A stretch of 64,000 nt of DNA from an uncultured Erysipelotrichaceae bacterium (GTDB taxonomy: Bacteria; Bacillota_I; Bacilli_A; RFN20; CAG-826). Within the stretch, counting starts at the first letter, position 1. Each line of letters starts with the position of its first letter. The notes beneath the pieces were generated by a model. That model made no database searches and was not told the DNA's origin. It worked only from the letters and a program-made list of their open reading frames with translations. The DNA lies in the NCBI GenBank assembly GCA_902802355.1, contig CADCLU010000002.1, positions 27,573-91,572 on the forward strand. Direction: 5' to 3'. Shown here piece after piece: positions 1 through 64,000 of the stretch. Position numbers and translations under genes: made by a program.

Positions 1-1391
1 TTGTCGGCAAAAGCGACTGTGTATTCGACCTTTTCTATGGGGTCGATTACCACTCACATTTAGGTACTAGAAGAGCGGGTTTGGCCGTCTTGAATGATGA
101 TGGCAAAATCACCAAAGCAATCCATAAGATTGAGAATTCACCTTTCAGAACCAAATTCGAGAAAGAAGCGATGGCGATGAAAGGCAAGATGGGCATCGGA
201 TGCATTTCCGATTTCGATTCCCAGCCTCTCGTCGTGAGATCGAACCATGGCACCTACGCCATCACATGCGTTGGCAAAATCAACAATTCCAAAGAACTCG
301 AAGAAAAATTCCTTAATAACAACGCCCACTTCCTTGAAACCTCAACCGGCGACATCAATAGCACAGAGCTCGTCGCCAGCATCATCAACCAAAAGAAAAA
401 CCTTATTGAGGGTTTGCAATATGTCCAAGAAGTCATTGAAGGCTCAATGACCATCCTCCTTCTCAACGAGAAGGGCATATACTGCTCAAGAGACAAATAC
501 GGAAGAACCCCTGTCGTCATCGGCAAGAAAGAAGACGGCACATATTGCGTCACATTCGAATCGTTCGCGTTCCTTAATTTAGGATACACGGCTTATAAGA
601 AACTCGGTCCAGGCGAGATCGACGTCATCAATGCTGAAACAGGCGTCAGAACCTTGGTGGAACCAGGAAACAAGATGCGAATCTGCACGTTCCTTTGGAT
701 TTACTATGGTTATCCGTCAACCGTCTACGAAGGACTCTCGGTCGAGAAACTTAGATGCAAGTGCGGAGAGTTCATCGCCAAGCGCGATAACGTCAAACCT
801 GATTCCGTCGCAGGCGTTCCTGATTCTGGTCTTGGAGCCGCAATCGGCTACTCAAATGCCTCAGGCATCCCATTCTCAAGGCCATTCGTCAAATACACCC
901 CTACTTGGCCTCGTTCCTTCATGCCTACGATGCAGACGAAACGTAACCTCATCGCCCACATGAAGCTCATTCCGATCCACGATTTGATCGATGGCAAGAA
1001 GCTTCTTCTCATCGATGACTCGATCGTCAGAGGCACCCAGATGAGAGAGACGACGGAATTCCTTTATAAGTCCGGCGCCGCTGAGGTTCATGTCCGTTCC
1101 TCGTGCCCTCCAATCCTTTATGCCTGCAAATACCTCAACTTCTCCGCTTCGACTAGCGACATGGAACTAATCGCTAGACGCGCCATCATGGCCCTTGAAG
1201 GAAACGTTGAGCCGGAAACGATCAAGAAATATCTCGACCCAGATGGCAAAGAATACGCCAATATGGTCGAGTACATCCGCCAAAAGCTTAACTTCACATC
1301 CCTTCGCTTCATGAGACTCGATGATCTTAAAGAAGCCGTCGAAATGGATCCTGAGAAAATCTGCACATACTGCTGGGATGGCAGAGAATAA
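1..1391 (+). CDS. purF: amidophosphoribosyltransferase (5' end outside window)
   Basis: The frame is open from nt 3 (VGKSDCVFDLFYGVDYHSHLGTRRAG precedes the first Met at 81). PRPP-binding loop LLLIDDSIVRGTQMRE. C-terminal Cys cluster CTYCWDG. A terminator follows. Confidence 0.85.
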   Translation, partial: VGKSDCVFDLFYGVDYHSHLGTRRAGLAVLNDDGKITKAIHKIENSPFRTKFEKEAMAMKGKMGIGCISDFDSQPLVVRSNHGTYAITCVGKINNSKELEEKFLNNNAHFLETSTGDINSTELVASIINQKKNLIEGLQYVQEVIEGSMTILLLNEKGIYCSRDKYGRTPVVIGKKEDGTYCVTFESFAFLNLGYTAYKKLGPGEIDVINAETGVRTLVEPGNKMRICTFLWIYYGYPSTVYEGLSVEKLRCKCGEFIAKRDNVKPDSVAGVPDSGLGAAIGYSNASGIPFSRPFVKYTPTWPRSFMPTMQTKRNLIAHMKLIPIHDLIDGKKLLLIDDSIVRGTQMRETTEFLYKSGAAEVHVRSSCPPILYACKYLNFSASTSDMELIARRAIMALEGNVEPETIKKYLDPDGKEYANMVEYIRQKLNFTSLRFMRLDDLKEAVEMDPEKICTYCWDGRE

Positions 1392-1404
1392 ACAACAAAA
1401 AACA

Positions 1405-1432
1405 AGGCTCGTAATCATACGGGCCTTTTTTG
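1405..1432 (+). terminator. rho-independent terminator after purF
   Basis: 9-bp stem aggctcgta/tacgggcct, loop atca, then TTTTTT. Confidence 0.7.
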
Positions 1433-1435
1433 TTA

Positions 1436-1472
1436 ATAAAAAAGCCACATTCAGGATTTCCCGTTTGTGGCT
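1436..1472 (-). terminator. putative terminator after purC (convergent)
   Basis: Stem gccaca/tgtggc with a T-run on the minus strand. The loop is long, so the call is weaker. Confidence 0.45.
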
Positions 1473-1482
1473 TCAAATACTA

Positions 1483-2346
1483 TTAGGCGTTAAGAGGTTT
1501 GCCGGTTAAGAGTTCGTAACCCTGGAGATATTTGGCGATGGTCTTTTCGACGACCCCTTCTGGAAGGGTCCAGTCATGCTCATGAGTCTTAAGCCAATCT
1601 CTGGCGAATTGCTTATCGAATGATGGCTGGCTCTTTCCTCTTTCGTATCCCTCAAGAGGCCAGAATCTCGATGAATCTGGAGTGAGCATTTCGTCAGCGA
1701 CGACGACTTCGCCATTCTCATCAAGACCGAATTCGAATTTGGTGTCGGCGATGATGATTCCTTTGGTGAGGGCGTAGTCGGCGCATTTCTTATAAAGGGC
1801 GATGGTGTATTCCTTGAGTTTGGTCGCGTATTCAAGGCCTTTGCCTGGGAATTCCTTTTCAAGGACCTCAACCGATCTTTCGAAGGAGATGTTCTCATCG
1901 TGATCGCCGATCTCGGCTTTGGTCGATGGGGTGTAGATCGGTTCAGGAAGCTTATCGGATTCCACTAAACCTTTAGGAAGGGTGATGCCGCAGACTGTGC
2001 CGTTTTTCTGATAGCTGGCCCAACCGCTTCCGGTGATGTAGCCACGGACGATGCATTCAATAGGAAGCATGGTGAGCTTTTTGCACATCATCGTTCTTCC
2101 TTCGAATTTCTCGTTTTGGAAGAATGGAGGCATGTCTTTGACATCGCAGCTGACCATGTGGTTCTTGCAGATGTCTTTCGTGTAATCAAACCAGAATTTC
2201 GAGATTTGGGTTAAGACTTTGCCTTTGTTGGTGACGACGTTATGTAAGATGACGTCAAAACAGCTGATGCGGTCAGTGGCGACCATGATTAAGGTGTCCC
2301 CGTTATCGTAGATCTCTCTGACTTTTCCTTCTTTGATAGGTTTCAT
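1483..2346 (-). CDS. purC: phosphoribosylaminoimidazole-succinocarboxamide (SAICAR) synthase
   Basis: N-terminus KPIKEGKVREIYDNGD, LIMVATDRISCFD and a long-form C-terminus. GGAGA lies 8 nt before the ATG at 2346. The track ORF starts at 2361. Confidence 0.85.
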   Translation of the reverse strand: MKPIKEGKVREIYDNGDTLIMVATDRISCFDVILHNVVTNKGKVLTQISKFWFDYTKDICKNHMVSCDVKDMPPFFQNEKFEGRTMMCKKLTMLPIECIVRGYITGSGWASYQKNGTVCGITLPKGLVESDKLPEPIYTPSTKAEIGDHDENISFERSVEVLEKEFPGKGLEYATKLKEYTIALYKKCADYALTKGIIIADTKFEFGLDENGEVVVADEMLTPDSSRFWPLEGYERGKSQPSFDKQFARDWLKTHEHDWTLPEGVVEKTIAKYLQGYELLTGKPLNA

Positions 2347-2452
2347 TTTTGATATCTCCATTTATATCAATTTGATTATATGTTCTCTTGTTTCAATTCA
2401 AACATAATAGCGGTTACATTGATAAAAATTCCTAAGCGGTCTTTTAATCAAC

Positions 2453-2480
2453 AAAGAAAAAACCACTGGATTTGCAGTGG
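2453..2480 (-). terminator. rho-independent terminator
   Basis: Stem ccactg/cagtgg followed by a T-run on the minus strand, directly after the stop of the 2486-3094 gene. Confidence 0.55.
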
Positions 2481-2485
2481 ATTTT

Positions 2486-3094
2486 CTATTTTTCGGCTTG
2501 TTTTTTGCGTTTTTCGAGCTCGATGTTGTTGTTGTATATGGCGATCAGTCTTGGAAGGTTGTACTTCAAGATGAATGCAGGAAGAACAATCAAGATGGCG
2601 TTTACGATGGCGACTGGGAGGGCAATCGTTAACCAGAGGTTTGATTCCCCAGTGTACATCCTCCAGTCACAGAGGATGATGAGGAAGGAAGCGGGAACAC
2701 TATAGAAGTGAATGGCGACTCCATATCTCGCCTCCAAGATGAAGCGGGAGATGTATTCGTTGTCGAATGGGGTCGCGACCTTGTTCTTATGGAATCCGGT
2801 GAAATTACCGAGCTCAGGAACGAAGTCCTTCCACTTATGCACTTTGAGGAAGCGGTAGAACTTAAGTTCTCTCTCGCTGGTTTTGAATATTCCTTTGTCT
2901 TGTTGGAACCATCTCTCAGGCATTTTCCTGATAACAATGGCCACGATGGCATCCACGATGACGGCCACAACCGTGAAACCAAGGGTGAAAAGGATATAGA
3001 CCCACCACCCATCTTGGTAAAGAGGGTTAAAGAAAATGTTCAAAGCGGAGACAAGGGCAACGCCAACGAAGATGGTGATGAGATATAGAACCAT
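2486..3094 (-). CDS. polytopic membrane protein, function unknown (possibly CrtO-like acyltransferase family)
   Basis: 202-aa ORF with several TM helices and a KVHKWKDFVPELG motif. Its start abuts the stop of the upstream gene. Confidence 0.6.
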   Translation of the reverse strand: MVLYLITIFVGVALVSALNIFFNPLYQDGWWVYILFTLGFTVVAVIVDAIVAIVIRKMPERWFQQDKGIFKTSERELKFYRFLKVHKWKDFVPELGNFTGFHKNKVATPFDNEYISRFILEARYGVAIHFYSVPASFLIILCDWRMYTGESNLWLTIALPVAIVNAILIVLPAFILKYNLPRLIAIYNNNIELEKRKKQAEK

Positions 3095-4917
3095 TATTCT
3101 TCCTCTTTGGTGAGATAGGTCAAAGGCTCTCCATAGGTCTTCTCATAGACCTCTTTCCAGCGTTTCTCGTTCTCTCTAAGCATATGGGCGACATTCTCTT
3201 GTTGGCTTAAGGAATCATCTGGATAGATCGGTTCCATGATGTGCATGGTATAGGCCTGAACGTAAGCGCCCGATTCCTCGGTCTTTTCAGTATCACGCAT
3301 GGTGATGAAGGTTGGGATGACTGGGACGTTATTCTTCGCAGCGAAGATGAAAGCGCCTGGCTTCAAAGGTTTTGGTTTGCGGTAGTTCCACCACATCGAC
3401 TGCTCTGGGTAGATGAGGATGAAATTGCCTTTCTTGAGGATGGTGTCGACGGACTTGAGGAAATCCCTCATGACGGTTGGGTTCATCGCCAAAGGAAGGG
3501 TGTTACAGTTTCTTAAGAAGTAACCATAAAGGCCAGGCATCGTGTAGTTGCCTTCCCTGATGATCTTGAAGAGCTTCTTGCATCTAGCGTGTTTCTTGAC
3601 CGCGAGATGGATCGGGATGCTATCGAATGGGGAGAAATGGTTGGCGGTGATGATGGCGCCTCCCTTGACGGCTTTAAGATTCTCAATGCCCTCATAGCCA
3701 TCGATGACGATATGGCCTTTCTTGATGAGGTGCTTGAAGTAAAGGTAGGAATAGTAATTGGCCCACCAGGTCTTGAATTTGCTCGACCATTTTCTTCTCA
3801 AATAGTCGACGTCTCCTGGCATAAGGCGGCGGAATGGCGGATCGTTTTCGACATCGATATCGAATTTGCCTTCTCTTTCGAGCTCAGCGATCTTGTCGAC
3901 GATCTCCTGTCTTTCTTTGGTGAGCTTAGGAACGTTGACCTTGCCCTGTCTGACTTTCATCTCGATGGTCTCGAAGCGTTCTTTCTTCGGGGTGCCAGTC
4001 ATCTTCTCGTGGTACTCTTCGGCTTTCTCGGCTTCTTGGTTGCAGAAAGCCTTAACTCCGTCGACGCCTTTGAGGATGTTCGCGACCACTTCAGCAGGGA
4101 TGGCGTCCCTGTTCTTGATAATCTGCTCTTTGACCCCTGCTTCTTCGGCGTATTTGAAGAAGAGCTCCTCATACATGATGTTGGTGAGGTTCCATGGCTT
4201 GAACATGAGGTTGTAATGGACGAGGAATGGATCGTTGATCTTCTCGCCTAAAGGCATGACGTTCCATCTCTTGTCGATGTATTTGACCTGGTCTTTGCAA
4301 AGGTAATTCAAAACATCCTGGTCTTGAGCGACTTTGAAGGTGACTCTGTTGATGAGATTGATGAAGCGTCTTTCAAGATTGAACTGCCTGAGCTTCTTGA
4401 GGTCCATCAAAAGGATGCCGGCGTTGAAGTATTTGGCGTGATCGATCTCTAAGACTTTCTCAACATAGTTGGAGAATTCGCTGAAAAGCTGGACGGAGGC
4501 ATCTGGTATAGCGCCTACGAGATTGTCCTCCAAATCGGTGAAATAGAGTTTGGCGACGTCTTCGTTAAGGACGATGTCGCTGTCGAGGTATAAGCATTTG
4601 CTTAAAGTTGGGAAGAGGGATGGGATGAATAGACGATAGTAGGTCGTGATTGTGTAGTAGTCACGGACGTCTAATTTGACGGATAAAGAGTTGACCTTGA
4701 TGTTGACGTTAAAGAACGAGATGAAGATCTTCTCGTTGTCCTGGTATTTGCGGATCATCCTTTTGCTTTCCATAGAAAGACCGTCATGAAGGATGGTTAA
4801 ACGGTATTTGTATTCGCTAGAAGCGTGGGCCACGATACTGGCGATTGTTGTTGAAAGAAACGGTATATAGTTATCATCAACGGTGAAGAAGAGATGAACG
4901 ACTTTTTTCCTGACCAT
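3094..4917 (-). CDS. fusion protein: N-terminal GT8 glycosyltransferase + C-terminal lysophospholipid (PlsC-type) acyltransferase
   Basis: N-terminal half: VHLFFTVDDNY, YYRLFIPSLFP and the DxD motif LYLDSDIVL (GT8). C-terminal half: ITANHFSPFD (HxxxxD) and IYPEQSMW/PGAFIFA blocks (AGPAT/LPLAT). Confidence 0.7.
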   Translation of the reverse strand: MVRKKVVHLFFTVDDNYIPFLSTTIASIVAHASSEYKYRLTILHDGLSMESKRMIRKYQDNEKIFISFFNVNIKVNSLSVKLDVRDYYTITTYYRLFIPSLFPTLSKCLYLDSDIVLNEDVAKLYFTDLEDNLVGAIPDASVQLFSEFSNYVEKVLEIDHAKYFNAGILLMDLKKLRQFNLERRFINLINRVTFKVAQDQDVLNYLCKDQVKYIDKRWNVMPLGEKINDPFLVHYNLMFKPWNLTNIMYEELFFKYAEEAGVKEQIIKNRDAIPAEVVANILKGVDGVKAFCNQEAEKAEEYHEKMTGTPKKERFETIEMKVRQGKVNVPKLTKERQEIVDKIAELEREGKFDIDVENDPPFRRLMPGDVDYLRRKWSSKFKTWWANYYSYLYFKHLIKKGHIVIDGYEGIENLKAVKGGAIITANHFSPFDSIPIHLAVKKHARCKKLFKIIREGNYTMPGLYGYFLRNCNTLPLAMNPTVMRDFLKSVDTILKKGNFILIYPEQSMWWNYRKPKPLKPGAFIFAAKNNVPVIPTFITMRDTEKTEESGAYVQAYTMHIMEPIYPDDSLSQQENVAHMLRENEKRWKEVYEKTYGEPLTYLTKEEE

Positions 4918-5003
4918 GGTGAGAAATCTCCTAAAATCCCAACAATGATAACAAAGAAATACCCAAAAGTAATTCTATTTATATAGAATTTCTTTCAATT
5001 CAC

Positions 5004-5034
5004 AAAAAAAGACCAATGGAGCTGGCCATTGGTC
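5004..5034 (-). terminator. rho-independent terminator
   Basis: 9-bp stem gaccaatgg/ccattggtc with a 7-nt T-run on the minus strand after the 5077-6744 gene. Confidence 0.7.
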
Positions 5035-5076
5035 ATGTGAAGTTTTTACAAAATCCTTTACAAATCCTTAATGGAA

Positions 5077-6744
5077 TTAGGCTTTCATGACGTCTAAGGT
5101 GTCGAAGAGTTTAACTTCATCATCGTTGACGGTATAGACGTGATAGGAGAGAGTGTTCTCTTTGAGGGTAAGGACACCGAACATCGCGGCGTTGACGTTG
5201 CCTGTAGCAGGATCCCCTATTTCGTAACGCTGATCGGAAGTATGGCCGTTAACTGTGTATGGCTCATACTCGTTGTCCTGGGTCAAAGTACCGAGGACGG
5301 TCTTGTACTTATTGTTAACGAAGGTGTTGTTTGGGTCTAAGCCTTTCATCTCGCCGTCTTCGACAACACACTCGGCCCAGATGCCGTCTTCTGCTTCTCT
5401 GGCACCGTGACGATGTCCAGCAGCGCCGGTGATGACGTAATAGGTGCCGTTAGGGTTCTTATCGTAAGACACCTCACCCACTGTCTTCTTTGCAGGATCA
5501 AGATTGACGACGGTATTGTCATCGAAGGAGGTTGTGTAGCCTGCGGCATCCCAGCGATATGGCAAGGTTTTGCTGTATGTATGGTCATGGGCCTCAAGGA
5601 CGAGGTCGACATGCTTCTCGGAGAAGATTGGGGCTAAAGTCTCAATGATGGTGTGGGTTTCACTCTTATTGCTATGGTCGCCAGTCGTGTATGGGGAGTG
5701 ATGGATCATGACCACTTTCCATTTGGCGTTGGCGGCATTGTCCAAATCCTCTTTGAGCCAATCAAGCTGAGCGGTGCTGCTTCTGATGGTGTTGCTATCG
5801 AGGATGATGAAGTGAGCGTACTCATAATCGTATGAGTAATAGCAACCTTCTTTGGTGAAACCGGCATAATCGATATCACTCATGATGTACTGGGAATAGG
5901 CGGCACTTGGCTCGTGGTTGCCAGCGCTCGTCATATAAGCGAGGTTGATCTTGTAATCGTTGATGACGTCGAGGGCTTTGACATAAGCCTGAAGTCTTTG
6001 TGGTTTGCTTGGGCTAATGCCAGAAACGGTCCTCATATTCTGGTCGAACTGGTCGCCGTTATATAAGACCATGTCGAGATCATTGCCGGCTGTATCGACG
6101 GCTTTGGTGAAGGTATTGCGCCAAACATTGAGCTTATCTGGCTCGATGGTTTGGGCGTCGCTAAGCTCGATGGCGGTTATGGAAGATGGGTGTTCTTTCT
6201 CCACCACAAACGCACCGTAGTAATAATGGTCAGGCGCGCCGACTTTATAGCTATAGGCTTTGCCTTTCTCGAGATTCTCGACGTGAACCTTATGGGAATT
6301 GAGAGTGAGCTCCATGCTGCTGCTAGAGCCTTTTCCATCGGGGATATCGCTATCGGTGAAGGAGACGGTTCCATTGGTCTTGGAGACGAATTCCTGAGTG
6401 ACGCCACTAATAAGTTCGGCGCCAGAGAAATCTGCCTGCTCCCCTTTATCCGATTTCACAAGATAAAGCTCAGTCTCTTCGACGGTGTTATCGGTGAGCC
6501 AGGAGAAGCCGCGGGAATAGACGCCGTTATAGTAAGTAAGGTTGAATCCCTTTGGATCTTGGCCAATGTCATAGGTCAAAAAATCCCCATCAAATTCCGG
6601 ACGGACGATGTTGTAGGTTTCTTCTTCTGAGCTCGCCGGAGCCACGCTGGAAGCAGTGGCTTCAAGGTAACAGCCCGCAAGCAAAACGCAGGCACAGGAA
6701 AGAACGACCTCAAAATTGATTAATCTAATCTTTTTGTTTCTCAT
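5077..6744 (-). CDS. secreted lipoprotein, calcineurin-like metallophosphoesterase (purple-acid-phosphatase-like)
   Basis: Lipobox LLAGC. Metallophosphoesterase motifs GDQFD, SAGNHE, MIHHSPY and EAHDHTY. Confidence 0.75.
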   Translation of the reverse strand: MRNKKIRLINFEVVLSCACVLLAGCYLEATASSVAPASSEEETYNIVRPEFDGDFLTYDIGQDPKGFNLTYYNGVYSRGFSWLTDNTVEETELYLVKSDKGEQADFSGAELISGVTQEFVSKTNGTVSFTDSDIPDGKGSSSSMELTLNSHKVHVENLEKGKAYSYKVGAPDHYYYGAFVVEKEHPSSITAIELSDAQTIEPDKLNVWRNTFTKAVDTAGNDLDMVLYNGDQFDQNMRTVSGISPSKPQRLQAYVKALDVINDYKINLAYMTSAGNHEPSAAYSQYIMSDIDYAGFTKEGCYYSYDYEYAHFIILDSNTIRSSTAQLDWLKEDLDNAANAKWKVVMIHHSPYTTGDHSNKSETHTIIETLAPIFSEKHVDLVLEAHDHTYSKTLPYRWDAAGYTTSFDDNTVVNLDPAKKTVGEVSYDKNPNGTYYVITGAAGHRHGAREAEDGIWAECVVEDGEMKGLDPNNTFVNNKYKTVLGTLTQDNEYEPYTVNGHTSDQRYEIGDPATGNVNAAMFGVLTLKENTLSYHVYTVNDDEVKLFDTLDVMKA

Positions 6745-6842
6745 AAAACCCCTTCTTTGAGAAATATTAGTTTATGAAAACTAGTTTAGTTATTGGGCCT
6801 AATAACTTCAATATGGTGCGCGACAAAAAGCCCCTGCAAAAC

Positions 6843-6860
6843 AAAAAGACCCGAAGGTCT
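6843..6860 (-). terminator. terminator after tRNA-Trp
   Basis: Short stem agacc/ggtct, loop cgaa, then TTTTTGTTTT on the minus strand. Confidence 0.5.
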
Positions 6861-6872
6861 TTCGTTCTGTTT

Positions 6873-6946
6873 TGGCAGGGGCGGAAGGAATCGAACCCTC
6901 ATCAAAGGTTTTGGAGACCTCTGTTCTACCACTGAACCACGCCCCT
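6873..6946 (-). tRNA. tRNA-Trp (anticodon CCA)
   Basis: Cloverleaf AGGGGCG..., anticodon loop CTCCAAA, T-loop GGTTCGATTCC, encoded CCA end. Confidence 0.9.
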
Positions 6947-6968
6947 AGGGCCTTTTCAGGCGAGTGGT

Positions 6969-6997
6969 ATTATAACCCTTATAAAAGTTGGCTACAA
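6969..6997 (-). promoter_or_regulatory. sigma-70 type promoter for tRNA-Trp
   Basis: On the minus strand: TTGTAG, 17 nt, TATAAT. It lies 22 nt upstream of the tRNA 5' end. Confidence 0.6.
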
Positions 6998-7010
6998 GGA
7001 GCAAAAGGGC

Positions 7011-8717
7011 TTATTCCATCGAAGGACGGGCTTTTTTGGATTTGAGCCTCATATCCCTGATTGGATCGATGATGAATCTCCAAAGAGCGAAGATGATAGG
7101 AAGAATCTCTAAACGTCCGAAGAACATGGCCATCGTCTCGACCCAGATGAAGCCATTGTAGGCGAGTGGGTGGGCGGCTTTATATCCGACATAATCCATC
7201 ATGGACATGCCTTCCGAGGTGAATCCGTTCATGAATTCATAGAAGCAGCGCTGGAACCATTCTGCCTGGTTGAGTCCTGGGAGAGGAGGTAAGAACATCA
7301 AGGTCATTCCTCCCACTACCGCGACGATTAAGACGAGAAGGGTGTAGTTTCTCGCTTCTTTAACTGAAGCTTCATCAACTTCTTTGAGGACGCCTAAACG
7401 CCTGACGACGCGAGGAGAGATGGTTCTATCTGAGGTGTCATGATATCTAAGGAACCAATAGAATTCCTTGCCAAGGATGCCGATACGGTACTGCTTGATG
7501 CCGCCTGCGGTCGAACCCATTCCACCGCCGATGGTCATGAAGACCCAGCCAAGGAAGAAGCAAACCGGACCAAGCTTAAGGATGGATGGGAAGTTCGCAA
7601 ATCCTGAGGTGGTGAGGGACGTGATGGTGAAATAAGTGCCATATCTCAGGGAGGAAAGGAAATCGAGTCCTTCGCCTTCGTTATAGAGATATGTCATCGA
7701 GAGAGAACAGATAAGTATGCCGACGACGAGGAGAGCGCCAGTCAAGACGATCTCGATGTCACAGAAGAAGTCTTTGAGTTTGCCTCTTAGGGCAAAGGTG
7801 TGAAGGACAAGGCTAGTCGCACCAGCAAGCATAAGGACGCAGGTGATGATCTCGATGCCAATGCTATTAGTTACCGTATAGGAGAGGTTGTTGATCTCAC
7901 CAAGCGGCATATTCTGGCAGAAGAAATAGATGGACTCCGCTCTCGTGGAGAAGCCTCCTGTTCCTAAACAGCTCATAGACGTGCATACCGCTTCAAAAGG
8001 AGGCATGCCAGCGAGCCAGAGGCTCAAAGAGCCTGCAGCGACCCATCCGGCATAGACGAGGAAGATGATCTTCGCGGATTTGGCTAAGTTAGGGACGATC
8101 TGGTCATTATGGCCTTCAGCGAAGTAGAGTTTGAAGTTCTGCCTGCTTGCGATGATCGAAGTAAGAAGAAGGACAAGACCGACGCCTCCGATGAACTGCA
8201 TGAAGGCACGGTGGAAAAGGAAGACGTGGGAATAGCCATAGGCGGAGCAGGAATCCACTCCTAACGGGCTACTTGCAACGCCATCGAGATAAGCGCTCTT
8301 TGGGAAAAGGGTGAGACCGGTGGTCGTGAATCCTGAGGTTGCTTCAAAGAAGCACTCAGAAAAGGACATGTTGAGATTGGCGGAGGCATCTCCGAAGTTG
8401 AGCCAGGAGAATCTCGTCAAGAAGAACGGCATCGCACCAGAAAGGATGGCGCCGATCCAGATAAGGACAAGAAGGACCGCGTCTTCTTTCGGACGGAAAC
8501 GCAGTTTCTCTCTTCCTGCTACGAGGAGTTTATAGAGAAGGACGCCGACTCCGATATCGATAACGGCAGGGACGATGAAGTCGAGAAGGACCTTCCACTC
8601 ACCTGGATAGAAGATGAGGGTGAGCAAAGGGAAAAGAACGACGATTCCCTCGAATGCGAGGAAAAGGCCAAGATAACCGAATACGAGTCGGAATCCCTTT
8701 GCCGGTTCTTTCTTCAT
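7011..8717 (-). CDS. TrkH/KtrB-family potassium uptake membrane protein
   Basis: 568-aa polytopic protein with repeated pore-loop-like TTTG/TGGF/TSGF segments typical of TrkH. It sits adjacent to TrkA-domain genes. Confidence 0.75.
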   Translation of the reverse strand: MKKEPAKGFRLVFGYLGLFLAFEGIVVLFPLLTLIFYPGEWKVLLDFIVPAVIDIGVGVLLYKLLVAGREKLRFRPKEDAVLLVLIWIGAILSGAMPFFLTRFSWLNFGDASANLNMSFSECFFEATSGFTTTGLTLFPKSAYLDGVASSPLGVDSCSAYGYSHVFLFHRAFMQFIGGVGLVLLLTSIIASRQNFKLYFAEGHNDQIVPNLAKSAKIIFLVYAGWVAAGSLSLWLAGMPPFEAVCTSMSCLGTGGFSTRAESIYFFCQNMPLGEINNLSYTVTNSIGIEIITCVLMLAGATSLVLHTFALRGKLKDFFCDIEIVLTGALLVVGILICSLSMTYLYNEGEGLDFLSSLRYGTYFTITSLTTSGFANFPSILKLGPVCFFLGWVFMTIGGGMGSTAGGIKQYRIGILGKEFYWFLRYHDTSDRTISPRVVRRLGVLKEVDEASVKEARNYTLLVLIVAVVGGMTLMFLPPLPGLNQAEWFQRCFYEFMNGFTSEGMSMMDYVGYKAAHPLAYNGFIWVETMAMFFGRLEILPIIFALWRFIIDPIRDMRLKSKKARPSME

Positions 8718-8730
8718 AACGCTGCCTTAA

Positions 8731-9477
8731 TTACTTTTTCTTCTTTTTGGAAGGTTTCTTTTCTTCCTTAGCTGGTTCTTCCACCGCTGGAGCCTCTTCT
8801 TTGACTTCGACGGTTGGCTTTTGTTTCTTCAAGAAACGAAGGATTTCCACTTCGTTCTCTTTGGCGCAGGCGACGACGATGGTGTCTCTTGGACGGAGGA
8901 CGAGGTCGCCGTTAGGAATGATGAAGTTATAGTCACGGACGACATAGGCGATGGAAGCGTTCTTCGGGAAGCCCATGTCCTTGATGGCTTGGTCGCAAAT
9001 CCAGTACTTTGGAAGGAGGGTAGCCTCGATCATGACGATCTTCTCATTATCAAGAGAGAGCGATTTGATGAGGGATTCCGCGTTGGATTCGTTCTTGATC
9101 GATTTGGCAAGGAGGTAGGTCGAAGAGATGACGACATCGATGCCAAGTTTCTTATAAAGGTCGACGTTTGATGGGTTTGAGACGGCGCAGATGCACTTCT
9201 TGATGTGGAAGTTCCTCTTGGCCATTAAGCAAGAGGCGAAGTTATCGGTGTCCTTTTTGCAAAGGGAAATGAAAATGTCGGCGTCATAAACGCGAGCTGC
9301 CTCAAGGATGGCGTTGTGCCATGGATCGCCGATGGTGACGGCGATGTGTTTTCTTTCCATGAGGGTCTGGGCCACCGCTTCGCTGCCATTGATGACGGTA
9401 AGGCGGTTTTCCTTGGTATTGAACATGTCGATGATGTAGGCGGCATCTGAGTCGCCGTTAGCGATTACGATATGCAT
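8731..9477 (-). CDS. TrkA/KtrA-like regulatory protein (TrkA-N + TrkA-C) with Lys/Glu-rich tail
   Basis: RCK-like N- and C-terminal domains. The C-terminus ends EEPAKEEKKPSKKKKK. Confidence 0.65.
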   Translation of the reverse strand: MHIVIANGDSDAAYIIDMFNTKENRLTVINGSEAVAQTLMERKHIAVTIGDPWHNAILEAARVYDADIFISLCKKDTDNFASCLMAKRNFHIKKCICAVSNPSNVDLYKKLGIDVVISSTYLLAKSIKNESNAESLIKSLSLDNEKIVMIEATLLPKYWICDQAIKDMGFPKNASIAYVVRDYNFIIPNGDLVLRPRDTIVVACAKENEVEILRFLKKQKPTVEVKEEAPAVEEPAKEEKKPSKKKKK

Positions 9478-9480
9478 GCT

Positions 9481-9906
9481 TTATTTCCTCTCAGCTTGTT
9501 CAATCTCGTTGAATTTGACCAAAGTAAGATCGAATGGGTAGATGGCTTTGACGTTCTGAAGTCCTTCGACGAGGGCGCCTTTGTCCGGGTCATCGAAACG
9601 CACGAAGATGCGTGGGACGGCGTAGACGAGCGAGCAGACATAGGCAAGGAAAAGGTTGACGTTATCATCGCCCGTGACGATGACGACCTGCCCTGCTGTC
9701 TTGATGTCGCAATGTTCCTCGAGGGCGAACATGTCGGTCGAGTCGGCGTTCACTTTGAAGCCGCTGAATGTGTCATCGAGGCCATAGAAGGCTTTCGGGT
9801 TTGGGTCAACGACGATGACATCTTGACCTTTGGCGGCGGCGCGGTTAGCGATACCGCTTCCGAGTCTACCTACGCCGATGACGATGGTTTTATTTTTGTT
9901 TGCCAT
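9481..9906 (-). CDS. TrkA-N (NAD-binding RCK) domain protein
   Basis: Rossmann motif VIGVGRLGSGIA...VVVD. 141 aa. Confidence 0.7.
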   Translation of the reverse strand: MANKNKTIVIGVGRLGSGIANRAAAKGQDVIVVDPNPKAFYGLDDTFSGFKVNADSTDMFALEEHCDIKTAGQVVIVTGDDNVNLFLAYVCSLVYAVPRIFVRFDDPDKGALVEGLQNVKAIYPFDLTLVKFNEIEQAERK

Positions 9907-9914
9907 AGCGCTGA

Positions 9915-10523
9915 TTATATACCTTCTTTTAGAAGAGGCAAATCTCCCAGGGCCTTCATGGTATCGAAAACCTTGGTCTTAGGATATTTTGCCTCAATCT
10001 CTTTATACACCTTTTTGGTGTTCTTTTTCTTTAGGTTCTTCCAACCGTTTTCGGCATATTCAGTCAGGCAGTATCTGATGAATTCCTCGGTGGTGTCGGT
10101 CAAGTAATAGTGTTCTGAGTTGCGGTTGAAATACTCTAAGGTTGTGCTGCCTTTGAAGTTCTTTGGGTCGTATGTTTTAGAGGCGCTTAAAGTGTCCGCG
10201 ACGTATTCGAGGGCGTATTTATACGGCATGTTTTTGGCGATGATCCTGCCCTTGAAGAAGTCAGTCCAGTATTCCCAGTGGTGTTTGTTCCTTCTTGTGT
10301 GATGCTGGCAGGCCGTTGAGTAATAGCCGTTACGAAGACGTTCTTCATATATTGTGGAATGGGTTCCTACATAGTAGGTTGAGCCCACTTTGAACTCAGT
10401 TCTCCCGAATTTGCTTAAGTCATGGGCAAGACAATGCCAGAAGATGCCTAAATGCCAGCCATTCCTGATTACCTGGTGACGGTGTTTCAAGATGACTCTT
10501 AGATGCTTGAAAGGATGACTCAT
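9915..10523 (-). CDS. conserved hypothetical protein (DUF5662-like, His-rich)
   Basis: Motifs HDLSKF, HHTRRNKHHWEYW. The start overlaps the stop of the sirtuin gene by 4 nt. Confidence 0.55.
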   Translation of the reverse strand: MSHPFKHLRVILKHRHQVIRNGWHLGIFWHCLAHDLSKFGRTEFKVGSTYYVGTHSTIYEERLRNGYYSTACQHHTRRNKHHWEYWTDFFKGRIIAKNMPYKYALEYVADTLSASKTYDPKNFKGSTTLEYFNRNSEHYYLTDTTEEFIRYCLTEYAENGWKNLKKKNTKKVYKEIEAKYPKTKVFDTMKALGDLPLLKEGI

Positions 10524-11248
10524 GAGAGAAGCTCCTCGAGGACTTTGCCGATGTCGTCATGGATGACGTATTCGAAGAAGGAATCCCTTGGGGTCGGTTC
10601 CTTGTTGATGAGAAGGGTATGCCCTCCGTTGAAGTAATCGATCATGCCGGCAGCAGGATAGACGTTGAGGGAGGTTCCTCCGACGATGAGGAAGTTGGCG
10701 AATCTGAGCTCAGTGAGGGCGGACTCCACTACATCTTCGTTCAAAGGTTCTTCGTATAGGACAACATCAGGTTTGATGACCCCACCGCATTCAGGGCAAT
10801 GAGGGATTCCGATGTTTGGGATATCCTCGATTGAGAAATGCCTGCCGCAGTCTGTGCAGTAATAGCGTTTCGTGGAGCCATGGACTTCATAGACTCTCTT
10901 GGAACCCGCTTCCTGATGGAGGCCATCGATGTTCTGGGTAATGATGGCGATATGGTGACCGGCCTTCTCATAATTGGCTAAGGCGATGTGGGCTTTGTTC
11001 GGTTTGGCGTTCTTGGCAACCATCGTTTTCCAATAAAAGTCATAGAAGGTTTCGGTGTGATATTCGAAATAAGTGTGTGAAAGCATCGTCTCGTAAGAGA
11101 CGCCGTATTCGGAATGAATCTTGTATAGCCCTGCTGGGGAACGGAAATCAGGGATTCCTGAGGCCGTGGAAACACCCGCTCCGCCGAGGAAGACGATGCG
11201 TTTTGAGGCCTTAATGAGAGACTTGATCTCCTCTAACTTGGTATCCAT
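10520..11248 (-). CDS. cobB: NAD-dependent protein deacylase (sirtuin)
   Basis: GAGVSTASGIPDFRS, QNIDGLH, Zn ribbon CTDCG...CPECGG and a GTSLNVYPA block. Confidence 0.9.
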   Translation of the reverse strand: MDTKLEEIKSLIKASKRIVFLGGAGVSTASGIPDFRSPAGLYKIHSEYGVSYETMLSHTYFEYHTETFYDFYWKTMVAKNAKPNKAHIALANYEKAGHHIAIITQNIDGLHQEAGSKRVYEVHGSTKRYYCTDCGRHFSIEDIPNIGIPHCPECGGVIKPDVVLYEEPLNEDVVESALTELRFANFLIVGGTSLNVYPAAGMIDYFNGGHTLLINKEPTPRDSFFEYVIHDDIGKVLEELLS

Positions 11249-11292
11249 ACCAATGATTATAGGAAATTAGACAAGAAATCGTAATTCTCTAG

Positions 11293-11321
11293 TTGCAAAA
11301 AGCGCTTTCTATCATTAATAT
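11293..11321 (+). promoter_or_regulatory. sigma-70 type promoter for the tRNA-Asn/tRNA-Glu pair
   Basis: TTGCAA, 17 nt, TAATAT, about 28 nt upstream of tRNA-Asn. Confidence 0.6.
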
Positions 11322-11349
11322 ATTCCGTGCGTCTTCAAACGCTTATGAC

Positions 11350-11424
11350 GCTCGCTTAGCTCAATGGCAGAGCACCTGGCTGTTAACCAGGGTGTTGTAG
11401 GTTCGAGCCCTATAGCGAGCGCCA
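11350..11424 (+). tRNA. tRNA-Asn (anticodon GTT)
   Basis: Acceptor GCTCGCT/AGCGAGC, anticodon stem CCTGG/CCAGG, loop CTGTTAA, CCA encoded. Confidence 0.9.
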
Positions 11425-11429
11425 TTTAT

Positions 11430-11506
11430 GGCCTGTTGGAGAAGCGGCTTAACTCACATGCCTTTCACGCATGCATTCATGGGTTCGAATCCCGTACAGG
11501 TCACCA
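11430..11506 (+). tRNA. tRNA-Glu (anticodon TTC)
   Basis: Acceptor GGCCTGT/ACAGGTC, D-loop AAGCGGCTTAA, anticodon loop CTTTCAC, CCA encoded. Confidence 0.9.
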
Positions 11507-11519
11507 AAGACGTAAAACA

Positions 11520-11551
11520 AGCCTGACACGAAGTGTGTCGGGCTTTTTTTA
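11520..11551 (+). terminator. rho-independent terminator after the tRNA pair
   Basis: 10-bp stem agcctgacac/gtgtcgggct, loop gaag, then TTTTTTT. Confidence 0.75.
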
Positions 11552-11597
11552 TCATAAAGGGTGGTTTTTGCTTGTTCATAAAGCGTATTCTTTTCAT

Positions 11598-12719
11598 ATG
11601 AGCAAAATGTCATCCCTCTTCAATACGAAGAAAAAGAAGATCTATTCTTTGGACGATGAGAAGTTCTATCTCGCGATGAAGGAGAACTGTTCTTTCCATT
11701 ACGAGCACAACAAGAAATACAAGGAGCTTCTCGATGGATTTGGCTTCAAGCCATCCGATATCAATTCCTATGAGGATTTAGCGAAAATCCCCTTCATTCC
11801 GACCTTATATTTCAAGCACCACAACCTCTTGTCCTTGAAAAACAGCAAATATATCGTCAAGGCCACTTCTAGCGGAACGAGTGGGCAGAACGTCTCCATA
11901 ATCGGTTTCACTTTAGGCGATTTGCTTAGAGGCTGGAACATGGTTAGGAGGGTGTTCTCCTACCATCATTTATGGTCGCTTAAACCACACCGCTACATCA
12001 TTTTTGGCTACCAACCGCATAAAGGAAACGACAAAGCGATCGCCAAGACCGCTTGGGGCTTCACTTTCGTCACCCCTGCTTTAAGCAAGGACTATGCGAT
12101 CAGATGGGTTGACGGAGGCTACAAAGTCGATCTCGATAATCTTGAGAAGAAACTCATCAAATACTCAAAAGGGAAAGCCCCTGTGAGAACCCTTGGATTC
12201 CCTGCTTACACCTACTTCTTGCTAGAGCAGATGAAAGCCAAAGGCATCAAACTCAAGCTCCCTAAAGGCTCAATCCTTTCTTTAGGCGGAGGTTGGAAGT
12301 CTTTCTATAAAGAAAAAGTCGACAAACAGACCTTCTATGACCTGGCCTATGAGGTCCTCGGAATCGATGACAAACACATCTTCGAATTCTTTGGCGCGGT
12401 CGAGCATCCAATCCTCTACACCGATTGCAGGTATCACCACTTCCACATACCGAATTACGCTCGCGTTATCATCCGCGACGTCGAGACCCTTGAGCCAGTT
12501 AAGCCAGGCCAGCCAGGCCTCATCAACCTTCTTACCCCAATGTGCTTAGGCGCCCCACTTCTTTCCGTCATGACCGACGATATCGGCATCCTCCACGAAG
12601 AGACTTGCCCATGCGGTGAGAAGTCGATGTATCTCGAAATCCTCGGCAGAAGCGGCATCGAAGATATCAAAACATGCGCAGCCGGGGCCGAAGATCTTCT
12701 GAAAGGAGAGAAGTCATGA
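11598..12719 (+). CDS. LuxE-like acyl-protein synthetase (fatty-acid activating, PaaK/LuxE superfamily)
   Basis: Real start is MSKMSSLF. The track ORF 11364 runs through two tRNAs and a terminator. Pattern FHYEHNKKYKELL...DLAKIPFIPTLYFK...ATSSGTSG matches LuxE-type enzymes. The stop overlaps the next start (ATGA). Confidence 0.65.
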   Translation: MSKMSSLFNTKKKKIYSLDDEKFYLAMKENCSFHYEHNKKYKELLDGFGFKPSDINSYEDLAKIPFIPTLYFKHHNLLSLKNSKYIVKATSSGTSGQNVSIIGFTLGDLLRGWNMVRRVFSYHHLWSLKPHRYIIFGYQPHKGNDKAIAKTAWGFTFVTPALSKDYAIRWVDGGYKVDLDNLEKKLIKYSKGKAPVRTLGFPAYTYFLLEQMKAKGIKLKLPKGSILSLGGGWKSFYKEKVDKQTFYDLAYEVLGIDDKHIFEFFGAVEHPILYTDCRYHHFHIPNYARVIIRDVETLEPVKPGQPGLINLLTPMCLGAPLLSVMTDDIGILHEETCPCGEKSMYLEILGRSGIEDIKTCAAGAEDLLKGEKS

Positions 12720-13981
12720 TTCTTTATAAAGGCGAAGTCTATCCTGACGGAAAGCAAGAAGAGCTCATCTCCTCTTTAGAGGGAGATATGCTCGAAACAC
12801 TTCAAAACAACAGAACACTTACATATAACGACGTTATTGACGCTTGCGACAAACTCTACCAAAGGGTCATGAACCATGAATTCGATAACATCGTTTTGCC
12901 TCTTCTTGAGATGGCAAACATGCCTTATTCCACCTTTGAGAGATACGCGAAATACTTCTCCAAAGAAGGTCTCCTCAAAAAGATTGATATCGAATTAGGC
13001 GACCTTAAAAACGGCGAACTCGATCTTGACGAAGAAAACACCCGCCACTACGAGCCTTTAGGCATTCTTTTCCATATCGCGGCCGGAAACGTCGATCTCC
13101 TTCCCGCTTACAGCGTGGTCGAAGGACTTCTCGTTGGAAATATCAACATCCTCAAACTCCCTACCGGGGACAACGGAATGTCCATCCGTTTGCTTCAGGA
13201 ACTCATCAAAGAGTCTCCTATTCTCAAAGACTACATCTACGTCTTCGATGTCCCAAGCACCGAAGTCGAGACCATCAAGCAACTTGCCAACCTCGCCGAT
13301 GCAACGATCGTTTGGGGCGGCGATATGGCGCAGAAAGCTGCCAGAACATTCGTCGACATCCATTCGTCGATCATCTCCTGGGGCCATAAGATCTCTTTCA
13401 CCTACGTGGACAAGAACGTCACTGATGAGGAACTCAAAGCCTTATGCGAATCAATCTGCGCGACAAACCAGCTCTTCTGCTCCTCTAGCCAAGGAATATA
13501 CGTCAACACCGACGACATTAACGAACTCAAGGCTTTAGCGGAACGCATCCTTCCTCTATTCGCTGAAACAAGCAAGAGGATGGGAACTTTGCCTCTTACG
13601 ATGAAAGCCAAGAATTCCTTGCTCATCTATAACGAGAAACTTGAAGGCAATGCGGATAAAGTCTTCATGAAAGACGGTGTCTCCATCATCGTCAAAGAAG
13701 ACAACAAATTAGAGCTTTCTTTCTTGTTCCAGAACATCTGGATTAAGCCTCTAAAGAAAGAGGACATCATCAAGGTCCTTAAACCAAACAAGAACCTGCT
13801 TCAAACCGTTTCCATCAATAAACTAATCGAAGGCAAGAAAGAGATCTCTTCCCTCTTGGCCAAAGCAGGCGCCACAAGGATAACCGCGCTTGGTGATAAT
13901 TCGCGCATGCTCGCTGGCGAAAGCCATGATGGTGAGTACGCTTTAAGGCGCTACATCAGAGTCGTCGAAACAATAAAATAA
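12716..13981 (+). CDS. LuxC-like acyl-CoA/acyl-protein reductase (aldehyde-forming)
   Basis: HIAAGNVDLLPAYSVVEGLLVGNINILKLP block and candidate catalytic Cys in NQLFCSSSQG. Translationally coupled to the LuxE-like gene. Confidence 0.65.
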   Translation: MILYKGEVYPDGKQEELISSLEGDMLETLQNNRTLTYNDVIDACDKLYQRVMNHEFDNIVLPLLEMANMPYSTFERYAKYFSKEGLLKKIDIELGDLKNGELDLDEENTRHYEPLGILFHIAAGNVDLLPAYSVVEGLLVGNINILKLPTGDNGMSIRLLQELIKESPILKDYIYVFDVPSTEVETIKQLANLADATIVWGGDMAQKAARTFVDIHSSIISWGHKISFTYVDKNVTDEELKALCESICATNQLFCSSSQGIYVNTDDINELKALAERILPLFAETSKRMGTLPLTMKAKNSLLIYNEKLEGNADKVFMKDGVSIIVKEDNKLELSFLFQNIWIKPLKKEDIIKVLKPNKNLLQTVSINKLIEGKKEISSLLAKAGATRITALGDNSRMLAGESHDGEYALRRYIRVVETIK

Positions 13982-14100
13982 CAAATCAGAATATACGCGT
14001 TTTGCTGGGAATATTGCGGCAAAATGCTTTCCTATGCCTATTGACAAAATTTTGAATATTTGGACAATTGTCCTCGGCACAATTTAAGGAGGGTACTATT

Positions 14101-14625
14101 ATGCATTCTGGCAAAATTCCTGGAAACATTGGCCTAGGAATATTCCTATTGGTTTTCTCCTTGGTAATGGGCGGCGTTTTTCTTTGGCTGATCGTTCCAG
14201 ATTTTTATTTGCTTGAAGGCATTCATGCCTTAACACTTCCTCTCTATCTATTTGTAATCGTTCTTCTTGCCATTACAGGCATCATGATGATTAGAAGAGG
14301 CATCATAAACAAGAAAGTTATGGCCAAAGGAAGAAGAGGAACCTGTATTGTCGAAAGCTTCGAAACAAGACACACAAGATACGGAATGCGCATCTGGATG
14401 AACGTCTCTTATAAAGGCGAGGACGGCCAGAGACATACATATGCCTCCCCTATCAACCAAGATGTCCTCAATAACACAAAACAAGGCACCATCTTGGAAT
14501 GCAAGATCCTTGGAAACGATTGCTATGTCGATATCAATCATCTCAAAGTCGTCGACAAAGAATTCGATGTAGACCTAGACGATGACTTTAAGAAGTTCGA
14601 AGATAAGTCGCTCGATAATTGGTGA
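14101..14625 (+). CDS. membrane protein (2 TM helices + soluble C-terminal domain), unknown function
   Basis: AAGGAGGG lies 7 nt before the ATG at 14101. Two hydrophobic helices are followed by a beta-rich domain. Confidence 0.6.
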   Translation: MHSGKIPGNIGLGIFLLVFSLVMGGVFLWLIVPDFYLLEGIHALTLPLYLFVIVLLAITGIMMIRRGIINKKVMAKGRRGTCIVESFETRHTRYGMRIWMNVSYKGEDGQRHTYASPINQDVLNNTKQGTILECKILGNDCYVDINHLKVVDKEFDVDLDDDFKKFEDKSLDNW

Positions 14626-14689
14626 TTGTTGAAAATCCGTTAGCGTTTTTACCCTCTTGATAAGTCTTATTGTCAGGAGGGTTTTCATT

Positions 14690-15055
14690 ATGAAGAACAG
14701 AACTCGCTTACTACTTCCGCTGCTTTTTGGCCTAATCACCCTATCTGGTTGTGATACTGGCGTTTACCACACAGTTTCAATTAGAGGAAACACTGAATTG
14801 GTTGAGGAAATGCCGCACCTTTTGAATAAAAAACCGCAAAATAGATTCAAGGTCGGTGACAACGTTTATTTCAAAGTGGACATTGTGTATGACGCGGATG
14901 TATTGGTTTATTTCAATGACGACCGGCTTAGCCCGGGTGGAGATGACTATATGCTCTACACCTTCGTTATGCCGGATATGGACAGCATTATCGATATAAG
15001 CATTCGCACATGCCCTGGTGGTGGACCTGTTTGCCGGCCAGACGAATCCTGGTGA
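14690..15055 (+). CDS. small lipoprotein, unknown function
   Basis: AGGAGGG SD, signal MKNRTRLLLPLLFGLITLSGC (lipobox LSGC). Confidence 0.6.
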   Translation: MKNRTRLLLPLLFGLITLSGCDTGVYHTVSIRGNTELVEEMPHLLNKKPQNRFKVGDNVYFKVDIVYDADVLVYFNDDRLSPGGDDYMLYTFVMPDMDSIIDISIRTCPGGGPVCRPDESW

Positions 15056-15136
15056 TTCTCAATATTTTTTAGTAGCAACAACGCGTTGCTTGTTTCTTCT
15101 CCTCGGCCGACAATAATTGAGGCAGAGGTAAACGAA

Positions 15137-15580
15137 ATGGAAACCAAAGAAGTATTGTTACAACTAAGAACCGAAAAAGGATTCTCTCAGGAAGAACTCG
15201 CTGAGAAAGTCATGGTTACAAGACAGGCCGTGTCCAGATGGGAAACCGGCGAGACCACTCCTAACACCGAGACTTTAAAGCTCTTGTCCAAGCTATATGG
15301 CGTCTCAATCAACACTCTGCTCGGATCGCCAAGACAATTGATCTGCCAATGCTGCGGCATGCCTTTGCAGGATTCACTAATAAGCAAAGAAAAAGACGGC
15401 TCATTCAACGAAGATTATTGTCAGTGGTGTTATCACGATGAGACATTCACCTACAACAACATGGATGACCTCATCAACACCTGCGTGCCTCACATGGTCG
15501 CCCAAGGATTCTCCGAAGAACAAGCCAGAGACTATATGAAAGGCATGCTTCCTAACCTAAAACACTGGAAAAAGAGCTGA
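15137..15580 (+). CDS. XRE-family HTH regulator with C-terminal zinc-ribbon domain
   Basis: HTH LRTEKGFSQEELAEKVMVTRQAVSRWETG. C-terminal CQCCGMPL...DYCQWCY. Confidence 0.75.
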   Translation: METKEVLLQLRTEKGFSQEELAEKVMVTRQAVSRWETGETTPNTETLKLLSKLYGVSINTLLGSPRQLICQCCGMPLQDSLISKEKDGSFNEDYCQWCYHDETFTYNNMDDLINTCVPHMVAQGFSEEQARDYMKGMLPNLKHWKKS

Positions 15581-15595
15581 CGGGCTCTTTTTTTG
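15573..15595 (+). terminator. putative terminator overlapping the XRE stop codon
   Basis: Stem agagc/gctct followed by TTTTTTT. Confidence 0.45.
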
Positions 15596-15634
15596 TTGAG
15601 AACATAGCACAACAAGACTAGAATACTTCGCCGT

Positions 15635-16942
15635 ATGATAGTTTTGATTGATATTCTATCAATAGCGGCGATGGTTGGGATGATTCTGCTTATCATCCTC
15701 TACCCAACTCTCAAGATCGGGAAACTGCATTTCAGCACCTTTTATTTTCCGCTTCTTCTTGTTGCAATCATCTTCCTTATCTTCCCCTTCTTCGACAAAA
15801 GCGAACTTAAGGATGCCTTATTCACAAACACTCCGATAAACCCCTTAAAGATACTTGTCCTCTTCCTATCGATTTCCGTTCTTTCGATTGGCTTAGACAA
15901 ATCGGGGTTTTTCTCTTTCCTCGCTTCTTGGTCGATTAAAAGGGTTCGTCAATCGCAGTACGCTTTATTCTTCTTCCTCTATTTGCTCATTTCGGTGACG
16001 ACCATCTTCACATCAAATGACATCGTCATCCTCACCTTCACTCCGTTTATCATTCACCTTGCTAAAGAAGGCAAGTTCAAGCCTCTGCCATACCTAGTTA
16101 TGGAGTTCGTTGCTGGCAACACTTTCTCAATGCTCCTTCAGATCGGAAACCCTACAAATATCTACCTCTCCACCGCATTTGGAGTGGATTTTGTCAGGTA
16201 TTTTGAAGTAATGGCCGTTCCAACTCTCATTATTGGGGTCTTCTCAATCGCGGTTCTTTTACTCATCTTCCACAGGGATTTAAGCAAACCTATTGAGCAT
16301 TTCGACTTAGAGGTCAAAAAGGTCAACGATCCGTTCCTCATGTATGTCTCTTTGATTCATCTTGTCCTCGCGATAATCTGCCTAGCCATTTCTAATATCA
16401 TTGGCATCGAGATGTGGATGATCACCTTGGGATTTGCCTTATCCATGAGTGTTATCCTCATCGTCTACTCCATCGTCAAAAAGAAGAACGAGATCGGACT
16501 CATCTACAAGAAGCTCCCCTACTCTCTCGTTCCATTCATCCTCTCGATGTTCGTCATCATCATGGCGGAGGACGGAACAGGCTTATTCGGTTGGTTCGCA
16601 AGCATCCTCAACAGCATCGAAAACCCAATCATTGAAGGCTGGGCCTATCTTGCCAGCTCGACATTGGCTTGCAACTTCGTGAACAACATCCCAATGTCTT
16701 TGATGTTCAGCAGAATCCTCGATGGCAATCTTGTCAGCGTCTTCAGCGTCATCATTGGCTCAAACTTAGGCGCTTTGCTCACCCCAATCGGCGCATTAGC
16801 CGGAATCATGTGGATGAGTATCCTCAAACACAAAGGCGTCTACTTCTCCTTTGGAGAGTTCATGAAATACGGGGCGATCATCACTGGGTTCATGCTGATA
16901 GGCGCCCTTGGAGCGGTCTCGCTAATCCCTTTCTTCATATAA
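15635..16942 (+). CDS. ArsB/NhaD-superfamily permease (YbiR-like anion/ion transporter)
   Basis: 435-aa polytopic protein with TSNDIVILTFTP and QIGNPTNIYL motifs typical of the ArsB/NhaD fold. Confidence 0.65.
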   Translation: MIVLIDILSIAAMVGMILLIILYPTLKIGKLHFSTFYFPLLLVAIIFLIFPFFDKSELKDALFTNTPINPLKILVLFLSISVLSIGLDKSGFFSFLASWSIKRVRQSQYALFFFLYLLISVTTIFTSNDIVILTFTPFIIHLAKEGKFKPLPYLVMEFVAGNTFSMLLQIGNPTNIYLSTAFGVDFVRYFEVMAVPTLIIGVFSIAVLLLIFHRDLSKPIEHFDLEVKKVNDPFLMYVSLIHLVLAIICLAISNIIGIEMWMITLGFALSMSVILIVYSIVKKKNEIGLIYKKLPYSLVPFILSMFVIIMAEDGTGLFGWFASILNSIENPIIEGWAYLASSTLACNFVNNIPMSLMFSRILDGNLVSVFSVIIGSNLGALLTPIGALAGIMWMSILKHKGVYFSFGEFMKYGAIITGFMLIGALGAVSLIPFFI

Positions 16943-16979
16943 AAAACCGCCAGGTATAAGCCTGACGGTTCGTTTTTTT
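16941..16979. terminator. bidirectional terminator between convergent permease and ACP genes
   Basis: 10-bp stem aaccgccagg/cctgacggtt (1 mismatch) flanked by an A-run and a T-run. Confidence 0.6.
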
Positions 16980-16990
16980 ATTTTGATTGC

Positions 16991-17224
16991 TTATTTGGCA
17001 AGCTTCTTTTCGATTGAAGCAAGAAGATCGCCGACGGTCTTAAACTCAGCGAGCTCTTCTGGGCTGAATTCGATGCCATACTTGTCTTCTAAATCAAGAC
17101 ACATCTCAACGACATCGAGACTGTCGAGTCCGAAATCTTTGAGGGATTTGGCCTCGTCGATGGTTTCAACTTTCATTCTTTCGCAAAATAACTTGCGGAT
17201 TTCAATCATTTGGTCTGCGCTCAT
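16991..17224 (-). CDS. acyl carrier protein (stand-alone)
   Basis: 77 aa with the phosphopantetheine site LDSLDVVEM. GAGGT SD. Confidence 0.8.
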   Translation of the reverse strand: MSADQMIEIRKLFCERMKVETIDEAKSLKDFGLDSLDVVEMCLDLEDKYGIEFSPEELAEFKTVGDLLASIEKKLAK

Positions 17225-17290
17225 AAAATGTACCTCACATTGCGCCTATTATAGGTGGGAAAAAAGATGGGCGCAAGACTAAGGCCCTCT

Positions 17291-17470
17291 TTAGAGGGTC
17301 ACCGTCATATTCGGATTTGCGAACTTGACGCTGCCATTGGCGTCGACGGTGATGTTCTTATTAACTGCTTCTGCGCTTGTGGCGAAGGCTGGGATGAGGA
17401 TTCCAAGAATCGTTCCGAAAGCCGCCAAAACAAGAATCATGCCAAGAAGCTGTCCTTTGAGTTCCGACAT
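17291..17470 (-). CDS. 59-aa Flp/class-III-type pilin-like protein (not in ORF track)
   Basis: GGAAAGGAGG SD lies 7 nt before the ATG. Sequence: MSELKGQLLGMILVLAAFGTILGILIPAFATSAEAVNKNITVDANGSVKFANPNMTVTL. It has a short charged leader ending KG, then a ~25-aa hydrophobic helix. It is the last gene of the Tad-like operon. Confidence 0.6.
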   Translation of the reverse strand: MSELKGQLLGMILVLAAFGTILGILIPAFATSAEAVNKNITVDANGSVKFANPNMTVTL

Positions 17471-17485
17471 AAAGTACCTCCTTTC

Positions 17486-17827
17486 CTATTCGATGTATCC
17501 GATCATCACGCTACGCCTGACCTCGAGTATCATGGTTTCGCGTGACATTATGATTGGCTCGTATTTACGGGTTACGACATATTCGAAGACCTCCCCTACT
17601 GTCAGATAATCTTTGTCGACTGGGATGATGTCAGCCTTCGCGTTATTCTCAACGAATTTACGGGTGTTATCGCTGATGAAGCCTTCTAGTGAAATAATGT
17701 GACCAGCCGTTATGGCCACACTATTAAGAGCGCTGTAAATCTGTTGAATGACCGTCAAGTCTCCGACATAAGCCATGACTTGAACGGCAAAGAAGAGAGA
17801 TAAAAGAAAACCTAAGCTAGATCCCAT
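17486..17827 (-). CDS. N-terminally anchored small protein (TadE/DUF4320-like minor pilin candidate)
   Basis: 113 aa with one N-terminal hydrophobic helix. The start overlaps the stop of the upstream platform gene. Confidence 0.5.
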   Translation of the reverse strand: MGSSLGFLLSLFFAVQVMAYVGDLTVIQQIYSALNSVAITAGHIISLEGFISDNTRKFVENNAKADIIPVDKDYLTVGEVFEYVVTRKYEPIIMSRETMILEVRRSVMIGYIE

Positions 17828-18524
17828 AAGTAAGATTCCCCATGATAACGACGATCGCGACGATGATTAGGCCCATCGTCAAGGCGCTGTCTGCCAAAGG
17901 CAGAAAGTTGTTGTTATTCAGCGTGCTCTCGAATTTGCTTAACTCGCTTTTTCTTTTCTCGTTGGCGATCGATGAGAAGACGCTTTCAAATTGTTCGATG
18001 TAGGTGGATGAACCGCCTTCGTTCCCCATCTTGTAGATGCTTATCATTACCTGACGTATCTCTAAGCTTTTGAAATGCGAGGCGAAATTGAGATAAGGCT
18101 TCACGCTTTTGTCTTTGTCTATTTCGCCTAGTAGGTTTGTAAGATGGTCGCTCATCTCCGGAGAGGCATAACGAATGCAGTCCTCGATGGCGTTGTAGAC
18201 TGGCCTGCCATTCCCAACAAATATTTTGAAATAAGAGAAAATGTGGACGAATTCCTTCTCTAAAGCCTCGACTTTGATCTTTTTGACCCTATTCACTTTT
18301 CCTAGAAGGAAATAATCGGCAGCGACAAGAAGAAGGCCAATCGATATAGGAGCGATGAGCGCTTCAGTCATCTTGTATATGAAGGCAGCAAAGACGAGCA
18401 ACAGCACGTTCCCCAATACGATGATGGCTATTTCTTTCTTAGGGTTAAGACCTGCTTCCCTAAGCGCAAGGGTCCAAGGTTTTTTCGGTTTTTTGTTTTT
18501 CTTCTTCATATCATTTCCTTTCAA
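17817..18524 (-). CDS. TadC-like platform protein (single T2SSF-type domain)
   Basis: 235 aa: Lys-rich N-terminus, TM helices near the N-terminus, a helical cytoplasmic domain and a C-terminal TM. Positioned after the TadB-like gene. Confidence 0.55.
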   Translation of the reverse strand: MKGNDMKKKNKKPKKPWTLALREAGLNPKKEIAIIVLGNVLLLVFAAFIYKMTEALIAPISIGLLLVAADYFLLGKVNRVKKIKVEALEKEFVHIFSYFKIFVGNGRPVYNAIEDCIRYASPEMSDHLTNLLGEIDKDKSVKPYLNFASHFKSLEIRQVMISIYKMGNEGGSSTYIEQFESVFSSIANEKRKSELSKFESTLNNNNFLPLADSALTMGLIIVAIVVIMGNLTYGI

Positions 18525-19209
18525 GACTCATCTTTTCGCCCGTATATGACCTCGCGTAGATGAAGAAGGACGCTAGGGCGATAAGGAAATAAGCGATGGC
18601 CGTAAGAAGATAAGGGAGATTCTTCGTCAAAGAGTCATAGAAGTTTGAGAGCCCAAAGCGGAGAAAAACCAGAACAAGAGTGCTTAAGAACCAAAGTGAG
18701 CCATACTGGACAAGTGATTTCCTTCTTATCGTCTCAAGGGAATTGTGTTTTTCCTCATTGAAGACCGCCTCATTAAGCAAAGAAGAAGACATCTCGAGGA
18801 GATCTCCCCCTTCTTCCATATAGGCCTTGACGATGGACAAGAAGACCGGGTATATATCCTCCTCGAAATATCTCAGGAGATACTCAAGCTTCTCCATCGG
18901 CGAAAGAGGGGTTATAGAATCGAGAACCTTTTTCTCCTCACCCTTCGCGTCGATGGTGGCATCTTCAAAGGCCTGGTCAAGCGACGATGTGACGGAAAGC
19001 GAAATAATGAAATGGTTGATGAAATTGAAGACCTCATGGCGTTTCCTCCTTTTTTCGAGATACCTTTTGACGATGGGTCTTATGAAAACGATCAGAACAG
19101 CGAAATAGGATAAGAAGACAATCGCTCCCAAAGGGAGGCTATTGGTTGTCACATAGGCGATGCCCCCGAAATATAGGGACAAAAGCAAATAAAGAACGAT
19201 GCCTTTCAT
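18511..19209 (-). CDS. TadB-like platform protein (single T2SSF-type domain)
   Basis: 232 aa with the same topology as its neighbour. 4-nt overlap with the ATPase stop. Confidence 0.55.
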   Translation of the reverse strand: MKGIVLYLLLSLYFGGIAYVTTNSLPLGAIVFLSYFAVLIVFIRPIVKRYLEKRRKRHEVFNFINHFIISLSVTSSLDQAFEDATIDAKGEEKKVLDSITPLSPMEKLEYLLRYFEEDIYPVFLSIVKAYMEEGGDLLEMSSSLLNEAVFNEEKHNSLETIRRKSLVQYGSLWFLSTLVLVFLRFGLSNFYDSLTKNLPYLLTAIAYFLIALASFFIYARSYTGEKMSLERK

Positions 19210-20168
19210 GACTTATTCCCCCTTTCGTAAAGCACAGTCATCTTTTGGCTATCCTCATCCAGTTTTCCAATCTCTTTGATGAAACGTTTTATAGAACCAT
19301 CTTTGGCCACTTCCTTCTCAACGTATACGTAATATCGAAGGTGCCTAGAGATATCCTCCATAAGCTCGTCTTTGAAGAGCCTTCTGTTGCCGATCATCGC
19401 TAGCCTGGCTACACGGTCAGGCATCGCTCTAAGCTCCTGGGCATGGATGGTCGTGATAATCGGATGCCCGCTCATGGCGCTAAGCAAAGCATCTAACATC
19501 TCTTCCCCTCTCGCTTCGGCTAAAACGATGTAATCAGGATCGTTTCTCAAAGCGTTCTTGATAAGGGAGGAGAAGGAGACTCCTTTCCCTTGTTCCGTAA
19601 CTAACCAAGTCGTTAAATCGATGTTCTCGTTCTCGACCATATCGAGCTCTTCAACGTTGTCGATAACGATAACCCTCGTGCAGGGCATCATATTCTGAAG
19701 GAGCCATTTCTGAAGTTCGGTTTTGCCGCTAGAGACCTTCCCTCCGATGACGATTGATTCCCCTTCTTTTATCAATCGACGCAGGATTTGCATGGATTTT
19801 TTATCGAAGAAGCCTGAATCATCGGTAATTTTGCAATCGTTGCTCTCTAACCTAAGAGAGAAGGTATAAGTCTTCTGATTTTTCCTTCTTGCAAGCGAGG
19901 AGTTGACCGCGTTGATTCGGTACCTCCCAAAACTCACATCAAGGAATGGGCTTTGGACGCTGAATTGCTTCTCCGTGAGGTTTGCAAGCTGCCTCAAGAA
20001 AGAAGAGACATCCTCCTTTTTCGCTTCAATGGATGACCTTTGCCGTCCCTTGTCATTAGAAACATAGAAAAGGGATTCTCCGTTATAAGAAATATCTGTC
20101 ACCCCTTCTTGAACTAACAAAGGCGAGAGAAAGGAGCTCTCGAGATACGCTACAGGATCTCCGCTCAT
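19206..20168 (-). CDS. CpaF/TadA/VirB11-family secretion ATPase
   Basis: Walker A GGKVSSGKT, Walker B/Asp box DPDYIVLAEARGEE, His box GHPIITTIHA. Confidence 0.85.
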   Translation of the reverse strand: MSGDPVAYLESSFLSPLLVQEGVTDISYNGESLFYVSNDKGRQRSSIEAKKEDVSSFLRQLANLTEKQFSVQSPFLDVSFGRYRINAVNSSLARRKNQKTYTFSLRLESNDCKITDDSGFFDKKSMQILRRLIKEGESIVIGGKVSSGKTELQKWLLQNMMPCTRVIVIDNVEELDMVENENIDLTTWLVTEQGKGVSFSSLIKNALRNDPDYIVLAEARGEEMLDALLSAMSGHPIITTIHAQELRAMPDRVARLAMIGNRRLFKDELMEDISRHLRYYVYVEKEVAKDGSIKRFIKEIGKLDEDSQKMTVLYERGNKS

Positions 20169-20551
20169 ATGGCTTTTCCCTCCCTAATTTCAAATGCCTT
20201 ATAAGCAGTGTATGAATACCTACCGTTGTTGAACTTGCAGGTAAAACACATGTCTACCCTTGATACGTATTCGGTTCTTTTCCCATCGCCGCCTTTGAAA
20301 TCGAGACTAACGTTCCAATCGTCGACGCTGTATTTCTCTAGGCTCACTGTGAAATAGTCATCCGCGATGTGATGAAAAAGCCTTTCGCTGAAATAGGCCG
20401 AACCCCCATAAGGATCTGAGATAACTGCGTTCTGAGCGTATGTGAAATCAAAAGCCGTGAACGTGTTCACTATGCCGTTAGAAGTATACGAATAGGAATA
20501 GGCGGAGACAGAAAGCACGAAGAGGGCCACAAAAAGAAGAAAATTAAGCAT
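20165..20551 (-). CDS. N-terminally anchored protein, unknown (pilus-associated candidate)
   Basis: 128 aa. Hydrophobic N-terminus MLNFLLFVALFVLSVSAYS. Overlaps both neighbours. Confidence 0.5.
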   Translation of the reverse strand: MLNFLLFVALFVLSVSAYSYSYTSNGIVNTFTAFDFTYAQNAVISDPYGGSAYFSERLFHHIADDYFTVSLEKYSVDDWNVSLDFKGGDGKRTEYVSRVDMCFTCKFNNGRYSYTAYKAFEIREGKAI

Positions 20552-21677
20552 CTGCTTTCACCTCCGTAACGTAGTAGCGGCTGTTGATTTTAGGACCAAC
20601 GTCATTCGAATAACGGAAGACCTTGAAATCATGAATCAACGTATCGGCATTCTGATCCCCTACGCCTTCTAAACGAATCTGGCAGTCATAGAACCTCCCA
20701 TTCATCCCTCTGACCGGCGGAAGAAAGATTTGGGTCGTCATGCCATAACCTTCGTTCTCGGAACGGTATTCGCTAGTTTGATAACGTATGTCTTCTTTAA
20801 CGAAGAGGAACTTCTTCGAACGGAGATATGATTCCTTTCCATCCGGCAAGAGCGTGAGAGGAACCGTTATGTATGGATTGTTTTTCTCATCGACCTTTCT
20901 TGTGCCGATATGAAAATCATCAAGGTAGTTATAGAAACGGACTTCCCCGCTTTTCATCGTGAGGGGAGTTGAAGAATAATCGTATTCCTGCTTATGGAAT
21001 CTCATCTCTTTAAGGGGCAAAATCCCCTGCGAATCGACCTCATATTCGTCTTTAAGGTCTTTAGAAGAAACCACCACATAATGAGCGTTGGCAAGGGCTT
21101 GTCGTCCGTTATAGTAGCCACCGAAACATTTCGAATTCGTGTATGAGTGGCCGCCCTTAAGGCTGAACTCGGTTGGAGCTATGTATCCATATGGAACCTG
21201 AACATTCCAGGATTCCACCGTTTCAGGTTTAACAAGAACCCTTGTCTCGACATCGAGATGCTGATCTTCATATCCGATGTGCATCTGAGAATATGGGACA
21301 ACGATCTCGAAATCGATAGTCTCCCCTTTCTTGTAATGGCGGAAGTCGAAACGGGCATCAAAATAACTAAGACCAGGCCTGACATCGCCTCTAATCTCGT
21401 TTTTGATTTTGCCGTTTTCCCTATATGTGTGATCGGCTTGAACGCTTAGGGTGACATCGGCATCCTTGAGCATATGCATCCTCAGGATGACCCTTCGGTC
21501 CTTTTGATCGTTTGGCTGCCAATAGAAGTCCTCAATGTAGCAGGTTTGGGTAACTGTCTGCCAGACATAATCGAAAGACCAAGCAGAGGAAAGAAACGGG
21601 GTCAAAGAACAAAGGGCAAGGAGAACTGCTTTCAGCTTGCGCCCATAAGATATCCGTATTTGTCTTTCAGCTTGCAT
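20544..21677 (-). CDS. secreted/anchored beta-rich protein, unknown function
   Basis: 377 aa. N-terminal signal-like KAVLLALCSLTPFLSSAWS. No recognisable catalytic motif. Confidence 0.55.
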   Translation of the reverse strand: MQAERQIRISYGRKLKAVLLALCSLTPFLSSAWSFDYVWQTVTQTCYIEDFYWQPNDQKDRRVILRMHMLKDADVTLSVQADHTYRENGKIKNEIRGDVRPGLSYFDARFDFRHYKKGETIDFEIVVPYSQMHIGYEDQHLDVETRVLVKPETVESWNVQVPYGYIAPTEFSLKGGHSYTNSKCFGGYYNGRQALANAHYVVVSSKDLKDEYEVDSQGILPLKEMRFHKQEYDYSSTPLTMKSGEVRFYNYLDDFHIGTRKVDEKNNPYITVPLTLLPDGKESYLRSKKFLFVKEDIRYQTSEYRSENEGYGMTTQIFLPPVRGMNGRFYDCQIRLEGVGDQNADTLIHDFKVFRYSNDVGPKINSRYYVTEVKADA

Positions 21678-21994
21678 TCTAACTTTCTCCTTTCTTGCTC
21701 ATAGAAATCTCTGTTCCCGAATTTCATCCACCAGAAGCGGTAATTGTTCCCTTTCTCGAGATAATCATTCACAAAGATGAGGCCTTGGACGAATGTGAGA
21801 TTCCTAAAGAACTCATTGGTCTTGAGGAGGAAAGAAGCATCCTTCCTAGGCATGCGGAACCTCAGATATGAGGTATTAAGGTCATACACATGCGTGTTTG
21901 AAGGGAAACCGCTATGGAACAGGGAGGAGGAATACTCCTTTTTGATGATTTCCTCTAAGCGGATGGTTTTCTTTTTCGGTTCGTTTTCGTTCAT
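21632..21994 (-). CDS. basic cytoplasmic protein, unknown function (first gene of the Tad-like operon)
   Basis: GAGGA SD lies 8 nt before the ATG at 21994 (MNENEPKKK). The 3' end overlaps the next ORF by 46 nt. Confidence 0.45.
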   Translation of the reverse strand: MNENEPKKKTIRLEEIIKKEYSSSLFHSGFPSNTHVYDLNTSYLRFRMPRKDASFLLKTNEFFRNLTFVQGLIFVNDYLEKGNNYRFWWMKFGNRDFYEQERRKLECKLKDKYGYLMGAS

Positions 21995-22135
21995 ATTGCA
22001 GGTCCTCACTTATCCAATATTGGGAAAGGGACCATTTTTCACAAAAAAGATGAAAAAACCAGGACTCATCGAAGAAGAAATTTTTCGACTCAAATTGCCG
22101 ACATCAGGAAAGAAAAAGTGGGTTATAATAAGGCC

Positions 22136-22696
22136 ATGATCATCATCGTTGGCCCAAGCGCAAGCGGTAAGACAGAAGTCGCAAAAGCTCTCAAAAAAGA
22201 CTACGACATAAAGAAAGCTATAACTCATACGACCAGAGCCCCTCGCCCAGGCGAGAGGAATGGTGTTGACTATTACTTCGTTAACGAAGAGACCTTTGAG
22301 CTCCTTAGGAAAAGCAATGCCTTCGTAGAGACCACCACCTACGGTGATTTTCATTATGGATGCTCTAAAGCCCAGGTCAGTGAGAACAAATGCGTCGTCC
22401 TCGATCCTAATGGCCTAAAGACCTTCAAGAAGCTGAATAGCAAGATCATCGTCTCCTTTCAGCTCATGGCCACCCCGACCACAAGGGAAGCGAGAATGAG
22501 GCAACGCGGAGACAAAGAAGGCGATATCTATATGCGCCTCATGAAAGACCAGAATAGCTTCTCCGCCAAAAAGCTAAACGGCTACATCGATTACAAAATC
22601 AGAACAGACAAAAAGACTCCCCAGCAGATAGCCGAGGAGATCTACGACAAATATCTCGAAGCCCTCGAGGAAAGAGGACTCAAACACAAACAGTAA
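22136..22696 (+). CDS. guanylate kinase-like nucleoside-monophosphate kinase
   Basis: P-loop IVGPSASGKT, then THTTRAPRPGERNGVDYYFV. Confidence 0.7.
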   Translation: MIIIVGPSASGKTEVAKALKKDYDIKKAITHTTRAPRPGERNGVDYYFVNEETFELLRKSNAFVETTTYGDFHYGCSKAQVSENKCVVLDPNGLKTFKKLNSKIIVSFQLMATPTTREARMRQRGDKEGDIYMRLMKDQNSFSAKKLNGYIDYKIRTDKKTPQQIAEEIYDKYLEALEERGLKHKQ

Positions 22697-22698
22697 AG

Positions 22699-23991
22699 CT
22701 ACTCGTCAGTGATGACGGGTTTCTTTTTATTCCAACGGACAAGGGCCTCGGTGACGGTGTATTCCTTGCATTTCGTGACAGTCAGTTTGATTGGGCCGTT
22801 ACTCACGACATCCCCTACTTCCGCGAATCTTCCAAGCTTATCGACGACCCAGCCTGAGACGGTCGAATAATCGTCCTCGAGGAGTTTGTCTGGATCGAGT
22901 CCGAAATAGTTATAGAAATCGTCGATATTGGTGTCACCTTTGACGATGAAGGTATTTCTCTTTGGGCCTTTGACGATGGAAGTCGATGGCTTGTCGTTCT
23001 CATCCCACATCTCGCCGACGAGTTCCTCAAGGATGTCCTCGAGGGTGATGATACCTTCGGTACCGCCGAATTCGTCTCTTACGAGAGCGATGTGATGGCG
23101 GTTCTCTTTCATGAGCTCCATGACGCTGGAGACCATCATCGTACGAGGTACGCTGACAATCGGCATGATAAGGCTCTCATAGGACGTGAAAGTGCCTTTG
23201 ACCATCTCTCTTAAGAGAGTCTTGACGGGGAGATAGCCAAGAACGTGGTCAAGGTCGCCTTTGTAGACGATGATGCGCGAGAAATCGAAAACGCCTTTGC
23301 GCTTCAAGAATTCCTCAAATGAGGAATCGGTATCGTATCCGAAGATCTTGACGCGTGGGGTCATGATCTCGTAGCAGCTAGTCTCTTTGAAATCGAGCGA
23401 CCTAAGAAGGAGCTCAGACTGGTCTTCATCAATGAGGCCTTCATCCTCAATCGCATTGACCATCGCCTCAAGCTCTTCGTCGGAAGCTACTTTGCTCTCC
23501 TCTCCTGCTTTCTCAAGGAACGGAGAAGAAATCCATTCGGCGATTTTGGTGCTTGGCCAAACGAACGGGAAGAAGATGATTTTGAGGACATTGATATATC
23601 CCGCGAAGAACCTCGAAAGGAAGAAAGAGTGGTTTTTTGCAATGGCTTTTGGTGTTATTTCACCAAAAAGGAGAAGGACGAAGAGGAGTGAAAGAGCGCC
23701 TATCGTCTCCGCCATATTCTCTAATGTAGTGCCTCTAAAGATGTCGATGAAAAGAAGAGCGGTCAACGATGAAGCAAGGACGTTCACGAAGTCGTTTCCG
23801 AAGAGGATCGTGGCAATCGTGTTGTCATAGTTCTCCGCGAGTTTGAGGGCTTTCTTGGAGGCTTTGGACTTATCTTTCTCTAGACGAGACTGACTGACAC
23901 AGGAATAAACCATGTCAGACGCGCTGAAAGAGGCGCTAAGAAGCAAGCAGACGATGATTATGGCCAAATACACGTAATCAAGCGGGCTCAT
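22699..23991 (-). CDS. CNNM/CorC-HlyC family transporter (DUF21 + CBS pair + CorC_HlyC)
   Basis: N-terminal 4-TM DUF21, CBS pair and a C-terminal transporter-associated domain. Confidence 0.75.
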   Translation of the reverse strand: MSPLDYVYLAIIIVCLLLSASFSASDMVYSCVSQSRLEKDKSKASKKALKLAENYDNTIATILFGNDFVNVLASSLTALLFIDIFRGTTLENMAETIGALSLLFVLLLFGEITPKAIAKNHSFFLSRFFAGYINVLKIIFFPFVWPSTKIAEWISSPFLEKAGEESKVASDEELEAMVNAIEDEGLIDEDQSELLLRSLDFKETSCYEIMTPRVKIFGYDTDSSFEEFLKRKGVFDFSRIIVYKGDLDHVLGYLPVKTLLREMVKGTFTSYESLIMPIVSVPRTMMVSSVMELMKENRHHIALVRDEFGGTEGIITLEDILEELVGEMWDENDKPSTSIVKGPKRNTFIVKGDTNIDDFYNYFGLDPDKLLEDDYSTVSGWVVDKLGRFAEVGDVVSNGPIKLTVTKCKEYTVTEALVRWNKKKPVITDE

Positions 23992-25010
23992 TGCTTAGCC
24001 TCCTCTAACGTGGCTTCTTTCTCGCCGATTGGGCCAACAAGTTCCTCAAGGATGTCTTCCATGGTGACCATGCCGACCAAACGGCCGTCCTTATAGACGA
24101 GAGCGGACTGGGTGTGGTTGGCTCTGAAACCATCAGTCAGATCATCGATTTTGACCTTTGGGTCAACGATATATGGTTTCTCTAAGGCTTTGTTGATGTC
24201 GAAGTTCTTCTTTTTGAGGTACATCGAAAGGAACTTCTTGACGATGAGGATGCCTTTGATGTCGTTTATCTCCCCTTCATAGACAGGGATTCTTGAATAC
24301 TGGGTCTCGCAGACGATCTTGGCGATATCGTCATTGGTAAGTCCTGATAGGTCGATGGTGAACATCTTCCTTCTTGAGGTAAGGACCTCTTTGACGGCGG
24401 TGTCACTCCAGTCGATGGAATTGATGATGACGTCGCTTTCGCTCTCCTCAATGAGGCCTTCTTCCTCTTTGAGCTCGATTGCGCTTGTGAAATCCTCTTC
24501 AGTGACCTCTGGCTCCTCTTTGGCCGGGAAGATTTTCTTGGCTAGCCAAGAAATGCCGGTGAAAACCATGGCGATTGGCCAGATGAGGAAATAGAAAAGA
24601 ATAAGAGGATAGACGACTAATGAAGCGACTTTGTTAGGGATTTTCTTTCCAATCTGTTTTGGGATTGTCTCGCCAAAGAGATAAAGGATGACGGTCATCA
24701 CGATGGTCGAGATAAGACCGGCGACGGAGGAATCAAGGTTTGGGAAGACCTTCTGGGTGAAAAGAATCGTGCTGACGACGGAGAGGACGACACTGGCGGC
24801 ATTCGTGCCGATAAGCACCACCACTAGAGTGGTATCGAATCTCTCGGCGATGAAAAGGACGGCCTTAGCCGTTCTCGATCCATGGTCCTTCTGAACCTGG
24901 AATCGGTATTTGTTCAAACAAGAAAAAGCCGTCTCAGCAAGCGCAAAGTAGGCGGCTATTATGACGAATATGATTATGAGAGCTAGGTACAGCCAACTTA
25001 GAGGGTCCAA
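23988..25010 (-). CDS. CNNM-type protein (DUF21 + CBS pair, no CorC C-domain)
   Basis: Paralog of the downstream gene with a 4-nt overlap. Ends after the CBS pair. Confidence 0.7.
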   Translation of the reverse strand: MDPLSWLYLALIIIFVIIAAYFALAETAFSCLNKYRFQVQKDHGSRTAKAVLFIAERFDTTLVVVLIGTNAASVVLSVVSTILFTQKVFPNLDSSVAGLISTIVMTVILYLFGETIPKQIGKKIPNKVASLVVYPLILFYFLIWPIAMVFTGISWLAKKIFPAKEEPEVTEEDFTSAIELKEEEGLIEESESDVIINSIDWSDTAVKEVLTSRRKMFTIDLSGLTNDDIAKIVCETQYSRIPVYEGEINDIKGILIVKKFLSMYLKKKNFDINKALEKPYIVDPKVKIDDLTDGFRANHTQSALVYKDGRLVGMVTMEDILEELVGPIGEKEATLEEAKQ

Positions 25011-25122
25011 TTGATGTCGAACTCCTTATTCGACTTTGGTATTCTACCACAAACAGGGGCGAACTTCAAAAAAGCATAAGAAAAGCGGGGCTTTTACACC
25101 CCGCTTCATAGGAGACTATGTA

Positions 25123-26946
25123 TTAGTCTTCGTCGTCTCCGCTATCGCTGCCATCATTAACATAGTTAACGAGATCGGCGGCGTAGTCGCGGGTGTCGAC
25201 TGGAGCTCCAGCGGTCAAGCCGGCTTTTCCGCAGACATCATCGATGAGCTGCTTGGCACGCTTGACGGAGAGACCACTTCTGACCTTGAAGCAAAGAGGA
25301 ATGTCTTTGTAGAGGTTCTTGTGGCCAACGTCCTGGACTGGGATTGGGGAATCGGCATAATCCTTTGGATCGAGGGCGAAGTAGAGCTTGAGGCCTTTTC
25401 CGACCATGTTGATACGGAAGTAGGTCTTGGTGTGGAGACGGAAGGTGTCACCACCATTGGCAACACGGCTCTTAAGGCCATAGCCTAAGGCGTAGGCTTT
25501 GAGGTCGTTGTAGTTGTCTTTGACTTCCTGAGGGGCGGCAGTGACTTTCTCAGCGAAGGAGAGACGGATCACTGGGGCAGCGGCTGGAGCTGGCTCCGGC
25601 TCTGGCTCAGGTGCTGGCTCTGGCTCAGGCTCAGGCTCTGGTGCTGGCTCTGGCTCAGGTGCTGGCTCTGGTGCTGGCTCGACTTCTTCCACAACAGCGA
25701 TGTTCTGGAGGTATTTGGCGAGCTCTTCGGCGATGATGGTACGGACTTCATCGGAAGTGAGGGACTCTTTCTCCTCTTTTGGAGCGCCGAGTTCTTCACG
25801 GATGATGTCACGGACTTCTTCTTTGGTAAGGGAAGGCTCTTCGGATGGTTTCATGGCGCCTTCGACTTCCTCTTTGATCATCTTTCTGAGGTCGTCAGCG
25901 GTCATGACGTCGGATTCTTCCTCTTCGACTTCTGGCTCTTTTTCCTCTTTGCAGGTGTAGTAGTCAGAAAGTTCTTCCTGGATGACTTCGCGGGCTCTTT
26001 CGTCGGTGAGAGGCTCTAATTCCTCTGGATGCTCGCGGTCGTCGAGTTCTTCACGGATGATAGCGCGGAGCTCTTTAGCGGTAAGAGGTCTATCCTCTTC
26101 TTCTGGCTCTGGCTCAGGTGCTGGCTCAGGTTTTGGTTCTTCTTTGTGCTCATGGCAATGGCACTCATGATATGGAGGATATGGCATTGGAGCACCGTTA
26201 TAGAAGTTCTGGATGATGTAAGGTCCGGCCTTCTCATCTTTCTCTTCTTCTTCGGCTTCGCATTCGCATTCCTCTTCGTCTTCTTCGTATTCGTCAGCGT
26301 TCTCATCAACAACGGCTTTCTTCTTTTTCTCTTTGGCAAGAACAGCGGTTGATTTGATGATGGCGACGAGGCCGAGGATGTAGGCGGCAAGTAAGACAAG
26401 GATAAAGAGTCCGGCAGCAAGGGCGAGACCTTTACCATATTCGCTGGAGATGGAGCTTCCGATAGCGCCTAAGGCATCGTGATAGTAGGCCATTCCATCT
26501 TTGGCCATGCCAGATCCCTCAAAGAGAGAACCCACGAAGGAGGATCCGTTTTTGGCTGGGACGATGGCGAGAGTCAAGAAAATGATGCTAAGACCCGCAC
26601 CGATTAACCAGGCGAGGTTTGGAATTAAGTGGATTGGCTTCTTCTTAACGATAAGAAGAATGAGGTTGATGATCCACATGATGACAAGAACTGCAAGGGC
26701 CGCAAGGAGCAAGACATCTACGATGAGGACGCCAATCTCAAACTTAGCAAAAAGTGCTTTGTTCTCGAAACCCATGAGAGTTCCGAACACGGCTGGCAAT
26801 TCACCGAAAGCGGCAAAGAGATCGGCGCTCTTGAACGACCAATCACCTGTCCAGCTCGGGGCCACGATGTAGACTGCGATACCAGCGCCAAATAAGACGA
26901 CTGAAAGAATCGCAAGAACGAAAATTGGAGCTTTTGATTTTTTCAT
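25123..26946 (-). CDS. membrane-anchored repetitive acidic/Pro-rich protein with conserved C-terminal globular domain
   Basis: About 6 N-terminal TM helices, acidic ECECE and HECHCHEH clusters, PEPEPAPEP tracts, five LTxEEvRxIIxEEL repeats, and C-terminal RLSFAEKV...LKLYFALDPKDY. Confidence 0.7.
   Translation of the reverse strand: MKKSKAPIFVLAILSVVLFGAGIAVYIVAPSWTGDWSFKSADLFAAFGELPAVFGTLMGFENKALFAKFEIGVLIVDVLLLAALAVLVIMWIINLILLIVKKKPIHLIPNLAWLIGAGLSIIFLTLAIVPAKNGSSFVGSLFEGSGMAKDGMAYYHDALGAIGSSISSEYGKGLALAAGLFILVLLAAYILGLVAIIKSTAVLAKEKKKKAVVDENADEYEEDEEECECEAEEEEKDEKAGPYIIQNFYNGAPMPYPPYHECHCHEHKEEPKPEPAPEPEPEEEDRPLTAKELRAIIREELDDREHPEELEPLTDERAREVIQEELSDYYTCKEEKEPEVEEEESDVMTADDLRKMIKEEVEGAMKPSEEPSLTKEEVRDIIREELGAPKEEKESLTSDEVRTIIAEELAKYLQNIAVVEEVEPAPEPAPEPEPAPEPEPEPEPAPEPEPEPAPAAAPVIRLSFAEKVTAAPQEVKDNYNDLKAYALGYGLKSRVANGGDTFRLHTKTYFRINMVGKGLKLYFALDPKDYADSPIPVQDVGHKNLYKDIPLCFKVRSGLSVKRAKQLIDDVCGKAGLTAGAPVDTRDYAADLVNYVNDGSDSGDDED
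25575..25685 (-). repeat. in-frame tandem hexanucleotide-type repeat (encodes (P-E/A)n tract)
   Basis: Plus strand shows ggctc(t/a)gg(c/t) and gctggctc units iterated over about 110 bp. A shorter second tract lies at 26098-26135. Confidence 0.8.
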
Positions 26947-27043
26947 ATAATTTCCCCTTTGAGATTATATTAGGACCAATTTTTGCGGAAAAAAAGCAAA
27001 ATAATCGGTTTTTGTGGGGGATTTTTGATATTTTTTTATCGTA

Positions 27044-27916
27044 TTACCGGCTATTTGTAAAAACTTTGATGGCTTTTCGGCACACTTCAATTGTGATTTT
27101 TCCCGAAGGGCCCTTTTCGCCGTCAAGGCACCAAAAATCAGATGCTGGCGCTTCAATTTGGCACTCTTTGATTATTAAAGGTTTGACATTTTTGAACGGC
27201 ATGTAGTGTAATAATCCGTTCAATAATCCTTTGTCCGTGAGATAGAGTTCGAATTCCCCATCGTCATAGACGCATTGGCCGTTTACCTTGAATCCTGCCA
27301 TATGGGTTCCGTTCATGATCATGAGGAATGGAGACTCTCCTTCGAGGGTATCTTCGCCGTCTCTAATGACTTTATATGGGATGAGCTTTTTCTTGAAGGC
27401 TTCCCCTACCGCTTTCTCATAGTAGGCGAGTTTGCCGACTTTCCTCTTCCTCTTTCTTTCGACAGAGTATGGGATATCGCTATACGCGCCTATGCAGCAT
27501 GTGTACGCAAAATAATAGGTGTTATTAGAAGATAAGACCTTGCCAACGTCATAGTCCATGGCGTTTTGGTCAACGATGATCTCAACGTCCTTCTTATAAT
27601 CGTTTTTGAGACCAAAGGCTTTTCCGACATCGCCTAGTGTTCCGAAGTTGAGATAGCCGATCGTTGGTCTCTTCTCTAAACCCATGATGGCGGTCAGAGC
27701 GTTATTGAAAGTGCCATCCCCTCCAACGATGATGAGGGAATCATAGTCGCTTCCTTTTTCAGCGATGAGCCTTCTTGTCTCCTCTTTGGAAAGAGTGCAG
27801 ACAGGATCAAGCGTATCGAAAACGGTGAGAAGTCTTTCTTTGACATAGTCGAGCTTGTTCGAAAAGCCTCTTCTCGTTGCGCCGGTATTATGGGAATAGA
27901 TAAGCAACGCTTTCAT
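27044..27916 (-). CDS. DagK/YegS-family lipid kinase
   Basis: LIIVGGDGTFNNAL motif. 290 aa. Confidence 0.75.
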   Translation of the reverse strand: MKALLIYSHNTGATRRGFSNKLDYVKERLLTVFDTLDPVCTLSKEETRRLIAEKGSDYDSLIIVGGDGTFNNALTAIMGLEKRPTIGYLNFGTLGDVGKAFGLKNDYKKDVEIIVDQNAMDYDVGKVLSSNNTYYFAYTCCIGAYSDIPYSVERKRKRKVGKLAYYEKAVGEAFKKKLIPYKVIRDGEDTLEGESPFLMIMNGTHMAGFKVNGQCVYDDGEFELYLTDKGLLNGLLHYMPFKNVKPLIIKECQIEAPASDFWCLDGEKGPSGKITIEVCRKAIKVFTNSR

Positions 27917-27983
27917 TAGAAAAACTATAGCATAAACGCAAAAGAAAAGGACCCTTGAGGGCCCTAGTCATTTGTTTGGTTTT

Positions 27984-29663
27984 TTATTCGAGAGCGAAAA
28001 TGAGAGGATAGATGGTCTGGTTGCCCTGAATCTCAATCATCTCAAGGCTTGGGAAGTCTTTTTTGACAAGGCTCTGAAGACCTTCTTTCATCGTGTCATC
28101 GGCATCCTCACCATAAAAAATGGTGAAGACGGATTTCTCTTCGATTTCCGGAACCTTATGAAGGAGTTCCTTGATGGTGTCCATCATATTTGGGGAAGAA
28201 GAGACGATGTTGTTCATGAGGATACCCATGTAATCGCCTTTTTTGATGGAAATGCCATTATTCAAGGAGTCGCGGATGGCTGGGGAAATCTCAGCGGAGA
28301 TGACTCCTCTCATGGCATCGTTCATGCTTTCGATGCACTCATCGATATCCTGGCCATCGAAACTCGCCATGGAGAGAGCGCTATAGGCTTCGACGACGCT
28401 CTTGGAATGAAGGACATAGACCTTGCTCTTTCCATAGAGCTTTCCAGCTTGCTCAGCGGTAAGGATGATATTGCCGTTATTTGGGAAGACGATGATATTG
28501 TCGGCATTAGCCGCATCAAAGGCTCTGATGAAGTCATCGGCGCTTGGGTTCATGGTCTGACCACCGCTGACGATCTGATTGGCACCCATGTTGAGGAAGA
28601 GCTCGGTAATGCTTGGAGATGGCGAAACGGCGACGATCTGAACGGCCTGACGCTTCTCGTTGACCACGATGTGCTCAGTTGGCTTCTCCTCTTCGATTGG
28701 CATCTCTTTGAGAAGCTTCTCGTTATGCTGAATGGACATATTCTCCATCTTGAAAGTGACGAATTCGCCGAACTTTTGGGCATATTGGATGGCTTTCCAT
28801 GGCTCTTTGGTATGGACGTGGACTTTAACGATGGTTTTCTGTTTGAGGGCGACGATCGAGTCACCGATTCCCTCTAAGAAATGAATCATCTCTTTGAGGT
28901 CAAAGGCTTTTGGATCGCATTTCGAGTTAAGAAGCTGAAGGATGAATTCGGTGCAGTATCCGTAATCAAGGACGGAATTCTCATCGAATGGGATCTTCTC
29001 GTCGGTGGCAACAGAGTTGGTTGGGCCATTGAACTCGGCATCGGCGACTTCTTCGCCAACGACGTATTTGCCCATGCCTTCCATGATGTAGACAAGACCT
29101 GCTCCACCGCTATCGATGACGCCGGCCTCTTTGAGGACTGGGAGAAGATCTGGGGTTCTGTCGAGGGAAAGCCTCATTTCACGAAGAAGATCTTCGAATA
29201 AGGTTTCGAAATCATCGATGTGAGAAAGGTTGTCCATGATATAGACGGTTGACTCACGCGCAACGGTGAGAACAGTGCCTTCGACTGGATGGACAACGGC
29301 TTCATAGGCTTTTGAGGTTCCGCTTCTAAGAGCGCTGGCGAATTGGGTAACGTTAGCGGTCTTGAGATTGCTGAGAGCCTCGGAAATACCCTGGAAGAAC
29401 TGGCTGATGATGACGCCAGAGTTGCCACGGGCACCTAAAAGCATGCCGCCAGCGAGCTTTTCCGCCACATCTCCGATGGAATCGAAGTTGGCGTCTTTCA
29501 TGGCATTAACGCCACCGGTAAGGGTAGCGGCAATGTTGGTTCCAGTATCGCCATCTGGGACAGGGAACACGTTGAGATCGTTGACTTTCTCGTAGTGATT
29601 CTTGAGGTCGCGATAACCGTTAAGAACCATTTCTGAGAAGATTTTTCCGGTAATAGTCTTCAT
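27984..29663 (-). CDS. DAK2-domain protein, fatty-acid kinase subunit FakA-like (YloV family)
   Basis: DhaL motif VPDGDTGTNI, about 560 aa, adjacent to a DegV gene. Confidence 0.8.
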   Translation of the reverse strand: MKTITGKIFSEMVLNGYRDLKNHYEKVNDLNVFPVPDGDTGTNIAATLTGGVNAMKDANFDSIGDVAEKLAGGMLLGARGNSGVIISQFFQGISEALSNLKTANVTQFASALRSGTSKAYEAVVHPVEGTVLTVARESTVYIMDNLSHIDDFETLFEDLLREMRLSLDRTPDLLPVLKEAGVIDSGGAGLVYIMEGMGKYVVGEEVADAEFNGPTNSVATDEKIPFDENSVLDYGYCTEFILQLLNSKCDPKAFDLKEMIHFLEGIGDSIVALKQKTIVKVHVHTKEPWKAIQYAQKFGEFVTFKMENMSIQHNEKLLKEMPIEEEKPTEHIVVNEKRQAVQIVAVSPSPSITELFLNMGANQIVSGGQTMNPSADDFIRAFDAANADNIIVFPNNGNIILTAEQAGKLYGKSKVYVLHSKSVVEAYSALSMASFDGQDIDECIESMNDAMRGVISAEISPAIRDSLNNGISIKKGDYMGILMNNIVSSSPNMMDTIKELLHKVPEIEEKSVFTIFYGEDADDTMKEGLQSLVKKDFPSLEMIEIQGNQTIYPLIFALE

Positions 29664-29693
29664 ATTCGAATTTTCTAAATAGAGGTAAAGGGT

Positions 29694-30590
29694 TTATTTT
29701 TCTCCGACGACAGTGACTTCTTTGCCATAGAAGTAGGCAGAGATGGTTCCAGGACCGGTTGAAGCACCGACGATAGGTCCGATCATGCCGACATAGATGT
29801 CTTTTGGTTTGGCAAGCTTAAGGATTTCCTGTTTGAGCATCTCAGCACCCTCTGGATCGACGATGTGGCCGATGTAAATGGTGCTGTTTTCGATGTCTTC
29901 GCAGCCTTCAACAGTCATCTTGGCGACTTCCTTAATGGATGGGAGACGGCCTTTGACCTTCTTGATGGCAAAGTTATGACCTTTGGCATCGCTGATAAGG
30001 ATAGGTTTGACGCCAAAGAGGTTTCCGAAGAAAGCGGCGGCAGCGGTAACACGGCCGGCGGCTTTGAGGTATCTAAGGGTTTCGCAAGAAGCGACTTGGT
30101 TGAATTTGAGACGTTCTTTCTCAAGCCAAGCACCAATCTCGTCGACGCTCTTTCCAGCGTTGGCAAGCTCTCTGGCTTTGATGCCCATAAGACCCTGGGC
30201 GTAACCAGAAACTAAAGAGTCAATGCAAACGACTTTGCAGTCCTTGTATTTTGGGTTGAGTTTATCGGCAACCTGGTGGGCAACGTTGATCGAAGCGCTG
30301 AGGCCGCTGGAGCAGGAGATGTAAAGGACATCCATGCCCTGATCCAAGTATTTGGTAAATTTGGTTTCGTATTCCTGAACGGTAACGGCAGAAGTATAGA
30401 TTCTTCTACCCTCAGTCAAGACCTTATAAAGCTCTTCTGGCTGGACACCGGCATCCCAGTCAAGGGAAGCAGGGATTTCCTTGCCGTCATAGCTGATATG
30501 CATAGCGCAATAATCATCAATTCCGTACTTCTCACGGAGCTCGGCGTTAAGGTCGCCGGTTGAGTCAATGAGAATGGCAATCTTATTCAT
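29694..30590 (-). CDS. DegV-family fatty-acid binding protein (FakB-like)
   Basis: N-terminus KIAILIDSTGDL, 298 aa, typical DegV length and layout. Confidence 0.8.
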   Translation of the reverse strand: MNKIAILIDSTGDLNAELREKYGIDDYCAMHISYDGKEIPASLDWDAGVQPEELYKVLTEGRRIYTSAVTVQEYETKFTKYLDQGMDVLYISCSSGLSASINVAHQVADKLNPKYKDCKVVCIDSLVSGYAQGLMGIKARELANAGKSVDEIGAWLEKERLKFNQVASCETLRYLKAAGRVTAAAAFFGNLFGVKPILISDAKGHNFAIKKVKGRLPSIKEVAKMTVEGCEDIENSTIYIGHIVDPEGAEMLKQEILKLAKPKDIYVGMIGPIVGASTGPGTISAYFYGKEVTVVGEK

Positions 30591-30966
30591 TTAAAAATCC
30601 TCCAATGGGTTCACTCGAATATTATCGTCTAAAGAGGAAGAAAGAAAATAGGGAAAAAGGAATGAATTTTTGAGCGGAAATTCTTTATGCGCGCGCCTTA
30701 TTAAATGTATGGAAGCAAAAAGTACGAAAATAATAGGGTTTTGCGGAGTTTTTTCGGCAAATCCAGTATGTTTTTCATTTACAAAATAGGAATTGTTACT
30801 TATTTTATTTAGTGGAAAAATATTCATATTTTCTTTACAAGTTACACTAGAAAGAGGAACGGGCAAAGACTGAAAAAATTCACTCAAAAAAGAAAACGCC
30901 TGTAATATTTCCAGCAAATATTTGTTTGGTAGATTATTTTCCACTAAGATATAGAAAGGGTGTTAT

Positions 30967-32346
30967 ATGTTTAAGGAAAGGCAAAAAGAGATCAGCCAAC
31001 TTAAAGGCTTCCTAAGTAAAACCGGCTATGGTGCGTGTCTGGTTTACGGAGATAAAAATGTCGGTAAAAGTTCGCTTGTCCATATGGCCACTAGAGGTGC
31101 TCTGGCAACCAAAGTTTACCTACATATAGACAGTGAGAATAAAGACACCATTCTTAACCATATCAGAGCCAAGTGCATCGAGGCTTTTCCTAATATAGAA
31201 TTGCCTGCCACAAACAACATCTCTCAGCTCATCAAATTCATCTTCGAAAATTCCGTCAATCAAAAAATTATTTTGGTGATTGACGACCTAGCTAAACTTC
31301 TATCTGTCGGCCTTGAAATCATTCCTTTCTTCAACAGCTTCAAAGACCGCTATTCCAAACTCAGCAATATCAAACTAATCGGAGTCGCATCCACACATGG
31401 GTATAAAGCCAATGAGGAATTCTTTGAGGCCTTCTTCAATGAGATCCTCGATATTAGTCCGCTCAATTATCTAGCGGCGTCTTCTTTCTACTCCACCGCT
31501 CTTCTTGACGATAAGCTTTCCTATTACGCCGTCTTTGGCGGTTTCCCGTTATACAACGCGATGATTCAGCCTCAGAAAGGCTTTGCGAAGAATTTAAAAG
31601 ACCTTCTTTTGTACATCGATTCACCCCTCAGACTCAAAATAGAGGGGGATTTAAACGGCTCTTTCGCCAAAAAGTACGAGGCTGACACGCTTTTATGCAT
31701 TTTAGCCAAGCGCAGATTCGGGCATTATGGAGAACTCAAAGACGAATTCAAAGCCAAATCCCCTACTGGCGACTTCGACTATATCCTCAACAAGCTGATT
31801 GAGATGAATGTCATCGAGAAGAAATCTCCTCTCCACTATGAATACGACAAGAAGAAATATTTCTACCAGTTCCACGACCCTCTCTATAACTTCTTCTATT
31901 CCCACGTCTATGAGAACACGATGTCCGATATCCTCCCCGAGGAAATCGACCGCACATATGAAACAGTGATCAAGAAGGAATTCGAGAAGTGCTTCCTCCC
32001 AAGAAGAATCTCCGACATTGCAATGGAATTCCTCACCAAAGAGGCGGCCAGAGGCAAATTCAAAGAGGAAGTCATGCACATCGCCCCATATTTCACCGAC
32101 CCAAGGACCCTCGATTTCGATGGAACCATCGTCGTTGAGACCTTATCCGGGAACTTCTATGTCATGATCAATCCGACGAGGCAGACTTTCGAGAACAAAA
32201 AGATCGATGCCTTTGCCCATGGCCTCTACGAAAAGCAAAAACCGTATAAAAATCTGGTAATTATCTCAAGAGGAATGTTTGCGGCCAACGTGAACCGAGT
32301 AAAATACATGACGTACCGAATGGCATCCCTCTATTCGAAAATCTAA
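30967..32346 (+). CDS. AAA-type ATP-binding protein (archaeal-ATPase/DUF234-like)
   Basis: Walker A GDKNVGKSS, Walker B ILVIDDLAKL, a wHTH-like segment LLCILAKRRFGHYGEL. AT-richer codon usage than its neighbours. Confidence 0.6.
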   Translation: MFKERQKEISQLKGFLSKTGYGACLVYGDKNVGKSSLVHMATRGALATKVYLHIDSENKDTILNHIRAKCIEAFPNIELPATNNISQLIKFIFENSVNQKIILVIDDLAKLLSVGLEIIPFFNSFKDRYSKLSNIKLIGVASTHGYKANEEFFEAFFNEILDISPLNYLAASSFYSTALLDDKLSYYAVFGGFPLYNAMIQPQKGFAKNLKDLLLYIDSPLRLKIEGDLNGSFAKKYEADTLLCILAKRRFGHYGELKDEFKAKSPTGDFDYILNKLIEMNVIEKKSPLHYEYDKKKYFYQFHDPLYNFFYSHVYENTMSDILPEEIDRTYETVIKKEFEKCFLPRRISDIAMEFLTKEAARGKFKEEVMHIAPYFTDPRTLDFDGTIVVETLSGNFYVMINPTRQTFENKKIDAFAHGLYEKQKPYKNLVIISRGMFAANVNRVKYMTYRMASLYSKI

Positions 32347-32355
32347 GGAGTTAAT

Positions 32356-32877
32356 ATGAACGTAGCAGTATTCTTAGGTGCGCAGACCCCTGCGAACCCA
32401 TCATATATCGACCAAGTCGTCGAAGTGGCCAGAGTTATCGGAAAGAAAGGCCACACCCTTGTTTTCGGCGGTTCCGGAAGCGGAACGATGGCCGTTTTAG
32501 CCAAAGCCGCCAATGAAGCCGGCGTCAGAATCATCGGCGTCGTCCCTGAGATCTTCAGAGATCTCGTCGACAAGAACAATGATGTCATAGAATATGTCCC
32601 TAACATGGGAATCAGAAAAGAAAGAATGGCAGCCTTAGGCGACGTTTACGTCATCCTTCCTGGCGGATTCGGCACCCTTGAGGAAATGGCCGACGTCATC
32701 AGCTGGAAGAGAATGGGCATCGTCACCCCGAAAACCATCGTCGTGAATTACAAAGGTTTCTACGATCCAACAAGAGACCAAATCAACAGAATGATCAAGG
32801 AAGGTTATATCAAGGAAACCGTTTGGGAAGATATCACCTTCATCGATGAGGCGAAAGACCTCGAAAGCCTTCTCTAA
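32356..32877 (+). CDS. LOG-family (TIGR00730, lysine-decarboxylase-like) nucleotide phosphoribohydrolase
   Basis: VFGGSGSGTM and PGGFGTLEE motifs. 173 aa. Confidence 0.8.
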   Translation: MNVAVFLGAQTPANPSYIDQVVEVARVIGKKGHTLVFGGSGSGTMAVLAKAANEAGVRIIGVVPEIFRDLVDKNNDVIEYVPNMGIRKERMAALGDVYVILPGGFGTLEEMADVISWKRMGIVTPKTIVVNYKGFYDPTRDQINRMIKEGYIKETVWEDITFIDEAKDLESLL

Positions 32878-32990
32878 ACCTATGATTTGCCTTTATAAAG
32901 GCATACAATATCTTTCAGGTTGCAAAAACTAAACTTGAATTACTAAACCCCATGGGTATTATTGCCTATGGAATAAGGATTCTTACTACT

Positions 32991-34559
32991 ATGGAAAATA
33001 AAAAAGTATTGATCATCGGCGCGGGCCCAGCTGGACTTACCGCAGCCTATGAGTTGCTCAAAAGAAGCGACATCAAGCCAATTATCCTCGAAACCGAGAA
33101 ATTCGTCGGCGGCATTTCCCGTACGGCTGAATACAAAGGCAATCACATCGATATCGGCGGACACCGTTTCTTCACGAAAGACGAAAGAGTCAATAACCTT
33201 TGGGATGAGCTTATGCCAACCCAGGGCCAGCCAAGCTACGACGACAAGATCCTTGGCACCGACAAGAAGTTCGTCGAAGGCGGACCGGACCCAGAGAAGG
33301 AAGACAACGTCATGCTTCTCCGTCACCGCGTCTCCCGTATCTATTTCTTAAGAAAATTCTTCGATTATCCGATCTCCCTTAAGTTCTCAACTATCAAGAA
33401 CATGGGCTTCTTCCGCACGATGAAATGCGGATTCGGCTACCTTGGCTCTTGCCTCCACAAGAGAAAAGAGACCTCTCTTGAGAACTTCTATATCAACCGT
33501 TTCGGAAAACCTCTCTATCAGCTCTTCTTCGAATCCTACACCACGAAGCTCTGGGGCGTTTCCCCGAATATGCTCAGCGCCTCCTGGGGTGCTCAGCGTG
33601 TCAAAGGCCTTTCCCTTACCAAGGCCGTCTGGAGCGCTCTCACGAAGCCATTCAAGAAGAAAGACAAAGAGGTCGAGACTTCCCTTATCGAACAGTTCAA
33701 ATATCCGAAGTTCGGTCCAGGTCAGTTCTACACCAAGCTCGCTAGCGATGTCGTCGCTAAAGGCGGAACCATCCTCTATGAGAAGGAAGTCGTCAAAATC
33801 AACCTCGATGAGAATAACAACATCACCTCTTTGGTCGCCAAAGATGGAAAAGCCTTCAGATGCGACGCCGTCTTCTCAACCATGCCGATCAAAGACCTTA
33901 TCGCCGCGATCGGTGAGGATAAGATGAGCAAAGAGGTCTACGAAACCGGAACCAACCTCCCATATCGTGACTTCATCACCGTCGGTCTTCTCCTCGACAA
34001 ACTCAAAATCCAGAACGAAACCAAGATCAAAACCCTCAACAACATCGTCCCAGACAACTGGATCTATGTTCAGGAAAGAGACGTTAAGCTTGGTCGTATC
34101 CAAATCTTCAATAACTGGTCGCCATACATGGTCGACGACCCAGAGAAACACATCTGGATTGGCCTTGAATACTTCTGCAACGAAGGCGACGAAATGTGGG
34201 AAGCCAAGGATGAGGACTTCATCGATATGGCCATTAAGGAGCTTGTCTCTATGGGCATCATCGAAAGCGAGAAGAACGTCCTTGATTCAACACGTATCCG
34301 CGTGAAGAAAGCCTATCCTGCTTACTTCGGCGCCTACGATAACTTCCAAGTCGTTGAAGATTATCTCAACAGCATCCCGAATCTCTACTGCATCGGCAGA
34401 AACGGACAGCACCGTTACAACAACATGGACCACTCGATGCTCTGTGGCATCACCGCGGTCGATGTCTTCCTCTCCGGCAACCCAGACAAATCCTCGATCT
34501 GGAGCGTCAACACCGAGAAATCCTATCACGAGGAAGACGAGAAAAAAGAAGAGAAATAA
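32991..34559 (+). CDS. FAD/NAD(P)-dependent oxidoreductase (amine-oxidase/UDP-galactopyranose-mutase-like fold)
   Basis: Start [22 protein letters not shown] (GxGxxG), GGHRFF motif. Confidence 0.7.
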
Positions 34560-34606
34560 CTCTTCCTTAGACGAAATAAAAAGGAGGCAACGCGCCTCCT
34601 TTTCTT

Positions 34607-35575
34607 TTATCTATAGATCAATAGTTTGCGGCTTAGGTAGTTATAGACCATAACCACAAGGGTACGGACCACGAAGACGACAGGATAGATGAAGATGCCG
34701 ATTCCTAAGTTAAGGAAGAAGAAATCATAGAGGAGATACTCTAAGCCGATTCCGATTCCTAAACCGATAGCGGACAGGACGACGAAGAAGATGACACCCT
34801 TCGCGGTTTTAGCGAGGTTGGATTTGCTGGCTTTATAGACCATGTAGGTGGACATGAGGTAGTTGATGGTGACACCAACGATGAAGCCGCAAGTCGTGGA
34901 GATAAGGGTGACATACCAATCGGTTCCGCTTCCAAACACGCCAAAGCGGAAAGCAAAGACGGTAAGGAAATCGAAGACCGCGGCAACAAGACCAACGATA
35001 CCGAAACGGAAGATCTCCCAGAAAAGGTTGTTGGAGTATGTGCGGTTCTCCATGTAGAGCTTGTAGATAAAGAGATCATAGACACCGACAACCATGGCGA
35101 TAGCACCTTGGATCAGGGCTCTAGGAAGAGTCGTGACTGGGACAAGGATTCCCATGACAACGAAGGCAAGAACGCCAAAGAGAGCTAGTATGACAAGGAG
35201 GAAGGCGTTACGGCACTTGTTGCCTAAGATTGGTTTGATTCCACTCGGTCTAATGAAATAGAGAGCGGTCAAAGCGGCGATGTTGACGGCAAAGCCATTG
35301 ATGAGAGAGATGATGAGGGTTCCCTTCTCTCTGATTAAAGGTTCGCTGGCGCCATATTTGATTTCGAATGTCTCACCTGAATTGGCTGGCATCAAAAGGC
35401 TCACGATGACAGCAACGATGACGCCAATGGCGATCGCAGCGGCAATGAGCAAAGCTTCGATTTTGATGTTTCTTGTCGCAGCAGGAACCTCATTTACAGG
35501 GGTTTTGCTGGCGATTTCCTGATTTTTATCTTCGTTTTCCATGATGTTTTTGGTCTTTCCTCTACTTAGGAGCAT
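34607..35575 (-). CDS. GtrA-like membrane protein with N-terminal TM extension
   Basis: The C-terminal half (FRFGIVGLVAAVFDFL...) matches GtrA-type 4-TM flippase-like proteins. Confidence 0.6.
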   Translation of the reverse strand: MLLSRGKTKNIMENEDKNQEIASKTPVNEVPAATRNIKIEALLIAAAIAIGVIVAVIVSLLMPANSGETFEIKYGASEPLIREKGTLIISLINGFAVNIAALTALYFIRPSGIKPILGNKCRNAFLLVILALFGVLAFVVMGILVPVTTLPRALIQGAIAMVVGVYDLFIYKLYMENRTYSNNLFWEIFRFGIVGLVAAVFDFLTVFAFRFGVFGSGTDWYVTLISTTCGFIVGVTINYLMSTYMVYKASKSNLAKTAKGVIFFVVLSAIGLGIGIGLEYLLYDFFFLNLGIGIFIYPVVFVVRTLVVMVYNYLSRKLLIYR

Positions 35576-35688
35576 GACTATTCTAAACCAAATGGCGTAG
35601 AAACCCTAAGAAATCATTTCTTGCCTTTCAAAGAAAGGTAGGTGCAACATTATTAGTGCTAAACGATCCACTCGTTTAAGGTTACCCT

Positions 35689-37422
35689 ATGAACACTGTC
35701 ATTGAACGCTTTTCCAAGTTTGACGAAAGCCTTTGCTCGATTCTCAAAAAGAAATGGGCCCGCTTCGTCACATGGCCAATCGCCATCCTCATTTTGTATG
35801 CCGTCTATTTCCTTTTCATCTACCAGCAGGCGATGTACGACAAAATTGGTTTCAACAGCCAAACATCCATGACGATGTTCATCGTCTTCCTTGTCATCTA
35901 TGAGGTTCTTGTAGCGGCCTATTTCACATTCCTTGCTCTCTCTAAGAGACTCACAACGAGAAAGGCCATCTTCCTTCTCTTCCTTTTCTCAGCCGGACTA
36001 GTCCTCCCATTCTGTATGGCGAGAACCTACAATGACGGCTCATACACCCACGACTATGGCGTGTTTGGCGAAGGCGGACACTGGGCCATCATCTATGACA
36101 TCTATGACGGCAACTGGCCAGGCATCGATTTGACGAACCAGTACTATCAGCCAAAGCTTTACCATGCTGCTGTCGCCTACTTCATGAAGTTCAATTCGTT
36201 CTTCATGCCACATTTTGCAGGTTCCGAGAATACCGTTCCTAATGTTGCCGAGAGCACTCACTTCGTTAACTTCACCTTATTCGATTACACCGCTTTCGAG
36301 ACTGCTAGGATCTTCCTTGCTCTCCAAGGCATCATCACTCTTTACTTCGCCTATAAGGTCATCGTTGAGTTGAACCTCAGCAAACGCACATCGATCATCG
36401 GCGGACTCATCCTCTTCTTCACCCCTGTTTTCTGGTTCATCAGCGCTTATAAGAACAACGATTCCTTATCGTTGCTATTCTCTTTCGCCGCTTTATTTGC
36501 CGCGCTTCGCTATCACAAGACACATTCTTATCTGCCGCTTGTTTTGACCGCGGTCTGCATCGGTCTTGGCATGGAGACGAAGCTCTCCACCGTCGTTGTC
36601 GCTTTCCCAATCGCCGCTATCTTCTTAATCGACCTCATCAAGTTATTCAGAAACAATGGAAAATGGGTCAAAGCCGATAAGAACGCACTCATCAAATTCA
36701 TCATTCAGATGGCTGTCTTTGCCGCCATCGTCTTCCCATTAGGCTTATTCTTCGAAATCTATACAAAGGTCAAATACGACAGACCAATCGCTTATGTGTG
36801 GGACCTTGTTGGAGAATATGGCACCACTTATTTCATGTACATCGATCCTGAGATTTATAATCCTTTCGTAAGATTATTCCTTTTCCCATCACCGGACCTC
36901 TTCTGGAACATGTCGAACATCCGTTATATGGGCGGAACCTACAATTACAACCCAGCCATGTATGAATGGGGAACCATCGACTTCAACTGCTGGACCGCTT
37001 TCATCAAAACCGGTCTCTTCTCTGAGGTTGGCTTAGGAGCCACGCAGAATGTATTTGGCGATTATCAATCCCTCTTCATGATGGTTGTTGGAATTGCTTA
37101 CGCTTTAGCCATCATCACCGGCGTTCTCTTTGTCATCGGCGGCATTATCCTTATCGTCAGCAAGATCATTGATATAGTCAAAGGCAGAGGAGATTTAGAG
37201 AAAGATTTCGCTTTCTATTTCTTGCTTGTTGTCTTCCTTAGCTCCGCCATCTCATACATGGCCTTCTGCATGCGCTACCCAGTCGGATGCACGATGAACG
37301 CCAGATACGCGATGCTTCTATATCTCCCAATTGGATTAACCGTCGGAGCCCTCTTCGATTTCTTTGCAAAGAAAGCGGAGAAAAAGAAAAAAGAAGCCAA
37401 GACTGGCTTCTGGAGTAAGTGA
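35689..37422 (+). CDS. GT-C fold membrane glycosyltransferase (ArnT/PMT, GT39-like), putative
   Basis: 577 aa, more than 10 TM helices with extracytoplasmic loops. Located in a glycoconjugate gene cluster. Confidence 0.5.
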   Translation: MNTVIERFSKFDESLCSILKKKWARFVTWPIAILILYAVYFLFIYQQAMYDKIGFNSQTSMTMFIVFLVIYEVLVAAYFTFLALSKRLTTRKAIFLLFLFSAGLVLPFCMARTYNDGSYTHDYGVFGEGGHWAIIYDIYDGNWPGIDLTNQYYQPKLYHAAVAYFMKFNSFFMPHFAGSENTVPNVAESTHFVNFTLFDYTAFETARIFLALQGIITLYFAYKVIVELNLSKRTSIIGGLILFFTPVFWFISAYKNNDSLSLLFSFAALFAALRYHKTHSYLPLVLTAVCIGLGMETKLSTVVVAFPIAAIFLIDLIKLFRNNGKWVKADKNALIKFIIQMAVFAAIVFPLGLFFEIYTKVKYDRPIAYVWDLVGEYGTTYFMYIDPEIYNPFVRLFLFPSPDLFWNMSNIRYMGGTYNYNPAMYEWGTIDFNCWTAFIKTGLFSEVGLGATQNVFGDYQSLFMMVVGIAYALAIITGVLFVIGGIILIVSKIIDIVKGRGDLEKDFAFYFLLVVFLSSAISYMAFCMRYPVGCTMNARYAMLLYLPIGLTVGALFDFFAKKAEKKKKEAKTGFWSK

Positions 37423-37425
37423 TTA

Positions 37426-39363
37426 CTAGCCGACTATCTGCCAACCATCGAATGGGTTCATGCCTAAATTGATGGCGAGGAACATACCTAAGAAAGCAAG
37501 CACTAGAGACACAATCATAAGAGGTGTCCTGGTGCTCTTTTCTTTTGCCAAGGTGGAGTAGGAAGAATAGAAGACGGATAGCACCCAGATTCCGGCAAGA
37601 GGCCAGAAGTAAAGGATGTAGCGCATGCAGACGCCGCCAAGGCAATACATGAGCCAGCAAAGGATGAAGAGAAGGAACGGAGGCAGGATGAGATAGAGCC
37701 ATTCATCATATTTCTTGTTGGCCATAAGCCCTACTGGAAGAAGGAGAGCAAGATAAACCATTGGGTTAGCAAGCACACCAACGGAATCGGTAATATAGAC
37801 ATGGGTTTCATGGGCCAATCTCACATTCTGGGTTGTGAAGAATGGGAACTTATCAAAGGCAAAAAACCCTGCAAATCCCGCCTCTTGTATATTTTGGGAG
37901 AAGACAGGCTGCTGCCAGAAATAGTGATAGAAAGCATTGAAGAAACCTTCTCCCTTTAGAGTGTTCGTTCTAGGATCGTTGATGGTTAATTGATAGTTCG
38001 ATCCGAATTCGGTAAAACTGCCAAAACGGAGGTAGTTATAACTTGCTAAAGCGACACCTCCAACGAGAAGAATCGCAGCGAAAGGAATGAGAGGGAAAAG
38101 GTCTCTCTTCTTGCCTTTGGTGAGTTCCGTCCTTCCTTCGAGGATATATCTCACAAGGAATGGAACGACAAGGATGGCGAGGATGCCAACTTCAGGTCTT
38201 GATCCCATGATGAGGACATAGAACAAAGCGGACAATCCCCAGTAGAGATGCTGTTTGAATTTCTCACGTTTGAGGCCTTCGAAGAAGTAAGTGAGGAAGA
38301 GGGTCATTCCCACTGCCGCATAAGCGAAAGGAATGCGGTACTTCCAGTCCGTCCATCTGAAGTTAAGGAAGTTATAGCCTAAGGTTGAGACAAAGATAAG
38401 GAAGCTGAAGGTATAGAAGAACCAGCTTGGGAGATTTGCTGCATATTTTTCTTTAAGAACGAGCGAGAGTCTAAATATGCCATAGGCATAAAGGATTGTC
38501 GCAAGGGCGAGGCAGAATAGTCCATTAGGAACAAGAGTGAATCCCGAAAGGAGATAGAACGGATACATCACGAAGAAGATCGGGGCGACGCCGTAGTAGG
38601 AATAATAATGGCCTTGGTAATAGACGGTGTCCCAGAAATAGCTGATGCCCGTTCTTTGATATGGGTCATATGGATTCTGGAGGGCCGCAAGCGCAGGATC
38701 AGGTTCACCAACAAGGTGAAGCTGCCCATGCATGAAAGCGTCGAACTGGTTGTAGTAGAGATATGGGTTATCCTCGAGATACTTAAGGCCATCCTCAAAT
38801 GGATAGGCATCAAAGAAGTTCTCTGGATGTGCTGCCGTGAAGAAAAGGAAAACAATGAAGAAAGAGACAAAAGCCACTCTAATAATCGAGAGGTCTTTGT
38901 GTTCCGCATAGGATTTGCTGAAGTTTCCGACCAAATAGGCAAGGAGAGTGAACGCCCCTAACCTCATTCCGGAAAGAAGGTAGATGGACCAACTCTGGAA
39001 GAGGGTTATCTCGAAGATGAATCCAAGGAGAGCAATCGCGGCTTTGGCGATCGGGGCAACGGACTCTCTATTCAGTTTCTTCCAGTTGAGTTTGATGAGA
39101 GGGGTTATCTCTCTGGCGAGAAGCGAGATGAAAACATAGCCGACAAAGATGTTGGCTGGCATAACCTCGCTTGATCCAAGACCAATAAGGCCAGCGATAA
39201 GGGAAAGGAGAGCGCCTAATCCATAGTTCCAAAGTTCTTCCTGAACAAGCGGGTTCTTTAAAGTGACTTGCTCTTCTTTTCTCTTAAAGAATCTGACTGC
39301 GAAAAAGATTCCATCAAGGAGCAAGGGCGCAACAAAAGCAAAGACGAACAAAGCCCATTTCAT
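37426..39363 (-). CDS. large polytopic membrane protein (second GT-C-like candidate)
   Basis: 645 aa, more than 12 TM helices, and an aromatic-rich loop DPYQRTGISYFWDTVYYQGHYY. Confidence 0.45.
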   Translation of the reverse strand: MKWALFVFAFVAPLLLDGIFFAVRFFKRKEEQVTLKNPLVQEELWNYGLGALLSLIAGLIGLGSSEVMPANIFVGYVFISLLAREITPLIKLNWKKLNRESVAPIAKAAIALLGFIFEITLFQSWSIYLLSGMRLGAFTLLAYLVGNFSKSYAEHKDLSIIRVAFVSFFIVFLFFTAAHPENFFDAYPFEDGLKYLEDNPYLYYNQFDAFMHGQLHLVGEPDPALAALQNPYDPYQRTGISYFWDTVYYQGHYYSYYGVAPIFFVMYPFYLLSGFTLVPNGLFCLALATILYAYGIFRLSLVLKEKYAANLPSWFFYTFSFLIFVSTLGYNFLNFRWTDWKYRIPFAYAAVGMTLFLTYFFEGLKREKFKQHLYWGLSALFYVLIMGSRPEVGILAILVVPFLVRYILEGRTELTKGKKRDLFPLIPFAAILLVGGVALASYNYLRFGSFTEFGSNYQLTINDPRTNTLKGEGFFNAFYHYFWQQPVFSQNIQEAGFAGFFAFDKFPFFTTQNVRLAHETHVYITDSVGVLANPMVYLALLLPVGLMANKKYDEWLYLILPPFLLFILCWLMYCLGGVCMRYILYFWPLAGIWVLSVFYSSYSTLAKEKSTRTPLMIVSLVLAFLGMFLAINLGMNPFDGWQIVG

Positions 39364-39366
39364 GGT

Positions 39367-40143
39367 TTATAGATTCCTCCAGAAAGGAACTGATTTCCTA
39401 AGATCTTCCTTAGATTTGACCTCAAGAAGAACGTAGGCATCGTTCTTTTCGGCCATCTTTTTGAAATCCTTTAATTTCTCACCAAGGGTTCCTTCACCGA
39501 GAGCGAGGTGGTTTCTCTTTCCATCGGAATCATGGATATGGAATTCGTCGAATTTGAGAGGGAGCTTCTTTGACAATTCGTATAACCAATCTCCCATCAC
39601 GGCATCATGTCCGATATCAAAATTGAAATGGAAACCAGCGTTCATCTCATCGCGGTAGACGTCTTTTAGGAAGGTGGCGTCTGGGCAGGTATCGGTGTTC
39701 TCAATGACGAGCTTGATGCCCATTTTCTCACAGATCTCTTTGGCCTTCGTGTAAGCAGGGATAAGCCTCTTGATGTATGAGTCGTATTCTTTCTCATAGA
39801 CATAGTTCCTCTTGCCAGAGATGGTGACGAGAGGTCCTCCGTTGTTATGGAAGTTCATCATCCTCACATAACCTTCTCCGAGAGAGGCATATCTCTCTAA
39901 GAGTTTGAGGTAACCTTCCACTACTTCGGGATATGATCCTAAATCCGCTTCGTCATAGAAATGAAGCGTGATTTGCAGGGGATATTTCTTTAAAAGCTCA
40001 GGAATTTTGCCTTCTTCCATCTCTTTGCGGCAATAGGAAAAATTGAGATTGAGCTCAACGAAGTCGAGCCCAAGTTCCGTTGCGAGAATGAGATTCTCCT
40101 CAATGGTCTCGTACTCAAAGAGGATCGGCATTCCTAGTTTCAT
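39367..40143 (-). CDS. sugar phosphate isomerase/epimerase (xylose-isomerase-like TIM barrel)
   Basis: 258 aa with an FVELN...VIEN...HIHD pattern of metal ligands. Confidence 0.65.
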   Translation of the reverse strand: MKLGMPILFEYETIEENLILATELGLDFVELNLNFSYCRKEMEEGKIPELLKKYPLQITLHFYDEADLGSYPEVVEGYLKLLERYASLGEGYVRMMNFHNNGGPLVTISGKRNYVYEKEYDSYIKRLIPAYTKAKEICEKMGIKLVIENTDTCPDATFLKDVYRDEMNAGFHFNFDIGHDAVMGDWLYELSKKLPLKFDEFHIHDSDGKRNHLALGEGTLGEKLKDFKKMAEKNDAYVLLEVKSKEDLRKSVPFWRNL

Positions 40144-40146
40144 TGT

Positions 40147-41298
40147 TTAAGCGATTACCCTCACACGAAGAACGCCTGGGACTTCTAAGAGTTCCTTCAT
40201 GTCGACTTCCTTATCGGCGTCGATGATGGTGTAGGCGTATTCGTTCCTTGATTTATTGACGAGGGAGGCGATGTTACCTCCGTCTCTGGAGATGATTGTC
40301 GTGAAGTTATTGATCATGCCAGGGATGTTTTTGTGGTTGATGCAGATTCTGACGCCTTGGCCTTTCTTGCCTGCATCAGCGGCTGGATAGTTAACGGAGT
40401 TAGAGATGTTTCCGTTCTCAAGGTAATCCTTGAGCTCACTGATGGCCATGAGAGCGCAGTTGTCCTCTGCCTCTTCGGTTGAAGCGCCTAAGTGAGGGAA
40501 ACACATGGTGTTAGGCATCTTGACGACGTTCGGGTTAGCGAAGTCGGTGACGTATTTCTTGATCTTGCCTTCTTCGAGGGCGTTCTTAAGAGCCTCTTCG
40601 TCGATGATGCCATCACGGGAAAGATTAAGGATGGTCGCACCGTCTTTCATCTTGCTGATGAGCTCTTTGCCAATAAGGCCTTTGGTCGAATCGGTAAGAG
40701 GGATATGGATGGTGAGGAAATCAACGTCTTTGACCGCTTCTTCTAAAGAAGAGACATAGGTGACTCTCTTATTGAGAAGCATGGCGTTATGAATTGAGAG
40801 ATATGGGTCGTATCCGATGACCTGCATGCCTAAATCAACGCAGGCATTGGCAACGAGGACGCCGATAGCGCCAAGACCAAGAACGGCAATGCTCTTATGG
40901 AACACTTCGTTTCCGGCAAACTGGGATTTGGCTTTTTCAGCGGATTTGGCGATGTTCTCATCCCCTGCATTCTCTTTGACCCAAAGGTTGCCGCCGATGA
41001 TATCGCGGCTAGCAAGAAGGAGGGAAGCGATGACGAGTTCTTTGACGGCGTTCGCATTCGCGCCTGGGGTATTGAAGACCACCACGCCTTTCTCGGCGTA
41101 GTCTTGTAATGGGATGTTATTGACTCCAGCACCGGCTCTAGCAACGGCAAGGATGTTCTCTGGGAGAGCCATCTCATGCATCTTGGAGCTTCTGACGAGG
41201 ATCGAATCGGCTTCGTTAAGCGATTCGACGGTCTTGTCGCCATCCTTAAGGGTCGCTAAAGCGACTTTCGAGATCTTGTCTAAGCAATAGGCTTTCAT
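40147..41298 (-). CDS. serA: D-3-phosphoglycerate dehydrogenase (with C-terminal ACT domain)
   Basis: 2-hydroxyacid dehydrogenase fold, NAD motif VLGLGAIGVLVA, catalytic FPHLGAST, ACT-like tail. Adjacent to serC. Confidence 0.85.
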   Translation of the reverse strand: MKAYCLDKISKVALATLKDGDKTVESLNEADSILVRSSKMHEMALPENILAVARAGAGVNNIPLQDYAEKGVVVFNTPGANANAVKELVIASLLLASRDIIGGNLWVKENAGDENIAKSAEKAKSQFAGNEVFHKSIAVLGLGAIGVLVANACVDLGMQVIGYDPYLSIHNAMLLNKRVTYVSSLEEAVKDVDFLTIHIPLTDSTKGLIGKELISKMKDGATILNLSRDGIIDEEALKNALEEGKIKKYVTDFANPNVVKMPNTMCFPHLGASTEEAEDNCALMAISELKDYLENGNISNSVNYPAADAGKKGQGVRICINHKNIPGMINNFTTIISRDGGNIASLVNKSRNEYAYTIIDADKEVDMKELLEVPGVLRVRVIA

Positions 41299-42378
41299 TT
41301 AGAGATGCTCCTTTTCGAATTCCTTCATGAACTCGACGAGGGCTTTGACGCCTTCGAGGGTCATGGCGTTATAGATCGAGGCTCTCATGCCTCCAACGGC
41401 TCTATGGCCTTTGATGGAGATGATGCCGTGTTTTTTGGCTTCTTCGCAGAAGAGAGCGTCTAACTCAGGATCGTTTGTCTTGAAGGTGACGTTCATGATT
41501 GAGCGGCTATCTTTATCAGCGACAGCGATGTATTTCGAGTGATCGAGGTAATCGTAGAGATAGTTGGCTTTCTCTTCGTTCCTCTTCTTCATCTCTTCTA
41601 AGCCACCTTGCTTCTTAAGCCATTTGAAGACTTTTCCGCACATATAGATGCCGAAGCAGTTTGGGGTGTTGTATAAGCTATTCGCATCGGTCTGGGTTTT
41701 CCACTTGAGCATGGTCGGAGTGACGATATCGAGATCTTCGCGGATAAGGTCTTCGCGGATGATGACGATGGCAAGGCCAGCTGGGCCGACGTTCTTTTGA
41801 ACGCCTGCGTAAATGACGCCGTATTTGCTGACGTCACATGGCTCACTGAGGAAGCAAGAAGACTGATCGGCGACGAGAGGTTTTCCTTTTGTGTCAGGAA
41901 GTTTATGGAACTTCGTGCCATAAACGGTGTTATTCTCACAGATATGGACATAGTCGGCATCTTCCCTGATTGGGAGGTTGTCGAGATTAGGGATATGGGT
42001 GAAGTTATCGTCCTTTGAGGAAGCGATGACTTGGCAATCACCGAAGATGCAGCCTTCTTTGTAGGCTTTCGTGGAGAAAAGGCCAGTGAGGATATAGTCC
42101 GCTTTCTTGTTCTTCATGAGATTCATCGGAACGGCAGCGAACTGGGTTGAAGCGCCGCCCTGGCAGAATATGACCTGATAGTTCTCTGGGATCTTAAGAA
42201 GATCGCGGAGATCGGAGATGGCTTCATCTAGGACTTTCTCAAAAGGCTTTGTGCGGTGAGACATCTCCATGATGGACATGCCAGTCCCCTCAAAGTCGAG
42301 AAGTTCCTCTTGGGCCTCTTTGAGGACGTCAAGAGGGAGGGTCGCAGGACCTGCTGAGAAGTTAAACACTCGCTTCAT
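41299..42378 (-). CDS. serC: phosphoserine aminotransferase
   Basis: FNFSAGPATLP N-terminus, QGGASTQF, PLP-Lys region YAGVQKNVGPAG. Confidence 0.9.
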   Translation of the reverse strand: MKRVFNFSAGPATLPLDVLKEAQEELLDFEGTGMSIMEMSHRTKPFEKVLDEAISDLRDLLKIPENYQVIFCQGGASTQFAAVPMNLMKNKKADYILTGLFSTKAYKEGCIFGDCQVIASSKDDNFTHIPNLDNLPIREDADYVHICENNTVYGTKFHKLPDTKGKPLVADQSSCFLSEPCDVSKYGVIYAGVQKNVGPAGLAIVIIREDLIREDLDIVTPTMLKWKTQTDANSLYNTPNCFGIYMCGKVFKWLKKQGGLEEMKKRNEEKANYLYDYLDHSKYIAVADKDSRSIMNVTFKTNDPELDALFCEEAKKHGIISIKGHRAVGGMRASIYNAMTLEGVKALVEFMKEFEKEHL

Positions 42379-42488
42379 AAATATCTCCCGTAACGTAAAC
42401 GAAAAATGCTACCTATGATTTTATCATAAGCCTTTCTTCAAAAGTCACTCTTCTTTTTCGGAATCCTAAGCAAAACTTGATTAAAAAT

Positions 42489-42516
42489 CAAAAAAGCCGA
42501 AGCAAAAGCCTCGGCT
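42489..42516 (-). terminator. rho-independent terminator after lipoprotein gene
   Basis: Stem agccgaagc/gcctcggct with a T-run on the minus strand. Confidence 0.6.
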
Positions 42517-42545
42517 AATTTGTGTTTTTTCCGAAGTCCTAAGAC

Positions 42546-43370
42546 TTACTTGTACATTAACCAAATCTCAGTGATGTTGAGATTGTAGGACTCTAAACGG
42601 GTGTAGGTGAGCTTGAAGTCGCCAGCGGCGATGGAAGCCATGGTGCCCATTTCGCAGAGGCAGAAGGAGCTGTTGCCGTTCTCGCCAGCGGTCATGCCCA
42701 TTTCTTCATAGGTCTTGGTGTTGGTGATGGTGAGATCAGTATCGTTGACCTTAACTCCGACGTTGGCGCTGCCATCTCCGGCTTTGGTGGAGAAGAAGCC
42801 TCTCTGGTCGTTGTTGTTGCTGCCATCTTTCCAGTAGTCGACCCAGCCATAGACGCCGATGGTGACGTTGGTTAAGGCAGTTGGCATGTTGAATTCATAC
42901 TCAGCGTAGTTGCCGTTGGTGCTGAACTTGAGGGTGGCACCGGTGTTATCCTTGTTGGAGCCTTCGATCTTAGTCCAATCCAAAGCATCGATGATGATGG
43001 CTTTGGTGTGGCAGACGGAACACTCATTGGTCCAGTAACCGGTCTTGCCTTCGGCTTCGACCTTTTCGCTTCTGGTTCCCCAGGTATGTGGGGTCTTGGC
43101 GATGACGGTCTCTTTGACGCTGCCTAAGCTGCTGTTGATGCAGACTTCGACGTCCTTGCCTTCGTGTTCGCAGTTGGCGTCAACGTGCTGGGAGGCGTCT
43201 TTTGACCAGATGGCAGAGAATTTGCTGGTCGAGGATTTTTTGGAGGAGGCAGCCTTGCTGGTGCTGGCGGAAGCGTCGGCGGTTGATTCGCCGGCCTCTG
43301 GTCCACCACAGCTGGCAAGCATCATGCTGCCAAGCATCGCGGAGGCCAAAAGAATTTTTGAAACTTTCAT
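42546..43370 (-). CDS. lipoprotein with Ser-rich linker and Cys-containing beta-sandwich-like domain
   Basis: Signal MKVSKILLASAMLGSMMLASC, linker ASASTSKAASSKKSSTSK. Confidence 0.6.
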   Translation of the reverse strand: MKVSKILLASAMLGSMMLASCGGPEAGESTADASASTSKAASSKKSSTSKFSAIWSKDASQHVDANCEHEGKDVEVCINSSLGSVKETVIAKTPHTWGTRSEKVEAEGKTGYWTNECSVCHTKAIIIDALDWTKIEGSNKDNTGATLKFSTNGNYAEYEFNMPTALTNVTIGVYGWVDYWKDGSNNNDQRGFFSTKAGDGSANVGVKVNDTDLTITNTKTYEEMGMTAGENGNSSFCLCEMGTMASIAAGDFKLTYTRLESYNLNITEIWLMYK

Positions 43371-43617
43371 GTTTAACCTTTCTCGAAGCTATTGCTTCAT
43401 AAAAAAACACATAAATCGAGATTTCTGGCGAATATTCGGCTTATATGTATAGGATTATTGTAAATCAATATTACCCCATTTCAAGGAAATGCCTATTACC
43501 AAGTCCCGACAATTATGTGTTTTTCGTCCAAAAGTAATCTTTAAAATCGAAATAGCCTCTTTTTGTTTGGAGGGAAATTAAGGTAAAATAAATTTACATT
43601 CAGAAAGGTTTGAATAT

Positions 43618-44124
43618 ATGCAAGTCAGCATCAGGAACAAATGGATTTCTTTGCGCGGTGGCTCAACCGTCAAAGATATGAACGAGAAGGACGTTCTTTA
43701 CGTCAAAGGCAAATTCTTCACCTTCACGAGAAAGAAATTCGTTCAGGATATGAGCGGAAATCTCCTCTACACCGTCAGAAACAAATTCTGGACGTTCTTC
43801 GTCAGAAAAGCCCTTGTCTACGATAAGGATGGCAACCAGGTCGCCTTCATGAAGAAGAAATTCTGGTCTTTCCATGACCACTACTTCATCGACACCAAGC
43901 TCGGCCAGATTGAAATCAGAGGCAACATCCTCTGCTTCGACTACCACATCTCCCTTAAAGGTAAGGAAATCGGACATGTCTCGAGAAAAATCTCCTTGAG
44001 AGATTCCTTCGTCCTCAGCCTTGATGACGAATACGATAAGGAGCTTCCATTCTTCGTCGCTCTCGTCATCGCGATCGACAACATCACCGACCAGAGAAGA
44101 GACGACAACTCAAATAACTATTAA
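43618..44124 (+). CDS. LURP-one-related/DUF567 (YxjI-like, tubby-fold) protein
   Basis: 168 aa with repeated beta-hairpin pattern KFFTFTRKKF...NKFWTFF...KKFWSFHDHY. Confidence 0.65.
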   Translation: MQVSIRNKWISLRGGSTVKDMNEKDVLYVKGKFFTFTRKKFVQDMSGNLLYTVRNKFWTFFVRKALVYDKDGNQVAFMKKKFWSFHDHYFIDTKLGQIEIRGNILCFDYHISLKGKEIGHVSRKISLRDSFVLSLDDEYDKELPFFVALVIAIDNITDQRRDDNSNNY

Positions 44125-44134
44125 GCTTAAGCAA

Positions 44135-44165
44135 AAGAAAAACCGGGTTTGTCCCGGTTTTTTTG
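44135..44165. terminator. bidirectional terminator between convergent genes
   Basis: Stem aaccggg/cccggtt, loop tttgt, flanked by an A-run and a T-run. Confidence 0.7.
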
Positions 44166-45515
44166 TTATTCCTTTTTCTCCTTTTCGTAGAAGAGCGCGA
44201 TCCTTCTTAGATAGGCATTTTCTCTCTTGTCCTTGCTGACGTCATCAAGATAAGCCTTCATTGAATTGAGGTTATGCTTCTGGTCAAGCGAATCCATGTA
44301 GTGATAGTAATCGATGATGGCCAGATAGTATTCCATGAAGAAGGTGTTCTGGATCTGGGTGTCGATGATGCCTTCGAAGTTCTTCTTGAGCTTGGACCTT
44401 TCTTTGTAGGTCTTCTTAAGCCATTCCTTGGCCTCTTCTTTATTGCCTAAGAAATCATTGGAGACGTAAAGGTTCCTATAGATATAGGCTCTGATGAGGG
44501 AATCGAGTCCGATGGCATCTGCGTTGTCATCCTTCTTGCCCGAACTCTCAAGCACCTCGAGGTTCTCAAGGGTCTTGTGGGAGTATTCGATTGCTCTTTT
44601 GTGCAGCCCCGTCCTGTCTTCATTATCAAGGCTTTCGTTGTTGGCAAGAAGCATGTAGGCGAAGGAATAATGGTTGTAGATATAAGTCCTCATCCACTGC
44701 GAGAAATAATCATCTACTTCTGGGTCTTCGAGTTCGAGGTCATCGAAAATCTGCCTATAGCTTTCCCTGAACTCGCAGAAGGTGTCCTCGTCGATGTAGA
44801 CGTTTGAGGTCTCTGGATAGGATTTGATCTCACTTGTGAGTTTGAAGAAAGAGAGACACATCTTGACTGAGCATCTGAGTTCTAGCGAGAACTCGGTGTT
44901 ATGCTCACGATGGAACTTCTCGATTTCCTTTTGGACCTTCTTCTCGTCCTCGAACATGTGGGCGGCTTGCATATAGAAGATGATGTATTGGGCAAGCTCA
45001 TAGTCGGAGCACTTTGAGCCAGCGCTCGAATAATGGGAAGCGATTTTCTCTTTGATCTGATAACGGTTGTCGATGAGGGTCATCTTCTCCTCAGGAATCG
45101 ACATCTTCTGTCTCTTGAGGAAGTAATCGACGATGCCTCTTGCGAAGGCCTCATCATCACCAGATGCGATAGGCTCGACGAAGGAGCTATCGAAGTCGGA
45201 TGGGAGGACGATCTTCTCTTCCCTCTTCTTGACGCAGTGGATTTTCCTCGTGCCATATCTAGCAAGGACGTAGCCGAGCTCAAAGAAGACGTTGTTGCTC
45301 ACATTGCCGTCGGCCTTGTTCTGGAAGATGACGATGGCTTGGTTGCAGCTTTTGATCTGCTGGATGATCGTGTCCCCTACAGACGAATACTGGGAGTCGT
45401 TGTCGCTGTTTCCGCCTATATAGCAGATGTAGTCGTGCTCGTTATCGAGTATCTCTTTGACTTTCTCGGCGACTGATCTTGTTCCGCTCCAGGCGATGAA
45501 TACCTTTCCTCTCAT
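44166..45515 (-). CDS. TIR-like (COG4271/Cap12-type) nucleotide-binding domain fused to alpha-helical TPR-like domain
   Basis: N-terminal ~130 aa: KVFIAWSG..., GDTIIQQI..., AIVIFQNKADG, NNVFFELGYVLARYG, VLPSDF. The C-terminal ~300 aa are helical and repeat-like. Confidence 0.6.
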   Translation of the reverse strand: MRGKVFIAWSGTRSVAEKVKEILDNEHDYICYIGGNSDNDSQYSSVGDTIIQQIKSCNQAIVIFQNKADGNVSNNVFFELGYVLARYGTRKIHCVKKREEKIVLPSDFDSSFVEPIASGDDEAFARGIVDYFLKRQKMSIPEEKMTLIDNRYQIKEKIASHYSSAGSKCSDYELAQYIIFYMQAAHMFEDEKKVQKEIEKFHREHNTEFSLELRCSVKMCLSFFKLTSEIKSYPETSNVYIDEDTFCEFRESYRQIFDDLELEDPEVDDYFSQWMRTYIYNHYSFAYMLLANNESLDNEDRTGLHKRAIEYSHKTLENLEVLESSGKKDDNADAIGLDSLIRAYIYRNLYVSNDFLGNKEEAKEWLKKTYKERSKLKKNFEGIIDTQIQNTFFMEYYLAIIDYYHYMDSLDQKHNLNSMKAYLDDVSKDKRENAYLRRIALFYEKEKKE

Positions 45516-45524
45516 GGTGTTACC

Positions 45525-46169
45525 TCACTTTAGATTTTCTATGTCGTCTATTTTTTCCTGAATCTTGTTGATGAGCCTCGCGGAATGAACACCATCCACT
45601 AAGGCGTGGTGTCCGGCGACATCGAAGGCCATTTCGTATTTATCGCCCTTAAGAACATACTTGCCCCAAGTGACCCTTGGGATGCTCGTTTGCTCTTTGT
45701 CGGTGAAGTTATATGGGTTATTCATTGAGGTGAAATCGATCCACTGGAGGCTAGAGACGAAAATCCTATCGATTCTCTTAATCGATTCGAAGCCTTCGGA
45801 TTCCTCGTGTCTCGCTCTTTCGATGTCGGCTTTCGCCATTCTGTGGAACATTTCGTAGTCGGAGATAGACTCACTCAAGCAGGTGACGAGCTCATCATCC
45901 TCTTTGAGAACGATATAGCTTGGATGGACTTTATCAAAGATAACGACCTCATCGTCTTTGATTCTCATCCTCCACTCAGGAATCTCGTTCATGGCCTCGC
46001 TCATGATGTAGAGGAGAGTCACGAAGAAGGATTTCTTGTTCTCTTTGCAGAATTTGACGAGTTTGGTGACATCAAGCCTCACGGTGACCGAAAAGATTGG
46101 GTTCGTGTATTTGATGAAGTTCTCGTATTGGGCTCTTCTCGCCCAGTTCTTGATATCGATTTTTTCCAT
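45525..46169 (-). CDS. chloramphenicol-acetyltransferase-family (type A CAT-like) acetyltransferase
   Basis: 214 aa. C-terminal catalytic block AGHHALVDGVHSARL (compare the HHAVCDG signature). Confidence 0.75.
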   Translation of the reverse strand: MEKIDIKNWARRAQYENFIKYTNPIFSVTVRLDVTKLVKFCKENKKSFFVTLLYIMSEAMNEIPEWRMRIKDDEVVIFDKVHPSYIVLKEDDELVTCLSESISDYEMFHRMAKADIERARHEESEGFESIKRIDRIFVSSLQWIDFTSMNNPYNFTDKEQTSIPRVTWGKYVLKGDKYEMAFDVAGHHALVDGVHSARLINKIQEKIDDIENLK

Positions 46170-46170
46170 G

Positions 46171-46836
46171 TTACTTGATGATTTCCTTTAGACCTCTGAG
46201 GTCATTAATGATGCGAGCGTGTTCTTTCGCGAATTCGTTTGGTGGGATGAGGTCCACTGCCATGACTGGGATGAAACCACCTCTCACTGCCGCTTCGATG
46301 CCGTTGATTGAATCTTCGACAACGATAGAGCTTGAAGGATCTTCGCCAAGCTTCTTCGCTGCTTCTAAGAACATATATGGGTCAGGTTTTGATTTGCCTA
46401 GAGCGTCTTCCGCGTAGATAGCCTCGTCAAAAACCCCTGCAATTTCCATCTCTTTTAGTTTGAAGAGCATCTCTGCTCTCGCTTTATGGGAGGAAGTCGC
46501 TAAAGCGGTCTTGATACCTTTACCCTTAAGGAATTCGATCGTTTCCTTAAAGAAAGGCTTAATCTCAAAGTCGCCCACGCTGATATCGTGGTTGACGCTT
46601 TCGAGCATGAAGTCACGGTAGGCATCTACGTCAAGAGCTGGGCGATGGACTCTAAGCTCATCGCGGACAAGCTTCTCGTTCTTACCGCACATCCCTTGGC
46701 GATACTCTTCGCCGATTTCGACCTCGAATTTTTTGTTAGCCGCCAAAAAGGCCTTCTTCCAAAGGCTTTCGGTATCGAAGATGACGCCATCCATATCGAA
46801 AATGACGGCGGTTATCTTTTTGGCTTCTTTAATCAC
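46171..46836 (-). CDS. HAD-superfamily hydrolase (beta-phosphoglucomutase-like subfamily IA)
   Basis: AVIFDMDGVIFDTE (DxDG), ATSS, KSKPDP and VEDSINGIEAA motifs. Confidence 0.8.
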   Translation of the reverse strand: MIKEAKKITAVIFDMDGVIFDTESLWKKAFLAANKKFEVEIGEEYRQGMCGKNEKLVRDELRVHRPALDVDAYRDFMLESVNHDISVGDFEIKPFFKETIEFLKGKGIKTALATSSHKARAEMLFKLKEMEIAGVFDEAIYAEDALGKSKPDPYMFLEAAKKLGEDPSSSIVVEDSINGIEAAVRGGFIPVMAVDLIPPNEFAKEHARIINDLRGLKEIIK

Positions 46837-46890
46837 TTTCTTGACCTTTCCGTTTGATTATATCAAAGGCACGTGGTTGCCGAGAAGAGT

Positions 46891-48555
46891 CTAGATATTG
46901 GCCTCGCTGAGAGCGGAGAGAAAACCGGTGTAGCAAGGTTTCTTCTCGTATTCGCTTGTGAAGAGAAGAGGATACTGGTTCCGTTTCCAGGATTGATCAT
47001 CGGTGACGCCCCAAAGGATGACGGCATTGATGTCGGTCTCTTCAGCAGCGTTATTCTCAAGGACCTTCTTCATGAGGGTCTTGTAGGCTTTGCTCTGGTT
47101 GTCGTATTCACTTTGGCTCGTGCCGTTGATGGTGATATCGATCTCAGTGAGCTGGCACTTCAAGCCTTTCTGTTTGATGAGCTTGGCATCGTTGATGATG
47201 TTGTCCATGTTGGCGTTCGAATCAAGGTGGGTCTGGAGACCTACTCCATCGATAAGACCTTCGGTGATGGCATCAGCAAGGAAGCCATTGAGGGCCCAGT
47301 TACACCAAGTTGGCTGATAGTCGAAGGCGAAGTCGTTGTAATAGAGCTCTTGCCATTCGGCTTTGTATTTGGAGGCGTATTTGAAAGCGTAGTAGACGTA
47401 ATCTTCACCAACGGTTGAATACCAGTTGTTGTTATTGGTTCTGTAACCGCCGTTCTCGACCGCTTCGTTAGCGACGTCGACGGCATAGACGAGCTCAGGC
47501 CATCTCTCATTGATGGTGTCGAGGGTAACTTGGATGAAATTCTCCATTCTCTCAAGCATGAGAGCGCGGTCGGCTTTAGGACCATTCTGGGTGTAGTCGG
47601 TCGTGAAGAACCAGGCTGGGGTTTGGGAATACCAAACGAAGGTGTGATGTCTCACTCCGATGTTATTCTCAGCGGCCCAATCATAGATTCTCTCAAATGG
47701 CTTTGTGGTGATGGCAACCCCTGCTGGATCTTTAGCAAGAAGAGCCTGGCAAGCCTCTTGGTCGAGGATTCGTTCAGGTTTTCCTTCGTTTTCCGCGGTG
47801 ATGGAATTGAAGTTATCGATGGTGATCTTTCTGACTTCGGTGTTTCTCACCATCGTGTCGGACATACAGGTTCCGATTTTGAAATGGTCCTCATATGTCG
47901 TGTAGAGGGATTCGTCATTGGCAACGTATTTGGTCGTCACTGTTTCTTCACCATAGGTGATCTCAATATCATCGAGGAGGATCGTTCCTGCTTTGCTAGC
48001 ATCGGTGAGGGTGTAATTAAGTCTAAGTGAACCGAGCATATCGAGGGTGTCATAGGTCATCTCGATCGCGTTCCATGTGTCCTCTTCGTCAGAGGTAATG
48101 GTGATGGCTTCACCTTTGACGGTTGCGGCACGGCCATTCCACGGGACCGCTTCTAATTGGATGGTCTTGATGTTCGAATTGGCAGGGATGTAGCAATAAA
48201 GGGAAATGATATCGCCGTTCTTGGCGTCTTCGTCTTTGAAGTATGGCTCCTTGATGAGGTCGCTTCCGATATAGCCGTCTTTCGTGAGGCTACATGAAAG
48301 ACAATAAGTGTCATCCATTCCTTCGTCTTCAAGGATCGTGACGGAACCTGAGCCTTCCTGAGCGCCTAAAGGAGCTTTCTCATAGTCCTCTGGCGATGTC
48401 CACATCCTGACGGTGTCGCCAACCTCAAGGGGTTTGCTTTCTTCCGGTTCTTGGCTCTGGTTGGTCGATTTGCGCGGAGTGGTATTGCAACCCGCTAAGG
48501 TCGCAAGGGCAAATAGAGGCATGGTCGCCATCAAAAAAGGAGTCTTTCTTTTCAT
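46891..48555 (-). CDS. lipoprotein endo-1,4-beta-xylanase (GH10) with N-terminal CBM-like domain
   Basis: Lipobox LAGC. GH10 blocks HHTFVWYSQTP, VDVANEAV (acid/base) and LTEIDIT (nucleophile). Confidence 0.8.
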   Translation of the reverse strand: MKRKTPFLMATMPLFALATLAGCNTTPRKSTNQSQEPEESKPLEVGDTVRMWTSPEDYEKAPLGAQEGSGSVTILEDEGMDDTYCLSCSLTKDGYIGSDLIKEPYFKDEDAKNGDIISLYCYIPANSNIKTIQLEAVPWNGRAATVKGEAITITSDEEDTWNAIEMTYDTLDMLGSLRLNYTLTDASKAGTILLDDIEITYGEETVTTKYVANDESLYTTYEDHFKIGTCMSDTMVRNTEVRKITIDNFNSITAENEGKPERILDQEACQALLAKDPAGVAITTKPFERIYDWAAENNIGVRHHTFVWYSQTPAWFFTTDYTQNGPKADRALMLERMENFIQVTLDTINERWPELVYAVDVANEAVENGGYRTNNNNWYSTVGEDYVYYAFKYASKYKAEWQELYYNDFAFDYQPTWCNWALNGFLADAITEGLIDGVGLQTHLDSNANMDNIINDAKLIKQKGLKCQLTEIDITINGTSQSEYDNQSKAYKTLMKKVLENNAAEETDINAVILWGVTDDQSWKRNQYPLLFTSEYEKKPCYTGFLSALSEANI

Positions 48556-48656
48556 AATCTTTCCTCGATTAAGAATATTTTACGGACGAATGTGCGCGAA
48601 AGGAAGAAATAAGCGCATATGAAAGGGTTCACTGAGAGGCTATAATTTCCCTAACA

Positions 48657-49892
48657 ATGAGGAAAATCAAAAGGATTGATGTCCATATGAAGCCGAAGAG
48701 GATTCTTTTCCTCTTCTCTTTCATTATCAGGACCGCAGCCTATTTCGCCAGGAAGAAAGAAAAGGCGACGATCAAGAAGATCGGCAAGATGCCAAAGCCT
48801 CCATATATCCTTTTGTCGAACCACTCCTCCTTCATGGATATCTATCTCGGTCTAGGAGCGACAAGCCCAAGAAGAAGCTACTGGGTTTGCGCGGCAGAGG
48901 AATTCATCGACAAGTATTTCGTCTGCGTCCACTCAGGCATCATGCCAAAAAGAAGGTTCGTGAATGACCCCGCAAGCATCATTCCGATGATGGACGTCCT
49001 CAAAAAGAAGAAAAAGATCCTCGTCATGTATCCTGAGGCCGTCTATTCCTTCGTTGGGAAACCTCTAAGGATCGACGAAGGACTTGGCAAACTCGTCAAA
49101 TACATGAAGGTCCCTGTTGTGTTCCTTAACTGCCATGGATCTTATCTCCGTCAGCCTCAATGGAGCGACCAAGTCGTGAGGAATGTCCCAATCGTTGCGG
49201 AGATGGAATGCGTCATCCCAAAAAGTGAAATTGAGGGGCTTTCTGCTGATGATATTCAGAAAACGATAAGGAATTGCTTCAATTCCGACGAAGAGGAATA
49301 TCAACTACAAAACCACATCAAAATCGATTATCCGAATAGAGCGGAAGGCCTTGAGAGGATCCTTTATCAGTGCCCCCACTGCGGCAAAGAATTCCATATG
49401 TCCTCTAAGGGAGACACTCTCTCCTGTGATGAGTGTGGCACCAAGTATCGTTTGAATGAGGACGGCACTTTGTCTTGCGTTAACGGAGAAACTAAATTCA
49501 CCAAGATCAGTAATTGGTTCGAATGGGAGAAAGCTAACGTCGAGAAAGAAGTCAGAGATGGAACCTATCACTTCGAAGACGATATCAGGATGGAGAAGAT
49601 GGAAGGAGTTAAGGTTGGCTTCGTTCCTCTAGAAGGAGAACACCACCTCACTCATGACATCGATAACGGAATCATCGTCAAAGGGCCAGAGGGCATTGTC
49701 TTCCATCGAGAACCGCTTCAGAGCTTTGGCCTCCATATCGATTACGACTATCACCAAAAAGGCGCGATGGTTGACCTCTCATCCCCTGACGAAACATATT
49801 TTGCCTATCTTCTAAGCAAAGAAAAATGGCTGACCAAAATCAGATTTGCGGTTGAAACAATTTATGACATGAGAAAAGCCAAAAAAAGATAA
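48657..49892 (+). CDS. lysophospholipid acyltransferase-family protein with zinc ribbon and extra C-terminal domain
   Basis: LSNHSSFMD (HxxxxD), VMYPEAVYS, CPHCG...CDECG. Confidence 0.65.
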   Translation: MRKIKRIDVHMKPKRILFLFSFIIRTAAYFARKKEKATIKKIGKMPKPPYILLSNHSSFMDIYLGLGATSPRRSYWVCAAEEFIDKYFVCVHSGIMPKRRFVNDPASIIPMMDVLKKKKKILVMYPEAVYSFVGKPLRIDEGLGKLVKYMKVPVVFLNCHGSYLRQPQWSDQVVRNVPIVAEMECVIPKSEIEGLSADDIQKTIRNCFNSDEEEYQLQNHIKIDYPNRAEGLERILYQCPHCGKEFHMSSKGDTLSCDECGTKYRLNEDGTLSCVNGETKFTKISNWFEWEKANVEKEVRDGTYHFEDDIRMEKMEGVKVGFVPLEGEHHLTHDIDNGIIVKGPEGIVFHREPLQSFGLHIDYDYHQKGAMVDLSSPDETYFAYLLSKEKWLTKIRFAVETIYDMRKAKKR

Positions 49893-49958
49893 CAAATAAA
49901 CGGGAAAGAACTCAAAACGTTGCAAAATAAAAAATTTTTATGAGGTAGTGTTGGTGTT

Positions 49959-50366
49959 TTAAAAGATTATCTCGTATTTTTCGATGAACCATCCATTATT
50001 CCTACCTTTGTAGATTCTTTTGTCGTTCCACATATATTTTGGATTAGACAACAACTTACACTGCATGGAGCGACATCGTTCATAACTCGTCTGTGGATCA
50101 AAGCGATAATGAAAGCACGTCCCGTCAGCATCTAAATACTCGTGATTAAGAATATATAAATATTTCTGTCGTTTCGTAATCGGAATGTCGAATTCCGTTA
50201 TCTCGGTCACCCATCCGTCTGCAAGCCATTTGGAAATGTCTTTCCTTGCGCGGGAAAGTTTGCGTGCGTTGGCCCAAACGGAATCACCAAGACGAATTTC
50301 AATTCTTTCGCCATCTTTTGGGTCGATACCTTCGAATAAAACCTCTTCAAGAAAAAACATTTTCAT
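49959..50366 (-). CDS. hypothetical protein (orphan, AT-rich context)
   Basis: 135-aa ORF flanked by AT-rich non-coding DNA. No recognisable motif. Confidence 0.4.
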   Translation of the reverse strand: MKMFFLEEVLFEGIDPKDGERIEIRLGDSVWANARKLSRARKDISKWLADGWVTEITEFDIPITKRQKYLYILNHEYLDADGTCFHYRFDPQTSYERCRSMQCKLLSNPKYMWNDKRIYKGRNNGWFIEKYEIIF

Positions 50367-50470
50367 ATTAAAAACATAATAGCTTCCTGACTACACAATC
50401 AAAACGATTATCTTCTTTTTCATACCACTTAACTGAACTCTAAAAAGAAGGAAAACCGCAACACCTTTCT

Positions 50471-50498
50471 AAAAGAAAAGGCCACTTTTCCGTGGCCT
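50471..50498 (-). terminator. rho-independent terminator after serpin-like gene
   Basis: Stem aggccac/gtggcct with a T-rich run on the minus strand. Confidence 0.6.
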
Positions 50499-50504
50499 CT
50501 TTTG

Positions 50505-52148
50505 TTAGACGAGGTAATTAGGGTCGACGATTTCACCAACGATGATAGGAACATCTAGATCGTCATTGCCAACTCTAAGCATTTTGCTTCTCTCAAACAC
50601 ATAAGGGCGATTGACGACAAAGTCGACTTTAGTTTCGTCATACGAAGACATTTCGTCACCGCCCACGATTGTCGCGGAGCAGGAATAGAAACCGTTGTAG
50701 TCAAACCTCATGGTCGAGAACTGCGCGATGTAGGCAAGACCGATCGGGAGTCCCTTGGTGCTTTCGGCAAGACGCGAACCAAATCCGCCGATCTGGGTAA
50801 GGTGTGGGAAGGCCGAGATCAAGTCATCTTGGTGAAGTTGCGAGGCGTTATTCATGAAGAAGTATGGGGCGCTGATGTCGACTTCATATGTATCAGCGGT
50901 CCTCTCTTCCCCGTTCTTTTCATAAGTGACTGTCTTTGGGGAGTAATTGTTGTCCAAGACATCCTCGAGGATGCTGCTAGGCATAGCGGTCTCGTTCTTT
51001 GGCAAGAAGAATGTCATGTTGCTATGCTCAAGAGACATAGTCGCACCGGTGAGATTTTCACCTTCATAGAGATAGCTGTGCTCCTCGGATTGTTTGATGT
51101 AGTCAACCCTCTTGGTTTGTCCATTGCAGGTGTAATTCATCAAATGGGTGCCGCTCAAGTACTGGCTTTCGTAATAGTCTTGGTTTTCGAAAGAATCGAT
51201 GTCGTAGAACACGGACATGATGTTTATCGCAGCAGGATCATCATCAGGAAGCTGGATGTTTGGGACAGGTTTGCCTGGAAGGCCATTCTCAGCGATGTAC
51301 TGCATGGCTTTGTTGCTCGTCAAGGCTTCCATATAGAGCGAGGCATCGAAGGCGTTTTGGAGGTCTCTATAAAGCTCAGCGTCCGTTTCCTGGAGCAAGC
51401 GCACCTTGTCTGGATTGAGCCAGATGGAGTTGAGGTTAAGTCCACCGACATCGTTTTCTGCATGGTCTTTAGTGATCGTTCCGAAACTGGCGACGATTTG
51501 CTTTGTGGCTGTTTTAAGAGCCGCTGCATTGTCCAACTCGACATAGTCGAGAATGTCTTGCAAACCGTTTTGGTCAGAGATGATTCCGGTGATGGCGAGA
51601 GCGATATAAGCGTCAGGGATCGAGATGGCAAGGCTCTCTTCAGAAGAGCCAGCAGGATTATTGACGTCCATCATCAAGGTGACGAATTTCTTCGCAAAAG
51701 CCTTATAGGAATTGTATGTGGTTAAGGACATGTCGTAGATTCCGTCCTTCGTCTGCTGACGGGTTGGGGTGATCAAACGGTTGAGGTCCTCATGGACATA
51801 AGAGCCTTCTTGATATTCGTCGTAGTCCTTTGGGTTGCCTTTGGTAGGAGTTTTGTCCGAGACAGCGGCTGCCGAACCTTGAGGTCCTTCTTTATAATTG
51901 CTGCTGGTCTCCACAGCGGGACCTGCAAAATTTCCTTTGTCCATCATACCGGTAGGGATGAGGATTCCTAAGGCCAAAGAGCAGGTCAAGAGAGCACCGC
52001 CAAGAGGGAGGGCCCATCTTGTCCAGGATGGGAAACTCGTAGGTTTCTTTTCGATTATCTCTTTTTTCTCGTAAGGATTCTTAACTATGGCATCCAGGTT
52101 CTTGTCGATCTGCTGGATTCTTTTCTTCATTCTTTTGTCTAAGCCCAT
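50505..52148 (-). CDS. membrane-anchored anti-sigma-like protein with extracytoplasmic serpin-like domain
   Basis: ~45-aa cytoplasmic N-terminus, one TM (WALPLGGALLTCSLALGILIP), then a ~450-aa domain with serpin-like blocks (LAISIPDAYIALAI, SNMTFFLPK, C-terminal VDFVVNRPYVFE). The start overlaps the sigma-factor stop by 10 nt. Confidence 0.5.
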   Translation of the reverse strand: MGLDKRMKKRIQQIDKNLDAIVKNPYEKKEIIEKKPTSFPSWTRWALPLGGALLTCSLALGILIPTGMMDKGNFAGPAVETSSNYKEGPQGSAAAVSDKTPTKGNPKDYDEYQEGSYVHEDLNRLITPTRQQTKDGIYDMSLTTYNSYKAFAKKFVTLMMDVNNPAGSSEESLAISIPDAYIALAITGIISDQNGLQDILDYVELDNAAALKTATKQIVASFGTITKDHAENDVGGLNLNSIWLNPDKVRLLQETDAELYRDLQNAFDASLYMEALTSNKAMQYIAENGLPGKPVPNIQLPDDDPAAINIMSVFYDIDSFENQDYYESQYLSGTHLMNYTCNGQTKRVDYIKQSEEHSYLYEGENLTGATMSLEHSNMTFFLPKNETAMPSSILEDVLDNNYSPKTVTYEKNGEERTADTYEVDISAPYFFMNNASQLHQDDLISAFPHLTQIGGFGSRLAESTKGLPIGLAYIAQFSTMRFDYNGFYSCSATIVGGDEMSSYDETKVDFVVNRPYVFERSKMLRVGNDDLDVPIIVGEIVDPNYLV

Positions 52149-52642
52149 AATAGCTCCTTTCTTAGTTTCTCTTTCGCAATGCTGTAAATCCTTCTGGCAG
52201 AGGATTCGGGGATGCCGGTCTCCTCGACGATCTCCTCCCAGGAATAGGAATGGATTGCGCGTAGATAGACTATGATTGTCTCCTTGTTGGAAAGGAGGGG
52301 TTCGATCATGTTGAGGACAGGGTTGCTTCTTTCTTCTTCGCCGTATATCTCCTCAATGAGATCGGAGGAAGGGAGAGCTCTGTTCTTCTTCATGAAATCG
52401 ATAGCCTTATTTTTGGCGATCGAACAGAGGAAGGATTTGAGTTTGTTAGGATCTTTTAGTTGATCCTTATGCTCAACCGCCTTAAGGAACGCCTCGCTCA
52501 AAACATCGTCACAGTCGTCTTGGCTTTTGACGTAGGCGGCGATGACGAAATACATGAGATTTTTGTACTCAAGGTATACTTTTTCGATGGCTTCTTGGTT
52601 GCCGGCAATGAAGCCAATCGCCGTACGTTTTGAGATCGGCAT
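52139..52642 (-). CDS. ECF-type sigma-70 family RNA polymerase sigma factor
   Basis: Region 2 (YKNLMYFVIAAYV...DDCDDVLSEAF) and region 4 (SWEEIVEETGIPESSARRIYSIAKEKL). GGAGGGGG SD before the ATG at 52642. Confidence 0.8.
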   Translation of the reverse strand: MPISKRTAIGFIAGNQEAIEKVYLEYKNLMYFVIAAYVKSQDDCDDVLSEAFLKAVEHKDQLKDPNKLKSFLCSIAKNKAIDFMKKNRALPSSDLIEEIYGEEERSNPVLNMIEPLLSNKETIIVYLRAIHSYSWEEIVEETGIPESSARRIYSIAKEKLRKELLWA

Positions 52643-52655
52643 TTTTCCCCCTCCA

Positions 52656-52750
52656 CCTATAAGACTTAAAAAGAATGAGAAAACGCTCAAAAAGTTTCTA
52701 AGCATATCAAGGATATGAAAAAGAGGATTGCAAATGCAACCCCTCTCTCA
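52656..52750 (-). repeat. 95-bp leader repeat, copy A (upstream of the sigma factor gene)
   Basis: Identical to 53723-53818 except for one substitution and one 1-nt indel. Contains a small hairpin + T-run and a TTGATA box. Confidence 0.9.
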
Positions 52751-52770
52751 AGCGAAGGACCACCACTTCG

Positions 52771-53706
52771 CTAATCGTAAAGGACTTCGTAATCAGGAAG
52801 AGCCTTCCATTCATCGGAGTTTTGAATGGTGTCCCTGATTTCGAAGACGAGTTCCAAAAATCTCTTTCCACTCCAGGTTAATCCTTCAGGATAACCTTCG
52901 ATGATTGGACAATCCCTCGCTTCAATAGTTTTGTCATCGATCGTCAGCTTGTAATTTGTCTTTGGGTTGGTTGAAATCATGACGCCTTCATATGGATCAT
53001 AAGTGCTTGGATATCGATAAAGCGCGAACATTTTTACTTTTTCGTAGAGGCTCTCAATATTTGGGTACTCGAAAGTGGTCACGTATTCCTCAGGGCTCCT
53101 ATTGATTACCTTGTCCGTCTTGATGAGGGTGCCTGTTTTACTGTCGTAAGAGGAGTCAAAACCAACGCCCCAGGTCAAAGAGAAAGTGAATTTCTCAAGA
53201 GGCACGGCAAGATGGCCATATTGTCTCAATCCAAGCCTCTCGGCTTTATCCGCAGCCGACCTAATTTCTTCCTTGGAAATCTTGCCATTTTCGTAAGCTT
53301 TCTGGATTCCATATGCCCCTTCGCCTTCAACCCAAACGGCTAGGCTATAGGAGCCATCCCACCCATCACATACGTAGATGTCCGCAACATAAAAGCTTTC
53401 AACCGCCTGAGTGAATCCAATACCATCTTTATGGAACCTTACCAATAAGACGTGCGTTTTTTCACGGAAAAGACCTAAGTAACCCCGAATGTAATAACCA
53501 TCAGGATCATTCTTGCTATAGGCCTTGCAGAAAGCTTCGACCTGATCGGCCGTTAGATAATCGCCATAAGCCTCATATTTGCGAGGTCCATTGCTTGATA
53601 TGGCGTTCTCAGATAAATGAGAAGGACCATAGAGCACCGAAGGTGTGCAAGAGGAAAGAATCGCACAGGTGAATAAAGCGGCTAATAGATGTTTCTTGTA
53701 TTTCAT
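52771..53706 (-). CDS. lipoprotein, paralog 1 (unknown family)
   Basis: GAGGAGG SD, signal MKYKKHLLAALFTCAILSSC. Shares FSFSL(T/K)WG...DTIQNSDEWK(A/S)LP with the next gene. Confidence 0.7.
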   Translation of the reverse strand: MKYKKHLLAALFTCAILSSCTPSVLYGPSHLSENAISSNGPRKYEAYGDYLTADQVEAFCKAYSKNDPDGYYIRGYLGLFREKTHVLLVRFHKDGIGFTQAVESFYVADIYVCDGWDGSYSLAVWVEGEGAYGIQKAYENGKISKEEIRSAADKAERLGLRQYGHLAVPLEKFTFSLTWGVGFDSSYDSKTGTLIKTDKVINRSPEEYVTTFEYPNIESLYEKVKMFALYRYPSTYDPYEGVMISTNPKTNYKLTIDDKTIEARDCPIIEGYPEGLTWSGKRFLELVFEIRDTIQNSDEWKALPDYEVLYD

Positions 53707-53722
53707 GGTTTTCGCCTCCTCG

Positions 53723-53818
53723 CCTATAAGACTTAAAAAGAATGAGAAAACGCTCAAAAAATTTCTAAGCATATCAAGGATATGAAAAAGAGGATTGCAA
53801 ATGCAACCCCCTCTCTCA
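53723..53818 (-). repeat. 95-bp leader repeat, copy B (upstream of lipoprotein paralog 1)
   Basis: See copy A. A degenerate, truncated third copy lies at about 54751-54800. Confidence 0.9.
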
Positions 53819-53838
53819 TACAAGTAGCGGACCACACG

Positions 53839-54750
53839 CTACTTGTATCTCGGTGTTTGTTCGGGAAGGGACTTCCATTCATCGGAGTTCTGAATGGTGT
53901 CGATGATCTCGAAAACAAGCGTTAGGAAACTTCTGCCTTTTGGTGTGAGGCCTTCTGGAAGCCTCTCTGTCACAGGGCAATTGGTGGCATTGATGACCTT
54001 ATCCCCTATCTCAAGTCTATATGTGTAAGCGGGATTGGTGCGCTCTAATGTTCCCTCATAAGCGTCGTAATCCGTTGGGTATGAATAGAGATCGAGCTGT
54101 TTGGTTTTCTGATAGAGTTCAGCGATATCCGGATAATCATAGGTCGTTGTGTAATCTTCTTTGGTGAGTTCGCTGGAATGGGGATAGAGATCTTTCACGA
54201 GGACCCCTGTTTTGCTGTTATAGGAATGCTCTGGGCCACAACCCCATTTCAAGGAGAATGAGAAATTCTCAAGGGTCACATCTTCAGACCAACCATGTCT
54301 TAAGTGGCAACGCTCCGCGCCATAGATGATGGACTGGACGTTCTCGTCGTTGATGATGCCTTTGTTGTAGGCGCTCTCTAAGGAATAGGAGCCATCTCCG
54401 TCGACATAGACGTTGACGCTATATGAAGGATCTGGGCAATAGCAGATATAGGTGCCATTCAAGACGACGTCGACGCAGACACAAGGAACGCCCATTCCAA
54501 GACTGCCAACGTCAAACTTAAGCATATCGACGTAGACGTTGTCGAAAACGGCTAATTCGTTTACGAGGTAAACATGGCCGGCATCAAGAGGGCGGCCAAT
54601 CCTATTTGCATAGGTTTTGCAGGCGTTTTCGACCTGTTTGGCATTCATGGAACCAAATGGCGCATATATGCGAACAGGCCCTATATCAGAGATCCCGCAG
54701 GAAGATAAAGCACAAGTTAACAGAGTGAGTAAACCGATTTTGTTTTTCAT
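53839..54750 (-). CDS. lipoprotein, paralog 2 (unknown family)
   Basis: GGAGG SD, signal MKNKIGLLTLLTCALSSC. Colinear similarity to paralog 1. Confidence 0.7.
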   Translation of the reverse strand: MKNKIGLLTLLTCALSSCGISDIGPVRIYAPFGSMNAKQVENACKTYANRIGRPLDAGHVYLVNELAVFDNVYVDMLKFDVGSLGMGVPCVCVDVVLNGTYICYCPDPSYSVNVYVDGDGSYSLESAYNKGIINDENVQSIIYGAERCHLRHGWSEDVTLENFSFSLKWGCGPEHSYNSKTGVLVKDLYPHSSELTKEDYTTTYDYPDIAELYQKTKQLDLYSYPTDYDAYEGTLERTNPAYTYRLEIGDKVINATNCPVTERLPEGLTPKGRSFLTLVFEIIDTIQNSDEWKSLPEQTPRYK

Positions 54751-54775
54751 GGTTTTTGGCCTCCTACCATACAAG

Positions 54776-55042
54776 ACGATTGAGAGAGGAGAAACCGCTA
54801 AAGGTTACGAGAAGAACGAAGCCGGCGAGTGGTACCGTCCAGATTACCGCTGGGGCATTAAAGTCAATGGCGTTGCCTCCGCTCTCAACGAAGCTGAGCA
54901 CAAGAGCCCAGAGTCCGGCGAGACTTCCGAGCAGAGAATGCCAACCGAATTCGCCTTACAGCAAGGCATCAACAAGATTGACCTTTTCACCTATGGTGGA
55001 TATCGTGCCAAGATGACCGCCATGAAGATCATCGGCAAATAA
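54776..55042 (+). pseudogene. possible 3' remnant of a plus-strand gene (no start codon)
   Basis: The open frame ...GYEKNEAGEWYRPDYRWGIKVNG...KIDLFTYGGYRAKMTAMKIIGK ends 20 nt before a strong terminator. No ATG or SD lies at its 5' side, where it runs into the paralog-2 start region. Confidence 0.3.
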
Positions 55043-55061
55043 TCTAGCCAAATCTTGAATT

Positions 55062-55094
55062 AAGAACCTTGAACTTTGTTCAGGGTTCTTTTTT
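55062..55094 (+). terminator. strong rho-independent terminator (plus strand)
   Basis: 13-bp stem aagaaccttgaac/gttcagggttctt, then TTTTTT. Confidence 0.7.
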
Positions 55095-55095
55095 A

Positions 55096-55132
55096 ATGCA
55101 CAAAAAAGACTGACGATTGTGTCAGTCTTAGT
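55096..55132 (-). repeat. 37-bp terminator module, copy 1
   Basis: atgcacaaaaaagactgacgattgtgtcagtcttagt. Hairpin gactgac/gtcagtc + T-run on the minus strand. Near-identical copy at 56779-56816. Confidence 0.85.
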
Positions 55133-55156
55133 TTTGGCTTGTCAAGGTGACTCAGA

Positions 55157-55672
55157 TTAACTCATGCCAATGGAATTTTCTTCTTTCGTCTTGGGGTTAT
55201 TCCTTCTAAGTACCTCGCAAACTAGAGCCTTTAAATAGGCATAGAAACAAAATAGTCCGTTGCCAATTCCAAGAGGAAGCATTATAAACACCGGGTAAAG
55301 CAAAGATACGCCGATTACGCGGATGCCTCCATTTGGCAGATCGATAACCTCAACGTTGAAGTGTGCATTGATGACGGCAATAGCGACAAGCAAGTAGATG
55401 GGAGCGATAAACACGAAAACCAAATAATCGTTCTTCAGAACGCGATTTTTCTTTATCAACAAAAAGAGTAAGACGGTGCAAACTACCATTAAGCCGCAGC
55501 AAAACAAGAAAGCCACTTTAAAGACGTCAATGACAAATCCGAAAAACGAGATGAAAAAGCCCGCGCACAAACCGGAAGAGAACACGAGCAACGTCAAAAG
55601 ATATATCCCTGCTACTGCTGATTTTTTGATACTTAGCAATGATTCTTGTTTTATGAATGTCTTCATGGTCAC
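55157..55672 (-). CDS. small polytopic membrane protein (4-5 TM), unknown function
   Basis: 171 aa, AT-rich codons, 25 nt downstream of the 310-aa gene. Confidence 0.55.
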   Translation of the reverse strand: MTMKTFIKQESLLSIKKSAVAGIYLLTLLVFSSGLCAGFFISFFGFVIDVFKVAFLFCCGLMVVCTVLLFLLIKKNRVLKNDYLVFVFIAPIYLLVAIAVINAHFNVEVIDLPNGGIRVIGVSLLYPVFIMLPLGIGNGLFCFYAYLKALVCEVLRRNNPKTKEENSIGMS

Positions 55673-55697
55673 ATCATGCCTCTATTAGAGAATATAA

Positions 55698-56630
55698 TCA
55701 CAAAAGGATGTAATCACAAATCGGTTCCCACTCCCAGGGCCACCCGTTTGCAATAAGGCCAATCACGAAACCATATCCTTTTGATCCACATATATACATG
55801 CCGACCAAAACTGCAATAACGGCTACAACAGCAATCAAAACTATTAGGCCAAGTATAAAGCCAATCGGCGAAGAAAGCAGTACGTTTATTATCGCGCTTG
55901 CCGCAGATCCAATTTTTGCAACCACGCTTGCGATCAATGAACTCAGTGCTGCTTTTGCCGCTGCGAAACCAGCTATTGCCCCAAACAACGTTCCATACAA
56001 GCCTGGGTTACCAGTAGCTAAAAAACTTTTTGCAGTGTTTACGGCATCGTAGACGGCAATACAAGCATCGCGGTTAGCTTGAATACCAATAAGCGGTCCG
56101 GATTTGGTTTTACCATTGACTCGAACGGCGACCATCTCTTCCTCAAAAGCATATTTAGGCAAACAGATGCCATCGCCTAAATCATACACATCTTCGACTG
56201 GTTTAGCCTCTTCTTCGACTTCAAAATATGTGGTCTCTTCCTTATCTCCGTACAAATCGTTAAAAGTTTTTAAAGAGCACAAATATTCTTTAGATTTATC
56301 AGATGTCTTGGCTAGTACACTTTTGTCCTTTACGAAATAAGTCTCTAACCCTTCGACATATTTGAAACTTTTGTCGTAATCAAGAGCCTTCTGATAGTAT
56401 TCAGCTTCTTCTTTGTTTACTAAATCGAACATCAATTCTTTTTCAAACAATTCTTGTTTGAAAACGCTTATAGGATCAAACCTTTCATCGTAGAACGAAT
56501 AGTTCTCAACGACATGATTGACTAATTCGGTTGACTCACATTTCATTCTGCTGAAAATGGGTTCTTGCCCCTTTCCGGCAGATAAGCACATCAGCCCTGT
56601 CAATAACAGTGTATTAATCATGATAAACAC
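55698..56630 (-). CDS. secreted/membrane protein with Gly/Ala-rich C-terminal helical hairpin region, unknown function
   Basis: Signal-like N-terminus. The C-terminal ~110 aa (GTLFGAIAGFAAAKAALSSLIASVVAKIGSAASAIINVLL...LIVLIAVVAVIAVLVGMY) are strongly membrane-active-looking. Confidence 0.55.
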   Translation of the reverse strand: MFIMINTLLLTGLMCLSAGKGQEPIFSRMKCESTELVNHVVENYSFYDERFDPISVFKQELFEKELMFDLVNKEEAEYYQKALDYDKSFKYVEGLETYFVKDKSVLAKTSDKSKEYLCSLKTFNDLYGDKEETTYFEVEEEAKPVEDVYDLGDGICLPKYAFEEEMVAVRVNGKTKSGPLIGIQANRDACIAVYDAVNTAKSFLATGNPGLYGTLFGAIAGFAAAKAALSSLIASVVAKIGSAASAIINVLLSSPIGFILGLIVLIAVVAVIAVLVGMYICGSKGYGFVIGLIANGWPWEWEPICDYILL

Positions 56631-56778
56631 TCCTTAATTGTCGTTTTAGTATACAAGATAAATGAGGCAAAAATAAATTATTAATTTCTTTTCTAGTGAA
56701 ATTATCTATAGGATGAAACCTTTGTCTGTTTCCTCTTCTTTACTCTCTGTTTTTAGTGACTTTGGCAACACCCGCACT

Positions 56779-56816
56779 ATGCACAAAAAAAGACTGACGA
56801 TTGTGCCAGTCTTAGT
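56779..56816 (-). repeat. 37-bp terminator module, copy 2
   Basis: atgcacaaaaaaagactgacgattgtgccagtcttagt, located after the GNAT gene stop. Confidence 0.85.
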
Positions 56817-56845
56817 AATGCTCGAAGGACACAAAGACCTCGATG

Positions 56846-57364
56846 CTAATCCTTGATTATCTTTTGGAATCTGAACATGCCATCCATTCTTTCCGGCATA
56901 TCCTTATCCTTTAAGAATTTTGTGTAGAACTCCACGATATGGAAACCTAGTTTGTTGACGTAGAAATGAATGTTCCTTTTCTCAAAATATGGAGTGACCG
57001 TCTCCCAGACTTTGATTTCCGGATGGAGCTTCTCGACTTCTTTCCAAGCGGCCTGCCCCACTCCTTTTGATTCTGAGCTAGGGATGACAAAGAAGATGTC
57101 CAGTTCTCCATGATCGCCTTTTAAATTTAAGATTATGCCTCCGACCTTCTTATCGCCATCCATGATGCGGTATGTGAGCGATCCTTCTTTATGGATGGAG
57201 CTGACGATCGTTTCCCTTGAGATGATTTGGCCATCTTCCTCATGTTGCTCTTTGAGCTCTTCTTCGTTGAAGTATTGTTCCGCGCCGAAATTGAACGCGG
57301 CCTGATTGTCTTTGATGAACTGTTCCTCATCAAAAGGTTTTAGTAACTCTAATCTCACTGACAT
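56846..57364 (-). CDS. GNAT-family N-acetyltransferase
   Basis: 172 aa. Acetyl-CoA motif region FFVIPSSESKGVGQAAW. Confidence 0.7.
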   Translation of the reverse strand: MSVRLELLKPFDEEQFIKDNQAAFNFGAEQYFNEEELKEQHEEDGQIISRETIVSSIHKEGSLTYRIMDGDKKVGGIILNLKGDHGELDIFFVIPSSESKGVGQAAWKEVEKLHPEIKVWETVTPYFEKRNIHFYVNKLGFHIVEFYTKFLKDKDMPERMDGMFRFQKIIKD

Positions 57365-57511
57365 ATTTTTCCTCCTAGGGCCAAATAAAAAGCCCGTTAA
57401 ACGAGCTCACTCGGCATCTTATCCAACAGGCGGCCGACAATATGTCTCCCCTACGCTACGGCGTACAGTCCTCTGATGCACCGTCATTATAAAGGAAAAA
57501 GGAATTGCTTG

Positions 57512-58069
57512 TTATATCTTCTTGATGACTTTGGCAGGGTTTCCGCCTACGACAACGTTATCGGGAACGTCTTTCGTTACCACTGCGCCTGCTGCGACAA
57601 CACTATTCTCACCAATCGTCACTCCTGGGCAGATGATGGCGCCGATACAAATCCAAGCGTTCTTTTTGATCGTGACCTTTTTGAAATAGAACTTATGATG
57701 CCTTTCTTTGAGGTCGTGATTGACGGTGGCGATCCTGACGTCTGGGCCAATAAGGACACCATCTTCGATTTCAACGATGCCTGCCGAAAGAAGGGTGGCG
57801 CCTTTGTTGATGGTGATGTTCTTTCCTAATTTGACGCGGCATCCATTGTCACAATAGAAAGGTGAGACTATCGACACTGAGTCATCTATTTTTGTTTGGA
57901 AAAGCTCATCCAAAAGAGATTTATAGTCGGGATCGGTCGGTCTTTTGTTAGAAATCTTTAAGCTCAAGTCGTGGGAGCGGATTATTTCCTTAAGACCATC
58001 TTCAAAATATGGTTCGTCATTACGGGCTTCTCCATTTTTGTCAACGACTTCAAAAAAGCGATTCATCAA
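57512..58069 (-). CDS. sugar O-acetyltransferase (maltose/galactoside acetyltransferase-like, hexapeptide repeat)
   Basis: Left-handed beta-helix repeats: IGPDVRI, NAWICIGAIICPGVTIGENSVVAAGAVV, GGNPAKVI. Confidence 0.8.
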   Translation of the reverse strand: MMNRFFEVVDKNGEARNDEPYFEDGLKEIIRSHDLSLKISNKRPTDPDYKSLLDELFQTKIDDSVSIVSPFYCDNGCRVKLGKNITINKGATLLSAGIVEIEDGVLIGPDVRIATVNHDLKERHHKFYFKKVTIKKNAWICIGAIICPGVTIGENSVVAAGAVVTKDVPDNVVVGGNPAKVIKKI

Positions 58070-58159
58070 TATGTTTTTACTTCGTTTTATCCAAAGACCG
58101 CTAGAAATATGAATAAACGAAAAAAGGACCGATTCCTCATCGATCCTAATTTAATAAGT

Positions 58160-58234
58160 TGGTGACCCAGCCGGGAATCGAACCCGGGATTCAACCTTGA
58201 GAGGGTTGCGTCTTAGCCGCTTGACCACAGGGCC
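58160..58234 (-). tRNA. tRNA-Glu (anticodon CTC)
   Basis: GGCCCTG..., Glu-type D-loop AAGCGGCTAA, anticodon stem CAACC/GGTTG, loop CTCTCAA, T-arm CCGGGTTCGATTCCCGG, CCA encoded. One T:T mismatch at pair 6:67. Confidence 0.8.
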
Positions 58235-58241
58235 GTGCCAC

Positions 58242-58271
58242 ATATTAAAGCATTGACGGATTAACTTTTCA
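58242..58271 (-). promoter_or_regulatory. sigma-70 type promoter for tRNA-Glu(CTC)
   Basis: On the minus strand: TTGAAA, 18 nt, TAATAT. The -10 ends 7 nt before the mature tRNA 5' end. Confidence 0.5.
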
Positions 58272-58304
58272 ATAGTGGCGAAGCGATTTTGTTAAACTCT
58301 ATCT

Positions 58305-59951
58305 TTAGATAGCGTTCTTTAAACGCTTCATGACTCTTTCTTTTCCAAGAATCTCAATGACTTCATGGAGATTTGGAGAGTCTTTCTGACCGGTGATGGC
58401 GATACGGATGATCTCCGCGGCATCGGAGATGTTTCCTTTATAGGCATCAGGGTTAGCTTTGTAGTCTTTGTTGGCGATCGCAAATCCGTTAGCGGCAGCG
58501 ACTTCTTTGACGCTGTTCCACCACTCCGACTCACCTGCGCCATAAAGCATCTTATCGGCGACTTCGGACATGAAGGCCTTTAAGAACTCTTTGTCGTATT
58601 TCTCGTTGAATGGGAGTTCAGGATGTTTTTCGAACTCGTCATCGTAGAAGAACCAAGTGGCTGGCTCGATGTCGCCATATTTGGCGTAGTCTTTTCTTGG
58701 GTTTGGACGATCCTTCTCAATATTGAGAATCTTGGAGAAATACTCCATGTCGTCATCCATCTTCTTAAGAAGGGTTGGGGAATTCTTCTCGGCCCATTCC
58801 TTGACCGCTTTGAGGAGCTCCTCTTTTGGGGTGGCGGCAAGGACTTCCTTGCAGAAGTAATTGAGCTTGCCTTCGTCGAAGAGGGCGCCATCTAAGGACA
58901 TCTTCTTGAAAGCGAAGGTGAATTTGCTCACATCAAGGGATTTGTTGGCGATGGTCCACTCCTCGAAATTGGAGTTGGCAATCGACATAAGATAAACGAG
59001 AAGTCCCTTTGGAGGATAGCCGGCCTTAAGGAAGTAAGAGACGGCGGCCTCAGGGTCTTTTCTCTTAGAAAGCTTTCTCTTGTTGCCATGGTCAAGCTTC
59101 ATGATGACTGGCAAGTGGGCGTATTTTGGTCCTTTCCAGCCTAAATCGCGGAAAAGCTGGATGTGGATTGGGGTAGATGGGATCCATTCCTCACCACGGG
59201 TGACGACGGTCGTTCTCATGAAATGGTCATCGACGACGTGAGCGAAGTGATAGGTTGGGAGGCCATCGGACTTCATGATGACGATATCGACATCGTTGTC
59301 GGCGAGTTCGAGCTCACCTCTGATGGCATCCTTGAACTTGATCTTCTTATCGTGGTCCCCCATCGACTTATAACGGATGACCCATGGGGTTCCGGCTTTG
59401 ATCTTCTCGATCTGCTCGTCGACGGTTAATTTACGGTCTCTCGCATATGGGCCGTAGTAGCCTGGGAGGATCTTATTGGCTTCTTGGAAATCTCTGATCT
59501 TCTGAAGGTCTTCTGCGCTACAGAAATCAGGATAGGCTTTTCCTTCGGCGATGAGGTGTTTGATGACAACCTTATAGATATCGGCACGGACGCTTTGCTG
59601 ATATGGGCCATAAGCGCCTTTATCGCCATTAGGGAAATATCCTTCGTCAGCGATGATGCCGAATTCGGCAAGCTGGTCGATGAGCTCGTCAGCGCTGCCG
59701 GCGATGGTTCTCTTGGTGTCGGTGTCCTCTAAGCGGAACATGTAGACGCCTTGGCTTTGCTTGGCGTACGTATAAGCAATGAAGGCGGTGAACAAAGAAC
59801 CGGTGTGTAAGAAACCAGTTGGCGATGGGGCGAAACGGGTCACCTGAGCGCCTTCTGGAAGGTTGCGTAATGGGTATTCTTTCTCAAGGTCATCGATGGT
59901 CTTCGTGACGTCTGGGAATAATAAGTTTGCGAGGTCTAAATAGGTTGCCAT
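58305..59951 (-). CDS. gltX: glutamate--tRNA ligase
   Basis: HIGH-type PSPTGFLHTGS, KMSKS-type KLSKRK. AAGGAG SD before the ATG at 59951 (MATYLDL). Confidence 0.9.
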   Translation of the reverse strand: MATYLDLANLLFPDVTKTIDDLEKEYPLRNLPEGAQVTRFAPSPTGFLHTGSLFTAFIAYTYAKQSQGVYMFRLEDTDTKRTIAGSADELIDQLAEFGIIADEGYFPNGDKGAYGPYQQSVRADIYKVVIKHLIAEGKAYPDFCSAEDLQKIRDFQEANKILPGYYGPYARDRKLTVDEQIEKIKAGTPWVIRYKSMGDHDKKIKFKDAIRGELELADNDVDIVIMKSDGLPTYHFAHVVDDHFMRTTVVTRGEEWIPSTPIHIQLFRDLGWKGPKYAHLPVIMKLDHGNKRKLSKRKDPEAAVSYFLKAGYPPKGLLVYLMSIANSNFEEWTIANKSLDVSKFTFAFKKMSLDGALFDEGKLNYFCKEVLAATPKEELLKAVKEWAEKNSPTLLKKMDDDMEYFSKILNIEKDRPNPRKDYAKYGDIEPATWFFYDDEFEKHPELPFNEKYDKEFLKAFMSEVADKMLYGAGESEWWNSVKEVAAANGFAIANKDYKANPDAYKGNISDAAEIIRIAITGQKDSPNLHEVIEILGKERVMKRLKNAI

Positions 59952-60029
59952 ATAAGTCACTCCTTAAAGAAGCGAGAAGATTATAGAACACGTGCGCGTG
60001 CAATTCCACAAAACAATAGCGAAAACCGC

Positions 60030-60058
60030 TTGCACTTGGATAGTGAGTTTCATATAAT
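60030..60058 (+). promoter_or_regulatory. sigma-70 type promoter for tRNA-Gly
   Basis: TTGCAC, 17 nt, TATAAT, 24 nt upstream of the tRNA. Confidence 0.6.
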
Positions 60059-60082
60059 ACTACTCGCGCCACAAAAGGCGAT

Positions 60083-60156
60083 GCAGGTGTAGTTCAATGG
60101 TAGAACATTACCTTGCCAAGGTAAATACACGGGTTCGATTCCCGCCACTTGCTCCA
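60083..60156 (+). tRNA. tRNA-Gly (anticodon GCC)
   Basis: Acceptor GCAGGTG/CACTTGC, anticodon stem TTACC/GGTAA, loop TTGCCAA, CCA encoded. Confidence 0.9.
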
Positions 60157-60165
60157 TTAAAAAAC

Positions 60166-60196
60166 AATCCCGATTTGCTCGGGATTTTTTATTTTT
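60166..60196 (+). terminator. rho-independent terminator after tRNA-Gly
   Basis: 8-bp stem aatcccga/tcgggatt followed by TTTTTTATTTTT. Confidence 0.75.
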
Positions 60197-60235
60197 CAAA
60201 GAAAAAGAAGGCCGTTTTGCAGGCCTTCTTTGCTT

Positions 60236-61363
60236 TTATAAGAGAGCGAGGTAATACATTGGCTCTGGGCGCACGGCACGGACGATTCCGAACACCGCCA
60301 TGCCAAGGATGATGCCACCGCCGATCGCAATCGCGTACCTGATCCAATCGTCTTTCCTGAACTTCGCTTTTTTCCTGACGACGAACATGAAGACGAAGTA
60401 GATGACGGAGATGAGGAAGTAGGCAAGGGCGAAGATGAGAATCATCCATGCATACCAGTTGTGTTCCATGATGACGAGATCAGTGAAGAACTCGGTTAAC
60501 AAGGCAAAGCCGAGCATGCAAGTGAGAGTCAAGGTGTTGACGACGCCGAATCTCTGAGGGATGACGGTTCCAAGGTGCTCGCTCTTGAGTTTTCTGAACT
60601 CAAAGAAGGCAAGAACGGTCAAGCCTCCCCAGAAAAGGAGCTGAAGAAGGAGAGCAAGCATGGAGCCCCAGAACGTATTGATCGAATTCGTACTCAATTC
60701 GGAGCCGGAGTTTATGAGAGAGGCAAGGGCGTGCTCAAAAACCTCAGTCTGAGAGAACCAGTTGGTCGATGATTGCGCGATCCAGCTGTATGAATCCGGA
60801 TTCAAGATGAGAGCGTTCACAAGGCTTGGAAGCGAATTCACGAGGAGAAGCATGACAATAGCCTGGAAAACGCTATTGGAAACGCTAACCGCGAAGGTGC
60901 TCACCAAGAAAGTGATGACGCAAGCGAGATAAAGAAGAGGTAGGCCAAGCATCGAGGTTCCATATGTTCCTAAGAGGCTGGTGCCGTTTCCTAAGATGAG
61001 ACAAAGGCAACAGCCGACGCAGTAGCATCCAACAAGGAGGGCGGTGATGATGGCAAGGCCAAACACGAGTTCGGTGATGAAAGCCTGTCCTCTGGTCATC
61101 GGCATCGAAAGGATGATGTCGCTTCTGTTTTTGCTGTAATAGCGGTTATGCATGATAAGCGGGAGGAGTCCCGATAAGAAGATGCACATAGCGCCCACAA
61201 CGACCACATAAGCCGAATAGCCGATCGTGCCTCTGAAAAGCAAGACACAGAAAACGTCGATGACGAACGGGATGATGATGAGGAAGACAGCGAAGAGGGT
61301 GATATAAACCGTGGCGATAGACCAGAAGCTCTTCATTAAATATCTGAAATATCTGGAGTTCAT
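60236..61363 (-). CDS. ABC-2-type transporter permease
   Basis: 375-aa polytopic protein. 4-nt overlap with the ATPase gene. Confidence 0.65.
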   Translation of the reverse strand: MNSRYFRYLMKSFWSIATVYITLFAVFLIIIPFVIDVFCVLLFRGTIGYSAYVVVVGAMCIFLSGLLPLIMHNRYYSKNRSDIILSMPMTRGQAFITELVFGLAIITALLVGCYCVGCCLCLILGNGTSLLGTYGTSMLGLPLLYLACVITFLVSTFAVSVSNSVFQAIVMLLLVNSLPSLVNALILNPDSYSWIAQSSTNWFSQTEVFEHALASLINSGSELSTNSINTFWGSMLALLLQLLFWGGLTVLAFFEFRKLKSEHLGTVIPQRFGVVNTLTLTCMLGFALLTEFFTDLVIMEHNWYAWMILIFALAYFLISVIYFVFMFVVRKKAKFRKDDWIRYAIAIGGGIILGMAVFGIVRAVRPEPMYYLALL

Positions 61364-62229
61364 AACATTTCCCTCTCTTTGTTGTAGATGAAGGCTTCTT
61401 CGACCGTAAGCGGAACGATGTCGAGCATAAGAGGATTATACGGGGCGAAGAAGGCGCGGATCTTCACTTCGGTCGCATCGGTCACGACGACAAGGAAGTG
61501 ACCATCGCGTTTGACCGCGATAGGCTGAAGTTCGTGGAGATCGCTTGGGACACTGTCGCCAAAGGCGAGATGGACCTTGTGAAGGTTCTTGGCCTGGACG
61601 AATTCGTCGCTGATCTGGCCATTGTCGACCAAGGAATAAGAGTCACAGATGTCACCAAGCTCACGGAGTGAGTGTGAGGCGATGACGACCGTGGTCTTCG
61701 GATTCTTGGCGATAAGCTCGATAAGATCTTTTTTGAATTCGTTACGGCTATATGGGTCAAGTCCGTCGAAAGCCTCGTCGATGAGGATGATATCGGCATG
61801 CGAGGCAAGCGCGGCGGCGAGATAGGCCTTTCTTCTCATGCCTTTCGAGAAGGAATTGAGAGGCTTATCGATATCGACCTGATAGCGGACGAGGTTCTTC
61901 TTGAACTCCTCTGGGGTGAAGCGATCAAAGAAGCATGTGTAAAGCGTGGTCAGATCTTTGATGTGGGCGTTCTTGCCATAGTATGGCTCATCGGCCAGGA
62001 AGAAGATCTTGGCTTTGGCGTTTGGGCTCTCAAAGATCTCTTCCCCATCGAGTCTGATGGAGCCAGAGTCGGCTTTAAGAACGCCGGCGATGAGACGTAG
62101 AAGCGTCGATTTGCCTGCGCCGTTCTCGCCGACGAGCCCGTTGATGGAGCCGTCATGGATCTTGGCGTTGCAATTCTTAATGACGATCTGGCCGTCATAG
62201 GACTTGGTCAGATTGGATATCTCAATCAT
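61360..62229 (-). CDS. ABC transporter ATP-binding protein
   Basis: Walker A GENGAGKST, signature-like FSKGMRRK, Walker B IILIDEAFDGLD. Confidence 0.85.
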   Translation of the reverse strand: MIEISNLTKSYDGQIVIKNCNAKIHDGSINGLVGENGAGKSTLLRLIAGVLKADSGSIRLDGEEIFESPNAKAKIFFLADEPYYGKNAHIKDLTTLYTCFFDRFTPEEFKKNLVRYQVDIDKPLNSFSKGMRRKAYLAAALASHADIILIDEAFDGLDPYSRNEFKKDLIELIAKNPKTTVVIASHSLRELGDICDSYSLVDNGQISDEFVQAKNLHKVHLAFGDSVPSDLHELQPIAVKRDGHFLVVVTDATEVKIRAFFAPYNPLMLDIVPLTVEEAFIYNKEREML

Positions 62230-62588
62230 TGCTTTTTCTCCTTTTTAAGTTTTTCGATTGCGATTTCGATTTGGGAAATGCTGATTCCGCTGGCGAGGAG
62301 GTCATTCAAAGTATTCTCGACATAGTCTGGGAGGTCCACCGCTTTTTTCCATTTTCTTTCCTCAGCCACGTAGATGCCTTTTTTAGGAAGGGTCACCAAA
62401 TAACCCATATCCGTCAAAGCAAGGTAAGCGCGCATGACGGTGTTTGGGTTGATGGTCAAAGAAAGAGCAAGCTCACGGACGGAAGGAAGCTTCTCCTGTG
62501 GCTTGAGGATACCCATCTCAATGTAGAGCTTGATTTGATCGACGATTTCCTCGAAGATCGGTTTTGTTCCAGTGAAATGAATCTGCAT
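62226..62588 (-). CDS. GntR (YtrA-subfamily) transcriptional regulator
   Basis: wHTH KLPSVRELALSLTINPNTVMRAYLAL. Start taken at MQIHFTG. An alternative TTG start is at 62609. Confidence 0.8.
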   Translation of the reverse strand: MQIHFTGTKPIFEEIVDQIKLYIEMGILKPQEKLPSVRELALSLTINPNTVMRAYLALTDMGYLVTLPKKGIYVAEERKWKKAVDLPDYVENTLNDLLASGISISQIEIAIEKLKKEKKQ

Positions 62589-62591
62589 TAA

Positions 62592-62609
62592 TTGTACCAA
62601 CTGTACCAA
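62592..62609 (-). promoter_or_regulatory. tandem 9-bp direct repeat, candidate GntR operator
   Basis: The minus strand reads TTGGTACAG TTGGTACAA immediately upstream of the ATG of the GntR gene. Confidence 0.25.
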
Positions 62610-62645
62610 TTATGCCAAAAAGCGATTCAAAAATGCAATAGGTCA

Positions 62646-62672
62646 GAAAAAAAGCCCACGTTTTATGGGGCT
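62646..62672 (-). terminator. putative terminator after the 62692-63804 gene
   Basis: Imperfect stem agccc/gggct flanked by A/T runs on both sides. Confidence 0.45.
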
Positions 62673-62691
62673 TTCTTTTTTTTAAAAAGAA

Positions 62692-63804
62692 TTATTCTTC
62701 TTTATTCTCTTCGTCAGGGTCTTTTTCAGTCGCCTCGGCGTCAAAAACATCAGGGTTTTGAGGGCCTTTCATGAGGCTATCTTCCGCTTCCTTGAGGGCT
62801 TCCTCGTACTTCTTCGCGTCCTCTTCCCCTATCTGATTCATATACTTGAGTTCCTCAAACGCGCGTCTAGCGAGATCGATCGTAGCTTTGACGAAGGCTT
62901 CCTTATGTTTGAGGAAGAGAAGATCCATCGCAAGGACATAATATGGGATGAGGATCGTAAGAGGGACGACCATGAAGCCAAGGCCAACGAGGTTCATGAG
63001 GATGCCGACATAATCGTTCTCCTTTAGGAGAAGGTAGCCGGTGACCGCTCCGCCCGCGTAGAAGATAAGGAGGATGAGATAGACCCACCAGGTAGCCTTG
63101 AAGAAGTCGCTGTTGTATCCTCTGGCTTTGCTTCTTAGGGCCTCTTTGTATGCGGCGTTGACGATACGGGAATCCGGGGTGACCATCGCGTCTCTGATGA
63201 AGACCATGATCGTGTATCTTCCTAAGAAGAACATGAAGGAAAGGGTGAATCCGGCATCCATCGCGAAGGAGGACATTCTTAAGAACATATTGAGGGAGGC
63301 AGAATCCATAAGGAATTTGCTCGCCGCTTCAGTGTCCCCTGCTCCGAGATAGGCATATAGGGTGTCGACATCGGTCAGGAGATTAGGGTCGAAATACTTT
63401 GAAAGGGAGACGTAGAAGATGCTGAAGAGGAAATAGGCGCCTAATGAAGCGAGGAAGGAGAAAAGGACGCTTCTAAGGATTCTGAAAGAGCCGAAGAAGC
63501 TTGGGGTGTAATAAAGCCCTGCCGTCTTGAAGTAGTCGCCCGCTTTCGTGGTTCTGCCGCCTTTCTCAAGGTATGAGCAGACGATCGCGGCGAAATAGAA
63601 CGGGACGACGATGGCTCCTAGAATTAGGAGAGTGAGGAGAACGGTTCCCGCTCCGATATAGGAAAGAAGGAAATCGATGAGCCAAACAAGCCCAGCGATC
63701 ATGAAGAAAAGCCCAAGGAATGGGGCGCTCTTCTTTAATAAGGAAACGAATCCTTTTCTGGCGTCTTTGCCGACGCTCATATCTTTTAATTCTTTATTCT
63801 GCAT
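62692..63804 (-). CDS. polytopic membrane protein with acidic C-terminal tail (DUF975-like?), unknown function
   Basis: Start taken at MQNKELKDM (63804). The longer track ORF overlaps the preceding gene. Six or more TM helices. Tail ATEKDPDEENKEE. Confidence 0.6.
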   Translation of the reverse strand: MQNKELKDMSVGKDARKGFVSLLKKSAPFLGLFFMIAGLVWLIDFLLSYIGAGTVLLTLLILGAIVVPFYFAAIVCSYLEKGGRTTKAGDYFKTAGLYYTPSFFGSFRILRSVLFSFLASLGAYFLFSIFYVSLSKYFDPNLLTDVDTLYAYLGAGDTEAASKFLMDSASLNMFLRMSSFAMDAGFTLSFMFFLGRYTIMVFIRDAMVTPDSRIVNAAYKEALRSKARGYNSDFFKATWWVYLILLIFYAGGAVTGYLLLKENDYVGILMNLVGLGFMVVPLTILIPYYVLAMDLLFLKHKEAFVKATIDLARRAFEELKYMNQIGEEDAKKYEEALKEAEDSLMKGPQNPDVFDAEATEKDPDEENKEE

Positions 63805-64000
63805 TTTTGGCATTCGCGGAGAGGTCATGGATCTCATGGATGACGCGGTGAAGGTCCTCTCCGTTAAAGGCCTCCACTTCTTTGCTTTCGTAGGAGGATA
63901 TGACTTCCGAAAGCCTATTGGTCGGGACAAGCTGAACCTCGCCTTCGACGTTTTCGAAACGGCTCACAAAGCAATCCTTGTTGATGAGGACGATGCCGAC
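63794..64000 (-). CDS. 3' end of an upstream gene (5' end outside window), unknown product
   Basis: No Met, so it is absent from the ORF track. Open frame VGIVLINKDCFVSRFENVEGEVQLVPTNRL...HRVIHEIHDLSANAKNAE ends with TAA at 63794-63796, overlapping the next start by 11 nt. Confidence 0.5.
   Translation of the reverse strand, partial: VGIVLINKDCFVSRFENVEGEVQLVPTNRLSEVISSYESKEVEAFNGEDLHRVIHEIHDLSANAKNAE

Follow-up and report, generated by a model that had tools for sequence, protein, structure and literature searches.

A conserved chromosomal operon of uncultured rumen and gut Bacilli that probably encodes a minimal type IV filament machine

Eight small genes packed on the minus strand of a chromosomal fragment from an uncultured member of the Bacilli probably encode a minimal type IV filament (TFF) machine, representing a distinct and previously undescribed subfamily fixed in the chromosome of a rumen/gut lineage. 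The genes, referred to as g1 to g8, were analysed in the context of the whole 64-kb stretch of DNA available (the window), and were compared with Tad/Flp pili, to which the original prediction had assigned them, with other type IV filament systems and with plasmid-borne modules usually interpreted as parts of conjugation machineries.

All eight co-directional ORFs initially claimed are present (Table 1), overlapping or abutting each other over positions 17291-21994. From g1 to g8, the junctions consist of overlaps of 46, 8, 4, 4, 14 and 11 nt followed by a 15-nt gap, in agreement with the overlaps of 4-46 nt and gaps of 15 nt or less described earlier. Most of the genes possess good ribosome-binding sites, Shine-Dalgarno-like sequences occurring upstream of g2, g3, g4, g5 and g8, and the strongest of the operon, GGAAAGGAGG, stands ahead of g8. 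Owing to the presence of AAAGGAAA upstream of an internal ATG and to the length of the g6 orthologues (229-230 aa), this ATG at 18509 is more likely the true start of g6, which corrects the 235-aa call. Because all eight genes, including the 59-aa g8, recur in the same order in other genomes and metagenomes (30+ loci), the eight ORFs are to be considered as real genes and not as chance reading frames. The small ORFs, whose lack of conservation had been envisaged as an objection, are conserved in relatives, and the unusual shortness attributed to every component applies to all eight.

Table 1. Genes and associated features of the operon (positions in the window)
Feature	Position	Strand	Remarks
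g1	21632-21994	-	120 aa from ATG; GTG at 22009 gives 125 aa
g2	20544-21677	-	377 aa
g3	20165-20551	-	128 aa
g4	19206-20168	-	320 aa
g5	18511-19209	-	232 aa
g6	17817-18524	-	235 aa; 230 aa from ATG at 18509
g7	17486-17827	-	113 aa
g8	17291-17470	-	59 aa
Divergent intergenic region g1 / gmk-like gene	21995..22117	.	Intergenic sequence
Weak hairpin at g8 stop codon	17285..17298	-	Terminator scan and intergenic sequence

The motor of the machine would be g4, predicted as a hexameric secretion-type ATPase of the PilT/VirB11/TadA superfamily. It contains the three motifs previously quoted, GGKVSSGKT, DPDYIVLAEARGEE and GHPIITTIHA, and it alone among the eight proteins reaches a curated family threshold, with a match to Pfam T2SSE of 7.7e-19 (68 bits for a cutoff of 24.9). 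The expected T2SSE assignment is thus secured, the remaining seven proteins falling below the curated thresholds. In NCBIfam, g4 remains far below the cutoffs for both TIGR03819, the TadA-type model (118 bits for a cutoff of 373), and VirB11 (109 bits), and its PDB matches are equidistant between GspE2, VirB11, FlaI and CpaF. In an NJ tree, g4, which has >1358 homologues, appears as sister to a clade of 'VirB11-like' proteins from Firmicute plasmids and outside the CpaF, VirB11, TrbB and archaeal clades. The CpaF clade, which takes in a Firmicute TadA, is well supported and the deep nodes are weak, with a bootstrap of 65 for the chromosomal-plus-plasmid clade. The suspicion that g4 might fall within the conjugative VirB11/TrbB clades is not confirmed by this tree, and neither a relaxase nor a coupling protein occurs in the 64-kb window.

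The two membrane proteins that follow, g5 and g6, are paralogous (hhalign 87.6-90.9%). In g5, a pair of TM helices at the N-terminus is followed by a helical cytoplasmic domain carrying an invariant GG motif, and by two further TM helices at the C-terminus. With respect to a canonical Firmicute Tad locus, the best matches, both weak, are TadB for g5 (hhalign E 3.8e-4 over 199 columns) and TadC for g6, which suggests that they are TadB-like and TadC-like platform proteins, respectively. The AF2 model of g6 (pLDDT 80.7), submitted to Foldseek, retrieved from the PDB seven GspF-family cytoplasmic domains, all EpsF or OutF, as its top matches, followed by PilC and SpoIIIAB (6bs9). These matches display probabilities of 0.95-1.0 (0.98-1.0 for the top seven) and target-normalised TM-scores of 0.64-0.68 with E-values of 0.17-0.95, the fold support coming from the ranking, probabilities and TM-scores and not from the E-values. 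On this model, the cytoplasmic domain of g6 probably adopts a GspF/PilC-type fold. Pfam T2SSF matches are weak and occur in 4 of 17 g5 orthologues, and a Pfam domain occurs in none of the best 120 of the 891 g6 homologues. The T2SSF nature previously attributed to both proteins is therefore retained as regards the GspF fold and is left without a significant Pfam T2SSF match.

The last two genes encode small proteins. The family of the N-terminally anchored g7 comprises 108 clusters at 50% identity, all full-length. Out of 100 members, 11 weakly match Pfam TadF and five weakly match DUF4320 (best E for the latter 3.8e-4), no other Pfam family matching more than two; this points weakly to a pseudopilin-like protein resembling TadE/TadF/DUF4320. 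In g8, an invariant MSE(L/I)KGQL N-terminus, the first nine residues being essentially invariant, precedes a hydrophobic helix of ~22 residues and a variable tail. Among 16 divergent orthologues, M1, E3, K5, G6, Q7, L8 and F18 are invariant and the C-terminal half varies in both sequence and length, an association of invariant N-terminus and variable C-terminus which makes the pattern pilin-type. In a profile search against the PDB, 6 of the 12 weak matches correspond to the alpha1-N segment of type IV pilins, the weak similarity to PilE-type pilins extending to the Gly/Pro positions. No match of g8 to Flp_Fap or Flp1_like was found, the Flp motif G/XXXXEY is absent, as are Glu5 and Tyr6, and no protein of the window matches Flp_Fap or TadE at E<=1, the orthologues giving only weak TadF and DUF4320 matches. 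Since g8 lacks Glu5 and G/XXXXEY and no A24 peptidase is encoded in the window, it stays a candidate major pilin, with MSE(L/I)KG as a leader-like, possibly processed segment. The pilin-like ORF initially recognized thus keeps its conservation and pilin-like pattern and loses its Flp affiliation.

As originally stated, Peptidase_A24, ParA-like TadZ/CpaE and secretin are all missing, and this holds across the 64-kb window (all ORFs of at least 150 aa and multi-TM ORFs); moreover, neither TadV nor TadZ was found in the operon in six annotated loci (+/-8-10 kb). The absence of a secretin, considered at first as an unusual trait, would rather be expected and unremarkable if the organism is monoderm, as its Bacilli assignment suggests.

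In its organization, the operon resembles the Tad/Flp (type IVc) systems, e.g., Caulobacter Cpa, Aggregatibacter Tad and, in Gram-positive bacteria, the loci of Clostridia and Paenibacillus (L030), in which one ATPase is followed by two single-domain GspF-type platforms and which possess small N-anchored pseudopilins together with a pilin as short as ~50-60 aa. The Tad-like order proposed from the beginning (ATPase, two single-domain platforms, pseudopilin-like protein, short pilin-like protein) is correct, and an ordinary but divergent Tad/Flp pilus, with TadV and possibly TadZ located elsewhere in the genome and a Flp-like g8 cleaved after Gly6, would account for it as well as for the TadB/TadC-like pair, the weak TadF and DUF4320 matches, the invariant Gly ahead of the hydrophobic helix of g8 and the annotation of homologues as CpaF or TadA by JGI and NCBI. 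Gram-positive Tad loci also vary, some possessing 'Flp-like' pilins devoid of Tyr6 (PMC3244431). However, this reading seems rather unlikely taking into account the position of g4 outside the well-supported CpaF clade and its low score against the TadA-type model, the Flp-type features missing from g8, the lack of TadV and TadZ in the six loci and in the window, and the fact that Pfam models readily recognize the canonical Firmicute locus L030 but not the operon proteins. Unlike Tad/Flp loci, the operon contains no TadV, TadZ or RcpC-like genes and its components are shorter, and it is not to be counted as a strict Tad/Flp system, in view of the ATPase phylogeny and the missing G/XXXXEY motif.

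Two other systems share more limited features with the operon. In Epd/Aap-type archaeal pili, the class III signal peptides are cleaved by EppA, as for the Methanococcus substrates. The N-terminus of g8, a short leader ending in K-G with Gln at +1 and no Glu5, resembles these signal peptides, a likeness limited to a three-residue motif, whereas g4 does not group with archaeal GspE2/FlaI in the NJ tree and no archaeal-type peptidase or accessory gene is seen at the operon. Similarly, the ComG competence system of Bacilli is a type IV filament of monoderm cells that combines an ATPase and a platform with several (pseudo)pilins, small and N-anchored, and its pseudopilus could have a DNA-uptake role in common with the operon. 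However, g4 reaches 62 bits against the ComGA model for a cutoff of 300, the two single-domain platform proteins replace a single two-domain ComGB, the ComG-type G|FTLxE prepilin motif is absent and the gene order differs.

The closest relatives, which the original prediction had overlooked, occur in conjugative plasmids of Gram-positive bacteria (Firmicutes), as modules annotated 'putative VirB11 + unknown': genes 36-41 of pLS20, with the adhesin gene tie (34) upstream, CDS 19-24 of pAW63, and equivalents in pBT9727, pXO2, and Listeria and Paraclostridium plasmids. In these modules, for which a pLS20 gene table is available (PMC8557374), a surface or thioester adhesin comes first, then a protein of ~127 aa and the ATPase, and finally proteins of ~270, ~245, ~120 and ~47 aa. 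As in the operon, an N-anchored ~127-aa protein, the ATPase, two membrane proteins having TM helices at both ends, an N-anchored ~120-aa protein and a 47-51-aa single-TM protein succeed one another, preceded by a large surface protein in the position of g2. The core of ATPase, two platform proteins and pseudopilin-like protein immediately follows the adhesin gene in plasmids of the pLS20, pXO2 and pAW63 types.

At the sequence level, g4 and the plasmid ATPases (27-33% identity) are mutually closest, with E-values of 1e-25 to 1e-34, those obtained with genuine VirB11, CpaF and TrbB being 1e-9 to 1e-13. By hhalign, g5 matches the pLS20-family p38 (91.9%, E 6.9e-7, 209 columns), g6 matches p39 (76.2%) and g7 the 120-aa p40 (71.1%, E 3.7e-5, 104 columns). 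These collinear modules of pLS20-, pXO2- and pAW63-type plasmids probably form the sister group of the operon. Unlike them, the operon is chromosomal, resides in a conserved housekeeping neighbourhood and is devoid of T4SS genes. It also differs by g4, which lacks the N-terminal extension of ~90-120 residues of the plasmid ATPases (320 vs 402-441 aa), by g1 and g2, which have no plasmid homologues and whose place is taken in the plasmids by thioester adhesins, and by the N-terminus of its small subunit (MSELKGQ in g8 vs MLDQNTDR in the plasmid proteins, which lack a Gly where cleavage would be expected), g8 and p41 showing no detectable similarity.

The plasmid 'VirB11-like' kin thus come close to the VirB11/TrbB affiliation feared for g4, yet they precede TadB/TadC-like and pseudopilin-like genes, and may have to be reinterpreted on this basis. 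A non-filament ATPase/platform membrane complex, involved in translocation or envelope remodelling like SpoIIIAA-AB or a Gram-positive type IV secretion energiser and using g8 as a structural subunit, would be in keeping with SpoIIIAB among the fold matches of g6, with the location of the closest relatives in conjugation operons beside VirD4/VirB4-type genes, where they are read as VirB11, and with the missing peptidase in the window and the lack of g8-p41 homology. Against a filament, the pLS20 literature holds that pili appear to be missing from the conjugation systems of Gram-positive bacteria, and none of the members of the family has ever been observed to form one. The non-filament complex is nevertheless unlikely: no SpoIIIAC-AH equivalents were found (spore_III_AA matches only at E 0.09), no T4SS component occurs within 64 kb, and the TadF/DUF4320-like g7, together with the conservation pattern and alpha1-N similarity of g8, fits filament subunits. 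In terms of T4SS architecture, VirB11 proteins are not known to be paired with GspF-type platforms.

The three promoter-proximal genes belong, as previously noted, to no recognisable family. Kept at the same position in 20 loci, g1 carries the conserved motifs G-x-S-P-D-x-H and E-x-G-R-x-Y-P-F-W-Y, and gives no match in Pfam, NCBIfam or PDB sequences; no transmembrane segment was found and no homologue occurs in the plasmid modules. It is predicted as a soluble protein. The AF2 model of g2, which is of moderate quality (pLDDT 68 overall, rising to ~90 over residues 40-160), places a TM helix at 12-32, and its Foldseek matches are generic beta-sandwiches of the arrestin, Vps26, Spo0M and WxLIP types with low TM-scores. 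A single-sequence search yielded only 11 close homologues, and distant orthologues at the same position are 23-31% identical. On this model, g2 is probably an N-anchored tandem beta-sandwich protein; it evolves fast and might act at the surface, as an adhesin or at the tip. The extreme N-terminus of g3 forms a hydrophobic helix and the remainder of the protein is beta-rich. Present ahead of the ATPase gene in 17 loci, g3 weakly matches the plasmid ~127-aa protein of equivalent position, both by HMM (E 1e-4, 25-sequence set) and by hhalign (13.5% probability, E 2e-3), and is possibly a second pseudopilin-like or assembly protein.

The region separating g1 from the divergent gmk-like gene is presumed to contain the promoter and the regulatory sequences of the operon; a scan of it for sigma-70 sites gave no convincing consensus, the count not exceeding that of shuffles. 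At the other end, the hairpin at the g8 stop codon is a possible partial terminator, and the downstream acpP possesses a TATAAT box of its own as well as a strong terminator (16944-16971). All eight genes stand in order between gmk and acpP in related genomes, the arrangement being common to many uncultured Bacilli, with gmk and g1 divergent in all loci compared. This synteny persists in loci where identity falls as low as 43% for the ATPase and 31% for g6. The housekeeping flanks (CNNM x2, gmk, acpP) are identical in relatives whose ATPases share between 96% and 43% identity with g4, an indication that the operon is a vertically inherited, fixed chromosomal feature. That it is left over from, or carried by, an integrated conjugative element akin to pLS20- or pXO2-type plasmids, serving DNA transfer and not the host, is suggested by the plasmid-database search, in which 951 of the 1637 records matched belong to the conjugative type, with pXO2-, pLS20- and Listeria-type top matches. 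It is highly improbable in view of these identical flanks, of the low identity of g4 to the plasmid proteins, and of the absence from the window of relaxase, coupling protein, VirB4, integrase or any composition anomaly.

For the minimal filament machine favoured here, a mechanism can be drawn entirely from homology. The g4 hexamer would sit beneath a membrane platform made of g5 and g6, each contributing a single GspF-type cytoplasmic helical bundle, and the ATP-driven motion of the platform would pull g8 out of the membrane. Stacked via their conserved hydrophobic N-terminal helix, the g8 subunits would form a thin, Flp-sized helical filament or a short pseudopilus, its assembly being primed and the filament capped by g7, perhaps also by g3. 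A membrane-anchored g2 would serve as a binding module shown on the filament or cooperating with it, and g1 as an accessory or regulatory protein of the cytoplasm, specific to the lineage. If the organism has a single membrane, as its Bacilli assignment suggests, a secretin would be unnecessary, and the peptidase, if the invariant KG|Q site of g8 is cleaved, would be encoded outside the 64-kb window. Judging from its distribution, the operon appears not as an oddity of one genome but as a large conserved family in uncultured rumen/gut Bacilli, in which its most likely role would be adhesion or cell-cell contact, with DNA uptake as the main alternative.

All eight minus-strand open reading frames of the original prediction were located exactly where it had placed them, and its description of a tightly chained operon holds, successive genes from g1, the first, to g8, the last, overlapping by 46, 8, 4, 4, 14 and 11 nt, with a gap of 15 nt at the final g7/g8 junction. 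Shine-Dalgarno-like sequences occur upstream of g2, g3, g4, g5 and g8, the best of them being that of g8. The probable start of g6 is the ATG at 18509, which is preceded by a ribosome-binding site and would give a protein of 230 aa, in line with orthologues of 229-230 aa. A terminator scan revealed a weak hairpin at the stop codon of g8. The counts of the promoter scan did not exceed those of shuffled controls, and therefore no promoter is claimed for the operon. The gene acpP (16991-17224, minus strand) lies 66 nt downstream of g8; since a perfect TATAAT box of its own lies in this spacer and a strong terminator of 11 bp follows the gene (16944-16971), acpP probably represents a separate transcription unit, despite its conserved linkage to the pilus-type operon.

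Genes of the operon, in order of transcription (positions in the window)
Gene	Position	Strand	Length	Proposed identity
g1	21632-21994	-	120 aa	accessory protein
g2	20544-21677	-	377 aa	membrane-anchored beta-sandwich protein
g3	20165-20551	-	128 aa	
g4	19206-20168	-	320 aa	ATPase
g5	18511-19209	-	232 aa	candidate platform protein
g6	17817-18524	-	235 aa	candidate platform protein
g7	17486-17827	-	113 aa	pseudopilin-like protein
g8	17291-17470	-	59 aa	candidate pilin

The ATPase g4 is alone among the eight proteins in exceeding a curated family cutoff (Pfam T2SSE, 68 bits versus 24.9), direct Pfam and NCBIfam scans leaving the seven others without a family. The motifs previously quoted for it are present in its sequence, which displays the Walker A, Asp box, Walker B and His box of a hexameric ATPase of the PilT/VirB11 class. 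With respect to the known subfamilies, its NCBIfam scores all fall far under the cutoffs, e.g., 118 versus 373 bits for the TadA-type model TIGR03819, 109 versus 250 for VirB11, 72 versus 305 for TrbB and 62 versus 300 for ComGA, and likewise for FlaI, and its PDB matches are equidistant from archaeal GspE2, VirB11, FlaI and CpaF. A tblastn search of 72,556 plasmids retrieved, as best matches, full-length proteins of Firmicute conjugative plasmids (27-33% identity, E 1e-25 to 1e-34), labelled as CpaF/VirB11 family and carried by pBT9727, pXO2, pAW63, pLS20-family, Listeria and Paraclostridium plasmids, whereas genuine VirB11, CpaF and TrbB proteins matched with E-values of only 1e-9 to 1e-13. 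In a neighbour-joining tree of 26 sequences and 240 columns, a simple method applied to a small taxon set and with weak deep nodes, the chromosomal ATPase family appears as the sister of the plasmid clade (bootstrap 65 for the pair, 100 for the plasmid clade). Both fall outside CpaF (100), TrbB (100), VirB11 and the archaeal GspE2/FlaI group (100); the CpaF clade of this small distance tree takes in one Firmicute TadA and leaves g4 outside.

Next to the ATPase, g5 and g6, both of about 230 aa and with a single cytoplasmic bundle each, are paralogous to one another (hhalign 87.6-90.9%, E about 1e-6). The AlphaFold2 model of g6, built from a 42-sequence alignment (pLDDT 80.7), has a cytoplasmic domain made of helices, placed between two N-terminal transmembrane helices and one at the C-terminus. 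Its seven best Foldseek matches in the PDB are all cytoplasmic domains of the GspF family (EpsF, OutF), followed by SpoIIIAB and PilC, with a probability of 0.95-1.0 and a target-normalised TM-score of 0.64-0.68 but E-values of only 0.17-0.95. A polytopic platform protein of the GspF/PilC type thus adjoins the ATPase, as in the type IV filament superfamily (type IV pili, T2SS, Tad, Com and archaeal systems), although no Pfam T2SSF match reaches the threshold: weak T2SSF matches occur in 4 of 17 g5 orthologues, and the 120 best-scoring of 891 g6 homologues contain no Pfam domain. Compared with the proteins of L030, a canonical Firmicute Tad locus from Paenibacillus, the best match of g5 is TadB (hhalign E 3.8e-4 over 199 columns) and that of g6 is TadC, the E-values of this tiny local database serving only to pick the best-matching neighbour. 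The operon accordingly contains two separate single-domain platform proteins, g5 being TadB-like and g6 TadC-like.

The family of g7 comprises 108 clusters at 50% identity, every one of 111-121 aa. Among 100 members scanned singly, weak matches to TadF occur in 11 and to DUF4320 in 5 (best E 3.8e-4); these remain below the gathering thresholds, yet they are the only recurrent families, any other being found in at most two members. For g1, g2, g3, g7 and g8, 104 orthologues were compared one by one with Pfam, which yielded weak TadF matches only. The small g8 protein starts with an invariant MSE(L/I)KG↓Q segment, continues as a hydrophobic helix and ends in a variable tail: M1, E3, K5, G6, Q7, L8 and F18 are invariant, and the C-terminal half varies in both sequence and length. 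Judged from the alignment, this conservation is that of a type IV pilin. Profile matches of g8 in the PDB are all sub-significant (E 0.39-2.5), the α1-N segment of type IV pilins accounting for 6 of the 12, in an alignment that takes in the Gly and Pro positions. However, g8 possesses neither Glu5 nor the Flp motif, residues +5 and +6 being Met and Ile/Val, and neither Flp_Fap nor Flp1_like is matched at E≤1 in g8 or its 26 orthologues; the canonical pilin of L030 matches Flp1_like at 3e-15. A Sec-secreted peptide cut at AFA↓TS was considered for g8 and discarded, as the orthologues do not conserve the AxA site while their N-terminus is invariant. The invariant KG↓Q presumably resembles the cleavage sites of archaeal EppA-type peptidases. 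Since a Gly is lacking there in the corresponding small plasmid proteins (MLDQNTDR...), the family may be independent of cleavage altogether.

Of the three promoter-proximal genes, g3 encodes a protein that begins, at the very N-terminus, with a hydrophobic helix and is otherwise rich in beta structure; its similarity to g7 (hhalign E 0.009) is too weak for homology to be claimed. The g2 protein consists of an N-terminal transmembrane helix and tandem beta-sandwich domains. It evolves fast, and a homologue search returned only 11 close relatives, hence a shallow alignment and a moderate model (pLDDT 68 overall, rising to about 90 over residues 40-160). Its matches are to generic folds, of the arrestin, Vps26, Spo0M and WxLIP types, and assign no function. 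By its position and modelled fold, g2 is likely a surface or binding module. The soluble g1 (120 aa) has conserved motifs and no relatives detected outside the family, and is read as a lineage-specific accessory. Profile searches of g1, g3, g5, g6 and g7 against PDB sequences returned nothing meaningful.

The components that the original prediction reported as missing are indeed absent from the window. No A24 prepilin peptidase occurs among the open reading frames of at least 150 aa or the multi-transmembrane ones of the 64-kb window, nor does the window contain a ParA-like TadZ, and neither was found within ±8-10 kb in six related loci. A 171-aa frame with five transmembrane helices (55157-55672) was discarded as a candidate peptidase, having no GxGD motif and no Pfam match. 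Neither in the window nor in any of the related loci does the operon include TadZ/CpaE or TadV, in contrast to the canonical loci of L030 and pXO1. A secretin would not be expected if the organism has a single membrane, as its assignment to the Bacilli suggests.

Taken as a whole, the anatomy of the operon, namely an ATPase, two GspF-fold platforms, an N-terminally anchored TadF/DUF4320-like protein and a pilin-like protein of about 50 aa, is, as far as sequence comparison and modelling can tell, that of a type IV filament machine. The VirB11 of type IV secretion systems (T4SS) is not known to have a GspF partner. The association of the ATPase with a GspF-fold pair and pilin-like subunits therefore favours a minimal Tad-like filament or pseudopilus machine over a T4SS; g2 would act as its binding module and g1 as an accessory. 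The T4SS reading is further weakened by the position of g4 outside both the VirB11 and TrbB clades, and Pfam identified no VirB4, coupling protein or relaxase in any open reading frame of the window. The Tad/Flp-like reading originally proposed thus survives in part: the system is type IV filament-like and resembles Tad in its two single-domain platforms, but it fails several defining features, its ATPase lying outside the CpaF/TadA clade, the G/XXXXEY Flp motif being missing and the locus being devoid of TadZ and TadV, and it groups with the Firmicute plasmid "VirB11" modules. For comparison, the Paenibacillus locus L030 comprises TadZ-like, TadA, TadB, TadC, Flp1_like and TadE proteins, and the variant Gram-positive tad loci described by Imam et al. 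(2011) keep tadV, tadZ and rcpC. Within the Erysipelotrichales, a canonical 13-gene tad locus and comG have been reported from Bulleidia, unlike the system of the window. A ComG apparatus differs by its two-domain ComGB, the platform being split here into single-domain proteins, by the low score of g4 with the ComGA model, and by a G↓FTLxE prepilin motif that is missing from g8, g7 and g3. The SpoIIIA feeding-tube system was also rejected: spore_III_AA matches at E 0.09 only, SpoIIIAB is retrieved through the shared GspF fold only and there are no AC-AH-like genes. Literature searches (RF39/RFN20 pilus, DUF4320, pLS20 Tad) found no description of the chromosomal system.

The closest resemblance is to a module of Firmicute conjugative plasmids. 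There, a gene for a large surface protein or thioester adhesin is followed by those of an N-terminally anchored protein of about 127 aa, an ATPase of 402-441 aa annotated as "putative VirB11", two TadB/TadC-like membrane proteins of about 270 and 245 aa, an N-terminally anchored DUF4320-like protein of about 120 aa and, finally, a pilin-sized single-transmembrane protein of 47-51 aa, often duplicated, with a conserved ML(D/E)QNTDR N-terminus, the module lying directly downstream of the adhesin gene. The same ATPase/TadB-TadC-like/DUF4320-like arrangement was observed in pBT9727 (L035, 8306-12067), pDSYZ (L036, 8406-12265), a Listeria plasmid (L038, 3395-7608) and a Paraclostridium plasmid (L039, 3356-7605). 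On pXO1 (L037, 3836-7029), an AAA/ParA-like ATPase and a 477-aa CpaF/VirB11-family ATPase form a more canonical Tad-like pair, adjoining genes for WxL-domain and DUF916/DUF3324 surface proteins; WxLIP-type structures also occur among the weak fold matches of g2. In the pLS20 family table, gene 34 encodes the Tie adhesin and gene 37 a "putative VirB11", genes 36 and 38-41 being listed as "Unknown" (PMC8557374), and CDS 19-24 of pAW63 form the same module (PMC1196294). In profile-profile comparisons with the pLS20-family proteins, g5 corresponds to that of gene 38 (hhalign 91.9%, E 6.9e-7, 209 columns), g6 to that of gene 39 (76.2%) and g7 to that of gene 40 (71.1%, 104 columns), whereas g3 matches that of gene 36 weakly (13.5%, E 2e-3). 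The g8 protein has no profile-profile similarity to that of gene 41, the two being alike in size and topology only, and g1 and g2 have no homologue in the module. The ATPase, the two membrane proteins and the 120-aa protein are thus homologous and collinear; the window operon differs in being chromosomal, in a housekeeping context with conserved synteny and not in a mobile conjugation operon.

Papers on pLS20 and pAW63 regard the ATPase of these plasmids as a VirB11 and its neighbours as unknown, and according to pLS20-related papers Gram-positive conjugation systems appear to be devoid of pili and the TIE adhesin is not sortase-anchored. The sequence relationships suggest a Tad-like filament in conjugative systems said to have no pili, a reading of the plasmid module that seems new to the literature. 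As plasmid modules sit directly behind adhesin genes, we lean, by analogy, towards adhesion or cell contact as the function of the operon, DNA uptake being the main alternative. A wider proposal, which we put forward tentatively and consider rather doubtful, would unite the operon and the pLS20-, pXO2- and pAW63-type modules in an unrecognised Firmicute clade of type IV filament machines, which would function with neither a TadZ nor a dedicated prepilin peptidase encoded alongside. On the plasmids, it would supply the long-missing "conjugative pilus" or an adhesin-display organelle presenting the non-sortase-anchored TIE and, in the uncultured RFN20/RF39-like Bacilli, a surface organelle that has become fixed in the core genome.

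More than 1358 homologues of the g4 ATPase occur in metagenomes and in metagenome-assembled genomes labelled as Bacilli, Bacillales, Erysipelotrichaceae or "Mollicutes" bacterium; the rumen genome JAEEWP01 ("Bacillales bacterium Tb.RUG.482") is nearly identical to the window organism. In a sample of 30 genome loci and six metagenomic loci, gene content and order are the same, except in L030, wherever the contig spans the region; this is so for ATPases 96% to 43% identical, g6 being as low as about 31%. In the most divergent loci, g1-g3 and, in a few, g8 have no tblastn match. The flanks are shared as well: acpP borders the operon at one end, and at the other lie a guanylate-kinase-like gene, which is divergent, and a pair of CNNM transporter genes. 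The rest of the window is ordinary chromosome (TrkH/TrkA, Sir2, a LuxE/LuxC-like pair, FakA/DegV, purC, gltX, a GH10 xylanase and tRNAs), and no relaxase, coupling protein, VirB4, integrase or base-composition anomaly was found in it. An integrated conjugative element, as the plasmid resemblance might imply, was rejected on this synteny and gene content; accordingly, the operon has been inherited vertically and is a core-type feature of a lineage, not an island.

Several other genes of the window deserve mention. A 607-aa protein (25123-26946, minus strand) with about five N-terminal transmembrane helices and a long acidic Pro/Glu-rich repeat (PEPEPAPEPE...) has no Pfam match; at the same CNNM-adjoining position, the related loci L031-L034 contain a large gene without matches (764-785 aa). 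A 449-aa protein (44166-45515, minus strand) with an N-terminal TIR effector domain of the CAP12/Pycsar type, adjoining a chloramphenicol-acetyltransferase-family gene (45525-46169, minus strand), may represent anti-phage defence among what are otherwise housekeeping genes. An ECF-type sigma factor (Sigma70_r2; 52139-52705, minus strand) overlaps the start of a 547-aa gene without Pfam match (50505-52148, minus strand), with which it possibly forms an anti-sigma or surface protein pair. A LuxE-like acyl-protein synthetase lies beside a LuxC-like acyl-CoA reductase (11364-13981, plus strand); the mechanically called LuxE-like frame covers tRNA-Asn and tRNA-Glu (11350-11506), and its true start is therefore downstream. 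The GH10 xylanase (46891-48555, minus strand), a protein of 554 aa extended at its N-terminus, is in keeping with a rumen lifestyle associated with plant fibre, which would matter if the filament serves to attach cells to fibre.

The uncultured lineage in which the operon is fixed and syntenic is abundant, and homologues number in the hundreds to thousands in metagenomes of the rumen and gut; the operon is therefore likely central to the attachment of these small-genome bacteria to fibre, host or partner cells, or to their uptake of DNA. If the reading is true, it would represent a compact, sequence-divergent branch of the type IV filament superfamily that standard Pfam and NCBIfam models miss, and pili would therefore be under-counted in surveys of gut and rumen Firmicutes. 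In addition, the homology of the operon to pLS20 genes 36-40 and pAW63 CDS 19-23 offers a testable hypothesis for an open question of Gram-positive conjugation, and the genetically tractable B. subtilis/pLS20 system would allow the function of the family to be tested.

Follow-up and report, generated by a model that had tools for sequence, protein, structure and literature searches.

The gene for a TIR-like/TPR-like protein (hereafter TIR-TPR) in the 64,000-nucleotide stretch of DNA analysed here (the window) has conserved operon partners, an HAD phosphatase gene and a CAT-like acetyltransferase gene, with which it forms an accessory and patchily distributed cassette of 2.7 kb. The TIR-like head of the protein is best explained, from its sequence and its predicted structure, as an N-glycosidase of the CAP12/PycTIR (PF10137) type that is competent for catalysis. 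We tentatively propose that the cassette serves in conflict with phages, and weigh this proposal below against a metabolic role and other alternatives.

A three-gene operon that ends in the TIR-TPR gene

The locus comprises the following features:

44166..45515, minus strand: TIR-like/TPR-like protein gene P0001 (open reading frame and translation, 449 aa)
45114..45515, minus strand: N-terminal TIR-like (PF10137) domain, predicted catalytic, residues 1-134 (Pfam, AF2 and Foldseek)
44169..45113, minus strand: C-terminal helical TPR-like domain, residues 135-449 (AF2, Foldseek and profile search)
45525..46169, minus strand: CAT-family O-acetyltransferase-like partner, 214 aa (PF00302 at 138 bits)
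46171..46836, minus strand: HAD-IA phosphatase partner, 221 aa, GTG start (PF00702/PF13419)
44136..44164, no single strand: bidirectional intrinsic terminator at the operon end (terminator scan)
46857..46865, minus strand: putative extended -10 promoter-like element TGATATAAT (read by eye)

The open reading frame that the earlier note had placed at 44166-45515 is real and lies on the minus strand; it begins with ATG, 7 nt downstream of a GAGG Shine-Dalgarno sequence, and its translation contains the quoted motifs KVFIAWSG (residues 4-11), GDTIIQQI (47-54), AIVIFQ (60-65), NNVFFELGYVLARYG (74-88) and VLPSDF (103-108). The gene had been described as stand-alone, but this does not hold: CAT and HAD, both conserved partners, lie directly upstream, and the operon runs from HAD phosphatase through CAT-like acetyltransferase to TIR-TPR as its last gene, with gaps of 1 nt between HAD and CAT and 9 nt between CAT and TIR-TPR. 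The terminator behind TIR-TPR, a 12-bp stem with T-runs on both strands, is common to the convergent LOR gene and is kept at an empty site for the cassette in the congener G154 (see below). A two-hexamer scan called no promoter for the operon. The stop codon of the xylanase gene and the start of HAD are 54 nt apart, and the candidate element TGATATAAT is located between them, within the segment that is absent at the G154 empty site.

The HAD partner belongs to the beta-PGM/YqaB/HxpB-like subfamily. The CAT-like partner scores 147 bits against NF000491, the CatA equivalog whose cutoff is 270, and also falls below the cutoffs of CatA-like families 1-3 in NCBIfam. Its catalytic motif, H187-H188-x3-D192-G193, is invariant in 15/15 aligned partner CATs, and the His-His/Asp-Gly motif was seen in the C-terminal sequences of 16/16. 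A match of CAT to phrog_12857 is paralleled by tblastn matches to cat marker cassettes at 34% identity, several of them in engineered phages, and is probably not biology. All three cassette genes are under strong purifying selection (dN/dS 0.08-0.10), with values of 0.076 for TIR-TPR, measured against the orthologue in genome G157, 0.094 for CAT and 0.096 for HAD.

The neighbourhood in the window is metabolic (serA/serC, xylanase and LOR). Pfam searches of the neighbours between 42546 and 50366 returned a lipoprotein, LOR, CAT, HAD, GH10, an acyltransferase and an orphan gene, in agreement with the earlier statement that TIR-TPR has no cyclase, CD-NTase or ThsA-like gene next to it. PADLOC gave no match for the window neighbours, and neither a CD-NTase nor a pyrimidine cyclase was seen in about 25 homologous loci.

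The partnership is conserved across divergent lineages

A CAT gene lies immediately upstream of the TIR-TPR homologue in about 16 divergent lineages (42-56% identity), and the order HAD-CAT-TIR is kept in at least eight. Look-ups that started from CAT returned the full triad in three cases out of three. The nearest CAT homologues share contigs with TIR-TPR homologues, the subclade to which the partner CAT belongs is nearly confined to sites beside TIR-TPR genes, and the distances of CAT and TIR-TPR are correlated (Mantel r 0.60, 0/5000 permutations). Moreover, HAD is fused to CAT in one lineage (L055/L056) and TIR-TPR is fused to HAD in one protein (P0210). In the papers that could be searched, we found no description of a HAD-CAT-TIR/TPR partnership.

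At least eight CAT-less lineages carry intact TIR-TPR genes. Such relatives adjoin TIR_2 genes in L032 and L043, an RyR protein in L040 and, in L042, a second PF10137+TPR gene, whose product gave no significant hhalign match to the TIR-TPR family (probability 3.5%). The locus with the HAD-CAT fusion has as neighbours AAA+DUF6414, a transposase, a ThsB_TIR fragment and RyR+DUF4231 (a faint Pfam match). An IU-nucleoside hydrolase is a partner in two independent lineages (L043 and L059), and further partners in family loci are a DHH phosphoesterase and an MFS transporter with overlapping stop and start. About two of the 11 inspected loci resemble defence islands, while most CAT-linked loci lie in metabolic surroundings. 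No ThsB-type TIR gene was found in the window or in the CAT-linked loci.

The N-terminal domain resembles the TIR domain of SfSTING

PF10137 (CAP12-PCTIR_TIR) is the sole Pfam family that matches the TIR-TPR protein; residues 4-109 cover positions 1-110 of the 119 in the profile, with a score of 46.2 bits (cutoff 24.7, E 5e-12). AF2 predicts a TIR/flavodoxin-like beta-alpha fold with strands at 3-9, 29-33, 59-64, 92-97 and 113-116 and an alphaC helix at 74-87 that bears E79. In Foldseek, the best structural match of this domain is the SfSTING TIR (7un8 and 9lmq; probability 1.0, 17-21% identity over about 170 columns). The active site of SfSTING contains F6, S10, N80, E84 and D110, the catalytic Glu of this type of TIR sitting in alphaC (PMC9402430). 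By position and motif, the counterparts in TIR-TPR are F6, S10, N75, E79 and D107/D109, all of them invariant. The complete set of residues invariant in 41 homologues is F6, W9, S10, G11, G34, G35, N36, N75, E79, G81, P105, D107 and D109, and even across 52 distant members the conservation of E79, N75, F6, P105 and D107 is 90% or more. The TIR-type head predicted in the earlier note is thus borne out by Pfam, by the structural model and by the invariant E79, its probable catalytic Glu. Characterised PF10137 members are to date immune NADases (Pfam description; PMC9402430), and proteins of this family are capable of being toxic NADases (10.64898/2026.04.30.722052).

TIR-TPR has more than 255 full-length homologues. 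Grouped at 90% identity, the family comprises more than 255 clusters, and grouped at 50% it has 129 representatives; its mean column identity is 62%. Neither NCBIfam nor PHROGs has a family for the protein, and sequence searches of the PDB gave nothing useful, whether the query was the protein itself or the family profile. PADLOC has no whole-protein model that matches it, and returned weak partial matches to residues 45-117 only (PycTIR, CBASS TIR effectors and PDC-S35).

A helical domain found almost only behind PF10137-type heads

In the AF2 model, residues 121-448 are entirely helical (pLDDT 84.8, pTM 0.80), and the nearest, though weak, Foldseek neighbours of the helical domain are TPR solenoids of the LGN/Pins type (E ~1e-3, TM 0.33-0.47), as expected from the earlier description of a TIR-like head fused to TPR-like helices. 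Because no Pfam TPR model matches the protein at E<=1, the label 'TPR-like' is based on fold only; TPR_1 matches just one of 52 relatives. A profile search with the helical domain retrieved 129 representatives, in nearly all of which it starts at residue ~135-180 of a protein of 430-520 aa, and 48 of the 52 helical-domain proteins that were checked have a PF10137 head. We conclude that the domain is essentially exclusive to this head architecture.

Its invariant residues are the block C169-Y177 (CSDYELAQY), Y344, E395 and Y396. Nearly confined to proteins with a TIR-like head, the helical domain is probably no general-purpose TPR for protein binding, and the block in it that is best conserved, CSDYELAQY, comes straight after the head. 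We infer that the domain could help to build a pocket for a ligand or substrate and gate the activity of the head, on the model of ThsI/BcTpr (type VIII Thoeris) and TIR-STING.

The cassette is accessory and patchy

Only two of the 151 searched genomes of the GTDB family have the TIR-TPR gene, which is missing from most congeners; of the alternatives that the earlier note had put, patchy or core, it is patchy. The congener G154 has a clean, exact empty site for the cassette, whereas G152 has kept HAD alone and lacks CAT and TIR-TPR. In the genus, the unit of presence and absence is the entire three-gene block. The sole other positive genome of the family, G148, has a CAT-less TIR-TPR copy that is broken at its N-terminus. 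Homologues are spread in gut and rumen Clostridia and Bacilli, with one in a MAG that is an archaeon by label only; a search of genome contigs with the single TIR-TPR protein returned just two near-identical loci of rumen Bacilli.

No relatives were found by tblastn with P0001 in the plasmid and phage collections or with P0243, a distant member, in plasmids, nor by a scan of IMG/VR with the family profile, and we therefore dropped the idea that the gene is borne by a mobile element or phage. Within the window, the three cassette genes do not stand out in GC, GC3 or codon usage, so that composition gives no sign of recent transfer.

A role in conflict or in metabolism

We consider it plausible, at a little below an even chance, that HAD, CAT and TIR-TPR together form a conflict (anti-phage, abortive-infection-like) module. 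The TIR-like head would most likely cleave NAD+ or a related nucleotide through E79 in alphaC, and CAT and HAD would act on one shared, nucleotide-derived small molecule, either making or editing an activating ligand or else removing a product. The ligand-gated glycosidase would then deplete NAD+ or the nucleotide during conflict, in a module that has no TIR, cyclase or CD-NTase signal generator. This proposal is in line with the TIR_2, RyR and second PF10137+TPR genes beside CAT-less relatives, with the AAA+DUF6414, transposase, ThsB_TIR fragment and RyR+DUF4231 around the HAD-CAT fusion, and with the anti-phage glycosidase+TPR effectors ThsI and BcTpr. Against it stand the metabolic surroundings of most CAT-linked loci, the metabolic type of the partners, the lack of relatives in plasmid, phage and IMG/VR collections and of a whole-protein PADLOC model, and a conservation (62% mean column identity) that is unusually high for an immune sensor. 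The proposed module is also without an identified infection sensor, its likeness to ThsI/BcTpr is at the level of architecture, and its residue match to SfSTING is by position and motif. The more specific idea that the HAD-CAT pair makes or edits the signal, an O-acetylated nucleotide-derived ligand (for example acetylated ADP-ribose-like) that gates the TIR-TPR glycosidase, we regard as unlikely. If true, it would mean immune signalling based on acetylation in place of the TIR, cyclase and CD-NTase generators of Thoeris, Pycsar and CBASS.

A non-immune small-molecule pathway is a substantial possibility, although we think it somewhat improbable on balance. Here the head would be a TIR-like or MilB-like N-glycosidase that acts on a nucleotide or nucleoside, be it modified, toxic or scavenged, the helical domain would complete its substrate pocket, HAD would dephosphorylate and CAT would O-acetylate the substrate or product, and the whole would be a horizontally spread trait for detoxification, resistance or salvage in gut and rumen anaerobes. 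All partners are of a suitable kind, being enzymes of nucleotides or xenobiotics (HAD, CAT, IU-nucleoside hydrolase and DHH phosphoesterase) or an MFS transporter, and the loci lie mostly in metabolic contexts. The very high conservation and housekeeping-like purifying selection point the same way, as do the lack of an obvious counterpart to the nicotinamide-stacking W33, F37 and L47 of SfSTING and the invariant G34-G35-N36 loop, which in our reading of the alignment resembles a phosphate-binding loop; a patchy, HGT-like spread suits resistance genes as well as defence genes. However, the characterised PF10137 members are immune NADases (Pfam description; PMC9402430), a simple catabolic hydrolase would not usually carry a regulatory-looking helical domain of 315 aa, linkage to TIR_2, RyR/SLATT or ThsB_TIR genes is seen in some relatives, and CAT scores far below bona fide CatA, with no candidate substrate.

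We give rather little credence to the idea of a toxin and its antidote, in which TIR-TPR would be a constitutively dangerous NADase or a producer of a toxic nucleotide, and CAT, with HAD, would neutralise the product or activator in an addiction or abortive-infection module. Such a module would suit the close coupling of translation to a CAT gene whose place is always directly upstream, the co-inheritance of CAT and TIR-TPR seen in the Mantel test, the broken CAT-less copy in G148 and the capacity of PF10137 proteins to be toxic NADases (10.64898/2026.04.30.722052), but at least eight CAT-less lineages have intact genes, no association with mobile elements or plasmids was found in the plasmid, phage and IMG/VR collections, and we found no precedent in the literature for an enzymatic antidote of the CAT type. 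Moreover, HAD does not depend on the cassette, since G152 has retained it while lacking CAT and TIR.

The earlier note had suggested, beside a non-defence signalling role, a single-gene NADase-type defence or abortive-infection protein; CAT and HAD would then be unrelated neighbours. Homologues without CAT and HAD do exist, and an effector joined to a putative sensor might suffice by itself, in the manner of TIR-STING lacking its cyclase. For the CAT-linked clade, however, this reading is already contradicted by the CAT adjacency that persists across 42-56% identity, the triad from each CAT-first look-up, the Rosetta-stone HAD-CAT and TIR-TPR-HAD fusions, the 1-nt and 9-nt gaps in the window and the three-gene unit of presence and absence, and we hold it to be very improbable. 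Least credible is a core housekeeping enzyme of the lineage, flavodoxin-like or of the 2-deoxyribosyltransferase type, which the earlier note had named as a refutation of its reading: composition and codon use like the rest of the window and strong purifying selection would fit it, but it is already contradicted by the absence of the gene from 149/151 searched family genomes and most congeners, the best fold matches are to TIR-STING rather than NDT, E79 is invariant, and PF05014 is touched, weakly, by just one of 52 members.

If the cassette is immune, it would embody a small-molecule logic not yet described, in which a nucleotide signal or product is acetylated and dephosphorylated. If it is metabolic, the 'defence' family PF10137 would have a non-immune branch, which matters for the automated annotation of defence systems. 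Either way, a cassette this small and with clear candidate catalytic residues is directly testable.

Comparison with known systems

The CAT partner is like CatA in having the full-length PF00302 fold with the His-His...Asp-Gly catalytic motif, and unlike it in that it shares only ~34% identity with CatA1 and stays below the CatA (NF000491) and CatA-like cutoffs. The TIR-TPR protein shares its PF10137 head with PycTIR of Pycsar and with Cap12-type CBASS effectors (TIR-SAVED and TIR-STING, for example SfSTING) and, as in TIR-STING, the head comes first and the domain in the position of the sensor second. In contrast to Cap12 and PycTIR, it has no STING, SAVED or cNMP-binding domain, the C-terminal domain being a TPR-like solenoid, and CD-NTases or cyclases, as in CBASS and Pycsar, are not nearby. 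SfSTING R78 is a Ser in TIR-TPR, and the nicotinamide-stacking residues W33/F37/L47 are without clear counterparts in its head.

The closest known analogue, by architecture only, is probably ThsI/BcTpr, the glycosidase+TPR effector of type VIII Thoeris. The BcTpr arrangement is reportedly the 'core Tpr architecture' of Burroughs and Aravind in 2020. ThsI is the type VIII Thoeris effector annotated 'CMP hydrolase and TPR', and BcTpr belongs to the BcTir/Tpr system of Bacillus cereus; since such N-glycosidase+TPR effectors are known and anti-phage (10.64898/2025.12.03.692087; 10.1101/2023.05.26.542521), the architecture is not as undescribed as the earlier note had it. Like BcTpr, TIR-TPR has a Rossmann-like N-glycosidase head followed by a TPR-type C-terminal domain, the candidate catalytic Glu stands four residues past a conserved Asn (N75/E79; N82/E86 in BcTpr), and the sizes are similar, at 449 and 415 aa, respectively. 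A model of BcTpr places D217, a residue of its TPR part, in the active site, and the TPR governs which product is made. The core-Tpr partner sets (TIR and YpsA/SLOG) recur beside CAT-less relatives as TIR_2 (L032 and L043) and RyR (L040). By contrast, the TIR-TPR head is PF10137, of the TIR clan, and has no CMP hydrolase or MilB-like annotation as ThsI does; no ThsB TIR gene adjoins TIR-TPR, either in the window or among CAT-linked relatives; and a profile search from distant members reached proteins of Treponema and Bifidobacteriaceae, not of Bacillus or Yersinia. Neither CAT nor HAD is a partner in any of the seven Tpr assemblies that 10.1101/2023.05.26.542521 lists, nor does either appear in 10.64898/2025.12.03.692087.

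That fusions of TIR-type glycosidases with TPR domains can be anti-phage effectors is a recent finding, made in ThsI and BcTpr, which depend on a TIR signal generator. The TIR-TPR family differs from them in being large, strongly conserved and spread in gut and rumen Clostridia and Bacilli, and in having fixed acetyltransferase and phosphatase partners, a link shown by gene order, by co-inheritance and by two independent fusions.

The TIR-TPR gene is part of a conserved three-gene cassette

The ORF that the earlier note placed at 44166-45515 is real, its strand being minus. That note took the gene to stand alone, which does not hold: two genes of the same strand, encoding a chloramphenicol-acetyltransferase-like (CAT) protein and a HAD phosphatase, are packed against it upstream. 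The neighbourhood reads, in window positions:

42546-43370, minus: lipoprotein, 274 aa, no family match
43618-44124, plus: LURP-one-related gene (PF04525, 33 bits), convergent with the operon, the terminator common to both
44136-44164: bidirectional terminator, 12-bp stem, behind the TIR-TPR stop
44166-45515, minus: TIR-TPR gene, 449 aa, ATG start, GAGG Shine-Dalgarno 7 nt upstream
45525-46169, minus: CAT-family protein (PF00302), ends 9 nt before the TIR-TPR start
46171-46836, minus: HAD-IA phosphatase, ends 1 nt before the CAT start
46857-46865, minus: TGATATAAT, putative extended -10 element, 20 nt upstream of the HAD GTG start

Transcription from this putative element would leave a very short leader, so the operon may instead be read through from the xylanase gene. 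The LURP-one-related gene is kept in congeners with or without the cassette and is therefore not part of it.

More than 255 full-length TIR-TPR homologues were found (445-455 aa, 44-93% identity), and the named sources are mostly Clostridia MAGs from gut and rumen. About 16 distinct lineages (42-56% identity to the window protein) have a CAT-family gene directly upstream on the same strand, either overlapping or with at most about 70 nt between the two; in at least eight lineages a HAD gene comes before CAT, and in one it comes after the TIR-TPR gene. Conversely, the closest CAT homologues (40-56% identity) mostly seem to share contigs with TIR-TPR homologues, and the HAD-CAT-TIR/TPR arrangement was recovered for all three CAT homologues looked up independently. 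Pairwise distances of the CAT and TIR-TPR proteins are correlated (r 0.60, reached in none of 5000 permutations), which shows co-inheritance as a unit. All three genes are linked by two Rosetta-stone fusions: a 438-aa HAD-CAT fusion directly upstream of a TIR-TPR homologue (locus L055/L056), and the 661-aa family protein P0210, in which TIR-TPR is fused to a C-terminal HAD phosphatase domain. The catalytic His-His...Asp-Gly motif is invariant in 15 of 15 aligned partner CATs and visible in all 16 printed partner sequences. A bona fide CatA is ruled out for the window partner (NF000491 score 147 against a cutoff of 270; about 34% identity to CatA1).

The TIR-like head carries an intact glycosidase site

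All motifs quoted in the earlier note, which described a TIR-like domain fused to a helical one, were found in the translated ORF. PF10137 ("CAP12/Pycsar effector protein, TIR domain") covers residues 4-109 with 46.2 bits, the gathering score being 24.7. An AlphaFold2 model from 41 homologues was confident (pLDDT 84.8, pTM 0.80) and comprises a beta/alpha head (residues 1-120), with E79 in the third helix (74-87), followed by residues 121-448, which are all helical. Foldseek against the PDB gave the same two-part division, matching the head to the TIR domain of TIR-STING, a CBASS effector (7un8, 9lmq; 17-21% identity over about 170 columns, probability 1.0), and the helical part to LGN/Pins-type TPR solenoids (E about 1e-3). 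The domain description is thus borne out by Pfam, AlphaFold2 and Foldseek. No Pfam TPR model matches the helical domain, and its "TPR-like" label refers to the predicted fold alone. The protein had no NCBIfam family match and no match in a PDB sequence search, and PADLOC returned weak partial matches only, at residues 45-117 (PycTIR, CBASS TIR effectors, PDC-S35).

In SfSTING, the CBASS TIR-STING, nicotinamide is stacked by F6, W33, F37 and L47, the phosphodiester and ribose are held by S10, R78 and N80, and E84 is the catalytic residue, with D110 supplied by the dimer mate (PMC9402430). Across the 41 sequences of the TIR-TPR family, F6, S10, N75, E79 and the P105-S-D107-F-D109 loop are invariant. 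By position and motif, and not by residue-level superposition, N75 and E79 are four residues apart as are N80 and E84 of SfSTING; R78 corresponds to an invariant serine (S73), and the nicotinamide-stacking W33, F37 and L47 have no clear counterpart. The conserved site supports the head as a probable active N-glycosidase, which may act on NAD+ or another nucleotide. The earlier note had also allowed for a non-TIR head devoid of the catalytic Glu; the head is TIR-like and the Glu is present.

The helical domain is tied to the head. A profile of residues 135-449 from 20 loci, searched against 1.84 billion representative proteins, gave 129 matches; the full-length ones are nearly all 430-520 aa long, with the domain starting at about residue 135-180, and 48 of 52 diverse members carry PF10137 at the N-terminus. 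Among these 52 distant members E395 is invariant, and conservation reaches at least 90% at F6, W9, G34, G35, C57, N75, E79, G81, P105, D107, Y344 and Y396. In the closer set of 41 sequences the most conserved part of the helical domain is the block straight behind the head (R135-Q-K, N150-R-Y, C169-S-D-Y-E-L-A-Q-Y177). We infer that this domain helps form a ligand or substrate pocket and is not a generic protein-binding TPR. The modelled active site of BcTpr from Bacillus cereus includes D217, which belongs to the TPR part, and the TPR controls product choice (10.1101/2023.05.26.542521). Extra C-terminal domains also occur in the family, as in P0136 (640 aa), where the domain is probably FCD (GntR-type ligand-binding), assigned by eye from the sequence.

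The cassette is accessory and under purifying selection

The source genome (1.09 Mb, 96.6% complete) has sheep-rumen "Bacilli bacterium" MAGs as its nearest public relatives. The TIR-TPR gene is patchy and not the uniformly core gene that the earlier note had considered: of 151 genomes sampled from its GTDB family two have it, and the five congeners among them do not. The only other copy in this GTDB family, in G148 (L002 1480-2850; identical in L041), has no CAT and looks decayed: in-frame stops break its first ~25-30 codons, the expected site of the F6/W9/S10/G11 motif, leaving a 404-aa ORF that starts at residue ~44.

A DNA search of 10 more congeners yielded three informative locus states within one genus. 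In G157 the HAD-CAT-TIR/TPR block is complete (83% nucleotide identity), G152 (L005 762-1510) has HAD alone with a different terminator, and G154 (L006 1440-1560) is an exact empty site relative to window 44100-46930, where about 13 nt separate the xylanase stop from the same terminator that closes the window operon. These states make the 2.7-kb cassette the unit of presence or absence. No flanking repeats are visible at the G154 junction, and the TGATATAAT element sits within the missing segment.

The cassette did not arrive recently. Its genes are ordinary for the window in GC, GC3 and codon usage, and between the window genome and G157 their dN/dS values (0.076, 0.094 and 0.096) indicate strong purifying selection, with flanking genes at 0.048 to 0.29 and comparable dS. 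In this neighbourhood GC3 is highest in the lipoprotein gene (z 2.2), which is also the least constrained against G157 (dN/dS 0.29).

Neighbours of CAT-less relatives point two ways

Other family members (38-45% identity) have no adjacent CAT. Their neighbours are a TIR_2 protein and HAD (L032), a TIR_2 protein and an IU-nucleoside hydrolase whose end overlaps the TIR-TPR gene start (L043), an RyR-domain protein (L040) and a second PF10137+TPR protein (L042). Members further away in the family lie beside a DHH phosphoesterase (L057), an MFS transporter (L058; overlapping stop/start) or, once more, an IU-nucleoside hydrolase (L059). L042 (2648-7042) and L044 lie about 10 kb apart on one 56.7-kb contig as two family paralogues, L044 CAT-linked and L042 CAT-less; behind the L042 copy come a 482-aa PF10137 protein that has canonical TPR_8 repeats and, next, a Sel1-repeat protein carrying an HExxH motif. 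Besides the HAD-CAT fusion and the TIR-TPR gene, the L055/L056 island (179-9620) encodes an AAA+ protein with DUF6414, a DDE transposase, a ThsB_TIR fragment of 76 aa and a RyR+DUF4231 protein of 831 aa (faint Pfam match); its MAG is labelled Methanomethylophilaceae (archaea) by NCBI source name, and the contig may not belong to it.

These CAT-less and fusion-locus neighbours look divided between a conflict system and nucleotide or xenobiotic metabolism. Partners of the TIR, RyR and SLATT kinds belong to nucleotide-centred conflict systems and correspond to the "Tir-Tpr" and "YpsA-Tpr" assemblies of the core Tpr architecture (10.1101/2023.05.26.542521). Metabolism of nucleotides or xenobiotics is what the phosphatases, nucleoside hydrolases and transporter suggest.

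Role of the cassette and comparison with known systems

The analysis firmly establishes a three-gene cassette that is conserved, accessory and maintained by selection; it encodes a HAD protein, a CAT-like enzyme and a TIR-like/TPR-like protein whose glycosidase site is intact. We tentatively favour a ligand-gated immune or abortive-infection role as the likeliest reading. A serious rival, and a real possibility, is a nucleotide or xenobiotic pathway outside immunity: most neighbourhoods are metabolic, conservation is high, and searches of plasmid, phage and viral collections found no relatives. That the cassette works as a toxin-antidote variant seems improbable.

The protein does not belong to CBASS Cap12 or Pycsar PycTIR: it lacks the sensor domain, and no cyclase lies next to it. 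A full-text literature search found no combination of TIR-like, chloramphenicol acetyltransferase and defense, and "acetyltransferase" is absent from the report of ThsI and its supplements (10.64898/2025.12.03.692087). That paper describes ThsI, the type VIII Thoeris effector, as "CMP hydrolase and TPR" and as activated by cADPR that its TIR partner makes. Compared by described architecture, ThsI is the closest known analogue in working mode, with the BcTir/BcTpr system of Bacillus cereus (10.1101/2023.05.26.542521) equally close. Unlike in ThsI and BcTpr, the head here is a PF10137 TIR rather than a MilB-like "CMP hydrolase", the window gene has no TIR partner, and CAT and HAD lie outside the partner sets described for Tpr systems; like them, the protein puts the glycosidase before the TPR, has the Asn-x3-Glu catalytic pair and is of similar size.
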